Source of the DNA: Catajapyx aquilonaris
Taxonomy: Eukaryota
DNA length: 42,940 nucleotides
Assembly (NCBI GenBank): GCA_000934665.2
Contig: JYFJ02003371.1
Location: 1 to 42,940, forward strand
Reading direction: 5' to 3'
Positions 1 to 42,940 of this stretch are shown one piece after another. The position numbers were made by a program, and so were the translations under genes. The number at the start of each line of letters is the position of its first letter. Positions within the stretch are counted from its first letter, which is position 1. The notes beneath the pieces are model-generated. The model made no database searches. It saw nothing but the letters and a program-made list of their open reading frames with translations, and was not told where the DNA came from.

Positions 1-61
1 AGGGCCCGCGGCGTCGACGAGAACTAAAACCAAAACCGTCGACGGCCTGTGTGAATGGGCC
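1..61. mobile_element. Right end of a small MITE, same family as 22237-22334
   Basis: accaaaaccgtcgacggcctgtgtgaatgggcct followed by tta is the reverse complement of the left terminus of the element at 22237. Confidence 0.6.
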
Positions 62-1995
62 TTTATTCAACACACTTTGGCGCTTACCCATAGTGCTACC
101 TTGATGGTCCTCAGAAAGCATAGTTCAACAATTGAATGCGCTGACAAAAAAATAATTTATATATTATTTTTACATCTTAGAGATAATAGAGAAAAGTGTG
201 ATATCAGCAATGCTAAGAACTGGAATGATCTACCTCGTAAATTTACACTGCTTCAAAATTTGTCACCATTTACAATGACCAAGCAAGGCAGCTTTTGTTT
301 CTTCCAAACTTGCCTGCAATATCCTGCATCTAGTTATGATTAGACTGAGAAATGTATAAATTTTTAGGCTCACCCTAAGTTTGTTTCGATATGAGCTCGC
401 ATTTGTCGCTTGGCAAATGTAAATATGGTAATCGGTGTCGTGCCTAACCAGCTGAGACATATCATGTCTGGCGTTACCATTGAAATGTTTTCCGTAGGTG
501 CTGGTGATCTTTTTACCATACATGTATCTCCACACAAAGAGTCGATCGGGGTAAGAGCTGAGCTTCTGGAGAGCTAGGCACTGGGATACTTCTCATTCAA
601 TACTTCGTACACAGGGGAGGGCTGAACAAGTGAACGCTCCTACGGCAGGTTTGTTTGGATGAGGCTACTTTTCATGTGCATCATCAAGAACAATGTGTGT
701 GGTGTAAAGACCAGTCATCTTCCGACACCTACGGGTTAGGATCGCAACGGTAACTCCAGAAAAGGTTTAGCTCGAGACCGAATACCGTCTTTTATTATTT
801 CTCGTGCGACAAATGAAACTCGTACCGAAACAAACAAAACGTTTTGCAAATCTTTCACCAAACCTGAACTTTTACCAAGGTGGCCCATGATTTGTTCTTG
901 TTGTAATGCACCAATTGAACATTGTGCAATGAGAGCATTTATTTTATTAAATATCCAGCAGGTAACCTGGTGTTGCAAGGGCATGGTGTGTTGTGGCTCT
1001 GGGCTTGAGAAACACTGCTAATAGTGACTGAAGTGTGAAAGGGGCCACCCTACCGCGACTGAGGAAATGTACAGGTGGAAATTTTTCCCAATGCACAAGT
1101 ATGCGCATGCTGAGTTACATTTGTATCTGGTAACTCGACTTCAAAATTTCATGCTCCGAAGCCACAACACTTGCACCAGGTTGCTAGTCGCCGGCCAACG
1201 CCAACGAGAGATAAAGGTCCGCCATCTTTGGTGGTGTTGGCGGCCAGGCGGTGGCACCTTTTTGCCGTATTTACGGAATAATACGTAGAAAAGTGCATTA
1301 AAGGAACTCATACGGCAAAAATATTCTCATTCATCCGTGTTCTTACCGTGAAGTGCGACGGGCTGTCCGCCAACACCACCAAAGATGGCGGACCTTTTCG
1401 GCCTGCCTGTACCCTATTTATCCCTCGTGTGTGTTGGCCAGCGACTCGCGACCGGATGCAAGTGTTGTGGCTTCGGAACATCGCCTTTTGGCTGTATTTT
1501 CATCCTGCTAACTTTGAAATTAGCAGCGGAGGTGATGTTTTCTCAACACTATAGGCCAAGGTGAATTAGAAAATCCAAAATTTTTCAAAATTCAGGAGGG
1601 TAAGAAGAGTTACTTTGGTTGTCAGTCTACTTTTATAGATGCAGGTTTTTGCGAAAATCCAGTCGAATTCTCTTCTTTTTTTTGTGCAATTTGTTCCACT
1701 TTAACCCTAATTAGACGGGTGGTTTTTCGCATTTTAGCAAGTATCTGCAAAAAAATTCGCTTGCTTTGTCACTTGGGGGACGAGACGTAAATACGCTAGT
1801 GAATAAGTTCGTATAGTGGCCAGGCCTGATCCTGAGGCCATCTGTATGACCCTCCTCTCATACCATACGCAGGGGAAATTCTTCAACAAGGTGGCGCAGG
1901 GGGTATCGTGCCTACTCCAATTTTTTGTCACTCTGCCTGCTTGACAAAAAGTATATCGGTATGTAGCCTTTGCACCGCTGAACAAAGCAGTACAT

Positions 1996-2288
1996 AATAA
2001 TAATTTAATAATTCATACCCCGTTATCAGCCTATCGGCTCTTTAGGGGGGAAGTTTTGTTTTTGCCTGGAACTCTTTGCTTTCATTTTACTGCGCTTTTT
2101 GGGGTAGGATAGGGACGGGAGGAAGCGGCTGTGGCCTATTAATTACGGAAACAACTCCGGAATTTTCCTGGAAGGACCGGGGGAAACCACAGAAAACCAC
2201 GGTCAGAGTTGCCGGCCCCGGGATTTGATCCCAGGACCTCCCGATTAGCAGTCGGACACCATATCCCCTACTCCAAACTGCTTCGGTT
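1996..2288 (-). mobile_element. tRNA-derived SINE, family A, copy 1
   Basis: The minus strand has a tRNA-like head (accgaagcag..., B-box-like gggatcaaatcccgg) and a (TTA)n tail. It is flanked by a target-site duplication, caaagcagtacataa (1983-1997 and 2289-2303). Close copies lie at 36805-37126 and 37429-37807. Confidence 0.9.
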
Positions 2289-3695
2289 CAAAGCAGTACA
2301 TAAGCACATAGCATGAATTACGTCACAAGCCTGCCAGGCGAGCTACAGTGATAAACACACACACCCTCCCGACTGGAAACCTCCCTTGCGCCACAGCTGT
2401 TCTAAAACCCCGTGGGGTATGCGCCCCTCCATCCTGACGGAGGCCGGCCGGGAGTTGGGCAGTGAGCCGCCAGCAGCTAATCGGCATTTGCGAACATTTT
2501 AAATTTATTTTTAAAGCTTTACATTATCGTATGCACTAATTTTATTGTGGAATCTCTTGAGGACGTTTGGGGACAACTGTGTATGCCACAAATTAGCCGC
2601 CAAGGTCGGATATATTATTATTTTCTTTTGTTTTTTTTTGTCACTGGTCGCAAAGTTAATCTGGTTAATCCGGTTTATTTTTGTAAGATTTTGTAGTCCA
2701 AAACTCGCGATTTTTTACGCGAGAGAAAATTTAAAAAGCCACACAGAAACCACGTTACATAGTGGGGAAAATGCTACAGTTTTGCCAGCAGAATTTTTTT
2801 AGAGCTACCGTATCAGTATATGATGCGCCTGTCTTATTAGCGTTAACACCGTATCCGGCTTTTGGTCTCACTCATAATCTACCATTGCATGAGAAATGAA
2901 AATTAATTTTTAAAAAATAATTCCTTTTTGCCTCGTCGGGAATTTAAAGTAGAAATAATTGAAAAATTGAGAATTTGAAATGCATATTTTTTGCAAAACC
3001 AGAATGTATAGAACTTCACTTTTTCATGTGGAATTATTACACACAACTTTCAGTAATTATTTAGGCAGTTTGAGGGAAGAAACCATCCTGGAATTGCGGC
3101 TTTGTGATTAATAATGGGTAATGAATTTCATGAGAGAAGTATTTTATGAAAACCAGTTGAACTTGACATTTTGGGAGTGGAAATTTCAACATTTACCACC
3201 CATTCTGAAATGGTATGTTTTGCTTCTAGGTTTAGCCAATATGTGGTGTAAGGCTTTCACATGTGCAACTTGTGAAAGTTTTATGATTACTTATCATACA
3301 AGTATATTTTGTAGAATAGAATTCTCAGCAGGTGCACGCAAGAAAATCTCCCGTTATTATCGATATACAAGCGTAACAAGTAACCAGAATTATAAAATGT
3401 TCCCCCTGATATATTGGACGTGGCCAATAGCTCCATGACTAGTGTTAAGCCAGACCGAGTACCAATGCTGATGAAAATAATTTTTGTGCAAAAGTAACTA
3501 CTGATTGGCCGTACATAAAAATAATTTAAAAAAAAGAACTTGCTGTGCTGTGCCATGTTTACGAAACCATAATTAATTGATGGTACTGTGTTTTGAAGGC
3601 TATGTTAAGCTCTTTAAGCTTGTTCCTTCATCTCTTGGTCATCGTTCCTTTTTTAGGCCCAGACCTGCCAGATATTTTTTTGGATTTGGCTGTAA

Positions 3696-3870
3696 AGGCC
3701 GGTATCTACGTACGAGATTCTCGCATACGAGGAGCCGCGAGGAGCCAACTGGGCATGCCCAGATACGAGAAAGTTGAAAATTTTCAACTTTTTCCCCCTT
3801 TCCTCGTATCTGCGCAGTTGGCTCCTCGCGGCTCCTCGTATGCGAGAATCTCGTACGTGGATACCGGCCT
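3696..3870. mobile_element. Palindromic MITE, PIF/Harbinger (Tourist)-like
   Basis: ~55 bp terminal inverted repeats (aggccggtatctacgtacgagattctcgcatacgaggagccgcgaggagccaactg) with TAA on both sides (3693-3695, 3871-3873). A deleted copy lies at 18731. Confidence 0.85.
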
Positions 3871-4859
3871 TAACAAGTCTTTCTGGACCAGGTCTGGACA
3901 TTGACCTGGATGCTCGAAAGTGGACTGGCTGGACAGTTCTGGTAATTCGGGTTTGCACTCCCCAAGTCTGCAATTTTCAGAGTGCAAATTGCATATTTGC
4001 AGCCAAATATTTGATAATAAGGTTAACAGTGAAAGTATACTATGACTATTGGATTTGATATGTCAGAAATTGTTGGGGTACGTACATGATATTGTTGGAA
4101 AGGATGGGGATCCAGCAATCGCTAATTCAATACCATTAACTTGTTTCCAGATAGTCTTACATTGCTAGCACTAATTGTCTTGTTTGTTCAATATTCAGTT
4201 AGGTGTAGAGTAAGACGTTCTATAACGCACTGTTATGAGCAGATGTTGATGAGATTTGCAAGTTAGAGTCGAACGATGCGTTCGTCGGACAGTCTCATGT
4301 GTGATAGGGGGGAAAAAAACGTCATCGCTCAGTACTAATGTTGTAATTATCTAATTATACCAAATGAGATAAAGCAGTAGCTAGGCTATGTTTTAGCCGA
4401 CGGTTACTCTTCTGTGTGTGTAATAATACAGCTCTACCACATTTCTGGTGCTTCCAGTACTGCATTTTTGGCAGTTCCAGTGATGCAGAATTGGTTCCCA
4501 CCTCGTAGCTTGATTGGTTTCACACATGCCTAGGATAAGCCTAATTACAGTTGCGCAATTGTAGCACAAACCAAGGCTGTAAGTGTGTCGGGCAAAAGTT
4601 AGTCAATATTGTGCATGTCTGAATCAATAATTTTCTCATGTCAATAGCAGACCCTTTTTATGTTTTTTAATTATTAGGTGATCCCAATGTAATGATATCT
4701 GCCAATGTTCTGAGTTACAGTGACCAGCTGGGTGTTCAGCACTTGCATTTTTAATTGATTTAAATTATTGGGGGAGCTATTTCAGCAATTCGGAAATGGA
4801 AATTTGGGGGTTGGTTGGGAAGGGGCTTGGTTGGCCTCAGCATCACCGCTCATTTTCAG

Positions 4860-5741
4860 ACGGCCGCCGGATAAGCGGACCAACTTTGTTAAGCTGGGAG
4901 CCGTGGCCCCCTTCCACTGCCCATGGAACAAGCTCGTTCAAGACTGGTCCAAGGACGCTGAGGGCTCGAAATCGGAGGATAGCCCTGATAGCTCCAAGAC
5001 TGGTGAAGATGAGCCGCCAAACTTCTGGGTGCTGCGGGACAAGAGTCGGCTTCACAGGCTGCAGCGGGCTTTAGATAACGAGGCGGGCGAGGCGGTCGGG
5101 GAAGGAAGCGAGGCGGAGCAGTGCTTGGTCGCAGTCCGTCTTCATATGGATCGGCGGGGAAGGATGGGACCGCATTCCATGGTGTGCCTGCCTAACCCGC
5201 AGGACATTGCGGGTGAGCCGGCGGAGGAGCCGCTTCATAGGGATGAGAACGAGGCGGAACGGCACCGTACCAGAGAGGAGCACCGGAAAGTACTGAGGTA
5301 AGCCACATGCTTCGATGTCAAACGTGCGATACTAATGTAGACTTGTTTAGGCGGCTGAAGCGCAAGAGGCGGAGGTTACGCCAGCGTTTGAAAGAGGCTG
5401 GAGGAGGCCGTGAGCTGGACCGTCGGGACCTGAAGCGCAACCAGGAGCTGAGTTCCCTGGACTCGTCGGGACCGTCAAAGCAGCACGATGAGAAGCAGCG
5501 GGCGATGTGGCTTCCTCCAGTCTCGGATGTGAAAGAGTCTTGTTCCAGGTCCGTCGCAGGATTCGTGTGCGAGGGAGAGTTTTCCTTCACCGAGGCGTGC
5601 GGTGAGAGCCTTGGGTTCATGGCGCTCCCGGCGCTCACCAGGCTCATGCGCACCAGGGAGTGGAACCCCCAACTCCTGGTGGTCATGCGGAACCCAAACT
5701 GCAGGCTGTTCAGGCTCGCTTCCGTCTCCATTGTGCTGTGA
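4860..5741 (+). CDS. POP1: RNase P/MRP protein subunit POP1, last two coding exons (4860-5297, 5351-5741); upstream exons not identified in the window
   Basis: The translation [29 protein letters not shown]...[26 protein letters not shown]...[21 protein letters not shown] resembles the POP1 POPLD/C-terminal region. The acceptor ttttcag ends at 4859. The GT-AG intron 5298-5350 preserves frame. Confidence 0.88.
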
Positions 5742-6664
5742 CCCACCCCCACTTCCTTCCAAACCCAACTAAAAAAAAAAGGGGGACCTATCCAGGGGGT
5801 TCTGTTCCTTCCCATATGTTCACCCATTGTTGCAAAAAGTGTTCATTGTTAAGTAACACACACAAAAAAAGAAGAGTTTAATGACGTGAAAATTAATCGA
5901 GGGGGCGGAATTTGGTTGTAGCTAAAAAGTGCTGCCAACGTGACAATGGGTCGCCAAACCTCCAGATGTGATCCTGTTTGTTGTTCGAGACAAATGTGTG
6001 TACATAAACATACATTACAGAGGAGACGGATGATATTACGGGAGGGCGTAACCTTTATTTTCTGTTGTGGAAAACTTGTGTGAATGGGAGGAATTCTGAG
6101 GGGGGGGAAATAATTGAGGCGAATACAGACGTTCGTTCAGTTTTTGTGAGAAAAATTCTGGTCCATTTATTTCACACCGTTGTTGTCCCCAGCTGTGCCC
6201 ATTTTTAGGCCTGTTCCAGCAATGACTGGTCCCGTGATAGGTGCGAGTTCAATGGAAAGGGTATTTTCCAAATGTAATTCATGGAGACCAAGCATGCACT
6301 TGTCCATCAGGAAAAGGAGGTTTGTCCCGTTACACAGGTTGGCTAGTCCACTAATCATATATTTACATGCCCATCGACAAACATTTTCAGGTCGGCTTCT
6401 CAAGGCATGGAAAATGGGTTACAACCTCTTGCACAGAAGCAGCGCTTCGTGTACTTTCAGCCGAATGACAAAAGTCCTTCAACTACTGCTAAGCGCATGT
6501 GCACAGTCGTGGAAGACCTTCCAGTACACACAGTAACTAGTCATCTTCAATACCTCCAGAGGTGTAATCGTGTATAGTACTCAAAATGAAATAAAAATAA
6601 AATTAATATCCGACGTGTGTACGTACAATATAGGAGGATTCCATTGTTCTCTGTCAGTTACATC

Positions 6665-6960
6665 AGAGGGGCAAACATTCGATTTCCGCGTCTCTCTGTT
6701 TGGGGTCGTTGCCAAGGCTATCGGCCATTTTGAAGTGTGGGTAACGCCAACGAGGTATAAATAGGGTCCGCCTTCTTTGATGGTTGTGGCGGCTATGGCA
6801 ACTATACACGGCAAGAACACGCGCGAATCAAAGATGGCGGACCCAATTTTTGCCTGTACCCTATATATACTTCGTTGGCGTTGCCCACACTTCAAAATGG
6901 CCGCCAGCCTTGGCAACGGCCCCAAACCGAGAGACGCGGAAATCGAATGTTTGCGCCTCT
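6665..6960. mobile_element. MITE with ~100 bp TIRs (family B), Harbinger-like
   Basis: agagg(g/c)gcaaacattcgatttccgcgtctctc...gtataaataggg is mirrored at the right end. A second copy lies at 16851-17131 and a related fragment near 1370-1430. Confidence 0.8.
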
Positions 6961-7339
6961 TATGTATTATAATATGCTCCCTGTCCAGATTGAGAAGATG
7001 GTCAAGGAGGTGTATAGTACTCAAAATGAAAAATAAAAATAATATCCGACGCGTGTACAGTATAGGAGGATTCCGTTGTTCATGTCCATTACATTCACAT
7101 AAGCTTGTGCGACCTTGAACAAAAAAAAAATATTTCGCCTGCGGCGGATTTTTCTCGGTTGTGTTCGTTTTACCTTTTGCAGCGCGTATTTTGCGAGATT
7201 TTGAAAATTCCTAAGGACATATTCGCATGTATGTAATATTTTCCCCCCTAATGCTTCATTCATAAAACGCAGTTTTAAAATGTGCGGTAATTTTCGGCGA
7301 AATACGGTATTTTTTTTTTGACTCGGGTGATACGGTAGC

Positions 7340-7430
7340 TTCTAATGGTCAGGTTGGCAACGCTGAGAAGACAAGAAGAAGAAAAAAAAAAAAAGGAACA
7401 AAATCGGCGGCCATCTTTTATTTCGAATGT
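7340..7430 (+). promoter_or_regulatory. Putative SUMO core promoter region
   Basis: GTTGGCAACGC (~7353) and a YY1/Pho-like CGGCCATCTT (~7408) lie 140-200 bp upstream of the SUMO ATG. The motif identities are inferred. Confidence 0.4.
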
Positions 7431-7551
7431 TGGCTTGGTGAGATCGGTTGTGTCCGCGGCTGTGTCCTAGTTCTTCGCTTGGAGAACTACACCAGAAGGC
7501 GGGTTAGAGCTCAGGGCAGAGGTCAGCCCAAGGGGGGAGGTCACAGAGAAG

Positions 7552-10500
7552 ATGGCCGGAGACGGAGACAGCAAGGTGGGTGATGCTCTTCGAGGGAGGA
7601 AATGACCCCCATCCATTTCAGGGGTCAACACCCCTACTTGCAAAACATTCCTAACACTCACCCCTGGCAACGCAGAGCCAGACAAAACGGTTGCTACAAC
7701 AAGAGAGAGAGTGTTCTTGGGTGTTGCCCCTGGTTACCCCCAAAAGATGTTTTGAGAAAACAGTGTCAGTTGGCCTGGGAGAGTGGAAGGAATAGAACGC
7801 TGCTTCTCTTGGCTCTCCCCCTTCTCGCAGTCCCCCGAGGTCCACTTGAATTCACTGAGCGGCAATGGCCTTCGAGAGCGCAGTACCCGACACGGTAACT
7901 ATGCTCTTTGGCGTCAGGAGCGACTCGGTTGCGTTGCCTAACTACGGGGGGAGATTCGAGGAAAAAAAAAACCACAACGTACACTATTTTCCATGCCTTT
8001 ACATGCACAATGGTGTCACATTTTAATTAGTTAGTTTGTTGAGGTTAACCTGAACTTAAAAAGAGGACAAAGCGGCATGTACCGTTGATTAAACCTCCTT
8101 GAAGTAGGAGATTATCACAAAAACCTTCCATTCTGAAAAAAAAAAACAAAAAAATGGGTAGTAAGACCTCTATGGCGGATAGAAATTTATTAAACAAGAC
8201 AGGTATGCGTAAGGCCTAGCTTCACTAGATTATCGTAATGCTACATTACGAAGGGTATGTGTAAAATTTTTACTAATATGTGAATATGTAATCAGCGTCT
8301 TACCAAAATAATATAATATAACAAGATAATAATAATAATAATGGATACCCCGTGTTGGGCCTCTTAGGGGATCATCTTTTATTTAACCGACTTTAATCAT
8401 TTGCCTGCGCTGTGATGGATTTTGATAGCGGGAGGAAACGGGAGAACCCCGAGAAAACCCACGCGAACACGGAGAGAACCCATCGAAACTCTATCCACAT
8501 AAGAATCCTCCGTCCGACCCGGGGATCGAACTTGGGACCTTAGAGGTGGAAGGCTGCGGCACTAACCACTCCGCCACCATGTCGCCCTAACAAGAAAATG
8601 TAAATTTATTTATAATATAATACGGTATATCTTATAAAATACTTATATTTTTACTGAAACACTTGGCATGAAATGTCTTAGGTTTCAACTAATATATGAA
8701 TAAGAGCAAAAAAAATTCCCTTGAGTGAAAAAAAAGGGTAGTAAGACCTCTGTGGCGGAATGAAAGTACTGAAACAAGGCAGGCGCACGTAAGACCTTCA
8801 CCAATTGATTTAAGCTGTACCATAGGTCTTACTCAAGCAATTTCCAATTTACTGCTCATGAAATCTCCTTTCTGAAAACAATTTGTGGAATTTTCGTTAC
8901 ACTACTAGTTACTTCTAACTTAGCAGTATCAGTGTAGTGCAAGGGTACTGCTCAGTTAGCAGTAACTATAGTTACTAGTAGTACAACAAAAATTCCACAC
9001 ATTAATTTTCCGTGAGCCACTCCATATAAGTGTATAAGTGAAATTAGGAACTTCAATATTAAGCACCTTGAATTTCTATGCGATTGGTGCGAATTATTGC
9101 CATGAAACATTCATGCAGAATCTGCACCCCTTTCAGATGCTGATTTTAACTCTGTTTAATCCTTCACATATAAACGTTAACTAGGAAAACCCTCACTCCG
9201 CTTGCATTTTCCTCGGGCGCAGGCCCAGTAAACCACTCGCTTCACTCGCTCTTTTCTAGGCCTGTGGCCTGGGGTACCTATTCGGTGCACCATATCGCCG
9301 GATGAGGGTGTAACGTTAACCTTCCAGCAGTCTTCGAATGTCCCAATTAGTGAGAACATGTCATTCGTGTGTCTGTCGTTCCATTACTGACTTTGTGAAC
9401 AACTTCACAGTGGTGCCAACTGGGCAACAATACAGAGAAGGAATGGACAGTTTCCCCGGCAACTCACCAGTGGTGTTGTTTACACCACATGGCGCATGTG
9501 TTGAAAGAGGGCCAATCGGAACGTGGCAGTAACGACAATATGGGGGCGCACCAATCAGACTACTTATACAAACACCGCAAGGATTTTAATATTATAGATT
9601 GGTGAATTTTAGAGGGTCTTTTTCGATTGGACCAAGTCTGTTAGGATGGGTTTAGTTTTTTTCCAATTTTTTTTTCCTTTTCGAAATAAAACCCTACCTA
9701 CTGCTCTGAGTAGTTTGTAGCAGTAATTTTTACTAGCCGTTCCATGCAGTACTTGAAAATTGCTTGAGTAAGACCTGTGGTACAGCTTAAATCAATTGGT
9801 GAAGGTCTTACGTGCGCCTGCCTTGTTTCAGTACTTTCATTCCGCCGTGGAGGTCTTACTTCTCTTTTTTTACTGAAGGGAAAGTTTTTGCTCTTATTTC
9901 AGTTCTTTTTTTAAACCCATTCGCAATACCAGATATACCGGTACCGCCATCGCCTAGGTTGTCGCTTGCAATTACTCTCAAGATAAGGACAAGATATTTT
10001 ACAAATAATAACAGTTTAGTGATACATGTAGGATCATATCATACTAACACCTTTATGCTCTACACTACAGTCTGCACTATGAATGTATTGGAGACGATAT
10101 TCGTCGCTTAGAAGTCCCTGAAATGATTTTCACAGAGATAGTCGTAAAAAAACGAAAGTCGAGTGCTACCAGCCAACGGTTAGTCTGATTTAATTGCCTC
10201 CGTCGCATCTGAAAACTCCCAAACTTACTTAATTTTCGCGAAATGCGACGATTTCAGCAAATTCGTGTGCCCATTTCTCAAGGTAGATTTTCCGCATATA
10301 CTGTAGCATAATTTACTAATTAAATCAGCTTAAGAGTTGGCCGGTAATACCTGGCGATGGCGATGGCAATGGCAATATAGCAGGTAGCGAAGGGGTTAAT
10401 AGTACACTTGAATCCAGATAAAACAAACTTCAAGAGACTGCGGAAAAAGTTTGTTATAACCGAGGTCTGTTATAGCCAATTTGTCACGCAATGAAAACAG

Positions 10501-13500
10501 AGATTTCTGCTTTCAATATGGCTGCAATATGCACTACTACAAGACTACATGCCGATTAATGAAATCTGTCAAAAATGTAATATTAGCTCACCCAAAAATT
10601 ATGAAGGATCAAAATTTCCGAAATTTTCTTCTGCCGTCTTCTTTGTGCAAATTTTGTGCCTGGAAAACTATATTTTCCCACCGAGGGCCAAGAAATGGTA
10701 TGTTATACCCAAGGTGAGGTGTGAAAATGAGTCCGTTAATCAGGAGTAAAATGCACAGGGCCTTATGGAAGCATGCCGGGACCGGCCTTCATAACCAAAA
10801 GTCTGCATAAGGCTGCTTTATCCGGATTCAACTGTAATAATAAGTACAATCCGCTCACCCCAGAGATTTCGCTAACCCAGAGATTTCGCTAACAATATGG
10901 CGAGGTGTAAATAGGAATTGACATTGCTAGGTGGTGGAATCAGGAACAAATGAGGTATTTGACGGAGAAAAAAATCATAACTTAAATCCTGCAGCAGGTG
11001 GAACTGCGAGGTTTTGAACACAGATCCACACCGTCCTATTGACGGAGAAGGAAAACCCGGAAAAATTTACCTTGTTGTTTTAGGTTGTTTGGTCTTGCAA
11101 TAGGGACTACCGTCCCTACAATATTCGAATTTTCCAAATGCGTGCGGAACAGTGCCTGTTCGCATGGCAACAGTCAGCCATTGTTGATGCCATTGGCACC
11201 ATTGGTATTGTTGAAATGTCATTTGGTTGCCTTAGTTTAGTATTGTGTTGACAGGTTGCTACTGCAACAACAAATGACAATGCCATATGGAAGCAGGTTG
11301 CATGAAAACATGGGTACGAAATGGGTGATCGCAGGACAGACAAACAGACTTTACCTTTTGTAACAATACAGATAACAGTGGCAATGGGGTATGGTCATCG
11401 AGACTAATGTGCATGTTGTTCATATTCATTTGTAACGTGAAGAGGTGAAGGTCACCACGGAATATACGGCAGCTTCCCCGAGAAATCACCTAAATTACCT
11501 CCCAACTTTCCCTTCCTACAAACAACGTACTCTCACCTCAAACCCAACAACATCCCATACGAAAACATCCTTTCCCTCTCCTTGGAGAAGCAGAATAAAA
11601 AGGGGGAAGCTGCCGACCAACAAGGTGAGAGTCAGAGTCAAGCCGACCAGCAAGAGACACTCAAGCACTCGTCACTCGAGGGGCTCGGGGACTCATCACT
11701 AGAGACCTCGAGTCAGAGGCACTGACACGGTTACGGTTGTGGTGGTGTACGTGTGATTGTACCTGCTGTGCTGAGGACAGAATTAAATGACATTTAGAAA
11801 GCAACCTCCCGTCTCTGATAATTCACCGGAAAGTGCCCCTCCCGGCCCGTTGTGGCCCGGGCACCTTACCTACGTCTCCCTGACCCAACCCTGTCCAACC
11901 ACCCCCCTATCCCAACCATCCCCCATCCTTATCCCACCTTCCCCCATTTGTCACGTTACACATTGCATACCCGGAGCGTTCGAAAATTGATCATGTAAAT
12001 GGGCCTTGACTGTGTACCTGCTCATTGTTTTGCAACTGGAAGTAATTACTGACAATTGACAATTCTTTACCCCTCTCACTCCATTCACAGACTGAGTCGC
12101 AGCCGGAGCTAGAGCATGTCAACTTGAAGGTTGTGGGGCAGGATGGCAGCATCGTTCAGTTCAAGATCAAGAAGCACACCCAGCTGAGGAAGCTCATGTC
12201 CGCTTACTGCGAGCGCTCCGTCAGTATCTCCAGTTGTTATCTCTGATTTGACATTTGCATTTTTGTTTTTTTTTGGTTGTTTTTTTTTGGCTGTGCGGTA
12301 GTAAAAATACTGTAGCTCAAGATGGCTCTGAATGAGATCTGATGAAGCAGGCCCACTGTCAGTTTGTGCTGTACTGTACAGCTATGGAAAGCAACCAACA
12401 GTGATTGGTACTTGTTTATTATTACAACCTGGTCTTTGCACGGCCTGTTTCCATGGTAATGTAATCAACAGCTGTTGTTAAAGTCATACTAATGTACGGA
12501 AGATGAGAGAACGATCTGACGTCACCAAAGGTTTCCAAGGAAACACCCTCACCGAACAATAGGAGTAAACAGTGTCGACAAAAAAGCAACAATGGAAGAA
12601 GCGATGACGTCAGATCTTTCTCACGTTTTCCGTACATTATATATTTTTCTAGCATCCCATAGTTAAAGGGGAAGGCCCTTTTCATGCAAACAAACATACC
12701 CCCAAAAAATGTATTATCTCAATTTACTGTTTGGTTTGGGAACTATTGTGAATTTATGACCCCCCAGTTCAAAAATTCAGCAACTAATTATTAGGCAAGC
12801 ATATCTGTGTTAACATGTCGGCAGGAATTGCTAGAAAGTCTTGTCCCATGTGTCCACAATAATTCTTACGCAATTTTTTTGTCAGTTATGGCACCATGGT
12901 AAGTGTCAAATATTTTTGCGTGGCACCTAGTTCATATTTTTCATGATTAATAAGTCATTTCACAACAAAAAAAATTAATATTCCCTACAAAATGCTCTAC
13001 CGTATTTTTACAACTGTGCGGCATTCATATTTGGTAAAACAAAAATTGCTTTTGAACCACTTTGGGTGCATTTACATATTGGCAAATTTTCTGACCAAAC
13101 TTTATTTTTTGGCATAAACAATATTTTAAAGTTATTATCATTCAGATTATTATTATTGTTGTTGTTATTATATGATTGCAGCCGCTTGAACTACTATACT
13201 TGCACAGACATGACCAAAAAACCCGAAATTTGTCACATGTGAATGACCTTTTGTGGCAGTGACTTCTGCAATCTCATTGTTAGCAACAAATTCTGCGCAG
13301 ACTTGCATTAATTATGTACATTAAAATTTTGCAGATGCATTTGTCTGGCCCAGTGCTGCATTGATTTTGGATAATTTCCGCGATGATCTTATGACGTGAT
13401 CAATTTGCAGGGCCTTGCTGTCGGGACGGTTCGCTTCAGATTTGATGGGCAGCCGATCACTGACACGGACAGTCCGACCTCCCTGGAGATGGAAGACGGC

Positions 13501-13548
13501 GATACCATCGAAGTCTTCCAGCAGCAGACCGGTGGACGGGCGCTGTAA
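7552..13548 (+). CDS. SUMO: Small ubiquitin-related modifier (SUMO2/3-type, Smt3), 96 aa; exons 7552-7575, 12091-12219, 13411-13548
   Basis: Spliced product: [96 protein letters not shown]. Both introns are phase-0 GT-AG, and AATAAA lies at ~13775. Exons 2-3 are unambiguous; exon 1 was assigned from the ATG context, donor site and size. Confidence 0.95.
8327..8587 (-). mobile_element. tRNA-derived SINE with a V-domain-like core, in SUMO intron 1
   Basis: Minus strand: A box (ggtggcggagtggtta), B box (aagttcgatcccc), core gttctctccgtgttcgcgtgggttttctcggggttctcccgtttcctccc, then a (TTA)n tail. TSD taacaaga at 8319-8326 and 8588-8595. Confidence 0.88.
8697..9901. mobile_element. Non-autonomous foldback/DNA element with ~160 bp inverted termini
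   Basis: 8697-8856 (...gtaagacctctgtggcggaatgaaagtactgaaacaaggcaggcgcacgtaagaccttcaccaattgatttaagctgtacc...) is the reverse complement of ~9746-9901. A diverged partial copy of the arm lies at ~8155-8220. Confidence 0.7.
9911..10399. mobile_element. Possible piggyBac-like non-autonomous element
   Basis: The ends ttaaacccattcgcaatacc and ggtagcgaaggggttaa are imperfect inverted repeats bounded by TTAA. There is a subterminal gccatcgcc / ggcgatggc match. Confidence 0.45.
10405..10834. mobile_element. Tc1/mariner (pogo/Tigger-like) MITE
   Basis: The ends TA-cacttgaatccagataaaaca and gctttatccggattcaactg-TA are imperfect TIRs with TA flanks. Confidence 0.6.
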
Positions 13549-13916
13549 TCTCTTGGAAATTCGTTACCCCTGGATTCTAGCTGATCCTGGCAAGGACATT
13601 TTAAGGGAAAGAGGGGGACTTGGTCCAACGTGTGAAGGATCGGCAAAGGAATTCTAGGTTTTTTTTATTGTTTTTTTTGCTGTTCGGGGAACCTGCTCTC
13701 CAAGATCTCATTCTTCGGAAGAACTATGTGTGCGTGTGTGTCGATTATTTTTAAAGGGTTAACTAAATCCTAATAATAAAGTGGTGCTTCAAAAATGCAG
13801 AAGTTTATTGTTTGGAAGGCAAAACTGTTGCATGTCTCGGAAGGAGCTCGTAGAACGCTCGTAGAATAATTCAGTTCACATTGCTGCATGTTCTACATCC
13901 ACATTTTCACACCAAG

Positions 13917-14277
13917 CCCCAGCTCAAGCCCATCGTCGTCGTGAAGGCTGTTGGTATGGATGGCAGGGTCATGAGGTTTAAGATCAAGAAGACCACCTGC
14001 CTTGGACGCTATAGGTGGCTAGTCTATTGTGGCGTGCATGTCAGTATCTCTCGCTGACCCATGAATGGTTTCTCATGATAAAACCAATTTATAGAGGCTG
14101 CCACAGCACCAGCTACGCTTCCTGTATGATGGCTGTCACATCAACCAAGCCGACACTCCCCTCTCCATGGACATGCGTGAGGGAGACACCATTTGCGTCT
14201 TTGAAGAACTGATCAGGGGCATTTTGACAGCTGCTGTGAATGTTCAGTGTGAGGTTCACAGGTTTGATTGTCACTGA
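13917..14277 (+). CDS. SUMO-like unit 1: duplicated exon 2 + exon 3 pair (13917-14039, 14095-14277) with no evident own first exon; alternative SUMO 3' exons or pseudogene
   Basis: PQLKPIVVVKAVGMDGRVMRFKIKKTTCLGRYRWLVYCGVH|RLPQHQLRFLYDGCHINQADTPLSMDMREGDTICVFEELIRGILTAAVNVQCEVHRFDCH*. The frame is open, the GTCAGT donor and intron position match SUMO, and LIRG replaces QTGG. The first acceptor (AAG) is weak. Confidence 0.7.
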
Positions 14278-14974
14278 CGGCTAATATAGTCGCCCATCCA
14301 ACATTAATCTTACACCTGTCAGCCTACGTATGTGGAAAAAGCTCAACCTGATGAGGATGTTGCAGCAAAAACAGACACGTGCACATAGCGTGAAAGGAAT
14401 GGATGAATCAGAATTTTGTGCGTGTGTTACTGTGGTGAATAAGTCAATTTTCAAGATTTTCCCGAAGATGTTGCGCATCAAGACCATTTATTTTTAGGAT
14501 TGTAGCCTGGCAAATAAACTGTCGTGAAAACTTGCCTATACCTGGTGGCGACCCCAGAATTTGTTGCATCGGAGAGTTTGAGTGGGGAATCCTTTACACA
14601 TGAAGACATACAAAACACTATTGCACTGCTTTTCACACTGTTTTAAAGACTCGGTCACGTTTTATATTATTATTGACTCATTAAGATTTATGTGAGCTAT
14701 GTTGTTATACGTGGCATTTCAAAATTTAATCATGTAAATTGGGAGGTAAAATATTAAATTATCACATGCTTGGGTCAGCCCCACGATAATACTATTGGAG
14801 TTACATTATTGCTCAGATTGACGATAACAGCTACAACTTGTATCACCGAGATGTTAATTTGGGCCCTCTGACTGTATCCGCTCCGTACAGTACTGTACGG
14901 AGAGGTATACTGAGAAAATACTATATACTACATAACTTAGCATACAGTATTTTTCCATTTTAGACTTTTTCTCA

Positions 14975-15365
14975 TTATACGTTTTCTCATTTAACTTATT
15001 CGACTTTTTCTCAATTAAAATTATACCCTTTCTCATTTAAAATTAGACGTTTTCTCATTTAAAGAAGTTATAACGGCTGTCTGTCTGTCTGTGAACAGGT
15101 ATCAGGGCATAAACCACCAGAGATAGCGGAAAACGGTTTTCGGATTCGGATTCAGCATGGCCAACATAGATTTCATGGCCAACTTCCGGTGACCGTCCAC
15201 TTCCGGTTTTCAGGGTCCACTCCTCTTATCATCCAAGGTCAAATCTGCATGCTTTAGGAACCCATTTTCCTTAGGTTGGCAACGAGAAATAAGACTTGTT
15301 GTCCTGCTGGCAATGAGAAAAAAGTATACTCGAATCGCACCCGAGTGATTTGACAAATGTTGGTT
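14975..15365 (+). mobile_element. DINE-1/Helentron-like non-autonomous element
   Basis: Repeated ttatac(cc/g)tttctcatt subterminal motifs, a (ctgt)n microsatellite at ~15078, and an inverted copy aatgagaaaaaagtata at ~15312 followed by a short hairpin (aatcgcacccgagtgatt). Confidence 0.55.
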
Positions 15366-15430
15366 GGTACTACATCATAGTTTAATTATTTTACGAAAGG
15401 AAATACGACGTCACATATTACGCTGCACTT

Positions 15431-15500
15431 TGCGCATGCGCGCGTCCCCAGCCTCGGTGCTGCCGTCTATAAGCTGAGCGAGCTGAGCTTTTACATCTCA
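15431..15500 (+). promoter_or_regulatory. Putative TATA-type promoter of SUMO-like gene 2
   Basis: TGCGCATGCGC (NRF1/Ewg-like) at 15431 and TATAAG at 15468, about 110 bp upstream of the ATG at 15576. Confidence 0.45.
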
Positions 15501-15575
15501 CTGACTCACTTAGTGAGACTGAGGAGGTGTGTCTGCTGCCCCTGTCTGCACCAGACAGAGACAAACACAGCAACA

Positions 15576-16134
15576 ATGAGCCGCTTCCTGGTGGGCTACA
15601 AGCAACTAGCCTTAGTGAGTATATACAGGGTGTGTCATATAATAAGGTTCGGTCACACATGCGGAGAAGGTCACACTTTATGTAGAGGTGTCGTTTGGTC
15701 TGAAGCCTTGCTAATGCACATATCATTCCCACTCTAGTGTATAGTAAGTGATGAGGAGCCTGCTGAGTCTGAAAAGGTCGTGATAACTGTCTATGACAGG
15801 ATGGGTGACGGGGTGGCCTATACGGTGAACAGAACTGTGAGGTTTGAGAAGATCATTGCTCATTACTGCAACTTTAATAAGGTCAGCATCCGCTTATTCT
15901 GTCTCCTGCATGCATCAGGAATTTGTTTCTGCGATGATTTAATCCTGCTATTTTTTTCCACAGAAAGTGCCAATGTCCCACATTCGCATGGAGCGCGGTG
16001 CGCAGCAGATTGCTTTGACTGACACCGTAGCCTCCTCGGGTTTGGAGGATGGAGACTTCTTTGAGATTCACCTGCTGATGGACCCGACTGACAACATACG
16101 TCTAGAGGGATCTCCAATGTCACGTCAGGCTTAA
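15576..16134 (+). CDS. SUMO-like gene 2, single highly divergent domain, 117 aa; exons 15576-15614, 15738-15881, 15964-16134
   Basis: MSRFLVGYKQLAL|CIVSDEEPAESEKVVITVYDRMGDGVAYTVNRTVRFEKIIAHYCNFNK|KVPMSHIRMERGAQQIALTDTVASSGLEDGDFFEIHLLMDPTDNIRLEGSPMSRQA*. It has SUMO's exon structure and phase-0 introns, AATAAA at ~16406, and no di-Gly. Confidence 0.8.
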
Positions 16135-16850
16135 GTGGGCGCTGCAACGGTGCATTGGTCGATCCTAGCTGCACCATGCACGACTCTAACGTTTCACTCT
16201 AGTTATTATACGGGTGCTAATTGCTGTCTGCGTGAGCCTATAGATTCTCTGAGAACGTCGAAGAGAAGTTGTGCAATGTTGGCATAAACGGACTCAGAAT
16301 CTATGTATTTTCTTATTGTTGTTTTGGACGTATTCCAAAGATCTCATTCCCATTTTGTATTCCAATGTTTCCATTATTTTTTTTTTAAAGAGCTGATTCA
16401 TGACCAATAAAATGTTGCCAAAGATGTCAATTATTATTCCTTGAAACTAATGCATCTAGAACTACTCATTGTGATGTCGGTTGTCAAGTCAGGCATATGG
16501 GTTATAATATAAATTTCAAATTCACACACATTTCATATTTCATGTGACGATTGCATCAATTGTTTGTAATTGAACAAATGCTAAAATTTAAATGAAGAAG
16601 CTTTGTCAACAAAATGTCCGTACAGGCTGCGGACAGGTATTTGCTCAATAATTGTTAAACTTGCACAGCACATTTCATATGAATATGACTGCATCGTCAG
16701 TACCAGGTATGTCAATCATCATCACCATCACCATCACGACATTTCATTCCCTATAAGGGGTAGTCAGCGATGACGGAAGCCGTAAGCTAACCCAAAATAT
16801 GAACAACCGGTATGTAATTGCAAAAAATGCTAAAATAATTTTAGCGTATA

Positions 16851-17131
16851 AGAGGCGCAAACATTCGATTTTCGCGTCTCTCTGTTTGGGGTGTTGACAA
16901 GGCTGGCGGCCATCTTGAAGTGTGGGGAACGCCAACGAGGTATAAATAGGGCCATCGCGCGTGTTCTTGCCGTGTAGTTGCCATGGCCGCCAAAACCATC
17001 AAAGATGGCGGACCCTATTTTTGCCTGTACCCTATTTATACCTCGTTGGCGTTCCCCACACTTCAAGATGGCCGCCAGCCTTGGCAACGGCCCCAAACAG
17101 AGAGACGCGAACATCAAAGTCGTTGGGCCTC
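16851..17131. mobile_element. MITE family B, copy 2
   Basis: Same TIRs as 6665-6960, with a degraded right end. Confidence 0.8.
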
Positions 17132-17569
17132 GTCAGAAACTGGAGTTATTTCGGTAGTTAAACTCTAGTTAAATCCATTGCCATTAACCATGGGGGTTAA
17201 TTTTTTGAAATTCCCGGTTCGAGCCGTAGATGTGGCAACACCGCTGGCAATAATGACAAAAAACCCGCAATAATAACTTTCCAATCAATTTTTAACCCCA
17301 ATTAATGACAGCCGGAGGTCCTTGTGTGACCAAATTAAATTAAACAAATTCCATCGAACGTCACCTGTTGCGACAGAGGACCGATTGGCAACGCCGCAAT
17401 GGAACAACGAAGAAGCTCGAGAGGATTCCAGAGCCCGCGTCTCTTTTCCTTTCCTCCAGAGTTCCAGAGAAATTCCTCCGGGATCAAATGACAGGAAGGG
17501 ACCACCAGGGTTCCTGAGGGCATTCCTGAGGGACTGGGGATTTTTGTTCTGGGCACAGGAAGAGCAGCC

Positions 17570-18211
17570 ATGGGCACGACCGGCAATGGCTCGGTGAGTG
17601 CGACATATGCGTCGAAGGGTGATTCAGGGACAATGTAGGCTGCAGGGGGTCATCTATTACTAATGGGAGGGTCATTATGTCACTATGGGTGTCGATTGGG
17701 CTAGGTTTGGCCTCCTGAGGGTCGACAACAAGGGATTAGTAGGGGTCAATACCAAAGGTCATTGACCGGGACACGTCAGGTGACACTTTGATAAAATTAG
17801 AATTGGTTCCAAAAATGTCAAAAAATGCTCTTTCATTTTGTCCTGAAGGGCTTCATACATGTGGTGCCTGAGTCGGAGTACATCACCATATGCGTGTATG
17901 ATCTGGACGGCAGTTGCGTGATGTTCAAGATGAAGAAGACTATGCAGTTTAGGAGGCTCATGTTGTGGTACACTAACCGTGCGGTCAGTATTGCCGTCGC
18001 ATCGTTTTGATGGATTTAATAAGACGGAATGAATTTACAGGGGGTGTCGATGTCCAGCCTCTGCTTCGAGCACAATGGTCAGCGCATCGGCAAGACCGAC
18101 ACTCCTCTTACCTTGGGCGTGCAGGATGGAGATTCCTTTGTCGTGAACCTCTTGAGGCATTGCGTGTGGACTGGAGACGCCATGGAATTTACTATGCATC
18201 GTGGCGACTAA
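17570..18211 (+). CDS. SUMO-like gene 3, single domain, 109 aa; exons 17570-17593, 17849-17983, 18041-18211
   Basis: MGTTGNGS|GFIHVVPESEYITICVYDLDGSCVMFKMKKTMQFRRLMLWYTNRA|GVSMSSLCFEHNGQRIGKTDTPLTLGVQDGDSFVVNLLRHCVWTGDAMEFTMHRGD*. The 24-nt first coding exon is the same length as in SUMO. Confidence 0.85.
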
Positions 18212-18730
18212 AGACAAGTTCCGAGAGGGGGGGCGCTCTACATGGTTTTTCACTCTCGTTTTTTGTATGCGAATGACAATCTTCTGGCTGTGAGCCTGGA
18301 TCCTGAGGAAGCTCATGATGTTCACGGGAAGAAGGCAGTGTTTGAAGAAGCATCTTGCCACCCTTTTTATTGTTATTTTGGAAGACTCACTTTCGATGAT
18401 CTCATTGAGAAGTTTTGTATGCCAATTTTTAAAAAGCTGAATCGTGACCAAAATAAAACGGTTAATGGTTATTGTTTGTCAACTAAAATTAACAAACCCG
18501 TTCGAAATATTCAGGAATATCAGTCGTGCCCGAGGTCGTGCCATGATGGCGTCAATGATTGTTGTTGGTTACAATGCTATGGAAACAGGCTGTGTTTGTT
18601 TGCTTGTTTGTCCATGGCAACCATTGCGCAAACACAAGATGCAGATGAGATTCATCTCCTTTACGTTGCCCAATAATAACCTATCTTTAGCAGTTCATTC
18701 AACGGACATAATGGGCAACCAAGTCGCTAA

Positions 18731-18842
18731 AGGCCGGTATCAACGTACGAGATTCTCGCATACGCATGCCCAGATACGAGAAAGTTGAAATATATTTCAA
18801 CTTTCTCATATCTGGGCATGCGCAGTTGGCTCCCCGCGGCTT
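18731..18842. mobile_element. Internally deleted copy of the 3696-3870 MITE
   Basis: taa-aggccggtatcaacgtacgagattctcgcatacgcatgcccagatacgagaaagttgaaa...gcgcagttggctcc matches the first copy. Confidence 0.75.
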
Positions 18843-19392
18843 TAACAATGAAAGTTTTGTGACCTCAGTACGCTTTTATTGCAAGGTCAGATTGTATCGC
18901 ATTCAAGAAAAACAATGAGAAAAACAAGAAAACAGGCGTGTTATCCCCCCCCAAAAAAACCAGATTGTTGACGCCAATTAAATTCCAACCATGCGAAAAC
19001 TTATCTTGACATTCCCGCAATTCTTGCCATGATTTTGCGAAGTGGCAATGCTGCACTAAATTACGTAACAAACTTTTAGCCACTGCACTGTGTGGCATGT
19101 TTATAACAATAATTGATTGGGTATTCGGCTAACCCCATGCATGTTTATAAAAACCTTTATTTACAGCAGGAAATTGTAAATGATAATGAAAAGTAAAATT
19201 AGTTCATTTCTTCCTTGTTGTGTAAGCCGATTTGGCAACGCAGTGCATGACTTAAGAGTGCAAAAATTTGCATTCATATGAAACCAGAGAGTGTCCGCCA
19301 AGCAAAGCCGTAATTAGGGTCAGACGGAGGCGTCTCCTGGTTGTACTCTTAGGCCTGACACTGCAGGACATACCATACGAGAAGGCACAACA

Positions 19393-19988
19393 ATGAGCAA
19401 CATGCTGCATTACGAGCAGGATTACGCAATGGTAAGTGTCACATGATGATTTCGAACAAATGGTGTACTCCCTGGGTGATGGAGGATCACTTTATTATGT
19501 GTCGTTTAGTCTCGGATGATAACTAAAGTGTGCTTTTACGTTGCAAAACAACACTACCTGTGAGATAATGTGAATTGTTGCGATTGGGTGATTTTCCGCT
19601 GTATTCGCAGGGTTACGTGCATGTCGACCCAGAGTCGGAGTACGTCTACATCGAGATCGTCTCGGAAAAGGCTGGGCTGCTGGTGCTATTCCGCACGAAG
19701 AAGACCGCACCGCTTCAGGATCTAATGCTGCAGTATTGTGCACAAGAAGTATGTCCACTTCACACCTTCCAGTTGCAATTATGTACACATTAATTTATTA
19801 TCAATTATTTTCAGAGGGTGCTGATGTCCGACATTCGGTTCGAGCTGAATGATCGGCTAGTCAAGGAGACTGATACGCCAAACTCACTGCATATGCAGGA
19901 GGGCGATTCCTTTGATGTTTACCTGCGTACTGACCATTTCGGACCTGGACAGCTGATGGAATTTGCGATGCCCAATGTCCGGGATTAA
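19393..19988 (+). CDS. SUMO-like gene 4, single domain, 116 aa; exons 19393-19431, 19611-19748, 19815-19988
   Basis: MSNMLHYEQDYAM|GYVHVDPESEYVYIEIVSEKAGLLVLFRTKKTAPLQDLMLQYCAQE|RVLMSDIRFELNDRLVKETDTPNSLHMQEGDSFDVYLRTDHFGPGQLMEFAMPNVRD*. The frame is open and the splice sites are canonical. Confidence 0.85.
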
Positions 19989-20076
19989 TCCTACTCACGT
20001 TGTACGCACCTCGACTGTCTGCTGGATTTGTATTCTAGTTACACAGCGATGTAGTAGCGAGCTGAGTCAAAAGAAC

Positions 20077-20636
20077 AGTAAGGTGAAGTGGGGTAAGTGC
20101 ATACACGGGGTAAGTGCATAAACTGGCCGCCATATTGGAATGAAAATGGCTCACATGCTCACCTCTTGTGATGTGCAGCTACACAAAAGAGTGCCTGACA
20201 TGTTTTGGTGTCGTCAGCCATTTTCATTCCAATATGGCGGCCCCGTGTACGCACTTACCCCGTGTATGCACTTACCCCGTGTACACACTTACCCCCGGTG
20301 TACGCACTTACCCCGTGTATGCACTTACCCGGTGTAGGCACTTACCTTGTGTATGCACTTTATACCCCGTGTATGCACTTACCCCGTCTATGCACTTACC
20401 CCGTGTACGCACTTACCCGGTGGAGGCACTTACCCCGTGTATGCACTTACCCCGTGTACGCACCTACCCCGTGTACGCACTTTCCCCGTTTATGCACTTT
20501 CCCCGTCTATGCACTTTCCCCATCTAGGCACTTTCCCCGTCTATGCACTTTCCCCGTCTATGCACTTACCCCGTCTATGCACTTTCCCCGTGTATGCACT
20601 TACCCCGTGTATGCACTTACCCCACTTCACCTTACT
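20077..20636. mobile_element. Foldback element whose TIRs contain a 17-bp minisatellite
   Basis: The left end agtaaggtgaagtggggtaagtgcata mirrors the right end tatgcacttaccccacttcaccttact. There is also an inner inverted pair, ccgccatattggaatgaaaatggct / agccattttcattccaatatggcgg. Confidence 0.8.
20241..20625. repeat. 17-bp tandem repeat (gcacttaccccgtgtat)n, about 22 copies
   Basis: The tandem array is directly visible and explains the repetitive ORFs annotated at 20140-20761. Confidence 0.95.
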
Positions 20637-21402
20637 TTAATGTTCGAAGCGGGAGGAATGCAGGTGGTTTATGCCATATGCACATATATCATGTGCCATT
20701 GTCATTACACGTTACGCTGTCACTTACACCTGAGGGCGTAAGAATTGTTAGGCGTTCATGAGAAGATGCTGCATGTCTATTGTTTGAACGACCAGACGGT
20801 TGACAATCTACTTTTTATTATCTCACCCTTTTGTACTTTACATGTCCATTACTTACAAGAGTTGCATAATTGGTATATTAATAAAATGTTTGCAATAATG
20901 CTGGTGATTGTTCTTGAATCTAAAATGGGCCACATTTTATGCATATGAGTGTTGTACTAATTGCCAAAAAAAAAAAAGTCATCTGCAACAATATTGGCGA
21001 CTAAAATTAGCAATTTTTCAAGACTTTTTTTTGAAACTTCCCGCCTATTATTCGAACACGTTCTATAATCGACATTTGTGGAATAGATATGGCAACGTCG
21101 CAATAACATTTAAGTTCAATAAATGAGAAAATGACAATTTAAACTATCATCCGGAAATTTAATTATAAGCCGTTGATTAATTAATGTGAATTAATTAGAA
21201 CAGTGTTGCCAGGTGTATGCTTCAGATGTGGCAACCCCGTACAATTTCGAACGTGTGGTTCTGGTCAAAGAGCTTTGGTTCTGGTGTTCTAATCCTCTGG
21301 TTCTAATCCTATGTTCCAAAGGTCGTTCCAGGTCAGTTCTCCTTCCCTGTTCTCTGGGCCTGCCTTCCCCTATTACACCGGAAGGACAAGAAGCTGCTGC
21401 CC

Positions 21403-23207
21403 ATGGACCGCATCAACTACGCCAGCAGCAATCATGGCCTGCTGAAGCCTGAGTGGATCAACTTGAGAGTCTTTGGTCGGAATGGCAATATGATATTTAA
21501 AATGAAGAAGACTGTGAAGCTGAACAAGCTGATGGAGAAGTACTGCGAGCGTATGGTCAGAACTTTCACTTTTCTCTTCATGCTAAGTTCCGTAGCACAG
21601 GGTATAACAAATATGGCTTCAAACAAATACACGATCTAGTAGCATGCATCACTAGTTAATGGTCGGTTTCACTGAGCTCGGTAAATGATAAAACCAGGTT
21701 TCTTTAGGAAAATCCCTAATGTTTGTATGGGTTTTCCGAAAGAAACCTGGTTTTATCATAACTCGATGAAACCAGTCCATTTAAAAAAATAATCTGAAGA
21801 TTTCTGCTACAAAATTGCGGGTGTCTGAACTGATGATGACCTCGTGATATCTTCCAGGTTCTATTGAGGTCTGACGTTCATTTCTTGTTCAATGGTCACC
21901 GTATCGCTGGAAGTGATACTCCTGACTCCATGGGCATGAAGGAGAGAGACAACATCAAGGCTGTCGTGCGTTGTCCTGATGGAAGAGAAGGACGTGTCCA
22001 GCGTTTCAGCGCTACAACTAGAAAGGTAGGTCTTTGTTGTCGTTTTTGAGGCCGTCTCAGGGGTCATTTATGCGGAGAACCAAGAAAACTGGACCAGAAT
22101 TTGGTCGATGACAAAGTCGTGTTACCTCACTCCTATGAGAGGACCTCACTCCATCCAGCATTGGAACAAAATTAGTTAAATGATATTTACTCATGTTTTG
22201 CCAGAGTACTTATGCTCCTACTAACTTTTCACATTAAGGCCCATTCACACAGGCCGTCGACGGTTTTGGTCTTTGGTCCGTGGCGTCAATGCGACCAAAG
22301 ACCAAAGCCAGCGACGACCTGTGTGTGTGGGCCTTTATGCGCACATTACTGACAATTGCATTTCTGTTTCTCTGCTCTATCCACAGGATCACCTGAAGCC
22401 TGAGTGGATCTACTTGAGAGTTGGTCGGAATGCCAATATCATATTTAGAATGAAGAAGACTGTGAAGCTTACCAAGCTGATGAAGACGTACTGCGAGCGT
22501 ATGGTCAGAACTTTCACTTTTCTTTGATGCTAAGTTACGTTGCACAGGGTAACAAATATTGCTTCAAACCGGCCCATTTCAATAATAATCTCAAGATTTC
22601 TGCTACAAAATTGTGGTTTACGTGTGACTTGGTCAATAGTTTCTCGAATGAGAATGATTTCTAACCTTGTAATCTTGTGAAATTATTTTTAGGAGCTGTT
22701 GAGGTCCAGTGTTTCGTTCCTGTTCCGTGGCGAGGAGATCCCTGGCACCGCCACACCTGACTCCTTAAACATGAAGGACAGAGATCGCATTGAAACTGTC
22801 AATTCTCTCTCTCGACTCCAACCGAAGAATCACATGGGGTCCGAGAGAATCATCTTGAATGTGTTTGGTGAGGATGGGCTTCTCCTCAAATTTAAATTGA
22901 AGAAGACTACGAACCTTGCCTACTTGATGGATAAGCATTGCGAGCATCAGGTCAGTACTTCCGACATTATTTTTTTCTGATTTGAAGTCACATTTTCAGA
23001 TTTGGTTGAGAGCAATGGTTTCCAGATGGACTTGTCCACGAGTCAATTGGAATTAATCACATGATATATTTCCAGGGGTTGTTGAGGTCCACTGTTCTTT
23101 TCATGTTCAACGGACAACAGATCAAGGATGGCAACACTCCCAGCTCGTTACGCATGAAGGACCAAGATCGCATTGACACTCGTATTTTAAAAGCTCCAGC
23201 TGCCTAG
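21403..23207 (+). CDS. SUMO-like gene 5: three tandem SUMO-like domains, ~275 aa; exons 21403-21555, 21858-22025, 22387-22503, 22693-22950, 23076-23207
   Basis: Domain 1: MDRIN...KPEWINLRVFGRNGNMIFKMKKTVKLNKLMEKYCERM|VLLRSDVHFLFNGHRIAGSDTPDSMGMKERDNIKAV... Domain 2: DHLKPEWIYLRVGRNANIIFRMKKT...YCERM|ELLRSSVSFLFRGEEIPGTATPDSLNMKDRDRIETV... Domain 3: ERIILNVFGEDGLLLKFKLKKT...HCEHQ|GLLRSTVLFMFNGQQIKDGNTPSSLRMKDQDRIDTRILKAPAA*. All exon lengths are multiples of 3. Confidence 0.85.
21660..21779. mobile_element. Short palindromic MITE (family C) in an intron of gene 5
   Basis: ggtcggtttcactgagctcggtaaatgataaaaccaggtttc...gaaacctggttttatcataactcgatgaaaccagtcc. A better-preserved copy lies at 28556-28683. 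Confidence 0.75.
22237..22334. mobile_element. Small MITE with TTA TSD (Harbinger-like) in an intron of gene 5
   Basis: tta-aggcccattcacacaggccgtcg...cgacctgtgtgtgtgggcct-tta. Same family as window positions 1-61. Confidence 0.8.
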
Positions 23208-23829
23208 GTTTGTAGTTCGGTCGGGGTGAGTGATCAATGGTGAACCCTGAACAAGTATTTGGTTGCATCTTGTCATAAAAGGGTTTAGGAATAAACTGGT
23301 ACCAACTATGAATAATGAGGATCAACCACTTGCACAGAATTTATTATTGATCATTGATTTTGCAGTTATTGCGTACGTAGGTCCTAATTAATCTCTCTGC
23401 TGTAACCCTAGGTTTTGTGGAAGTTGAACTGAAGAATTAAGATAAAGAGGATGTGCTCGACTGTTGGAAGGGAATACCATGCCACTTTTGTGTTTCCTTC
23501 CCTCCTTTCCGAGCACTCACTACGAGATCTCAGGTTTCATGAAGTTCATTGTTGTTAACGTTCGAATTGTTCAAATAAAATGTTTTGGAATGGACGTGGC
23601 AATGCTGCAATGAACCACTGCAATTTCCTTTTTAGAAACTTTCAAAAGCCAAATTATTAGCGAGTAAGTGTTGCCAGGTGTCTGATTAGGTTCGGATGTC
23701 GTGGCAACCATCGTTGGAGTCTGTGCTGTCAAACGGAACAGAATAAAGATTCTTTCCAGGTCGGTTCTTCTGTCCCGGGTTTGCATATAATCTGGGCCAA
23801 TGTATGCTTCCACATACGGAAGGACTGCC

Positions 23830-25837
23830 ATGGACCACTCGGGAGGCTGCTGCACCAGGCATGGCTTGAAGACGGAGAGTATCAAGTTGAACGTTGTTGG
23901 ACAGGATGGAAGCACTGTCATGATGATGAGGATGGAGAAGCAGCGAAAGCTTGAGAACCTGATGGAAGCAGTTTGTGTCCGTCAGGTCAGTGTCGCTTTA
24001 TTACCACACTTGCAGCATATAGAATGATTTTTTTGGTATGACTCTCATCATGGTGTTTGCCAATTCCCAGGGGCTGCTGATGTCTGATGTTCGTTTCCTC
24101 CATAATGGTCACCTTATCGATGAAAGTGACACCCCTGCCTCCTTGGGCTTGCAAGAGGGTGACAACATCCGTGTTGTCGTTCGGCCGGGAAGAACGATGT
24201 CCAACATTTCCACATCGGTATACTTCTTGTTCTATTCACGGCTATAATTATGTAGGATACTTTATATTGACACCTGCTGTGCGTCTATTTCCCCATTCCA
24301 TCCACAGCAGTTGGAGCCTGAGAAGATTGTCTTGAATGTCTTGGAGGAGGTTGGCCATCAAAAGATATTTAAAGTGAAGAAGACCGTGAAGCTTATCAAG
24401 CTGATGGAGATGTATTGCAGTATTGTTGTCAGTAATTTCACTTTTTCTCTGATGAATTGAAGTAATATTTTCAGATTTGATTAAGAGCAATGCTTTCCAG
24501 ACTTGTCCGAGTCTGTGTATAGGAACTATTGCAGTCCATTTATTGTAAGGAAGTGATGTGGTTCTGACATGAATCAAAAGGCAAAGCGCTTGTTCTTGGC
24601 CAGTTGTACTGTACAGTACGTCAGTGCGGTACATCTCACTAACAAAATGATTTTTTATTTTAAAATTACCCCAGTTGATCTCAAGATATCTGCTTCTGTC
24701 TGCCTTGCTCAACATTTCCTGGAATTCGAATTATTTCTCATCTCTCATGATTTCCAGGGGCTGTCGAGGTCTGACGTTTGTTTCCTGTTCAATGATCACC
24801 TTATTGCCGGAAGTGACACCCCTACTTCCTTGGGCATGAAGGAGGATGACAACATCCAGGTTTTCTTACGAGTTGGTGTGTCTCTTCCGGAAGGAAATGC
24901 CCAGCGTTTCAAGGCACAAGCTGAAAATGTAGGTTGCTACGTGTAGGTTCCTGTAAATCCTGTTTTGATTTTTTTTTTCTCCGCCATCGGTGATTAAGCT
25001 GTTGACAATATTTTTTTTGCTGACGTGCACTTTTGTTTGTGATTGAAAATAATTTCTTGGACTATGATGGCCACTGGCGATATATTTTCCTTCCTCCGCA
25101 GCATGGCTTATTGAAGCCTGAGTTGGAGAGGATCACGTTAAACATTCTTGGGCGAGATGGCAGCATTCTCATGATAGCAAAGCATCTGAAGCAGCAACAG
25201 CTTCAGAGCCTCATGACAAGATTTTGTGACCATCGGGTCAGTATCACTAGTTTCAGCTTCAACACTGGCTGGAAGGATGATCACATGATGTAATCAATTT
25301 CCAGGGGCTGCTGAGGTCCGATGTTCGTTTCCTCTATAACGGCCACCTTATGATTGAAAGTGACACCCCTGCTTTCTTGCGCATGAATGAGGGAGATTCC
25401 ATCCAGGCTGTCTTACGAGTTGATGTGTCTCCAACAGAAGGACGTGCCAAAGGTTTCGAGGAACAGGCTAAAAATGTAGGTCTTTGTTGCCTTTTTTTTT
25501 AATGTTTGCCACATTTTGTCGTTTATGTAGAGACTTCCTGACTCCATCCACAGAATCACCCTGGAGCATGAGAGTATCACCTTGAATACCTCTTGTCAGG
25601 ATGGCCATCGCATGATTTTTAGAGTGAAGAAGACCGCCAAGTTTATCAAGGTGCTGAAGATGTATTGTGAGCGTCGGGTCGGTACTTCCACATACCTCTA
25701 TCTGATTTTAAGTAGGGCCAATTCCAACATGAAAATTCAAGTACGTTTCTCTCTCTGGCAGCTCCACACCTGCCTCCTTATACATGAAGGACCAGGATCG
25801 CATCGATGTTGTCATTCTAAATGTGCTGGCTGCCTAG
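23830..25837 (+). CDS. SUMO-like gene 6: three intact plus one degenerate tandem SUMO-like domains; exons 23830 (or 23800)-23985, 24071-24217, 24308-24427, 24758-24928, 25102-25236, 25305-25475, then 25531/25554-25677 and ~25742-25837
   Basis: Domain 1: MDHSGG...ESIKLNVVGQDGSTVMMMRMEKQRKLENLMEAVCVRQ|GLLMSDVRFLHNGHLIDESDTPASLGLQEGDNIRV... Domain 2: QLEPEKIVLNVLEEVGHQKIFKVKKT...|GLSRSDVCFLFNDHLIAGSDTPTSLGMKEDDNIQV... Domain 3: HGLLKPELERITLNILGRDGS...|GLLRSDVRFLYNGHLMIESDTP... The 4th domain carries a +1 shift at its homologous acceptor and a deletion in its last exon. Confidence 0.75.
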
Positions 25838-26042
25838 GTTTGTACACTTACAATATATTAGAGGTTCATTGGAGAGGTCACAATGACCAATAATATGACT
25901 GCATGTCAACAGTGTAACCGGAAAAGGGCCAGGGAACGTTTGTTATTCATTGTTGTGAGCATTGTTGGATAGGCAAACTTTTGCGGATTTGGATGTACTT
26001 GTTCTGTGTCCTTCTCATCAGCCTGGGACTCTGGTGAACAGA

Positions 26043-27014
26043 ATGGAGACTTTTAGCAGGAATATTTCCTGGTGTTCACAAGAAACCTTGTCTGCATCTA
26101 GTGTCGAAGCGACTGATGAGGAGGAAGAGTCTTTGGACAACTCATCGGTAGACAGCAACACTGCAGGCGAACAGGACCAGGACCAGCAGGTGAACAGAAA
26201 TGCAATTTCACGAACTTTGACGACTATTGTGTATCCCCCCCACACTTAATCCACAGCCTGACTTGAAGTCGGAGTTCATCGAGTTCAACATTGATTTTTC
26301 GGACGACAGCATGATGGAAGTGGAGATGAAGAAGACCGCGCGGTTTAAGAAGCTGAAGGTAGCTTTTTGTCGCCGTCTGGTCAGTATCACTACCGCATAT
26401 CTTGTTGATCACATGAATCCGATGCAGAACTCTGAAAGCAATGATTTATGTGATGATGTGCTCAACTTCCAGAAGCTGTTGTGGTGTCAGGTCCATTTCC
26501 GGTTCAACGGTCGCGCTATCTTTGGAGGTGACACCCCAGCCTCCTTGGGCATGAAAGAGGGCGACTACATCAAGGCTTTCATACAGGTGATTGAGGCTAG
26601 ATTGTGATTATAGATTATTTCCAGGTATATTATTGACAATAAAGGTGATTTTTTTCCCCTTCTGCATCTGCAGGATGTTGAGAAGGAGGAAGTGGAATAT
26701 ATCCACCTGAAAATCATGGAGCAGGATGGGGAGCATTTGAGGGTCAAGATGCCGTGGATTGTGGATTTTGGATGGGTGTTGATGGCATATTGCGATGTTA
26801 GGGTCAGTACTTTGCACTTTTCTGTGATCTGAAGTAGAAACATTTTGTCGGCTCATTATATTATTGTCAGGATCTGCAGACGTCCGATGTTTACTTCACC
26901 TTCCGTGGCCAGAAGATCCTCGACAGCTCCACACCCGACTCCTTAGATATGAAGGACAGAGACAGGATTGAAGCTGTCATTCTAAACCCGCAGGACGCAA
27001 GTGCCGAACAATAA
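26043..27014 (+). CDS. SUMO-like gene 7: acidic Ser-rich N-terminus plus two tandem SUMO-like domains, ~218 aa; exons 26043-26189, 26257-26379, 26473-26586, 26674-26802, 26871-27014
   Basis: METFSRNISWCSQETLSASSVEATDEEEESLDNSS...QDQQ|PDLKSEFIEFNIDFSDDSMMEVEMKKTARFKKLKVAFCRRL|KLLWCQVHFRFNGRAIFGGDTPASLGMKEGDYIKAFIQ|DVEKEEVEYIHLKIMEQDGEHLRVKMPWIVDFGWVLMAYCDVR|DLQTSDVYFTFRGQKILDSSTPDSLDMKDRDRIEAVILNPQDASAEQ*. AATAAA lies at ~27129. Confidence 0.85.
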
Positions 27015-27658
27015 GACCAGTGGTTTCAAATGACAACAATGCACGGATCAACCACACTCTTATTGTTATGATTTATTTGGAGGGAGTCATTTACAAAGAT
27101 ATGATTGTGTATGCCCATCTTTACTTTTAATAAATATGCGGCTTGAAACCTAATGATGTTTATTGCTTGGAGACACTAAAGTACCTGACAGGGTTTTTTA
27201 ATTATTCGTTTTATGAAATATATGTAATGGCTGTATTGTAGAGGAGGCGGAAAAATGTGTTGTGAAACATTGTTGCCCCGGCTAACAATGACCTGAAAAG
27301 GACTTGAACGAACTTGTTTTAAGATATTTGAAACTTTATTTCCCGCTTATTTCGAACAATGTTCCAATAATTGACATTCGATGTGGCAACACCGCAATCG
27401 CATACCTCTTCGTCAAATTTTTTTTTTAAACAAATTATAATTTAAGCACCAGCATTAGCTCCAATCATTCCGTTGATTAATAATTAAGGCATAATTAACA
27501 ACTGGATGTTAAATATTATTGCAATAGTGCTGACTGTTATGTGGCGATTTGACAACCCCGCAGCGGGAGCATTCGATTCTTGTTCATGTCTGGGCAGAAC
27601 AGGCCAGAGGTCATTCCAGGTCACCTCTTTTTCCTAATTGCCTGGTTCTGGTGGTGAA

Positions 27659-29769
27659 ATGGAGACCTTCTCTGATGATATGTACTTGGCTCTGGAGGAA
27701 TCCCTGACCGCTGCTGCTTCCACGCACGATGGTGGCTCATCATCCATGGACCACTCTGCTGCTGGAGGCAACACTTCTGCAGCTGGACAGGTGATGAAAC
27801 AAGTTCTTATTAGAATATGCCGGCTACATATATAATAAGGTTACATTTATTGAGAGGGCAAGTCCTGGTCCAGCAGCCACACCTTCCCTAATACTACCAC
27901 ACACATATTCCTATCCCTCACCGCCACATCACCTCCTAGAGCAGCCCAAGAACAAAGCCAAGTCTGTTATCTATGGATGATGTAATCATTTGGAGACACT
28001 CAAGGGAGGAGGAGGACAATGGCATTGACTGGGAAGCAACCAGTTGATTTCCTCAGACTGCGGATGATGGGCTGCTCGGGTTGGCTGCACGGTTTAAATC
28101 AAGTGTTTTTTATTTTTTTTAAAAACCATCATGGTTTTTTAAAATGAAAAGTAATCCCAATTACTGCTAAAATTCCCCTTCCAAAGCTGAAGGGGAATCC
28201 CCACGTTCCATGGGAAATCCCCTTTAGCAATATCCAATCATACAGTGGTTATTGCCTGGTGTGCTGAAGCAAAGAGCTGTTTGTGAAATTTAACGGAAGA
28301 GCATAGACCGGTTTGGCTAAGTTTAATATATTGCTGGTAGAAAACGTGATATATTGTTTGGATGTCATTTGATGAAGTTAAAAAAAGAAGCGAGAAAAGG
28401 TGTAAGGGCCAAATTATGTAAAAAAAATGGGCCAAGTAGCCAGAATGAAAAATCACCTATCAAAATGTGCATATCGTCGCTGGCAAGGAAAATGCCGTGA
28501 TTGTATGCAGGTAATGTATGTATATTGTATAGTCATTTATCATTTTATCTTTTATAGGGCCGGTTTCACCGATCTCGGTATATGATAAAACCAGGTTTCT
28601 TTAGGAAAATCCATACAAATATGTAGGGATTTTCCGAAATAACCCTGGTTTTATCATATACCGAGCTCGATGAAACCGGCCCTTATAGTGTTTAAATCAT
28701 TCATAAGGCTGCTGGAGGCATAGAAGACAGACTGTTAGTGCTTTTTGAACTTAGGTTAAAAGTTAAGTTAATTAGTTTTATACAATGCCACTATTTTGTT
28801 ATTTTGTTTACTTGTATTGAAACATTTAAGCGACATTTCTGTGTGAAATCTCTACATTGTAGTTTTCAAAATTAATACCATATTTTGAGATGAAGCTTTC
28901 AATTTGCTGAATAATTATAATTTTGAGCAAGATATACATTTTCTTAATCAAAAGTATAACTTATTATTTACCTCACTATGAGTTGGGAATGGGCATATGT
29001 AGATGATAAGAAGTCACAACTTGTTTAAATGAATTTAAACCAAAAATTTGAAATTAAACCTGGTTTAAACAAAAAAAAAACTGTTCTTTTTCCAACCCCT
29101 AGCTCTTGTCCGAGTTGCAAGCAGTCTGAAAATTGGCAATGCTTTGCGATTTATGTTTATATGTGCAGTTTGTTGTTTTGTGGTGAAATGCATCAATGTA
29201 TGACTCCGCTTCTGTCCTATGTTGCGGGTTTCAAAGCATTGGTGAGACGTTCGCAGGTGGTGGCAATTGCATATAAAAAACTCGAACAACAGCGGCATAT
29301 GCTCAGGAAGGAACACCCCTGCTCTTGCATTTTTAGTGTCATTTTTTCCTGTTTTGCCGTAGGATTTCTTCTCTGTACACTCCTATAACTTGCTCCTACT
29401 ATTATTATTGACACTGGTATCACATTTGCAGGATCACCTGATGCCTGACACTCTCCTGTTGCATATCCTGGGGCCGCATGATGGCCTTCAAATTGGATTT
29501 AAAGTGAAGAAGACCATGAAGCTTGCCGAGATGGTGGCAGTGTATCGCAATGTTTGTGTCAGTATACTTCTTTTTCCCTGATTTTCATACAGTCGGCTAA
29601 GAGTTTCCAGACCGACGCTTATTGTAAATCTCAATCTATTTAACAGGGAAGATCCGACATTTCCTTCATGTACTGCTCCCGGGAGATCACCGACAGCTGC
29701 ACTCCTGCCTCATTACACATGAAGGACCAAGACCAGATTTTTGCTGTGCTGAAACAGCAGGCCATTTAG
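27659..29769 (+). CDS. SUMO-like gene 8, N-terminal extension plus single domain, ~126 aa; exons 27659-27790, 29432-29557, 29647-29769
   Basis: METFSDDMYLALEESLTAAASTHDGGSSSMDHSAAGGNTSAAGQ|DHLMPDTLLLHILGPHDGLQIGFKVKKTMKLAEMVAVYRNVC|GRSDISFMYCSREITDSCTPASLHMKDQDQIFAVLKQQAI*. Exon 1 is homologous to gene 7 exon 1 (METFS); its joining across the 1.6 kb intron is inferred. Confidence 0.75.
28556..28683. mobile_element. Palindromic MITE family C with TAT TSD
   Basis: tat-agggccggtttcaccgatctcggtatatgataaaaccagg...cctggttttatcatataccgagctcgatgaaaccggccct-tat. Confidence 0.8.
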
Positions 29770-30410
29770 GTCCGTATAAGCAACGTGCTTAATTGATCTT
29801 CACTTAATTTCTCTCTCTAATTACACAGCTCATGAGGAGTAAGCTGGACATGTCCGGCATGTCAGAATAAGGAACTGAGCAAGATTTTTTGTTAATTAAA
29901 ATATTTTGTTTCGGATTACGCGCACGTTCGCTTTTAGGTAATGTTGACTCTAGTGGTATGGTAGCTTATAAGGGTCCAGTGTACGTATGGCAGTACTTTT
30001 GACACACAATACAGTTATAGTTGCTTAATAAATAATAATAATCAAACTCGAAATTCGCGCTGCACGAGTTGGCAACATCGCAACTTACATAACTGTGGCT
30101 CGCACTAGTTCGTTTACAAAATTAATTAATCGATAAAACGGGCTCGTTCCATAAGGTGAGATTAAATTAATTAAATATATATATATATATTTTTAAAAAA
30201 CGGGTTCGTGGTTGCAACTTGGCAACGCCGCAGTTTCGTCATTTCGTTCTATGCCGACGAGTTAAAAAAAAAAAAAAAACATCTTGGAGAGGAAATTCCT
30301 GGAATCCAAAAATCCAGCTGGAAATCGGGGCCTGAACCTCTGGTAAATACTGGTGATCAACAGGAGAGGTCAAGAGGAGCACCGTGCAAGCCCCAGCAGA
30401 CAGCGGAACA

Positions 30411-31385
30411 ATGGCCAACTCCGTGGTGATCAACGCCACTGGCAAACACACCGCAACGGTGAGTACGCACCCTGAAGTACTCCGCATGCGACTAACTGAT
30501 GCAAATTGGCCAATAAATCAATGCCTATCTTTCCCCAGCTGATTTTCCTACATGGACTTGGCGATACAGGGTAATAGTGCGTACATAATTCATTGTCGGG
30601 GGCGGAAAAGCTGACGGATTTATTTGGTTGCAGGCACGGCTGGGCCAGCACCATGGCCATGGCTAGGCAGCCGCACGTCAAGGTCATCTGTCCGACAGCG
30701 TAAGTATTATTGACCAACAAAAAAAATCAATCGATTACCTAACCGGTTTTCCATCAGTCCGACAATGCCAGTGACCCTGAATGCGGGTTTCCGGATGCCC
30801 TCGTGGTTTGACCTCCGCACGTTGGATGCTTCCGGGCCTGAGGATGTGGATGGGATCAAGAAGGCGACGGATGTTGTGCATCAGATGATAGACGAGGAGG
30901 TGAAGAAAGGGGTGCCGTCGGAAAGGATCGTGCTCGGAGGGTTCTCTCAGGGCGGAGCGTTGGCCTTGTACTCGGCCTTGCGCTACCCGAGGAGGTTGGC
31001 CGGAGTCGTTGCGCTCTCGTGCTGGCTTCCGCTGCATAAGGAGTTCCCAGCGGTTAGTTTGCGCAGAGTACGTAACCTGACACGATAATTTCCGCTTTGT
31101 TTTGCAGGCTGCTTTGGGCAATAAAGATATCCCGTTCATGCAATGCCACGGGGACTGCGACCCTGTTGTTCCGTATCGTTGGGGCCAGATGACAGCCTCG
31201 GTTCTCAAGCAGTTCCTCAAGCAGCTAGAGTTCAAGACCTTCCAGGGGATGATGCATTGCTCTTGTGATGAGGTGAGTTGTAGTGCACGATATGCACAAC
31301 AGGCAAATGAATTATCTGCTGGTTTTCTTTGCAGGAAATACGCGACATGAAGACCTTCGTCGAGAGGTGTGTACCTGCGGTGTAA
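30411..31385 (+). CDS. Apt1: Acyl-protein thioesterase 1 / lysophospholipase (LYPLA1/2 family), 218 aa; exons 30411-30458, 30539-30570, 30634-30699, 30758-31052, 31108-31272, 31335-31385
   Basis: [31 protein letters not shown]...[23 protein letters not shown]...[12 protein letters not shown]...[11 protein letters not shown]...[25 protein letters not shown]. The GFSQG nucleophile and the catalytic Asp and His are present. The six exons splice in frame. Confidence 0.95.
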
Positions 31386-34300
31386 GCACAAGGGGCATAT
31401 TCAAGTTGCGTGTTGATATTGGGTGACGTGAGCACATGAAGAAAAAAAAAATGCGGAGTTAGGTCGAGGGTTTGGTTTTTTCCCCCTCTTGCATAATATT
31501 TGTTTCCTTCCCTCGTTCCACATTTTGTTTTAGGTAGGGAAAAATAATAGCCGAGTTTGTCATGCCCCTGCTTTCACGACCACCTGTTGTTTTTAGTTCA
31601 GTCCGAATGTGCATATCATTTTTCACCTTGCATTCCACTAAGGAGTTTGTCTACGGTAATAATAGATTTGCTTTCGAGAACAATGATTCCCACTTTCTTT
31701 CTTTTTCCAACCCCCCCTTTTCTCTCAAGCTCAGATTAAGTATTATCTTCGTGTCAAAAAAAGGAAATGTGTACTACACAAAGTATGGTGTCCAATTACT
31801 TCAAAATGTCTGAATGTGTCACCAATTTGAGTCGACTGGTTCGCAGCGTGATTTGCCATAATCACATGGCAATGAAATTTTTACAGCAAGAATGGCATTT
31901 GACAGACAATTTGGACATTTGCTCACTTTTGGGGGGGTTTTAAAAGATGCAGTGCGTACCAATTGAAGTGTACTTAATGGCCAGCAGTTTTATTGGCATG
32001 CAGGGCGTACCACTTGTCACTTACTTTGAAGCAGTTAATTTTTGGAGCCGTCAACGTTAGCTGATGATTATAGCTAGGAAGACATGTCACAATAGGCCCG
32101 AGTGTCACTCAGGAAAATCTACGGATTTCAATGCTGAATTTATCGAATGATTGGATTGAAATTGTGTGACTTATCATATTAGCCTAAAGTGCAGGTTATG
32201 TCCGGAAGTGTTCAAAATCTGTTTGCGCATCTAAGGGCAGTTGATGAACTACTCAAATTAAGGAGGAAGTATCCCGTTTTGTCTGGTTATACATTGTGCG
32301 TTTTATCTCATTTTGCTTTCATCCATCTAAACGCGGAGTAGGTTCATCTCGCCTCGTTTTTCACATTATCTGCCACAGATCTTTGTAACAATATGTTTCA
32401 AATCGCAAGGGATTGATTGAGCTAGTGGGGCGGAGGCGAAGCAGGCCGCACGACAAATTGTCCAGTACGAGTACTAATGCTGCGAGTGTCGTCGTGACAC
32501 ATGTGCATTCCATTTCTTCTAACCGAATAATATTAATTAATGATAGCAATAATTAATTATTAGTTACTCCATGTGCGATATTCCTCTGTTCCAATCCAGC
32601 TCAGACCACGACACCATGCTGCTCGTTCGACCTTATGTTGATAGCCCCAAAAAGTAATGCTAATCAGCATAGTGTCAAAAAGTCGCTGACCATTACGGGC
32701 ACGTCAACTGGAAAGTACTGTATATAAAAGTTTCGTCATGTGTGATTGTGTGTGTGCGTGTCTGGTGCATGTGTTTTTTCTGAGCTTCTGTTATTGGTCC
32801 CTTTGTTATTCCGCCTCCTGTCATGTGAGAGAGGAAAGTACGTAGGATGTGCAGTACGCGTCACGTCAACTCAATTTTTTTTGGCGATTATTTCAGGGGG
32901 AAACTAAAAGCAATACATTTCCTTTGTGTCCTGTACGTGTGATATGCAGCTAGTCATATTATTTTTCACTCTTTTCCCCGCCCACATCTTCCCGGTTCGT
33001 TTTAGTCTTGTTGAGATCAAAGTGTGCAAGTTGCGTGTACAGTGTTTCTAGCGTGTGTAGAGCGGAGTTATTCTTGTAAGAAATTTTCTCTCCTGCAACA
33101 CCCTGGGGGGATTTGCGAATCCATCTCATTGTCCGTCCTTGTTCCTGCAGAAGTAGGGCTGCAATAAGACTTTGTTGTCGGCTGGTCCTGTATGTGAGTG
33201 TATGTGTGCGTAACGTGATGTGTGTGGAGGTTATCATGCCCAACTCTGCAGGAACGAGCTGTGTGTTGTTTTGTAGGAGGCCGCTCCTTTCTCCTGACTT
33301 CATTTTCCCCGCCCCCCGACACATCCTGTCCAAGTGTTACTATGCAGTTCAATAGGCGATTCAGGTAGCTTAAAAAAAAAAAAAACTCCACTGTACATAA
33401 CTTAGGGATCCAGTAATAAAATGCGCTACTTAAACATGGCCTGTGTTGTTGTTGCGCAGGCGAAAACCCCCCTTGCCCTGAATTGCTGGTCAACATTTGT
33501 GGTTTCTAGACGACTGGAAGTTCCCAGAGGAGTAATTTAGCGCCTTTCTTCTTCTCGGCGTCTCCCTTGAGACACTTGCCGTTGGGATCCCATCAGAGGG
33601 ATGGAGGTTACGTAAAGGAGTGTTCGCAGCGTCGATTGTTGCCGGGTTTGCTGATGAGTATTGACATCCATTACCCAATTAGATCGTCGGGATGGAGCCG
33701 GTGGATTAATAATGAAATGCTTTTCACACGTCATGCTGGAAAGTTGCTAATATTTAACGAATTTCAGACCTGCATTGATACAGTGAGCAAAATTCTGCCG
33801 CTATGTGGGTTGCAGTTTATAATTGGCACAAAGTTATGCAGTGAGGCTGGGCTTTAATGAAGTCAGTCGTCTTGTACGCAGTTGGCTGACTGATGTGGGA
33901 AGCTGCCTGTTTTTGTTTTGGGTGGGCTCGAAATAAATTTGAGGTCGTATTTTAAACAATGTTGTTTTAAATTTTTGGCTTGAAAATAGATGTTGCATCC
34001 TTAGGCATATTTTTTGCATATTGTTTCATGTTAATATATTTTTTTCGGATAAACAGTGATGCGGCAGAATATTCAGTTTCATCACGTGGAAATGGACTTA
34101 CCTGCAAGGCTTTTTTTGAGAAAGAAAATTAGTGTGTGCGATTAGGTACTTGAAGAGGATAATTTTTCCTACTTGCGATGCTGCACTTTGCGGCCAGGAT
34201 GCACTCCGTGCTTTTATTCGGCAAGTTTTACATGTACACACCGACTACTATCTGCCTAAAATTAACTCTGGAAAAATCCCAGCGTGAAAATGAAAATTCC

Positions 34301-34679
34301 AGCAGGTACTTTTTACAAAACTGGTTATTTTTATATTGAATCTCTTTTTTTTTTTTTCTGGTTAGATTTTTTCAGGGCGGACAATTTGGGAGATAGCGAT
34401 TGCAAACATAGGCGAGACAAAACACCCAAGTATTATAATGATGAAGCTACCCATCAACACAATTTTTTTAATAATCTGGCTGACATGTTTGGTATGCAAC
34501 TAAACCAGTCGTGATCTGCAAAATGGTTTCAGCTAAACAGAAACAAGAGTTGCGTAGGCTGTATGTTTTAAAAAGTAGTTTAGATGTAGCCAACTCCTCT
34601 TATTTTCCCTTCTGCAAATATAATTTTTTTTCTTTTTTTTAAATATAATTTTTTAATTCCTTTTTTGCTCCCTCGCTGA

Positions 34680-35157
34680 TTAGTAGAACCGGGAGAGGAT
34701 CTCCTCCGCAGTCAGCTCCCCGTCGCCGTTCTCATCCACAAACTTCTCGACGATGAGTCTGGCCAGCTCCGGGTTGCTCTGCATCTCTTCGACCAGCCAG
34801 CTCACCGGGAAGCTGCGTACAAAGCATGATTAGCCAATCTCACATACACTGTACATATGACAAGTTGTTTGTCCGTATCATATACCTGTCCATCCTGTCT
34901 GCCTGTACTCCGTTGCGTTCGGCTGCGGAGGCTATGGCTGCGGCCATGTCTGGATCGTAGTTCCTCTTTCCAAAGCCCCTGGCGACGGAGAGGGAGGCGT
35001 TCTTGAAGCCCCGCTGCGTGCGCACAGGGTTTCCGTCCCTCCTTCCTCCGCCCCTTCCGGTAGATCCGGAGCTGCTTCCGGTCGGACGGGCGCATGCGCT
35101 CTGCACCACTACGCTTAACACCATCGCCAGCGCCATCAGTCGGATTGACAAACCCAT
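34680..35157 (-). CDS. AT: Allatotropin neuropeptide precursor, 134 aa; coding exons 35157-34886 and 34812-34680
   Basis: A hydrophobic signal peptide is followed by R-GFKNASLSVARGF-GKR (amidated 13-mer of the allatotropin GFKNxxLxxARGFa type) and a C-terminal SFPVSWLVEEMQSNPELARLIVEKFVDENGDGELTAEEILSRFY*. A 5'UTR acceptor (tttgcag) sits at 35253, so the first exon lies further right. Confidence 0.93.
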
Positions 35158-36800
35158 CTTTCTCTTCTCTCTCTCTCTCGTATGTATTCTGGCTTGATTT
35201 CTTTATATGCTCGCTGACCTGTCTGGTTTCCACGCAAGTCCGGGCTTGAAACCTGCAAATATTAAGATTGATTTTTGTAAAATCATGCAAAACCATTTTG
35301 GCTCATTGGACACTAAAGAACGTCGCTCGTCCAGATTGCGCATGAGCTTTAGTTGCGAAGATGGGTGTTATGTAACCGCGAAAAATTACTGTAGGTCTCG
35401 TGGCGCTGCAGGCAAACGAACATTATTGTGGCGTTGCCATGCAGAATTTCATAGCCGCTGCAATCGCCGATTAATAATGAACGACTGTTTTAGCGACACA
35501 TGTTAACTGGAACACCTTGTACAGTAATGGTGTAAATTTTTAAGGTTCGTTATAATAAGATATCTTTGTACTTCAATGTTGAAAGTAGTGTAATATGACC
35601 TGTCCACAGGCGTGTGCATGAAGTCATTAAGCATCCATGTAATTTAATCGTGTTGAATTAATATCGGATGAAGAAAGAAGCTGTCAGTGTTAATGCGTGG
35701 TGTAATGATTAGCGAAAAAATTTGGCAAGGAGAATATTTTCGCCGTGATCAACCCACGAACCATCCTTGACGACGTCACATTGCGACAAAACTTTGTGCC
35801 CCATTTTCAAACTGTCCAAGCAAATTTTTGCAAACTGTCAGCTCTCAATAAGTTACTCGCACGCCTTTGAATGCAGTGCTACATTTTCCAATAATTGAAA
35901 TGTCTATTTCAGTTTGACCGCATCTGGCTGCTTATTTTTAGCTGTTACTTTCAGTGGCTAATTTTGGGATGAATTTTAGTTTTGTCATTTTGGCTTAATG
36001 ATATTTAACTGTTACTTATCATGGTTATGTGGCAATATTAGCTGCTAGTTTTGATACGTAATTCACATCGTGATGATTTTCAATAAGTTTCCCCTCGACT
36101 TGCCTTCTGAATAAGTGAAGGGGACTTCAACTCGAGTAGATTGCATGGCACGTAATCATTCTTTCATTACAGGCACTTGGTTTCCGTTCTTTCAACAAAT
36201 TGCATTGTTTTTTGGGGGTGGGCCGAATTGCAATCACTTCCGTCACAAGATTGATTAGCAAAAGGTTCGTTCGTCTAGATGAAATTAAGCTGCTTGACTC
36301 CCTCAGATAATAATGGTAGCAAGCAGATAACCTATTGGGAATTCGCCAGTGTAATTAGTGAAAGAATCCCGTGCAATGTCCGGCTGCTTGCAAGTTGATC
36401 ATTACTGGCCATTCCCTCCGGTCGGTCTACGCGGTTTCCTTTCCGACCAAGATACGTACAAGTCGCCAATGATTATTGGGTCCATGTAATTACCAGCAAT
36501 AGTTTCTTAAGTTACATTTAGGATTTAGCCCACATGTTTCTAAATAATGTTCCAATAACCTTAGTAGTTAGCACAGTTTTGACACTAAGCTGCTTGTTGT
36601 CAAGCCATTGCGTTTGAATGGTTGTTTTAGTGGTTATATCAAAAGTATCAGCAATTTTGGCACTCATAATTATCATGAAGCACAGTTACTTTTGAATAGC
36701 TACTTAGTGATGTATCAAAATGTGCAAAAAAAAAAGTATTCCCACATTTGGAACTAAGACGCTTGTCATCAGTACTTTCTTTTCAAGTTATTTTAGTGGT

Positions 36801-36804
<4 letters not shown>

Positions 36805-36851
<47 letters not shown>

Positions 36852-37126
36852 TCATACCCCGTTATCAGCCTATCGGCTCTTTAGGGGGGAAGTTTTGTTT
36901 TGCCTGGAACTTTTCGCTTTTTATTTTACTGTGGTCTTTGGGATAGGATAGGGAAGGAAGGAAGCGGCTGGGGCCTATTAATTACGGAAGCAACTCCGGA
37001 ATTTTCCTGGAAGGACCGTGGGAAACCACAGAAAAGCACGGTCAGAGTTGCCGGCACCGGGATTCGAACCCAGGACCTCCCGATTAGCAGTCGGACGCCT
37101 TATCCACTATGCCAACCTGCTTCGGT
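36805..37126 (-). mobile_element. tRNA-derived SINE family A, copy 2
   Basis: (AAT)n tail on the + strand, B box gggttcgaatcccgg on the - strand, and TSD tattttagtggttata on both sides. Confidence 0.92.
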
Positions 37127-37428
37127 ATTTTAGTGGTTATAAAAAAAGTATTAGCTGTATACAAAAGTTTTAGCACTTTTGGCACTATAATAAGGTGCTT
37201 ATCAAACAGTTACTATTATAGCAGTTAACAGAATCAGTATAGCTATGATGCAAAAGTAGCTACAAGAGTAGATTACTAAGCTGCTTTATGAAGCAGTTGC
37301 CTTTAGAGGTTATCAAAAGTATTAGCAACTAACAGTGTTAGCTATGAAAAAGTATTAGCATTATTGGCACTAACGTAAGCTGCTCCGAGCAGTTACTTTG
37401 GAATGGCTATTTTAGTTATTGGATTAGC

Positions 37429-37710
37429 ACCGAAGCAGTGCGGTGGTGGAGGGGATATGGTATCCGACTGCTAATCGGGAGGTCCTGGGTTCGAATCCCG
37501 GTGCGGGCAACTCTAACCGTGGTTTTTCTGTGGTATCCCACGGTTCCTCCAGGAGAATTCCGGAGTTGTTTCCTAAACTATTAGGCCACAGCCGCCTCCT
37601 TCCTTTCCTATATCCTATCCCAAAAAGCGCAGTAAAAACGAAAACGAAGAGTTCCAGTCAAAACAAAAAATATCCTCCCTAAAGAGCCGCCGGCTGATAA
37701 CGGGGTATGA

Positions 37711-37788
<78 letters not shown>

Positions 37789-37807
37789 GTTGTTGTTGTT
37801 GTTATTA
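37429..37807 (+). mobile_element. tRNA-derived SINE family A, copy 3
   Basis: accgaagcagtg...ggtcctgggttcgaatcccgg...cggggtatgaa, then a long (TTA)n tail. Approximate TSD ttattg(g/c)attagc. Confidence 0.92.
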
Positions 37808-40800
37808 TTATTGCATTAGCAATTTTGGACCTAATAAGCTGCTTTATGTCATGCTGTTATTTTTTTAAAGTTATTTTTAGCGGTTATGAAAAGTATTAGC
37901 ACCAGTATAATAGCAATTTCGGACCTAATAAGCTGCTTTATGCTATGCTGTTATTTTTAATATGCTATTTGTAGCGTGTATGAGGTTAGCAGCAGTAATA
38001 GCTTTTCAAGAGTAACAATTGAGGCACTAAGCTGCTTATTATCAGGCCGATACTTTTGTGTAGCTACTTGTGTAGTTACCAAAAGTGTATCAGGTAGTTT
38101 GCAAAAGTGTTTGCGATTTTGGCACTGATGAGCTCATTATTTATTTTTCAAGCAGTGACTTGTGAAAAGTATTGTAACTTTTGTCACTTCTGCTTGTATT
38201 ATGCTTTTGAATGGTATTGCTTATTTCAGTTGGTTATTTAAGATGTAAGCTATATATGCAATAAGAGTCTGGATTGTTGTTGGTGCAGTGGATGCGGGGC
38301 CACCCTGTGAAATTGGGCCAATATTTGAGCGTTGGCATTTCCATCGTAGGCGGATTTTAAACGACGTCATTGAAGCATACCTCGTCGTCCTCTCTAGTGT
38401 GACGTATAACAAATGCTTTGTTCGTGTGACGTCATTCTAAACACCCACCACTTTAAAGTGTAGGGTTAAAAAACACGACGCCCACGTGAATAATTATTGT
38501 GCAATTATTATTTTACGTTGGCGCTAAGTGTTCCAGTGGGCTGACATCATTTTTTGTGGCATTTGACTGTCCTTTGGAATAGGTAGAATTTTTCGATTAT
38601 GTTGAGGGTGACGTGACGTGTCCTCTCTTTTTTTTAAGGCAGGGGGGCTCGTGTGGCGATTAGTCGTTGGCTCCCGTGTTTGTGTTGCCTTTTCCGCTAA
38701 ACCTGACTTGCTTTTGATGAACTCTTGCGGTCCTGGACCTGCCAGTTTAATAACAGCAGGACAATCAAGTGCACTCAGGTGGGTTATACCTACTCTCTTT
38801 TTGCTCTGCAGTACGTACTTTTGGTCGTTCACACGTCATACTACATTCCACCTGTGGTCAGTAGGAGGCCCTTTCTCTGGCACATTTGACCCAGACCCAT
38901 TCGCTACAAGGTTCGAATGACGTCGCATTTATTGGAGCTCAACCGAGTGCGCACCATAGTCCGCGCAGCTTGCAGGGTTGGCACTATTAACGATATATGG
39001 TATAAGCTCTTCTTATTTCCAACGCTACAGTTGGGGGGACAAAATGGCCGCCTTTTGGGACGTTGCCAAGACTCTGGAGAGAACTCTGGCAACGTTGTCG
39101 GAACAACGAAACTGCGCTAGTGTGGGTGCGCACTCGGTTGCGTTCGTAAAAAAAAAAAAATCATCTAGGGCGATGAATGCCAACGTAGTGTTGGCAATGA
39201 TATCCTGCTAACTTAGCAGTAACTAGAAGTGGGTCGAAAATTCAACTCCCTATAGCTATTTTTAGAGACATTCGGCGCTACAGTTATCGTGACTCGAGCA
39301 AATGGCGACGGTGATTGATGGCGGTATCTTTTGAAAAAACAAAAACAACAGGAAGGAAAACGAGGCTCTTTTGCAGATATATGCGAGGGCTTTTCGCAGA
39401 AAAATTGGCGCAACTTCTGCATGTTTCATGTAGACCTTTGCGACCTTGTTTGTACCTCGTTTGGAGGCAGTGCGCACACACTGTGATACTGTGTGTTACC
39501 CTGCTTTTCGATGCATGAAGACACACACACATGAAATATGGAACCGCACAATATATGCTTGGGTGCATATACGCTTTTCAAACAGTGTTTACAATCGCGG
39601 TTAGTATACATAGACGCGCTCGAGACGCTTATCCTGTCTGTTGAGAGCAACCACAAAGCCACAATTGAGAGACGGGATGCCCGGTTTACAGGGGCTTCGC
39701 ACAGGGCCTCGCGGTGGTGTATTATTATGATCCCTTGACCTAAATACCTGCAGTGCACTGTACTGTACGTCCCTTTTCAACTGGTGGATTCAACGTATAG
39801 TGTTTTCCGGTATGCGACAAGGGCTCGCATGACAATGATCGGATTCCGCACAAGTTTCGCCGAATAATGGCAGTTGTCAGGATTCGTTAAATATGAAACC
39901 CGAATACTTCCAAGTTATTCGCAATTTTTAAAAAAATGAAGTAACTGATACACCGGTGCACTAATAATAGTAATTAAATTTTGAAACTTAACAGAAGCCT
40001 TACAATTATTTCCATAAGTCCTGCTCCAGTTTTAATAATTGCGAAAGTACTTCAGCTCTTTATTAATTATTTTTTCTGTAGGAGAAGTCGTATTACAGTA
40101 TATGCCATTACTTAGAAGGCGGATCTCTGGTACTTGCTGTTTGTCTTTCCGGAGCATTAATATTTATGTAGAGACTTTCTTACAGTTTCAAGCTGGAGTA
40201 TTGTGTAAGGGGGCCTTATTTTGCAATATTGCACGGTTCTTTTTGCGTTTTTTTTGCGCCTCAGAGTTGATTTGTTTCCAGTTTCGTTCTAGTTGTGTCT
40301 GCATACTTTTTTTTTTGCGCTCCAAAATATCATATTATGTCATCCATATCCCTATTGGCCAGTTTCGCGAACAAATGTCAGCCGATTTTGCAATGAATTT
40401 TAACCAGTTATTTTTGCACAGTTACTTCCAGCTGTTATCAAAAATATTACCTTTTGATATGAAGTTGTGTGGACAGATAAAGCCTTCCAAAAATCATTGG
40501 CAATTTCATTACAATTGCATTCAATTGTCGTAAAGACGCGGGTCATGATGACGCATTATTTTTGTAGCTAATTAGTGGGCGGTATTATCCTCGTATGTTG
40601 CGAATGACGTCATGCTGTGTAGGTTTCGTTTTATGCCAATATTTGCAAAAAATATATATACTCGAGACACGGGGCATGTGAAACGAAATTTTGAAACTCA
40701 TTTTAGCTTAAGCAAGTGAAAACGCAATGAGACAAAAATAGTTCGTTCGGAATAAATTAAACCGTGAAATTGACCGTGCAAATCTTTGGAAATTAAATCC

Positions 40801-40974
40801 CCCCCCCCCCCCCCTGAGTTTAAAACCCCCCTCTTTTGAAGCGTCCCAAACAGGCTTAAATTACCATCAACTGAAGCCAATAGGATATACTCAAAGTGAT
40901 GATGAAAAAAGGTATAGTAGTAACAACCCATTTAAAAAAAAGTTAGCAGCGATGTCTAATCGTCATAAATAGAA

Positions 40975-42440
40975 TTGGCTGTGCCTCTGTCCGGTGTGAG
41001 TCATCAGATAGGTGGCAGCACTGTGCAGAGAGGGAGGGTGCGCCATCTGTGAGTGAAGTAAGGTACTTTTCGTGGACACTCGGGCAGTTTTGTTTTAATT
41101 AATTATTTTTCTTTGTATTTTTCCGCATAGTTATTGAGGTACACTCTATATTTATGAGAACTAAAATTCGCGATTGAATTACTTCCAACCCTCCAAGCGA
41201 GACATGCAAAAAAAAAATAATGTATATATGAAAGGTCTCTGCACCTTCGTTGAGATCAACCGCCTGTAGCTAGGGCTTCGTTTTGAACTGATAGAAAAAA
41301 TATATATAGCCATTAAATTTCTGGATGAACACAGGGAGCCGTTACAATGTCTGGATTCATAGCTCACTAGAGATGGTTGACACATGATATCCTCCTAGTG
41401 CTGCACTTTGTGAGAGCGCAATTTAATATCGCCGCGCCGGGTTATTTTTTTTTGCACATGTTTCAGTGGAGCTTATCTTCGTAGATGTTTTCATATTCTG
41501 TAATCTGATATAGAGGATATAAGTACAAATTATCTGAAAAGCTACCTACGCGGCTGCTATATCGTTATGATAATATATATTCAGTGCAATACAGTATAGC
41601 ACATCCAGGATAGCTGCAGTGTCTATAAATAGTTCGTAAAAATATTTGATGTTTGTTAGCTGTAATAAGTGGCGTACAGTACGCAGTGGCAGGGGCTTTA
41701 GCGTATTTATAGCTACGATTCAATTACGTCTGCCCATAAATATAAAAAATGCGCATACACGCACTGGATGTTGCGTTACTATAAATATAAAACCGAGCGG
41801 GGGGAAAAATCGCGCCCAATTTGTCTGGTATTTTCTGCGGTGAAATCGCAAAGAGTGTAAAATGCAATGTGCATTAGCAAAAACACCCACGCAAACGCCC
41901 GACGGCCACTGGTTTTAATTGCATGTCCTCCGCATTCTTTTCATTTGCGAATCACTTTTTCTCCACAAAGAACCTGTAGAGGCTTCACTCCCATTTCAAA
42001 TTTTCGCAAAAAAAAAAAAAAAATGGCACTTTGGGCGAGTTAGCGCCTCTCTTTTTTTTTAATGCTTCTGCGCCACCACAACCGAATCAGAAGTGGCTAT
42101 GAGTTGGTCTATTCAATTTAAAGCTAGGATATATTTCCAGCCATCAGGAAGCTAATTTTACATCGAAAAACCAGAAATGAGGCCACGCTATGCTTGCGTC
42201 AATAGCTTTTGAAATGTGAACATTCCATCGCAACCGAGACTGTACTTTTAAAAGAGAGGAAGTTTTCATATTTTAATCCAATCTAACATTAACAACTTTT
42301 TAAGCCACTAAATATAGGTAAAACTGGCCCAGACTGTCCGCGTAGTATCCTACGTCTCTCATAGATGGCGCATCCTCCCTCTCTTCACACTCCTACCATG
42401 TAGCTGATGACTCCGGACAAACAGAGGCACAGACTCAATC
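40975..42440. mobile_element. Old ~1.45 kb element bounded by ~120 bp diverged inverted repeats
   Basis: 40975-41095 (ctgtgcctctgtccgg..gagtcatcag..agagagggagggtgcgccatctgtgag..gggcagtttt) is the diverged reverse complement of ~42320-42440. Confidence 0.6.
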
Positions 42441-42940
42441 TACTACTACTTCCGTGGCCCAAATTAGTCGAAACCTATACAATTTATTGAACAATTTAAG
42501 GAGGCGACCCGCTGATTTACCACGTAGTACTAATCTTCAGGCATAGATGGCGCACATCTGGACACACCCGCCACCCTCAGAGATAGCGGTACTATCAGGT
42601 CGGACAAACATCCGAACGACAGGCTCTTTTTTTTCAGCATGTTTTAACAAGCGAGGAAATTTTCTGAGACACCCTGTGACCTGGAAATAAGCCGTCACAC
42701 CCCCACCGAAAGTACGACAAAATAATTAGGGTTTTGCGTGTGGTTAAACGGACAGCGAGTCGCGACTAATAGGCGGTTAAAGGAGACCAAAGTCATCTGC
42801 TAATGCAACCTCAATCACTGGGAAGTCACTTATTTCCTCCTCTTTTGTCTAATGGGGTCCCGCGGAGCTCTGATTACTATACGTGGGTGTCACTCGGACC
42901 AATCGGAATCACCCTGTCGTGATGTAGGACACCAATCAGT

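Follow-up and report, generated by a model that had tools for sequence, protein, structure and literature searches.

The SUMO gene and the array behind it

The stretch of DNA analysed here (the window; 42,940 nt from Catajapyx aquilonaris) carries a canonical SUMO gene and, downstream of it on the + strand, 14 further SUMO-like domains (D1–D14; the canonical domain is D0). In an iterated profile search, the window's own SUMO exon-2 and exon-3 peptides were compared with all six-frame open reading frames (ORFs), giving 15 A-type and 15 B-type pieces, strictly alternating and all on the + strand, between 12091 and 29757; the rest of the window gave no significant match beyond two weak ones at 12680–12730 (+) and 1700–1747 (−). 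An earlier, sequence-only reading had described 14 recurrences of the exon-2/exon-3 module behind the SUMO gene, on the same strand and within 13917–29769. The search recovers just these, and the limits proved exact, the array starting with the first exon of D1 and ending with the stop codon of D14 (29767–29769). The candidate first exon of the SUMO gene itself (Table 1) is the sole short ATG exon upstream of exon 2 that combines a polar peptide with an in-phase donor.

Conceptual splicing groups the domains into about eight units, five with a single domain (U1–U4 and U8), one with two (U7) and two with three (U5 and U6), in agreement with the eight units proposed earlier. Each of U3 to U8 starts with an in-frame ATG or a first exon of its own, but an ATG exon belonging to U1 or U2 was looked for and not found. 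The conceptual products comprise 109 aa (U3), 116 aa (U4), 275 aa (U5) and 218 aa (U7, including an N-terminal region of 49 aa), those of U3 and U4 ending in the tail motifs MEFTM and MEFAM, respectively. In U5, the exon at 22693–22950 holds B6 and A7 together. The first exon of U8 is homologous to that of U7, and a 1.6-kb intron precedes D14. AATAAA occurs 85–275 nt past the stops of U1, U2, U3, U5 and U7; U8 has ATTAAA at 128 nt and AATAAA at 260 nt past its stop, and for U4 and U6 neither signal was found within 600 nt of the stop.

Table 1. Position of the SUMO gene, the predicted units and the decayed domain (a slash marks the exon/intron boundary)
Feature	Position	Strand	Exons and remarks
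Candidate SUMO exon 1 (MAGDGDSK)	7552–7575	+	Phase-0 donor AAG/GTGGGT; inferred
Canonical SUMO (D0), exon A (beta1-beta2-alpha1)	12091–12219	+	Donor TCC/GTCAGT
Canonical SUMO (D0), exon B	13411–13548	+	Ends QQQTGGRAL and stop
U1 (D1)	13917–14277	+	A exon to 14039, 55-nt intron, B exon 14095–14277 (stop)
U2 (D2, most divergent)	15738–16134	+	A exon to 15881, B exon 15964–16134 (stop)
U3 (D3)	17825–18211	+	ATG 17825, A exon to 17983, B exon 18041–18211
U4 (D4)	19393–19988	+	Exon 1 19393–19431 (ATG/GTAAGT donor), A 19611–19748 (GTATGT donor), B 19815–19988
U5 (D5-D6-D7)	21403–23207	+	21403–21555, 21858–22025, 22387–22503, 22693–22950, 23076–23207
U6 (D8-D9-D10)	23800–25475	+	23800–23985, 24071–24217, 24308–24427, 24758–24928, 25102–25236, 25305–25475
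psi-D11, decayed fourth domain of U6	25554–25837	+	+1 nt frameshift after acceptor
U7 (D12-D13)	26043–27014	+	Acidic/Ser-rich first exon (METFS...) 26043–26189; domain exons 26257–26379, 26473–26586, 26674–26802, 26871–27014
U8 (D14)	27659–29769	+	First exon (METFS...) 27659–27790; A 29432–29557, B 29647–29769

Similarity to SUMO and absence of the di-glycine

All 14 spliced domains matched, over the whole domain, a profile built from 28 canonical SUMOs, with scores of 28.9–78.2 bits (7.9 bits was the highest score among 300 shuffled controls). The Pfam queries were unspliced exon ORFs, that is, half-domains. At E <= 0.1, 13 of the 14 B-exon ORFs matched Rad60-SLD (PF11976) in its C-terminal half; six of the 14 reached the 23.8-bit cut-off of that family, as half-domains, and seven lay below it, while the B-exon ORF of D14 matched only ubiquitin and the A exons were weak or silent. 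The motifs FK.KKT..L..LM..YC and DTP..L.M..D.I are common to the array domains and canonical SUMO, and identity with the neighbouring SUMO ranges from 26 to 44%. D12, the only domain whose intron is open in frame, is predicted to adopt a beta-grasp fold (mean pLDDT 81), and in a Foldseek search with this model ranks 1–50 were all SUMO chains or SUMO fusions, with a target-normalised TM of 0.72–0.92 for free SUMO chains. The 60 PDB sequence matches shown for each of two queries were likewise SUMOs or SUMO fusions (the best was an engineered linear diSUMO-2, 4bkg), and the best database matches to the B6–A7 junction were polySUMO or linear diSUMO proteins.

At the position homologous to the SUMO exon 2/3 junction, all copies have a GT donor in phase 0, and in 13 of the 15 domains (SUMO included) this donor is GTCAG, the exceptions being D4 (GTATGT) and D11 (GTCGGT); inspection copy by copy thus bears out both the shared mid-domain intron and the donor count given previously. 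A pyrimidine-rich acceptor is present in all domains except D11, ending in CAG in 12 and in TAG in D1 and D6. Every modelled intron is of the GT..AG kind with a pyrimidine tract, and the introns of the array copies range from 55 to 330 nt in length. Frames and splice sites are intact in 13 of the 14 array domains. D11, frameshifted at its 5' end, has a weak donor (at 25678), has lost its acceptor and has a stop just ahead of a truncated B exon (25742–25837).

The di-glycine after the last strand (beta5) is missing from all 14 array domains, as had been claimed, and QQQTGG is found only in D0: the C-terminal tails of the array domains run into linkers or stops, and the linkers past B5, B6, B8, B9, B10 and B12 contain no GG. 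A C-terminal GG is required both for processing by SUMO proteases and for E1/E2 attachment; the array domains are therefore not expected to be processed by the former or attached by the latter.

The proteins are indeed very divergent, with 16–69% amino-acid identity among copies and, in a tree, very long branches in comparison with canonical SUMOs. Even the closest exon pair reaches at most 92.8% nucleotide identity. Duplication in the assembly is ruled out as a source of the copies by these values.

Constraint, surfaces and alternative explanations

In-frame stops are absent from all 974 codons, whereas the two alternative frames have 73 and 58 among 961 codons each, and all length differences among the 13 intact domains are in frame. 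A neutral simulation at the observed divergence (substitutions only, on terminal branches, 26 exons) broke 12.1 of the 26 exons on average, and in none of 5000 runs did all of them stay open, which places the intactness of the array well past neutral expectation. Purifying selection acts on the second (B) exon (pooled pN/pS 0.60, p = 4e-6). For the first (A) exon the pooled value is 1.03 (p = 0.85), and several whole-domain pairs are also near 1 (D8/D10, 1.00; D8/D12, 1.04), as relaxed constraint would give. On this measure, the signal for selection is mixed. Column by column, variability among the paralogues is correlated with that among canonical SUMOs (rho 0.31, p = 0.0075). The protein collections searched yielded no close relatives, and no orthologues with which to compare species, in keeping with the lineage-specificity proposed from the sequence.

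Could the array nevertheless be a graveyard of tandem SUMO duplicates, unexpressed and non-functional, whose frames are open only because their death was recent? D11 is plainly broken, the A exons evolve at a ratio of about 1, the branches are extremely long, the start exons of U1 and U2 were not found, and the text available from PMC6680281 treats the open-framed tandem SUMO copies of Arabidopsis as pseudogenes. We hold this possible but unlikely, since neutrality should have closed about 12 of the 26 exons, 13 domains are free of frameshifts though their introns differ in length, donor/acceptor pairs are kept in 13 of the 14, the B exons show purifying selection, and conservation extends beyond the domain itself, to the linkers after B5, B9 and B10 and to the MEF[TA]M tail of D3 and D4.

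Two further alternatives concern particular units. Some of them, above all U1 and U2, might be alternative downstream exon modules that are spliced to SUMO exon 1 and so give non-conjugatable SUMO isoforms: U1 starts only about 140 nt past the SUMO poly(A) signal, the acceptors of U1 and U2 are in phase 0, as is the end of the candidate SUMO exon 1, and these are the two units for which no ATG exon was found. This seems very unlikely, in that the AATAAA of SUMO (at 13775) precedes U1, each unit ends in a stop, mostly with AATAAA downstream, U3 to U8 have starts of their own, and the assignment of SUMO exon 1 is itself inferred. That U7 and its relatives should be diverged members of the RENi (Rad60/Esc2/NIP45) family, and not derived from SUMO at all, is scarcely credible: U7 does have the layout given for RENi in the title of PMC549199, its acidic, Ser-rich N-terminal exon leading into two SUMO-like domains that lack GG, but these domains adjoin the SUMO gene, have its intron position and GTCAG donor, and fall with D5–D14 in the tree; no chain of Rad60, Esc2 or NIP45 was among the 60 PDB matches shown for either query; and at the position of Smt3 D68, D12 has N and D13 has R.

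It is probable, judging from the sequence, that the array is a lineage-specific tandem family of non-conjugatable, SUMO-like protein-coding genes that arose from the adjacent SUMO2/3-type gene and whose products act non-covalently. Copying of the exon-2/exon-3 module as DNA would have carried the SUMO intron along, and unequal crossing-over in introns may then have shuffled the domain halves and joined whole domains head to tail. What might the products do? As non-covalent look-alikes of SUMO, free or chain-like, they could bind SUMO-interaction motifs (SIMs) through those domains that retain the beta2/alpha1 surface. To readers with several SIMs, SUMO-targeted ubiquitin ligases for instance, the two- and three-domain proteins might look like uncleavable polySUMO chains, and they might serve as scaffolds or competitors, while fast change in the first exon could diversify partner specificity.

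The surfaces concerned are unevenly kept. At the SIM-surface positions named for yeast Smt3 in the text available from PMC5319795, 7 of 8 residues are kept in D1, D3, D5 and D6, and 6 of 8 in D7 and D14; conservation is poor in D2, D4 and D8 (4 of 8 each), D13 (3 of 8) and D10 (2 of 8). A psi-K-x-E SUMOylation motif (LKPE, LKTE or LKSE) lies just before beta1 in D5, D6, D8, D10 and D12, and is missing from D0. Of the 13 intact domains, only D1 keeps the acidic residue that corresponds to Smt3 D68, which we take to be part of SUMO's contact with the backside of Ubc9; the other 12 have lost it. The contact residues listed in the portion of the published account available are D30, Y67 and I89; D68 is not among them.

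A more specific idea is that, insect SUMOs being reportedly unable to form chains, this lineage evolved these gene-encoded, uncleavable polySUMO-like proteins instead, and that they seed or imitate chains for multi-SIM readers (RNF4/Degringolade), and that change in the SIM-groove exon reflects a role as decoys in conflicts; we consider it distinctly unlikely. In the multi-domain units two or three SUMO domains stand in a row, and the acceptor lysines of the five psi-K-x-E motifs would take the place of vertebrate K11. The conflicts might be, for example, with viruses or over transposon control, the copies being decoys of diversified specificity, with change in the SIM-groove exon put as near-neutral to faster-than-neutral.

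SUMO is among the most conserved of eukaryotic proteins, usually present in one to few copies. An array of fast-diverging domains that are non-conjugatable, yet open in frame, would show, as an experiment of nature, which SUMO surfaces are important for non-covalent signalling. It would also put to the test the existence in animals of linear, uncleavable polySUMO mimics, a pointed question given that insect SUMOs are reported to be chain-less in the part of PMC4866545 consulted. If the copies should turn out to be unexpressed, the locus would still illustrate clearly how exon modules duplicate and how domains fuse through unequal crossing-over.

Comparison with known SUMO-like systems

RENi proteins form an ancient, single-copy family; they are non-conjugatable, having SUMO-like domains without GG, and act non-covalently in the SUMO pathway. 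Two such domains are part of the family layout reported in the title of PMC549199. The second (SLD2) binds Ubc9, as reported for Esc2 in the extract available. The array proteins share the lack of GG, and U7 also the acidic N-terminal region; on the other hand, only U7 has two domains, the other units having one or three, the 49-aa N-terminal region of U7 is short beside the long one of RENi proteins, and the array sequences are nearest to SUMO in the PDB matches shown and have mostly lost the D68 equivalent. With canonical SUMO2/3 (Drosophila Smt3, Blattella SUMO3) the array has in common the fold, the mid-domain intron and both sequence motifs; it differs in lacking the QQTGG tail, in its low identity to the neighbouring SUMO and in its very long branches.

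Five array domains have psi-K-x-E, whereas insect SUMOs lack it and so are unable to form chains, according to the part of PMC4866545 consulted. The earlier statement, that well-studied insects such as Drosophila have only one SUMO gene, is right for Drosophila, but basal insects have SUMO1 and SUMO3 (same source and extent). PolySUMO and linear diSUMO proteins resemble the multi-domain units in having head-to-tail SUMO domains in one polypeptide. Many of the former (e.g. P0001, P0004 and P0007) have GG after each repeat and could be cleaved to conjugatable monomers; the linkers here, without GG, could not be cut in that way.

Our literature searches found no description of an animal tandem SUMO-like array of this kind. 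The kind of locus is nevertheless not new, because the grass DSUL/GSUL2 locus is described, in the sections of PMC6680281 available, as a tandem SUMO-like array with head-to-tail fusions, in which internal and/or C-terminal di-glycines are gone from several concatemers. Both are tandem sets of fast-diversifying SUMO paralogues that arose by tandem duplication and head-to-tail fusion. The host taxon excludes common descent (the APT1 exon flanking the array is 77–78% identical to insect proteins), and the matching architecture makes the grass locus an analogue. Unlike the grass array, that of C. aquilonaris lacks GG in all 14 domains, has the SUMO intron in every domain, lies directly behind a canonical SUMO gene and belongs to an arthropod; as a second, independent case, it would suggest a recurrent evolutionary route.

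A tandem SUMO-like array between POP1 and APT1

The DNA under study is eukaryotic, its exons are short, and its canonical SUMO2/3-type gene is placed between genes for POP1 and an acyl-protein thioesterase (APT1), both on the same (+) strand. When the two SUMO exon peptides were used in an iterated profile search against all six-frame ORFs of the window, 15 A pieces (A exons encode the first half of the domain, beta1-beta2-alpha1) and 15 B pieces (the second half) were found from 12091 to 29757, in strict alternation and all on the + strand, as the sequence-only reading of a tandem array had it. In every copy the homologous codon carries a phase-0 donor, GTCAG in 13 of 15 cases (the exceptions being GTATGT in D4 and GTCGGT in D11), and a pyrimidine tract and AG acceptor are present in all copies but D11; Gly-Gly follows the last strand in none of the 14 extra domains (D1-D14). 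D11 is decayed: an extra C just past the acceptor shifts the frame, the donor is weakened, the B-exon acceptor is lost and a TGA stands directly before the truncated B exon. Thus array, shared phase-0 mid-domain intron, donors, acceptors, loss of the conjugation di-glycine and intactness of 13 of the 14 copies were all borne out, so that the earlier description was right in all checkable particulars.

The copies are too divergent to be an assembly artefact, and their retained introns argue against retrocopies. Nor is the array one giant poly-domain gene, since stops terminate seven of the eight conceptual gene units (U1-U5, U7 and U8). The units were modelled by conceptual splicing from in-frame ATGs or short first exons, with GT..AG in all modelled introns. 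U1 (D1) and U2 (D2) have acceptors in phase, and a simple ATG-plus-donor scan found no ATG exon for either. Phase-0 linker introns join B5 to A6, B8 to A9, B9 to A10, B10 to A11 and B12 to A13 in these models, and B6 and A7 form one exon with no intron between them. B exons of a 'terminal' type carry MKD[RQ]D[RQ]I and are followed by a stop (B7, B11, B13, B14); B6 is also of this type, yet runs on into A7, and B5, B8, B9, B10 and B12 are of a 'linker' type. U7 and U8 have first exons that are reciprocal matches (E = 0.015 and 0.034). An AATAAA lies 85-275 nt past the stop in U1, U2, U3, U5 and U7, U8 has ATTAAA at 128 nt and AATAAA at 260 nt, and neither signal occurs within 600 nt past the stop of U4 or U6.

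Features of the SUMO locus and conceptual models of the array units
Feature	Position	Strand	Domains	Conceptual length	Remarks
POP1 C-terminal exons	4759-5741	+			upstream flank of array
Likely SUMO exon 1	7552-7575				MAGDGDSK; placed by inference
Canonical SUMO2/3-type gene, exon A	12091-12219	+			donor TCC/GTCAGT (slash, exon end)
Canonical SUMO2/3-type gene, exon B	13411-13548	+			C-terminus QQQTGGRAL, then stop; AATAAA at 13775
U3			D3	109 aa	
U4			D4	116 aa	first exon ends ATG/GTAAGT
U5			D5-D6-D7	275 aa	
U6			D8-D9-D10	315 aa	then continues into decayed D11
U7			D12-D13	218 aa	first exon acidic, Ser-rich
U8			D14	about 126 aa	METFS first exon homologous to that of U7
APT1 exon	30714-31088	+			downstream flank of array

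Several smaller features accompany these genes. At 11560-11640 lies an open frame that lacks an ATG and runs up to a good phase-1 donor, GTGAGA; situated 450 nt ahead of SUMO exon 2, it is a possible untranslated or alternative exon. The SUMO intron contains a weak ORF resembling an A exon (12680-12730, +; E = 3e-5 in a small in-window search), possibly a relic copy, possibly a chance match, and the in-window search gave a second weak match at 1700-1747 (-; E = 0.008). A 280-nt inverted repeat (16852-17131, 76% identity) is a repeated element, with very similar ORF peptides near 6765-7118 (about 6700-7100), upstream of the likely SUMO exon 1. Between U4 and U5, about 22 copies of a 17-nt tandem repeat (20241-20623; consensus CCCCGTGTATGCACTTA, 87% matches) are accompanied by inverted partial copies at 20077-20126. 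Two copies, 82-83% identical, of a MITE-like palindromic element of about 130 nt lie within the D5 intron (21650-21786) and the long first intron of U8 (28550-28690). The C-terminal extensions of D3 and D4 (18146-18208 and 19929-19985) share the ending G..MEF[TA]M....D and a stop, though the domains are only 43% identical, which suggests a conserved tail motif.

Fold and selection

In Pfam searches with unspliced exon ORFs, the B-exon ORFs match Rad60-SLD in its C-terminal half, ubiquitin, or both. A profile made from 28 canonical SUMOs matches all 14 conceptually spliced domains over positions about 15-87 of 100, with scores from 28.9 bits (D2) to 78.2 bits (D7), compared with 131 for the neighbouring SUMO and 7.9 for the best of 300 shuffled controls. 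Structure prediction agrees for the single domain modelled, D12 (ORF 26254-26604, its intron being open in frame; folded with aligned SUMOs from the database): mean pLDDT is 81 and the model shows the order strand-strand-helix-strand-strand-strand, with low confidence in the intron-coded insert. The first 50 Foldseek ranks for this model are SUMO chains or SUMO fusions, the free chains having target-normalised TM scores of 0.72-0.92. The matches listed in PDB sequence searches are likewise only SUMOs and SUMO fusions, headed by a linear diSUMO-2, with no Rad60, Esc2 or NIP45 domain among them.

Could the open frames have survived by chance? The reading frame holds no stop in its 974 codons; the two alternative frames hold 73 and 58. 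In a neutral simulation of 26 exons (substitutions only, each terminal branch set at half of the nearest-paralogue distance), a mean of 12.1 exons gained a stop and all stayed open in none of 5000 runs, so the 13 intact frames out of 14 do exceed neutral expectation. Length differences are in frame throughout the 13 intact domains, while the introns range from 55 to 330 nt; from the global alignments of exons and introns we retained the intron lengths and the D5/D6 pair alone, since gapped alignment of short, very divergent introns inflates identity. Columns that vary in the array tend to vary in canonical SUMOs too (rho 0.31, p = 0.0075), and conservation extends outside the domain: D3 and D4 share the MEF[TA]M tail, and the linker that follows B5, B9 and B10 is also conserved.

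The sequence-only reading had taken the intact frames and splice sites as suggesting selection rather than decay, an interpretation that is supported in part. For it stand the B exons, whose seven independent pairs pool to a pN/pS of 0.60 (Fisher p = 4e-6); against it stand the A exons (pooled pN/pS 1.03, p = 0.85; individual pairs 0.79 to 1.69). The nearly identical A5 and A6 differ at nine nucleotides, seven of the differences being non-synonymous. In some whole-domain pairs pN/pS is about 1, and some units may have died recently. Our reading is that frame and fold have probably been kept and that the first exon is either diversifying or under relaxed constraint.

Relationships among the copies

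In amino-acid sequence the copies are 16-69% identical to one another and 26-44% identical to the neighbouring SUMO. They fall into three groups in the tree, D5-D14 (support 96/86), D2-D4 (95/82) and D1 alone; terminal branches of the array domains exceed canonical SUMO branches many-fold in length, which makes deep placement unreliable. The halves of one domain may have different nearest relatives (A6 is closest to A5, at 92.8% identity, but B6 to B13 and B5 to B9), a pattern that suggests unequal crossing-over within introns.

Searches of the protein collections for close relatives were blank. With the B6-A7 ORF, a word-index search among near lengths found no match, and a HMMER scan covering 1.84 billion representatives yielded 157 matches at E <= 0.001, the best 12 only 30-38% identical; in the 150 of the 157 that were compared, the paralogue profile outscored the canonical SUMO profile by 4.6 bits at most. 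A profile of 13 B exons gave four unrelated matches among longer proteins, one from a diatom. Such blanks say little, because neither the species nor close kin seems represented in the collections: the APT1 exon finds nothing there above 78% identity, its best named matches being insect proteins (Schistocerca, Ignelater; 77-78%), with crustacean and chelicerate proteins lower. On this evidence the host is presumably an arthropod and most likely an insect.

Possible function and comparison with known systems

SUMO without Gly-Gly is neither processed nor conjugated, so the array domains should be neither processable nor conjugatable. The acidic residue equivalent to yeast Smt3 D68, which we take to contact the back of Ubc9, is kept in D1 only; Smt3 D68R is a conditional allele (PMC5319795). 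A psi-K-x-E SUMOylation motif (LKPE, LKTE or LKSE) stands just before the first strand in D5, D6, D8, D10 and D12, in the region of vertebrate K11, and is absent from the canonical SUMO here. Positions that bind SUMO-interaction motifs (SIMs) were mapped from Smt3 through the FKIKK motif, in a numbering that we assumed and that agrees with the residue numbers in print. These eight positions are I35, F37, K38, I39, K40, T43, R47 and R55 (PMC5319795). Conservative matches are found at seven of them in D1, D3, D5, D6 and decayed D11, six in D7 and D14, five in D9 and D12, four in D2, D4 and D8, three in D13 and two in D10.

Taken together, the loss of Gly-Gly, the SIM surface and the psi-K-x-E motifs suggest that the function is most likely non-covalent. 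Single domains would mimic SUMO in contacts with SIM proteins, and proteins of two or three domains would be uncleavable mimics of polySUMO, possibly themselves SUMOylated; the role could be that of a scaffold or of a decoy. Insect SUMOs are reported to be incapable of chain formation because they lack this lysine motif, psi-K-x-E (PMC4866545).

Non-conjugatable SUMO-like domains are also a feature of the RENi (Rad60/Esc2/NIP45) family, but the array falls outside it: the listed PDB matches are without those three proteins, and U7 alone has two domains, behind an N-terminal region of only 49 aa. Multi-domain SUMO-like proteins with and without Gly-Gly do occur in the protein collection, the best 12 listed being 30-38% identical to the B6-A7 exon. 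In Arabidopsis, several of the tandem SUMO copies are treated as pseudogenes (PMC6680281), which calls for caution here. A literature search found no description of such an array in any animal. The nearest case on record is the DSUL/GSUL2 locus of grasses (PMC6680281), where SUMO paralogues form a diversifying tandem array with head-to-tail fusions and some concatemers have lost their di-glycines. The kind would thus be already known from grasses and the animal array new, as far as that search goes; its interest comes from its occurrence in an animal, its scale of 14 domains and its connection with a chain-less insect SUMO.

Follow-up and report, generated by a model that had tools for sequence, protein, structure and literature searches.

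The window analysed here is the whole stretch of 42,940 nucleotides of contig JYFJ02003371.1 from Catajapyx aquilonaris (assembly GCA_000934665.2). Its plus strand carries 14 SUMO-like domains (u1-u14) at positions 13917-29769, 3′ of a canonical SUMO2/3-type gene (Table 1; residue positions follow Smt3 numbering throughout). The array domains are 26-45% identical to canonical SUMO2/3, none of the 14 has a di-glycine, and the same phase-0 intron splits every one of them. All splice junctions of the u5-u6-u7 gene are in phase 0. The second half of u11 has lost the FDG loop by deletion and is frameshifted.

Table 1 Features of the SUMO-like array and the adjacent SUMO2/3-type gene.
Feature	Position	Strand	Description
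Canonical SUMO2/3-type gene	12091..13548	+	exons 12091-12219 and 13411-13548; KKHT, FDG and di-glycine; first exon not located
u1	13917..14277	+	exons ending 14039 and 14095-14277; KKTT, FDG Asp present, no di-glycine; 5′ end not located
u2	15576..16134	+	of the single-domain genes, the most divergent (26% identical to host SUMO); 15576-15614 is a candidate start exon
u3	17849..18211	+	one domain; all four SIM-face basic residues present; N at 68
u4	19393..19988	+	one-domain gene; three-exon model, in frame
u5-u6-u7 three-domain gene	21403..23207	+	exons 21403-21555, 21858-22025, 22387-22503, 22693-22950 and 23076-23207; R at 68 in u6
u8-u9-u10-(u11) multi-domain gene	23830..25838	+	no KKT in u8 and u10; weak donor between u8 and u9
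u12-u13	26257..27014	+	two-domain model, in frame; alternative u12 end 26607; u13 without KKT, R at 68
u14	29432..29769	+	C at 68; second exon start with two-residue deletion; near-identical copy on G000:C10815
GAAGAAGAC, nine occurrences under KKT codons	17932, 19697, 21504, 22452, 22899, 24376, 25626, 26328, 29506 (span 17932..29514)	+	not present in either canonical SUMO gene; 52 bases upstream of donor

Sequence matches of the array domains in the PDB were SUMOs, with Drosophila Smt3 and human SUMO2/3 on top, and 21 of 27 exon queries matched Rad60-SLD at E values up to 1. A model of u12, driven by the alignment and with the intron retained in frame, matched SUMO chains; without the alignment its pLDDT was 47. 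The array domains are thus predicted to adopt a beta-grasp fold nearest to that of SUMO. Selection was analysed with a purpose-written GY94 likelihood on an alignment of 71 codons across the 14 domains. No nonsense change was found in these codons, while about 34 would be expected under neutrality. The overall dN/dS was 0.84, which is indistinguishable from 1 (p = 0.11), and it was 0.42 (0.33-0.52) in the core as against 0.88-1.36 on the surfaces. The array copies have therefore kept their frames open and their beta-grasp core conserved.

Origin of the array and related genes in the genome

In a DNA tree, all 19 paralog domains included fell together on one side of a branch with support of 94/96, and because of this the array counts given below are not independent draws. 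u1 was sister to all the remaining copies. The exon layout and an unusual GTCAG donor are common to the array and the SUMO gene of the window, unlike the SUMO1 gene of the genome. The canonical SUMO2/3-type gene of the window is therefore the likely parent of the array. Protein trees left the origin unsettled (AU test: grouping with SUMO1-type rows, p = 0.45; with host SUMOs, p = 0.27). Descent from SUMO1, prompted by the T of SUMO1 at position 42, was rejected on gene structure and not by the protein tree, since the SUMO1 gene on contig C139 has two extra introns that are missing from the array.

The (F/V)-(K/R/E)-x-KKT motif was present in 10 of the 14 domains (u1, u3, u4, u5, u6, u7, u9, u11, u12 and u14), each with T in place of the canonical His, exactly as the first-pass annotation had counted. 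T occupied the His position in 11 of 14 domains, u2 reading NRT; u8 and u10 have Q there and u13 has I. The single duplicated ancestor that the annotation had drawn from this substitution is borne out by the DNA tree, the shared intron and the GTCAG donor. T itself is weak evidence of ancestry, because other SUMO-family domains carry it there more often than any other residue (79/233) and Smt3 has KKTT.

Further copies lie on at least five other contigs, and the genome as a whole holds two SUMO2/3-type genes and one SUMO1 gene, together with four variant matches to Ubc9 and no fewer than 19 domains without GG. Divergent SUMOs with GG are found on C1169 and C2504; the C2504 copies were considered as SUMO1-like and rejected, as their donor matches the window SUMO and they did not join the SUMO1 rows. 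A NIP45-like gene on C76 has a GG-less domain that retains FDG. In a separate motif-pattern search for Ubc9, nine of ten matches turned out not to be Ubc9. The neighbouring SUMO2/3-type gene would have duplicated to found the array, and tandem duplication, head-to-tail fusion, dispersal and loss would account for its later turnover; the order of changes is inferred from tip states and the tree alone.

Surfaces facing Ubc9 and SIM peptides

The Ubc9 back-binding face has lost most of its acidic residues, some by reversal of charge. By sequence, contact positions remained acidic in 1 of 13 readable domains for D68, 2 for E82, 1 for E84 and 5 for position 90, and position 84 was K or R in eight. 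The K27 position was basic in 4 of 14 domains. At position 68, the FDG Asp, the alignment gives D in u1 only, as had been claimed, with N in eight domains, R in two (u6 and u13), C in one (u14) and G in u2; the replacements had been listed as N, R, C or deletion (the latter in u11), so that only the G of u2 was overlooked. The acidic EMEDGD patch had been described as often becoming MKERD or MKDQD. MKDQD does occur, with u7 and u14 having it in frame and u11 out of frame, but MKERD was found only once (u5) and MKDRD twice (u6 and u13). Position 85 was still acidic and D87 was kept in 13 of 13 domains, and u1 retains D68 and D82; these states speak against the interpretation preferred below.

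It is known that a D68R mutation abolishes SUMO binding to the back of Ubc9 (PMC7849368, in excerpt), where R17 and K18 are the named partners of the SUMO face (PMC12687455). The canonical Ubc9 of this genome retains R17 and K18. A loss of the Ubc9 back-binding face by the array domains, as read from their residues, is well supported, and the proposed disengagement from the Ubc9 back agrees with the acid losses at 68, 82 and 84 and with R at 68 in u6 and u13. The E2 face as a whole was no less conserved than other surfaces (0.28 vs 0.32, permutation P = 0.38) and had a dN/dS of 0.90. Therefore, plain relaxation explains the loss equally well as selection against binding.

We compared the array with 233 unrelated SUMO-family domains (101 GG-less and 132 with GG), which were found with a paralog query carrying K84 and R68. 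Position 68 was acidic in 43 of 101 GG-less domains vs 116 of 132 with GG, and position 84 in 46 of 101 vs 115 of 132; D87 was kept in 94 of the 101 GG-less domains. Within 13 proteins having both kinds of domain, the contrast was weak at 68 (5 vs 3) and was 8 vs 0 at 84. The non-core retention profile of the array correlated with that of the unrelated GG-less domains (rho 0.73, 23 positions). These data suggest a general rule, in which a domain that can no longer be conjugated first loses the acids facing Ubc9 and retains the core and D87.

The first-pass annotation proposed that the paralogs keep SIM binding but disengage from the E2 machinery. On this model the whole family would bind SIMs in the canonical way and serve as a sponge for them, or as a scaffold independent of the E2, for which UAF1 SLD2 is a precedent (PMC4835495, in excerpt). 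The basic beta-2 residues were indeed kept in part. K38 was basic in 12 and K40 in 10 of 14 domains, SIM-face basic residues were basic in 36 of 56 cells vs 25 of 68 for the remaining host basic positions, and all four were retained in u3, u5, u6 and u11 (4/14). Positions 38, 40 and 41, a set picked after the data had been seen, had a dN/dS of 0.48, and 40, 41 and 42 fell in the purifying class with posterior >0.9 in both runs of the site models. However, the structure-based SIM contact list includes only the first K of KKT and neither K41 nor T42, T42 mutants have no notable defect, and yeast Smt3 itself reads K40 K41 T42 T43 (PMC5319795). Other SIM contacts were poorly kept (T43 2/14, A51 3/14, R55 6/14, position 36 0/14), and the SIM surface had a dN/dS of 1.36. 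Its conservation as a whole was no higher than at other non-core positions (0.36 vs 0.32, permutation P = 0.32, with a comparison class that includes some partly buried positions and is thereby biased against the proposal), an outcome that the annotation had named beforehand as telling against it. Nor was the SIM face kept better than in unrelated GG-less SUMO-like domains. Family-wide SIM binding is thus unsupported and we regard the sponge proposal as unlikely; SIM-like binding is plausible, judging from residues, for a minority (u3, u5 and u6). Since the beta-2 edge stays basic and the helix side of the groove has diverged, each copy probably differs from the others in the specificity of its peptide-binding edge.

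The site-wise selection tests that the annotation had suggested placed 40-42 under constraint. The sites that they flagged as positively selected included SIM-face 51 (both runs) and 55 (one run), and also positions 50 and 56 of that helix. M2a was preferred over M1a (p = 0.0015 on one tree), which would fit decoys evolving in conflict, that is, SUMO mimics for SIM proteins or proteases of viruses, parasites or selfish elements, with a groove driven to diversify. The fast copy turnover on other contigs is also consistent with such decoys. However, the signal was weaker with separate exon trees (p = 0.04), and it comes from 71 codons with naive posteriors and with gene conversion ignored. Conflict decoys are therefore, in our judgement, distinctly improbable.

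GAAGAA repeats act as splice enhancers, and the KKT motif might persist through its DNA, as a purine-rich enhancer near the GTCAG donor, while only the fold is constrained and the surfaces drift. Surface dN/dS near 1 fits this explanation. Lys codons at 40 and 41 were AAG in 28 of 28 cases vs 61 of 80 at other positions (nominal p = 0.003, inflated because the copies are related), and GAAGAAGA lies 52 bases upstream of the donor in nine of ten KKT units and in no canonical gene. However, third positions are nearly fixed in other columns too (24: 13/14; 65: 16/17), units without the motif have the same donor, and the retention of many folded copies is left unexplained. Constraint on the fold alone has little probability.

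Possible role and comparison with known systems

From the sequence patterns, we somewhat favour a family under birth-and-death turnover, made up of folded modules that cannot be conjugated, have evaded interference with Ubc9 and have come to differ in the face that meets their partners. The array copies would be translated as interaction modules. An engineered GG-less SUMO2 able to bind the Ubc9 back inhibits poly-SUMOylation (PMC12687455), and a free GG-less SUMO still gripping it would likewise dampen chain formation. Loss of this face may therefore have allowed the copies to survive without harm to the pathway. Products of two to four domains would give avidity, resembling a pre-made SUMO chain. 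As a set of SUMO surface variants, the array amounts to a mutagenesis series made by nature.

The variant Ubc9 matches share 85-92% identity with one another and 61% with the canonical exon, and have a two-residue deletion close to the active-site Cys. In the three examined, the catalytic Cys is present and dN/dS vs the canonical protein is about 0.25. The array copies might pair with them in a second SUMO sub-pathway, in line with the divergent GG-bearing SUMOs and with the co-evolution of class II SCE1 and SUL genes proposed in plants (excerpts of PMC7194008). However, the back face of the same three variants is still basic (R13, R17, K/R18) and no complement to a basic or neutral paralog face, so that compensation was rejected; moreover, the array members lack di-glycine and only one Uba2 UbL match exceeded the cut-off. 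Such pairing is very improbable.

Invertebrate SUMO is usually regarded as near-invariant, with one to few genes. A bolder picture, which we put forward as speculative and rather unlikely, is a SUMO side-system private to this animal and evolving fast. It would encode decoys of one to four SUMO units that no longer engage Ubc9, with foreign SIM proteins driving positive selection on the SIM-groove helix, alongside variant SUMOs that can be conjugated and a family of Ubc9 variants with altered active-site loops, the whole converging on cereal DSUL and class II SCE1.

With canonical SUMO2/3, the array shares the fold, core residues, central intron and basic beta-2 strand, and it differs in its low identity, the missing di-glycine and the altered Ubc9 back face and SIM-groove helix side. 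The RENi proteins NIP45, Rad60 and Esc2 also have tandem non-conjugatable SUMO-like domains, but their SLD2 keeps the acidic contacts and binds the Ubc9 back (PMC7849368, in excerpt). Assignment of the array to this family was rejected on the lost acidic contact, the short genes and the separate NIP45-like gene. UAF1 SLD2, a non-conjugatable domain binding SIM-type peptides, belongs to a large conserved protein (excerpts of PMC4835495), whereas the array domains are free-standing and fast-evolving.

We found no animal SUMO-like array of such kind in the literature, mainly main texts of non-subscription papers. The closest likeness is the grass DSUL/GSUL2 locus, with its tandem SUMO-like cluster, head-to-tail concatemers, di-glycine loss and active turnover (PMC6680281, in part). 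The array is of independent animal origin, GG is absent from all its domains and its likely SUMO2/3-type parent is still adjacent; it may work like the grass cluster by analogy, without homology. Class II SCE1 of cereals and peanut likewise has a deletion near the active-site Cys beside extra SUMO-like genes (PMC7194008, in part), and the deletion of the variant Ubc9 is of two residues and of independent origin. A pattern already known from cereal plants is thus met here in an animal.

Organization and origin of the array

In the window, a canonical SUMO2/3-type gene, whose top single-domain PDB match was Drosophila Smt3, as would suit a host that is probably an arthropod, is followed by the 14 SUMO-like domains of the array (u1-u14) and then by a lysophospholipase-like gene. 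Every array domain is split by one and the same phase-0 intron. The predicted gene models and further SUMO and Ubc9 loci of this genome are listed in the table.

Features of the window and related loci (C, other contigs of the same genome; L, stretches extracted from them)
Feature	Location	Remark
SINE-like repeats	window, near 2050-2300 and 36880-37660	
POP1 C-terminal domain exons	window 4759-5738 (+)	RNase P/MRP subunit
Canonical SUMO2/3-type gene	window 12091-13548	
u1-u4		four single-domain genes; predicted, phase checks
Tandem repeat	window 20240-20630	between u4 and u5; unit roughly 20 bases
u5-u7		one three-domain gene; predicted, phase checks
u8-u11		one three- to four-domain gene; predicted, phase checks
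u12-u13		two-domain model; predicted, phase checks
u14		separate unit after u12-u13; predicted, phase checks
Candidate short exons 5' of u12 and u14	window 27560-28050 and 26040-26190 (acidic in the first case)	
Lysophospholipase/acyl-protein thioesterase-like gene	window ~30400-31385 (+)	directly behind array
Copies of u5-u13 block and one of u2-u4 class	C2167:61200-68900, C3533:2900-6300, C6013:434-868, C8948	several frameshifted or insertion-interrupted
Divergent SUMOs with di-glycine	C1169 (L045:4300-7217), C2504 (L003, L029, L030)	
SUMO1-like copy	C3185 (L046:2756-3124)	without central intron
SUMO1-type gene	C139 (L044:3547-4119)	
Second canonical SUMO2/3-type gene	C158:26968-29598 (L027)	domain 84% identical to window SUMO
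Variant Ubc9 matches (four)	C6549:2043-2797 (L055), C1281:1606-2365 (L057), C2056:4229-4835 (L056), C4763:406-660	

A DNA tree of 22 rows was built from the 14 window domains, five intact domains (C2167, C6013, C3533), the two canonical SUMOs and one C2504 copy, leaving out broken copies and the later-found copies of C1169, C8948 and C3185. One branch (94/96) has all 19 paralog domains on one side, and u1 is set apart from the remaining 18 (85/89). GTCAG starts 15 of the 19 central introns, as in the window SUMO; that of the C158 canonical SUMO starts with GTAAG. The SUMO1-type gene has two further introns inside the domain, which are absent from the array. Protein trees including outside SUMOs rejected neither a SUMO1-type nor a SUMO2/3-type origin.

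Residue pattern and the Ubc9 face

The residue description in the first-pass annotation is accurate overall. Using Smt3 numbers from the residue table in PMC5319795, KKT (40-42) occurs in 10/14 domains, the count originally given. T42 is present in 11/14. Asp at 68 (of FDG) is indeed limited to u1, being replaced by N in eight domains, R in two, C in one and G in one, and deleted in u11. The reported change of the acidic patch holds for E84, which became K/R in 8/13, while the MKERD sequence itself appears only once. E82 is acidic in 2/13 domains and E90 in 5/13, and D87 is retained in all 13 readable domains. Going by the tip states, the simplest scenario has H replaced by T once, before the spread of the array, and D replaced by N once, after the divergence of u1; the 10/14 and 12/13 counts would thus reflect one or two changes rather than a dozen.

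Ubc9 R17 and K18 face SUMO1 E67 and residues 83-86 (PMC12687455), the E67 loop is likewise a Ubc9 contact in PMC9191277, and D68R weakens the contact according to PMC7849368. The canonical Ubc9 of the host retains these basic residues. Host acids on the E2 face are still acidic in 22/65 cells versus 43/67 for other host acids, a comparison of five positions per side that yields no significant test; conservation of the E2 face as a whole is no lower than that of other surfaces (P = 0.38). The NIP45-like domain of the genome, in contrast to the array, retains FDG. With the acids at 68, 82 and 84 mostly gone, the array paralogs are likely detached from Ubc9, as was first proposed.

This pattern was compared with other domains lacking the C-terminal di-glycine (GG), in a set that the query biases toward paralog-like residues (149 of 150 matches listed, one repeat protein being dropped; 283 domain matches, 242 complete enough, 233 distinct). 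Among these listed matches, an acidic residue stands at 68 in 43/101 GG-less domains versus 116/132 with GG, and at 84 in 46/101 versus 115/132; D87 is retained in 94/101 GG-less domains, position 42 is most often T (79/233), and the 56 proteins with a GG-less domain include 18 with N68 and 24 with K/R84. Ten matches were identified, fungal and plant poly-SUMO-like proteins among them. Retention per position in the array follows that of the GG-less domains listed (rho 0.73, 23 non-core positions), and relative to them the E2-face loss is greater (acidic at 68, 0.08 vs 0.43) and the SIM face no better kept. The residue pattern is one that arises repeatedly once conjugation is lost.

The SIM face and selection on the fold

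Retained SIM binding, also claimed initially, was not supported as a family trait: seven SIM positions are 0.36 identical to the host SUMO versus 0.32 elsewhere (permutation P = 0.32), and among paralogs identity is 0.23 on SIM surface positions versus 0.35 elsewhere. Among SIM contacts, T43 is kept in 2/14, A51 in 3/14 and R55 in 6/14, and K47 is basic in 8/14. In PMC5319795, the structure-based contact list includes only K40 of KKT, with T43 also a contact, and Smt3 natively carries T42, mutants of which have no notable defect. In favour of the claim, positions 38/40/41 have a dN/dS of 0.48 (GY94), a site model assigned 40-42 to the purifying class, and SIM-face basic residues are retained in 36/56 cells versus 25/68 for other host basics. 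The Lys codons at 40-41 are AAG in 28/28, and GAAGAAGAC, a putative enhancer, lies at a constant distance from the donor in nine units. KKT may possibly be kept through a DNA-level cause, and SIM binding would at best be limited to a few copies.

In the GY94 fit, whose intervals are conditional on fixed branch lengths, overall dN/dS is 0.84 (vs 1, p = 0.11), with 0.42 for the core, 1.36 for the SIM surface, 0.90 for the E2 surface and 0.88 for other positions. The site model is suggestive of positive selection (p = 0.0015; p = 0.04 given separate exon trees), and both runs flagged positions 50, 51 and 56. No nonsense change was seen in aligned codons, where about 34 are expected under neutrality, and u11 is the sole frameshifted window domain. 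A second u14 copy shows a single synonymous difference across 249 coding bases, with many changes in the flanks, a comparison of low power. The u12 model (44-row alignment) has a SUMO fold, an outcome toward which the alignment by itself is biased. Selection acts on the fold, and the surfaces are largely without conservation. After the helix, u5-u13 share a new LLRSD-like motif (58-62), unlike SUMO and conserved among copies, which is a candidate for a new binding or packing surface.

An expanded family with variant Ubc9 proteins

Further array-type copies, several of them broken, lie on five other contigs (C2167, C6013, C3533, C2504 and C8948). The variant Ubc9 copies share about 65% identity with the canonical Ubc9 on C421, and some of them may be haplotypes. 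The three of four examined keep the catalytic Cys and the basic back face; in them, two residues behind the Cys are missing, as is the Asp that corresponds to human D127. No in-frame start codon was found in the first matching exon of the C6549 copy.

One or two SUMO genes are described in insects (PMC4866545), and no animal SUMO-like array of this kind was found in the literature searched. What stands out is the family, which has expanded and is diversifying, together with the variant E2s that accompany it, rather than the residue pattern. The closest described system to the array is the grass DSUL/GSUL2 cluster (PMC6680281), and class II SCE1 parallels the variant E2s of this genome (PMC7194008).

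Follow-up and report, generated by a model that had tools for sequence, protein, structure and literature searches.

Two candidate SUMO-like concatemer genes in a tandem array beside a canonical SUMO gene of Catajapyx aquilonaris

The contig JYFJ02003371.1 of Catajapyx aquilonaris (assembly GCA_000934665.2), analyzed here over a window of 42,940 nucleotides (positions 1 to 42,940), raises the question of whether two neighbouring genes, genes 5 and 6, each encode several SUMO-like domains in a single polypeptide that could not be taken apart. Both genes belong to an array of 15 SUMO-like domains, all on the same strand and spanning 18 kb, next to a canonical SUMO gene. We read them as lineage-specific SUMO-like concatemers derived by tandem duplication of that adjacent gene, a reading to which we give about an even chance. 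Taken by itself, their multi-domain coding structure is probably real, judging from the genomic sequence. The features of the two genes are listed in Table 1.

Table 1. Features of genes 5 and 6 and their surroundings (window coordinates)
Feature	Position	Strand	Content
Palindromic motif	21205..21235	+	GTTGCCA...TGGCAAC, ~170 nt before gene 5 start codon
Gene 5 (model)	21403..23207	+	Five exons
Gene 5 exon 1	21403..21555	+	Start codon, N-terminal arm with LKPE, domain 1 N-half
Gene 5 exon 2	21858..22025	+	Domain 1 C-half, ~15-residue linker; donor AAG|gtaggt at its end
Gene 5 exon 3	22387..22503	+	LKPE arm and domain 2 N-half; upstream in-frame ATG absent
Gene 5 exon 4	22693..22950	+	Domain 2 C-half, junction, domain 3 N-half in one exon
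Gene 5 exon 5	23076..23207	+	Domain 3 C-half (terminal type), then stop codon
Palindromic motif	23670..23708	+	GTTGCCA...TGGCAAC, upstream of gene 6
Gene 6 (model)	23830..25568	+	Three intact domains
Gene 6 exon 1	23830..23985	+	Start codon, LKTE arm, domain 1 N-half
Gene 6 exon 2	24071..24217	+	Domain 1 C-half, short linker; weak donor TCG|gtatac
Gene 6 exon 3	24308..24427	+	Domain 2 N-half
Gene 6 exon 4	24758..24928	+	Domain 2 C-half, linker; donor AAT|gtaggt at its end
Gene 6 exon 5	25102..25236	+	LKPE arm and domain 3 N-half
Gene 6 exon 6	25305..25475	+	Domain 3 C-half, linker; donor AAT|gtaggt at its end
Relic of fourth domain	25554..25837	+	N-half exon shifted +1, C-half cut to 76 nt

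The five exons of gene 5 measure 153, 168, 117, 258 and 132 nt, each divisible by 3; their donors are GT, their acceptors AG, and all are in phase 0. Spliced, they form a single open frame of 275 codons plus stop, giving 275 aa with three SUMO-like domains; the second domain passes into the third without a break inside exon 4. An AATAAA stands at 23290, 83 nt past the stop, and intron 1 contains a transposon-like insert. Exons 1-6 of gene 6 likewise all have lengths divisible by 3 and are open throughout (300 codons). In neither gene is a complete domain contained in a single exon. In the relic that follows, the +1 shift of the N-half exon (25554-25677, 124 nt, donor gtcggt) brings a stop at 25569-25571 after 5 codons, and the C-half exon (25762-25837) lacks about 19 codons of the half-domain. 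A preliminary description of this DNA had counted three domains in gene 5 and three to four in gene 6; three are found in each, and the possible fourth is this frameshifted, truncated relic. The splice junctions, 4 in gene 5 and 5 between exons 1-6 of gene 6, are all GT/AG and phase 0, and the only broken units, exons 7-8 of gene 6, sit downstream of the modelled stop. The other two frames of the spliced genes contain 15-24 stops each, against no internal stop in frame 0. An earlier in-frame ATG at 23800 offers a possible alternative start for gene 6. On reading the sequence, we saw no alternative phase-compatible donor for the first domain of gene 6 and no mini first exon within the gene 5 linker intron.

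The head-to-tail arrangement of SUMO-like domains first proposed for both genes was recovered by a profile built from 46 single-domain SUMO matches, which finds three domains in spliced gene 5 (i-E 4.5e-28, 6.7e-25 and 1.8e-29) and three in spliced gene 6 (i-E 2.4e-24, 3.5e-24 and 1.4e-20). Rad60-SLD was the top Pfam family for 7/7 exon translations submitted; 4/7 reached the gathering score, and the remaining 3/7 are half-domains scoring below it. The best matches in solved structures were SUMO-1/2/3, and among the matches listed (60 of 98 solved chains) all were SUMO/Smt3-named or fusion constructs and none was RENi-named.

Cutting into monomers by a SUMO protease requires Gly-Gly. This motif is found at 0/6 domain ends in genes 5 and 6 and at 0/14 in the non-canonical array domains; only the canonical array gene ends in QQQTGG, plus three residues. 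Gene 5 has no GG at all, gene 6 has one at residue 5 only (in the N-terminal arm of domain 1), and neither gene has GG at a domain junction (0/2 in each). The preliminary description had likewise reported no Gly-Gly between the domains and had not expected cutting into monomers, and as far as sequence can tell both statements hold. If spliced as modelled, the products would have 275 and ~305 residues, would be cytosolic or nuclear, and would each consist of three SUMO-fold domains on flexible linkers. Because they have no Gly-Gly, maturation, conjugation and cutting into monomers should all be impossible for them.

The joints between the domains also agree with the original proposal, which placed AAG|gtaggt after 22025 and AAT|gtaggt after 24928 and 25475 and saw in each a donor standing in the place of a stop. 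All three donors are present, and the linker in front of them shares homology with the tails in which single-domain paralogues end, the donor taking the place of their stop. When the three gtaggt donors are aligned, 24/60 exon columns, 6/6 donor columns and 4/34 intron columns are invariant. It could be argued that these donors are unused, that translation reads through to a nearby stop, and that only single-domain proteins are made, the later domains being untranslated 3' sequence or separate units. Read-through at the three gtaggt donors indeed meets a stop after 7, 5 and 8 codons, and the linker donors are off consensus (AAT|gtaggt twice, TCG|gtatac once). The first 14 intron bases are moreover the same after domain 1 of gene 5 and domain 3 of gene 6, which could mean that the read-through tail is coding. 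However, untranslated downstream domains would not remain open, and the junction within exon 4 of gene 5 does not need splicing. The internal N-half exons have conserved acceptors and lack ATG (0/4 have one in frame in their open upstream stretch), and AATAAA is absent inside gene 5 and gene 6, including their linker introns, which are 78-361 nt in length. In the upstream alignment, a set of sequence blocks and the palindromic motif of Table 1 that lies within them (3 matches in the window vs 0.01 expected) are common only to the first exons of genes 5 and 6, and blocks of this kind are absent before the internal N-half exons. On balance, production of single-domain proteins only is highly improbable.

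A phase-0 intron interrupts all 15 array domains, that of the canonical gene among them, at the identical position, and the N-half donors begin with GT in 15/15 and read gtcag in 13/15. Judged by this shared intron position, the gtcag donors, the common strand and the adjacency, genes 5 and 6 are descended from the SUMO gene. Reading is open through all 14 non-relic domains, and in the fold core of the array-domain alignment at least 7 indel events were counted, each in frame. The C-half tree separates a 'terminal' clade (SH-aLRT 99) from 'linker' types, and genes 5, 6 and 7 each place linker-type domains first and a terminal-type domain last. The N-half and C-half trees disagree, indicating a mosaic history. 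Such genes could have arisen when the C-terminal tail of a paralogue, its Gly-Gly already lost, gained a donor site that spliced to the acceptor already present at exon 2 of the following copy, giving the 'linker type' junctions; between domains 2 and 3 of gene 5, a separate deletion would have joined a terminal domain directly to exon 1 of the gene that follows.

Whether genes 5 and 6 are expressed and functional is, in our estimate from sequence, evenly poised. They might instead be non-functional by-products of unequal crossing-over and gene conversion, chimaeras drifting to pseudogenes whose frames are still open from recent origin. Pooled over 6 independent pairs, dN/dS is 0.65 (bootstrap interval 0.52-0.82); this is below 1, which speaks against the by-product reading, although by these estimates amino-acid constraint is weak. 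Within genes 5 and 6, dN/dS is nearer to 1, as a by-product would have it: 0.75 between domain 1 of gene 5 and domain 2 of gene 6, and 0.96 between domains 1 and 3 of gene 6, each interval including 1. In the youngest duplicate pair, the N-halves of domains 1 and 2 of gene 5, there are 7 non-synonymous changes and 1 synonymous, and exon divergence (8/~105 nt) is alike to that of the intron (4/~66 nt). The same reading is favoured by the frameshifted and truncated fourth domain of gene 6, the discordant trees and the insert in intron 1 of gene 5, and by a phmmer search of 1.84 billion representative proteins, which found no relative above 40% identity (best of 157 matches 32-40%). In neutral simulations, however (n=4000, with 0.20-0.25 changes per site, the divergence seen between the nearest domains), an open frame was retained in only 0.8-2.1% of runs for gene 5 and 0.25-0.8% for gene 6, so that about 2% (275 codons) and 0.8% (300 codons) are the upper limits for survival of these frames. 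Outside the relic every indel keeps the frame, the junctions of both three-domain frames are all intact with breaks only past the gene 6 stop, and there is a steep fall in conservation at the linker donors. Plain decay does not sit well with frames that are open, indels that preserve them and splice sites that are intact, and we regard non-functional by-products as unlikely. A global comparison of exon and intron identity was set aside, being too noisy with introns of unequal length, and a word-based search with gene 5 exon 4 found no relatives among longer proteins.

Genes 5 and 6 resemble several known systems. A further reference on one of these, the grass DSUL/GSUL2 locus, is reportedly Srilunchang et al. 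2010. The grass genes (maize DiSUMO-like, rice concatemers) are described by Hammoudi et al. 2016 (PMC6680281) and, in that account, resemble the present locus in that SUMO paralogues stand in a hypervariable tandem array, where single-domain genes lie beside head-to-tail concatemers born of gene fusion. Several of these concatemers lack internal and/or C-terminal di-Gly and cannot be cut into units, and the domains of one concatemer are spread over different clades. Genes 5 and 6 differ in having three domains, psi-K-x-E arms and a linker exon ending in a donor, and for DSUL a role in development has been published. Judged by structure and neighbourhood, they are of the same kind as the grass concatemers and not of the same lineage. 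Common descent with the grass genes is not supported: the flanking gene is nearest to insect genes (80-82% identity) and the domains are built on the local animal SUMO gene structure. Among multi-domain relatives, those with an organism name were plants, mostly legumes, at 22-28% identity to the query, and entries without an organism name stood at 42-53%.

The RENi family (Rad60 / Esc2 / NIP45, Drosophila CG4449) was published by Novatchkova et al. 2005 (PMC549199) as 'non-conjugatable poly-SUMO fusions', and like genes 5 and 6 it has genetically encoded consecutive SUMO-like domains without the terminal double glycine. RENi proteins, as that article presents them, belong to an old conserved family and begin with a long polar, low-complexity stretch that is followed by two divergent domains. 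In contrast, genes 5 and 6 have three domains each, the first beginning at residue 13-14, share their intron position with the adjacent SUMO gene and have SUMO itself as the nearest match among the solved chains listed. Gene 7, with an acidic 49-residue first exon and two domains, merely resembles RENi.

Peptide-linked, head-to-tail SUMO domains are also found in the engineered linear diSUMO-2 of RNF4 studies (PDB 4BKG, PMC4083429), with which gene 5 exon 4 is co-linear across the junction (4bkg_A, E 2.9e-19). Engineered poly-SUMO-2 consists of identical canonical units, whereas genes 5 and 6 are natural, with divergent domains and longer linkers. Polyubiquitin and poly-SUMO precursors (e.g. 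P0008, P0012) similarly repeat ubiquitin folds head to tail in one frame, but they carry GG at their junctions and are cut into monomers, unlike genes 5 and 6; GG was present at every junction in 21/61 multi-domain matches. The di-ubiquitin-like modifiers ISG15 and FAT10 have two ubiquitin-fold domains per polypeptide and keep a C-terminal conjugation motif. They are ubiquitin-like and genes 5 and 6 SUMO-like, and both fix ubiquitin-fold domains in one polypeptide. ISG15 and FAT10 are both named in the discussion of PMC6680281. A survey of the literature (supplements aside) on natural animal poly-SUMO-like genes yielded only RENi, plant DSUL and laboratory fusions. With non-conjugatable SUMO-like concatemers published for grasses (PMC6680281) and for RENi (PMC549199), the novelty implied at first was overstated: the concept is not new, and genes 5 and 6 look like an independent arthropod case.

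As to what the concatemers would do, their most likely action would be non-covalent multivalent binding, with a built-in poly-SUMO-like surface for multi-SIM proteins. The consensus lysines of the arms (LKPE, LKTE) could in addition make the products SUMO acceptors: psi-K-x-E occurs in the N-terminal arm of 5/14 paralogue domains, which hold all but one of the 6 motifs of this type in genes 5-7. Head-to-tail linear SUMO fusions bind SIM2,3 of RNF4 with affinities matching those of isopeptide-linked chains (PMC4083429). The SIM groove is the strand-2/helix-1 segment (Xu 2014, PMC4083429), and its canonical signature is kept in 4/6 domains, namely all three of gene 5 and domain 2 of gene 6; domains 1 and 3 of gene 6 have lost an aromatic residue and one lysine from it. 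Conservation of the groove is 0.34 vs 0.35 for the rest of the fold over 13 domains, and 0.48 vs 0.49 over the 6 domains of genes 5 and 6; the segment is 33-56% identical to the local SUMO. With 52 K+R vs 30 D+E, gene 5 is strongly basic, unlike acidic SUMO, and its product may for this reason have other binding partners. A specific role of the two proteins as poly-SUMO mimics toward multi-SIM readers, such as the titration of RNF4/Dgrn-type ligases first proposed, is a plausible but tentative and rather doubtful suggestion.

The genes could also be functional without being SIM decoys, if the proteins bind enzymes of the SUMO pathway as RENi binds Ubc9, serve as lysine-bearing SUMO acceptors, or form a fast-evolving germline or conflict family. 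NFATC2IP and Esc2 are described as contacting UBC9 and SMC5/6 through their SUMO-like domains (PMC11065178, PMC13645794), and the diverged groove in 2/3 of the gene 6 domains, the high dN/dS and a tandem array still rearranging fit such roles. So do the psi-K-x-E motifs of the arms, while according to one account (PMC4866545) insect SUMO3 is without such sites. On the other hand, the domains match SUMO itself, with no RENi-named chain among the structural matches listed (60 of 98), and genes 5 and 6 have no polar N-terminal region of the RENi type; we consider a function other than as SIM decoys quite unlikely.

According to PMC4866545, the N-terminal consensus lysines have been lost in all Pancrustacea examined, and insects and crustaceans do not form SUMO chains. 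A decidedly improbable extension of the concatemer reading is that a chain-incapable insect lineage rebuilt the poly-SUMO signal in its genome, as protease-proof three-domain proteins with acceptor lysines regained in the inter-domain arms. These would bind multi-SIM readers, among them Degringolade, the RNF4 homologue, or compete for such readers, amid fast evolution of the tandem array and perhaps genetic conflict. A pattern search of viral contigs gave 16 matches, of which 0 were confirmed.

If expressed, genes 5 and 6 would provide a case, in nature and in an animal, of a poly-SUMO-like protein that is hard-wired, cannot be cleaved and derives recently from SUMO itself, and with it a natural test of multivalent SUMO surfaces without conjugation. 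They would also display the stepwise birth of multi-domain ubiquitin-like proteins, in which a tail gains a donor and captures the second exon of the next copy, or a deletion fuses the two. If not expressed, they are still part of a clear fast-turnover array of SUMO paralogues, of a kind already known from grasses. In the protein atlas, gene 5 exon 4 falls in a ubiquitin-like cluster that is mostly arthropod, and the flanking exon in acyl-protein thioesterase clusters.

The window holds eukaryotic DNA, in which introns are short and of the GT-AG type. When 12 half-domain translations from the window itself were used as tblastn queries (E < 0.05), SUMO-like half-domains appeared as 15 N-halves and 15 C-halves (the two exonic halves of each domain), alternating strictly on the + strand from 12091 to 29760, with none on the minus strand. 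Each of the 15 domains carries a phase-0 intron at the identical position, and the donor of this intron starts with GT in all 15 and reads gtcag in 13. The common intron position and the shared donors indicate that the array is descended from the local SUMO gene. Alignment of the 15 domains showed that the 14 others lack Gly-Gly at the place matching the canonical one. For the thioesterase exon 30765-31040, the best named matches were insects (80%), with mites and a spider at about 75% and crustaceans at 73-74%; an unnamed record reached 82%. Judged from that single exon, the host is an arthropod, most likely an insect.

Features of the SUMO-like array and its flank
Feature	Coordinates	Strand	Description
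Whole SUMO-like array, 15 domains	12091-29769	+	canonical SUMO, four single-domain paralogues, gene 5, gene 6, two-domain gene, last single-domain gene
Canonical SUMO2/3-like gene	12091-12219, 13411-13548	+	first unit; C-terminus QQQTGG plus three residues
Four single-domain paralogues without Gly-Gly	13917-14277, 15756-16134, 17849-18211, 19611-19988	+	
Gene 5	21403-21555, 21858-22025, 22387-22503, 22693-22950, 23076-23207	+	five exons; 275 codons plus stop
Gene 6	23830-23985 to 25305-25475	+	six in-frame exons
Gene 7	26043-27014	+	49-codon acidic, serine-rich first exon (26043-26189), then two SUMO-like domains
Gene 8	27659-29769	+	ATG at 27659; single terminal-type domain (29432-29557, 29647-29769) about 1.6 kb downstream of first exon
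Acyl-protein thioesterase (Abhydrolase_2) exons	30714-31347	+	directly 3' of array

The preliminary description had proposed that genes 5 and 6 join SUMO-like domains head to tail, with three domains in the one and three or four in the other. We found its gtaggt linker donors exactly where it had placed them, at 22025, 24928 and 25475. Each spliced model gave three matches, in open frames, to a SUMO profile built from 46 single-domain SUMO proteins among the phmmer matches (i-E 1.4e-20 to 1.8e-29), consistent with the head-to-tail arrangement. Pfam Rad60-SLD was the best family for all seven submitted exon translations, three short half-domains scoring below the gathering score. The exon lengths of gene 5 are all multiples of three. 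The gene 6 exon after 25475 carries one extra base, with which the frame stops after five codons, and the final exon is reduced to 76 nt, indicating that gene 6 holds three domains and a relic; its three intact domains stand, and the fourth does not.

Several independent features of the sequence appear to force the multi-domain reading. Within a single open stretch, exon 22693-22950 passes from the end of domain 2 through the junction into the start of domain 3, and its best solved match was the engineered linear diSUMO-2 4bkg_A (E 2.9e-19), in an alignment co-linear across the junction of the construct (query 6-86 on chain 48-126). Each of the four N-half exons internal to genes 5-7 starts at a conserved acceptor (...ccacag or ...cgcag), and the open stretch upstream of each is free of in-frame ATG codons. 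No AATAAA was found inside the linker introns (361, 90, 173 and 78 nt); one lies 83 nt past the stop of gene 5. Homologous upstream blocks, which include a GTTGCCA...TGGCAAC palindrome (3 matches in the window versus 0.01 expected), are found only ahead of exon 1 in genes 5 and 6. When the three gtaggt donors were aligned, invariant columns made up 24 of 60 in the linker-coding part, 6 of 6 in the donor and 4 of 34 after it, so that conservation drops where the exon is predicted to end.

In the window the heptamer TGGCAAC is found 19 times, versus about 2 expected from base composition (sites include 11165, 15277, 17082, 17233, 17386, 19233, 21090, 21229, 23702, 27384, 30070 and 30220). Many of these sites precede array genes and the thioesterase gene, and some fall within a repeated element; the heptamer may serve this organism as a promoter element. 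A repeated element has two copies with similar open stretches (6581-7210 and 16946-17390), the one inside the array lying upstream of the unit at 17849. The linker introns after gene 5 domain 1 and gene 6 domain 3 are identical in their first 14 bases (22026-22039 and 25476-25489), and the preceding exon ends differ; read-through at these donors would give short tails with two adjacent cysteines.

The C-terminal tails of two single-domain paralogues (17849-18211 and 19611-19988) can be aligned with the linker and stop at the position where the linker has its donor, and the internal N-half exons begin at the same point as the second exon of the canonical SUMO gene. Given these positions, a donor arising in a paralogue tail could have captured the second exon of the next copy. 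At the junction of domains 2 and 3 of gene 5, a terminal-type C-half (the class also found at the ends of genes 5, 6 and 7) is joined in frame to sequence resembling exon 1 of genes 5 and 6, as might result from loss of intergenic DNA by deletion. In the C-half tree, a terminal-type clade (SH-aLRT 99) comprised gene 5 domains 2 and 3, gene 6 domain 4, gene 7 domain 2 and the domain at 29432-29769, and the linker types (leading into a next domain) were gene 5 domain 1, gene 6 domains 1-3 and gene 7 domain 1. The N-half trees grouped the domains differently; all these trees came from a short search on 129 columns, with many forks unsupported. Genes 5, 6 and 7 all open with domains of the linker type and close with one of the terminal type, which suggests that the joined architecture predates all three. 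Internal duplication and exchange would have come later, as exemplified by the N-halves of gene 5 domains 1 and 2, which are 90% identical across 183 nt, intron included.

We then weighed function against decay. The spliced models of genes 5 and 6 have no internal stop in frame 0, and the other frames hold 15-24 stops each. In a neutral simulation (n=4000) of 0.20-0.25 substitutions per site, half the distance at synonymous sites between nearest domains, with substitutions only and indels uncounted, the open frame survived in 0.8-2.1% of runs for gene 5 and 0.25-0.8% for gene 6. In the fold core of the aligned array domains, at least seven indel events were counted, all of them in frame, and pooled dN/dS over six non-overlapping pairs was 0.65 (interval 0.52-0.82). 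These observations argue for function. Against it, pairs involving genes 5 and 6 had dN/dS of 0.72-0.96 with intervals that include 1, and the youngest duplicate pair, the N-halves of gene 5 domains 1 and 2, showed 7 non-synonymous versus 1 synonymous changes and an exon divergence not below that of the intron. Furthermore, gene 6 has already lost one domain, three of the four linker donors are weak, and no relative above 40% identity was found among 1.84 billion representative proteins; the phmmer search with exon 4 of gene 5 gave 157 matches at E <= 0.001, none below 1e-30. Taken together, the gene structure of genes 5 and 6 is probably real, and the chances that they are functional appear evenly balanced.

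A SUMO without Gly-Gly is not matured, conjugated or cut into monomers. Because they have no Gly-Gly, the products of genes 5 and 6 would likewise be uncleavable and non-conjugatable. The preliminary description had suggested that they could mimic SUMO chains toward multi-SIM readers. PMC4083429 places the SIM core in a groove that lies on SUMO between strand 2 and the helix after it, and reports an affinity of RNF4 SIM2,3 for head-to-tail linear SUMO fusions in line with that for isopeptide-linked chains. In gene 5 domains 1-3 and gene 6 domain 2, the groove segment is 50-56% identical to the local SUMO (rest of the fold, 36-43%) and retains the groove aromatic residue and the Lys-x-Lys-Lys-Thr run; gene 6 domains 1 and 3 have lost the aromatic residue and one lysine. 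Among the paralogues, conservation of the segment does not exceed that of the remaining fold (0.34 versus 0.35). On these data, gene 5 could plausibly offer a poly-SUMO-like binding surface, which is doubtful for gene 6.

A point absent from the preliminary description is a psi-K-x-E SUMOylation consensus (LKPE, LKTE, LKSE) just before the first strand in 5 of the 14 paralogue domains (gene 5 domains 1 and 2, gene 6 domains 1 and 3, gene 7 domain 1). These N-terminal arm motifs are five of the six psi-K-x-E in genes 5-7, and the second exon of the canonical SUMO gene has none. According to Urena et al. (PMC4866545), the chain-forming site of human SUMO2/3 is VK11TE, all examined insects and crustaceans have lost such sites and are unable to form SUMO chains, and Drosophila is harmed by ectopic chain formation. 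In this light, the arms could make these proteins SUMO acceptors.

The closest described case (PMC6680281) is the DSUL/GSUL2 locus of grasses. There, SUMO paralogues make up a hypervariable tandem array in which single-domain genes stand beside head-to-tail concatemers; the latter arose by independent fusions, and several have lost internal and/or C-terminal di-Gly. The RENi (Rad60/Esc2/NIP45) proteins, described as non-conjugatable poly-SUMO fusions, differ in that their two domains are old and divergent and follow a long polar N-terminal region (PMC549199). Among the best 150 of the 157 matches to exon 4, 61 have at least two near-complete SUMO-like domains; GG stands at no internal junction in 28 of these, at every one in 21 and at some in 12, and 13 combine at least three domains with no internal GG. 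The named ones are plants, mostly legumes, and some may be mis-merged gene predictions. No published SUMO-derived concatemer in animals was found in the literature searched, which lay largely outside the subscription journals. Genes 5 and 6 seem to be an independent, probably insect, variant of known SUMO-like concatemers. The original observation is confirmed at the sequence level, with the domain count of gene 6 corrected, and its interpretation is partly supported.

The two domains of gene 7 are joined almost without linker (donor CAG/gtgatt after 26586, acceptor before 26674); unspliced, a stop follows 6 codons past the donor, and this intron holds an AATAAA at 26638. Between the end of the gene 6 relic and the gene 7 start codon (25838-26042) there is no AATAAA, and splicing from the phase-0 donor that follows 25475 to the gene 7 acceptor at 26257 would keep the frame, so that a five-domain read-through transcript from gene 6 into gene 7 is conceivable. 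The first exon of gene 8 opens with the same five residues as that of gene 7, and the N-half exon of the gene 8 domain has no ATG. A minisatellite upstream of gene 5, after the fifth array unit (20077-20640; unit about 17 nt, copies 84-96% identical) is open in several frames, yet looks non-coding. Intron 1 of gene 5 contains a palindromic, miniature-transposon-like insert of about 140 nt (21650-21786), a second copy of which, at 28550-28690, matches in both orientations with 82-83% identity.
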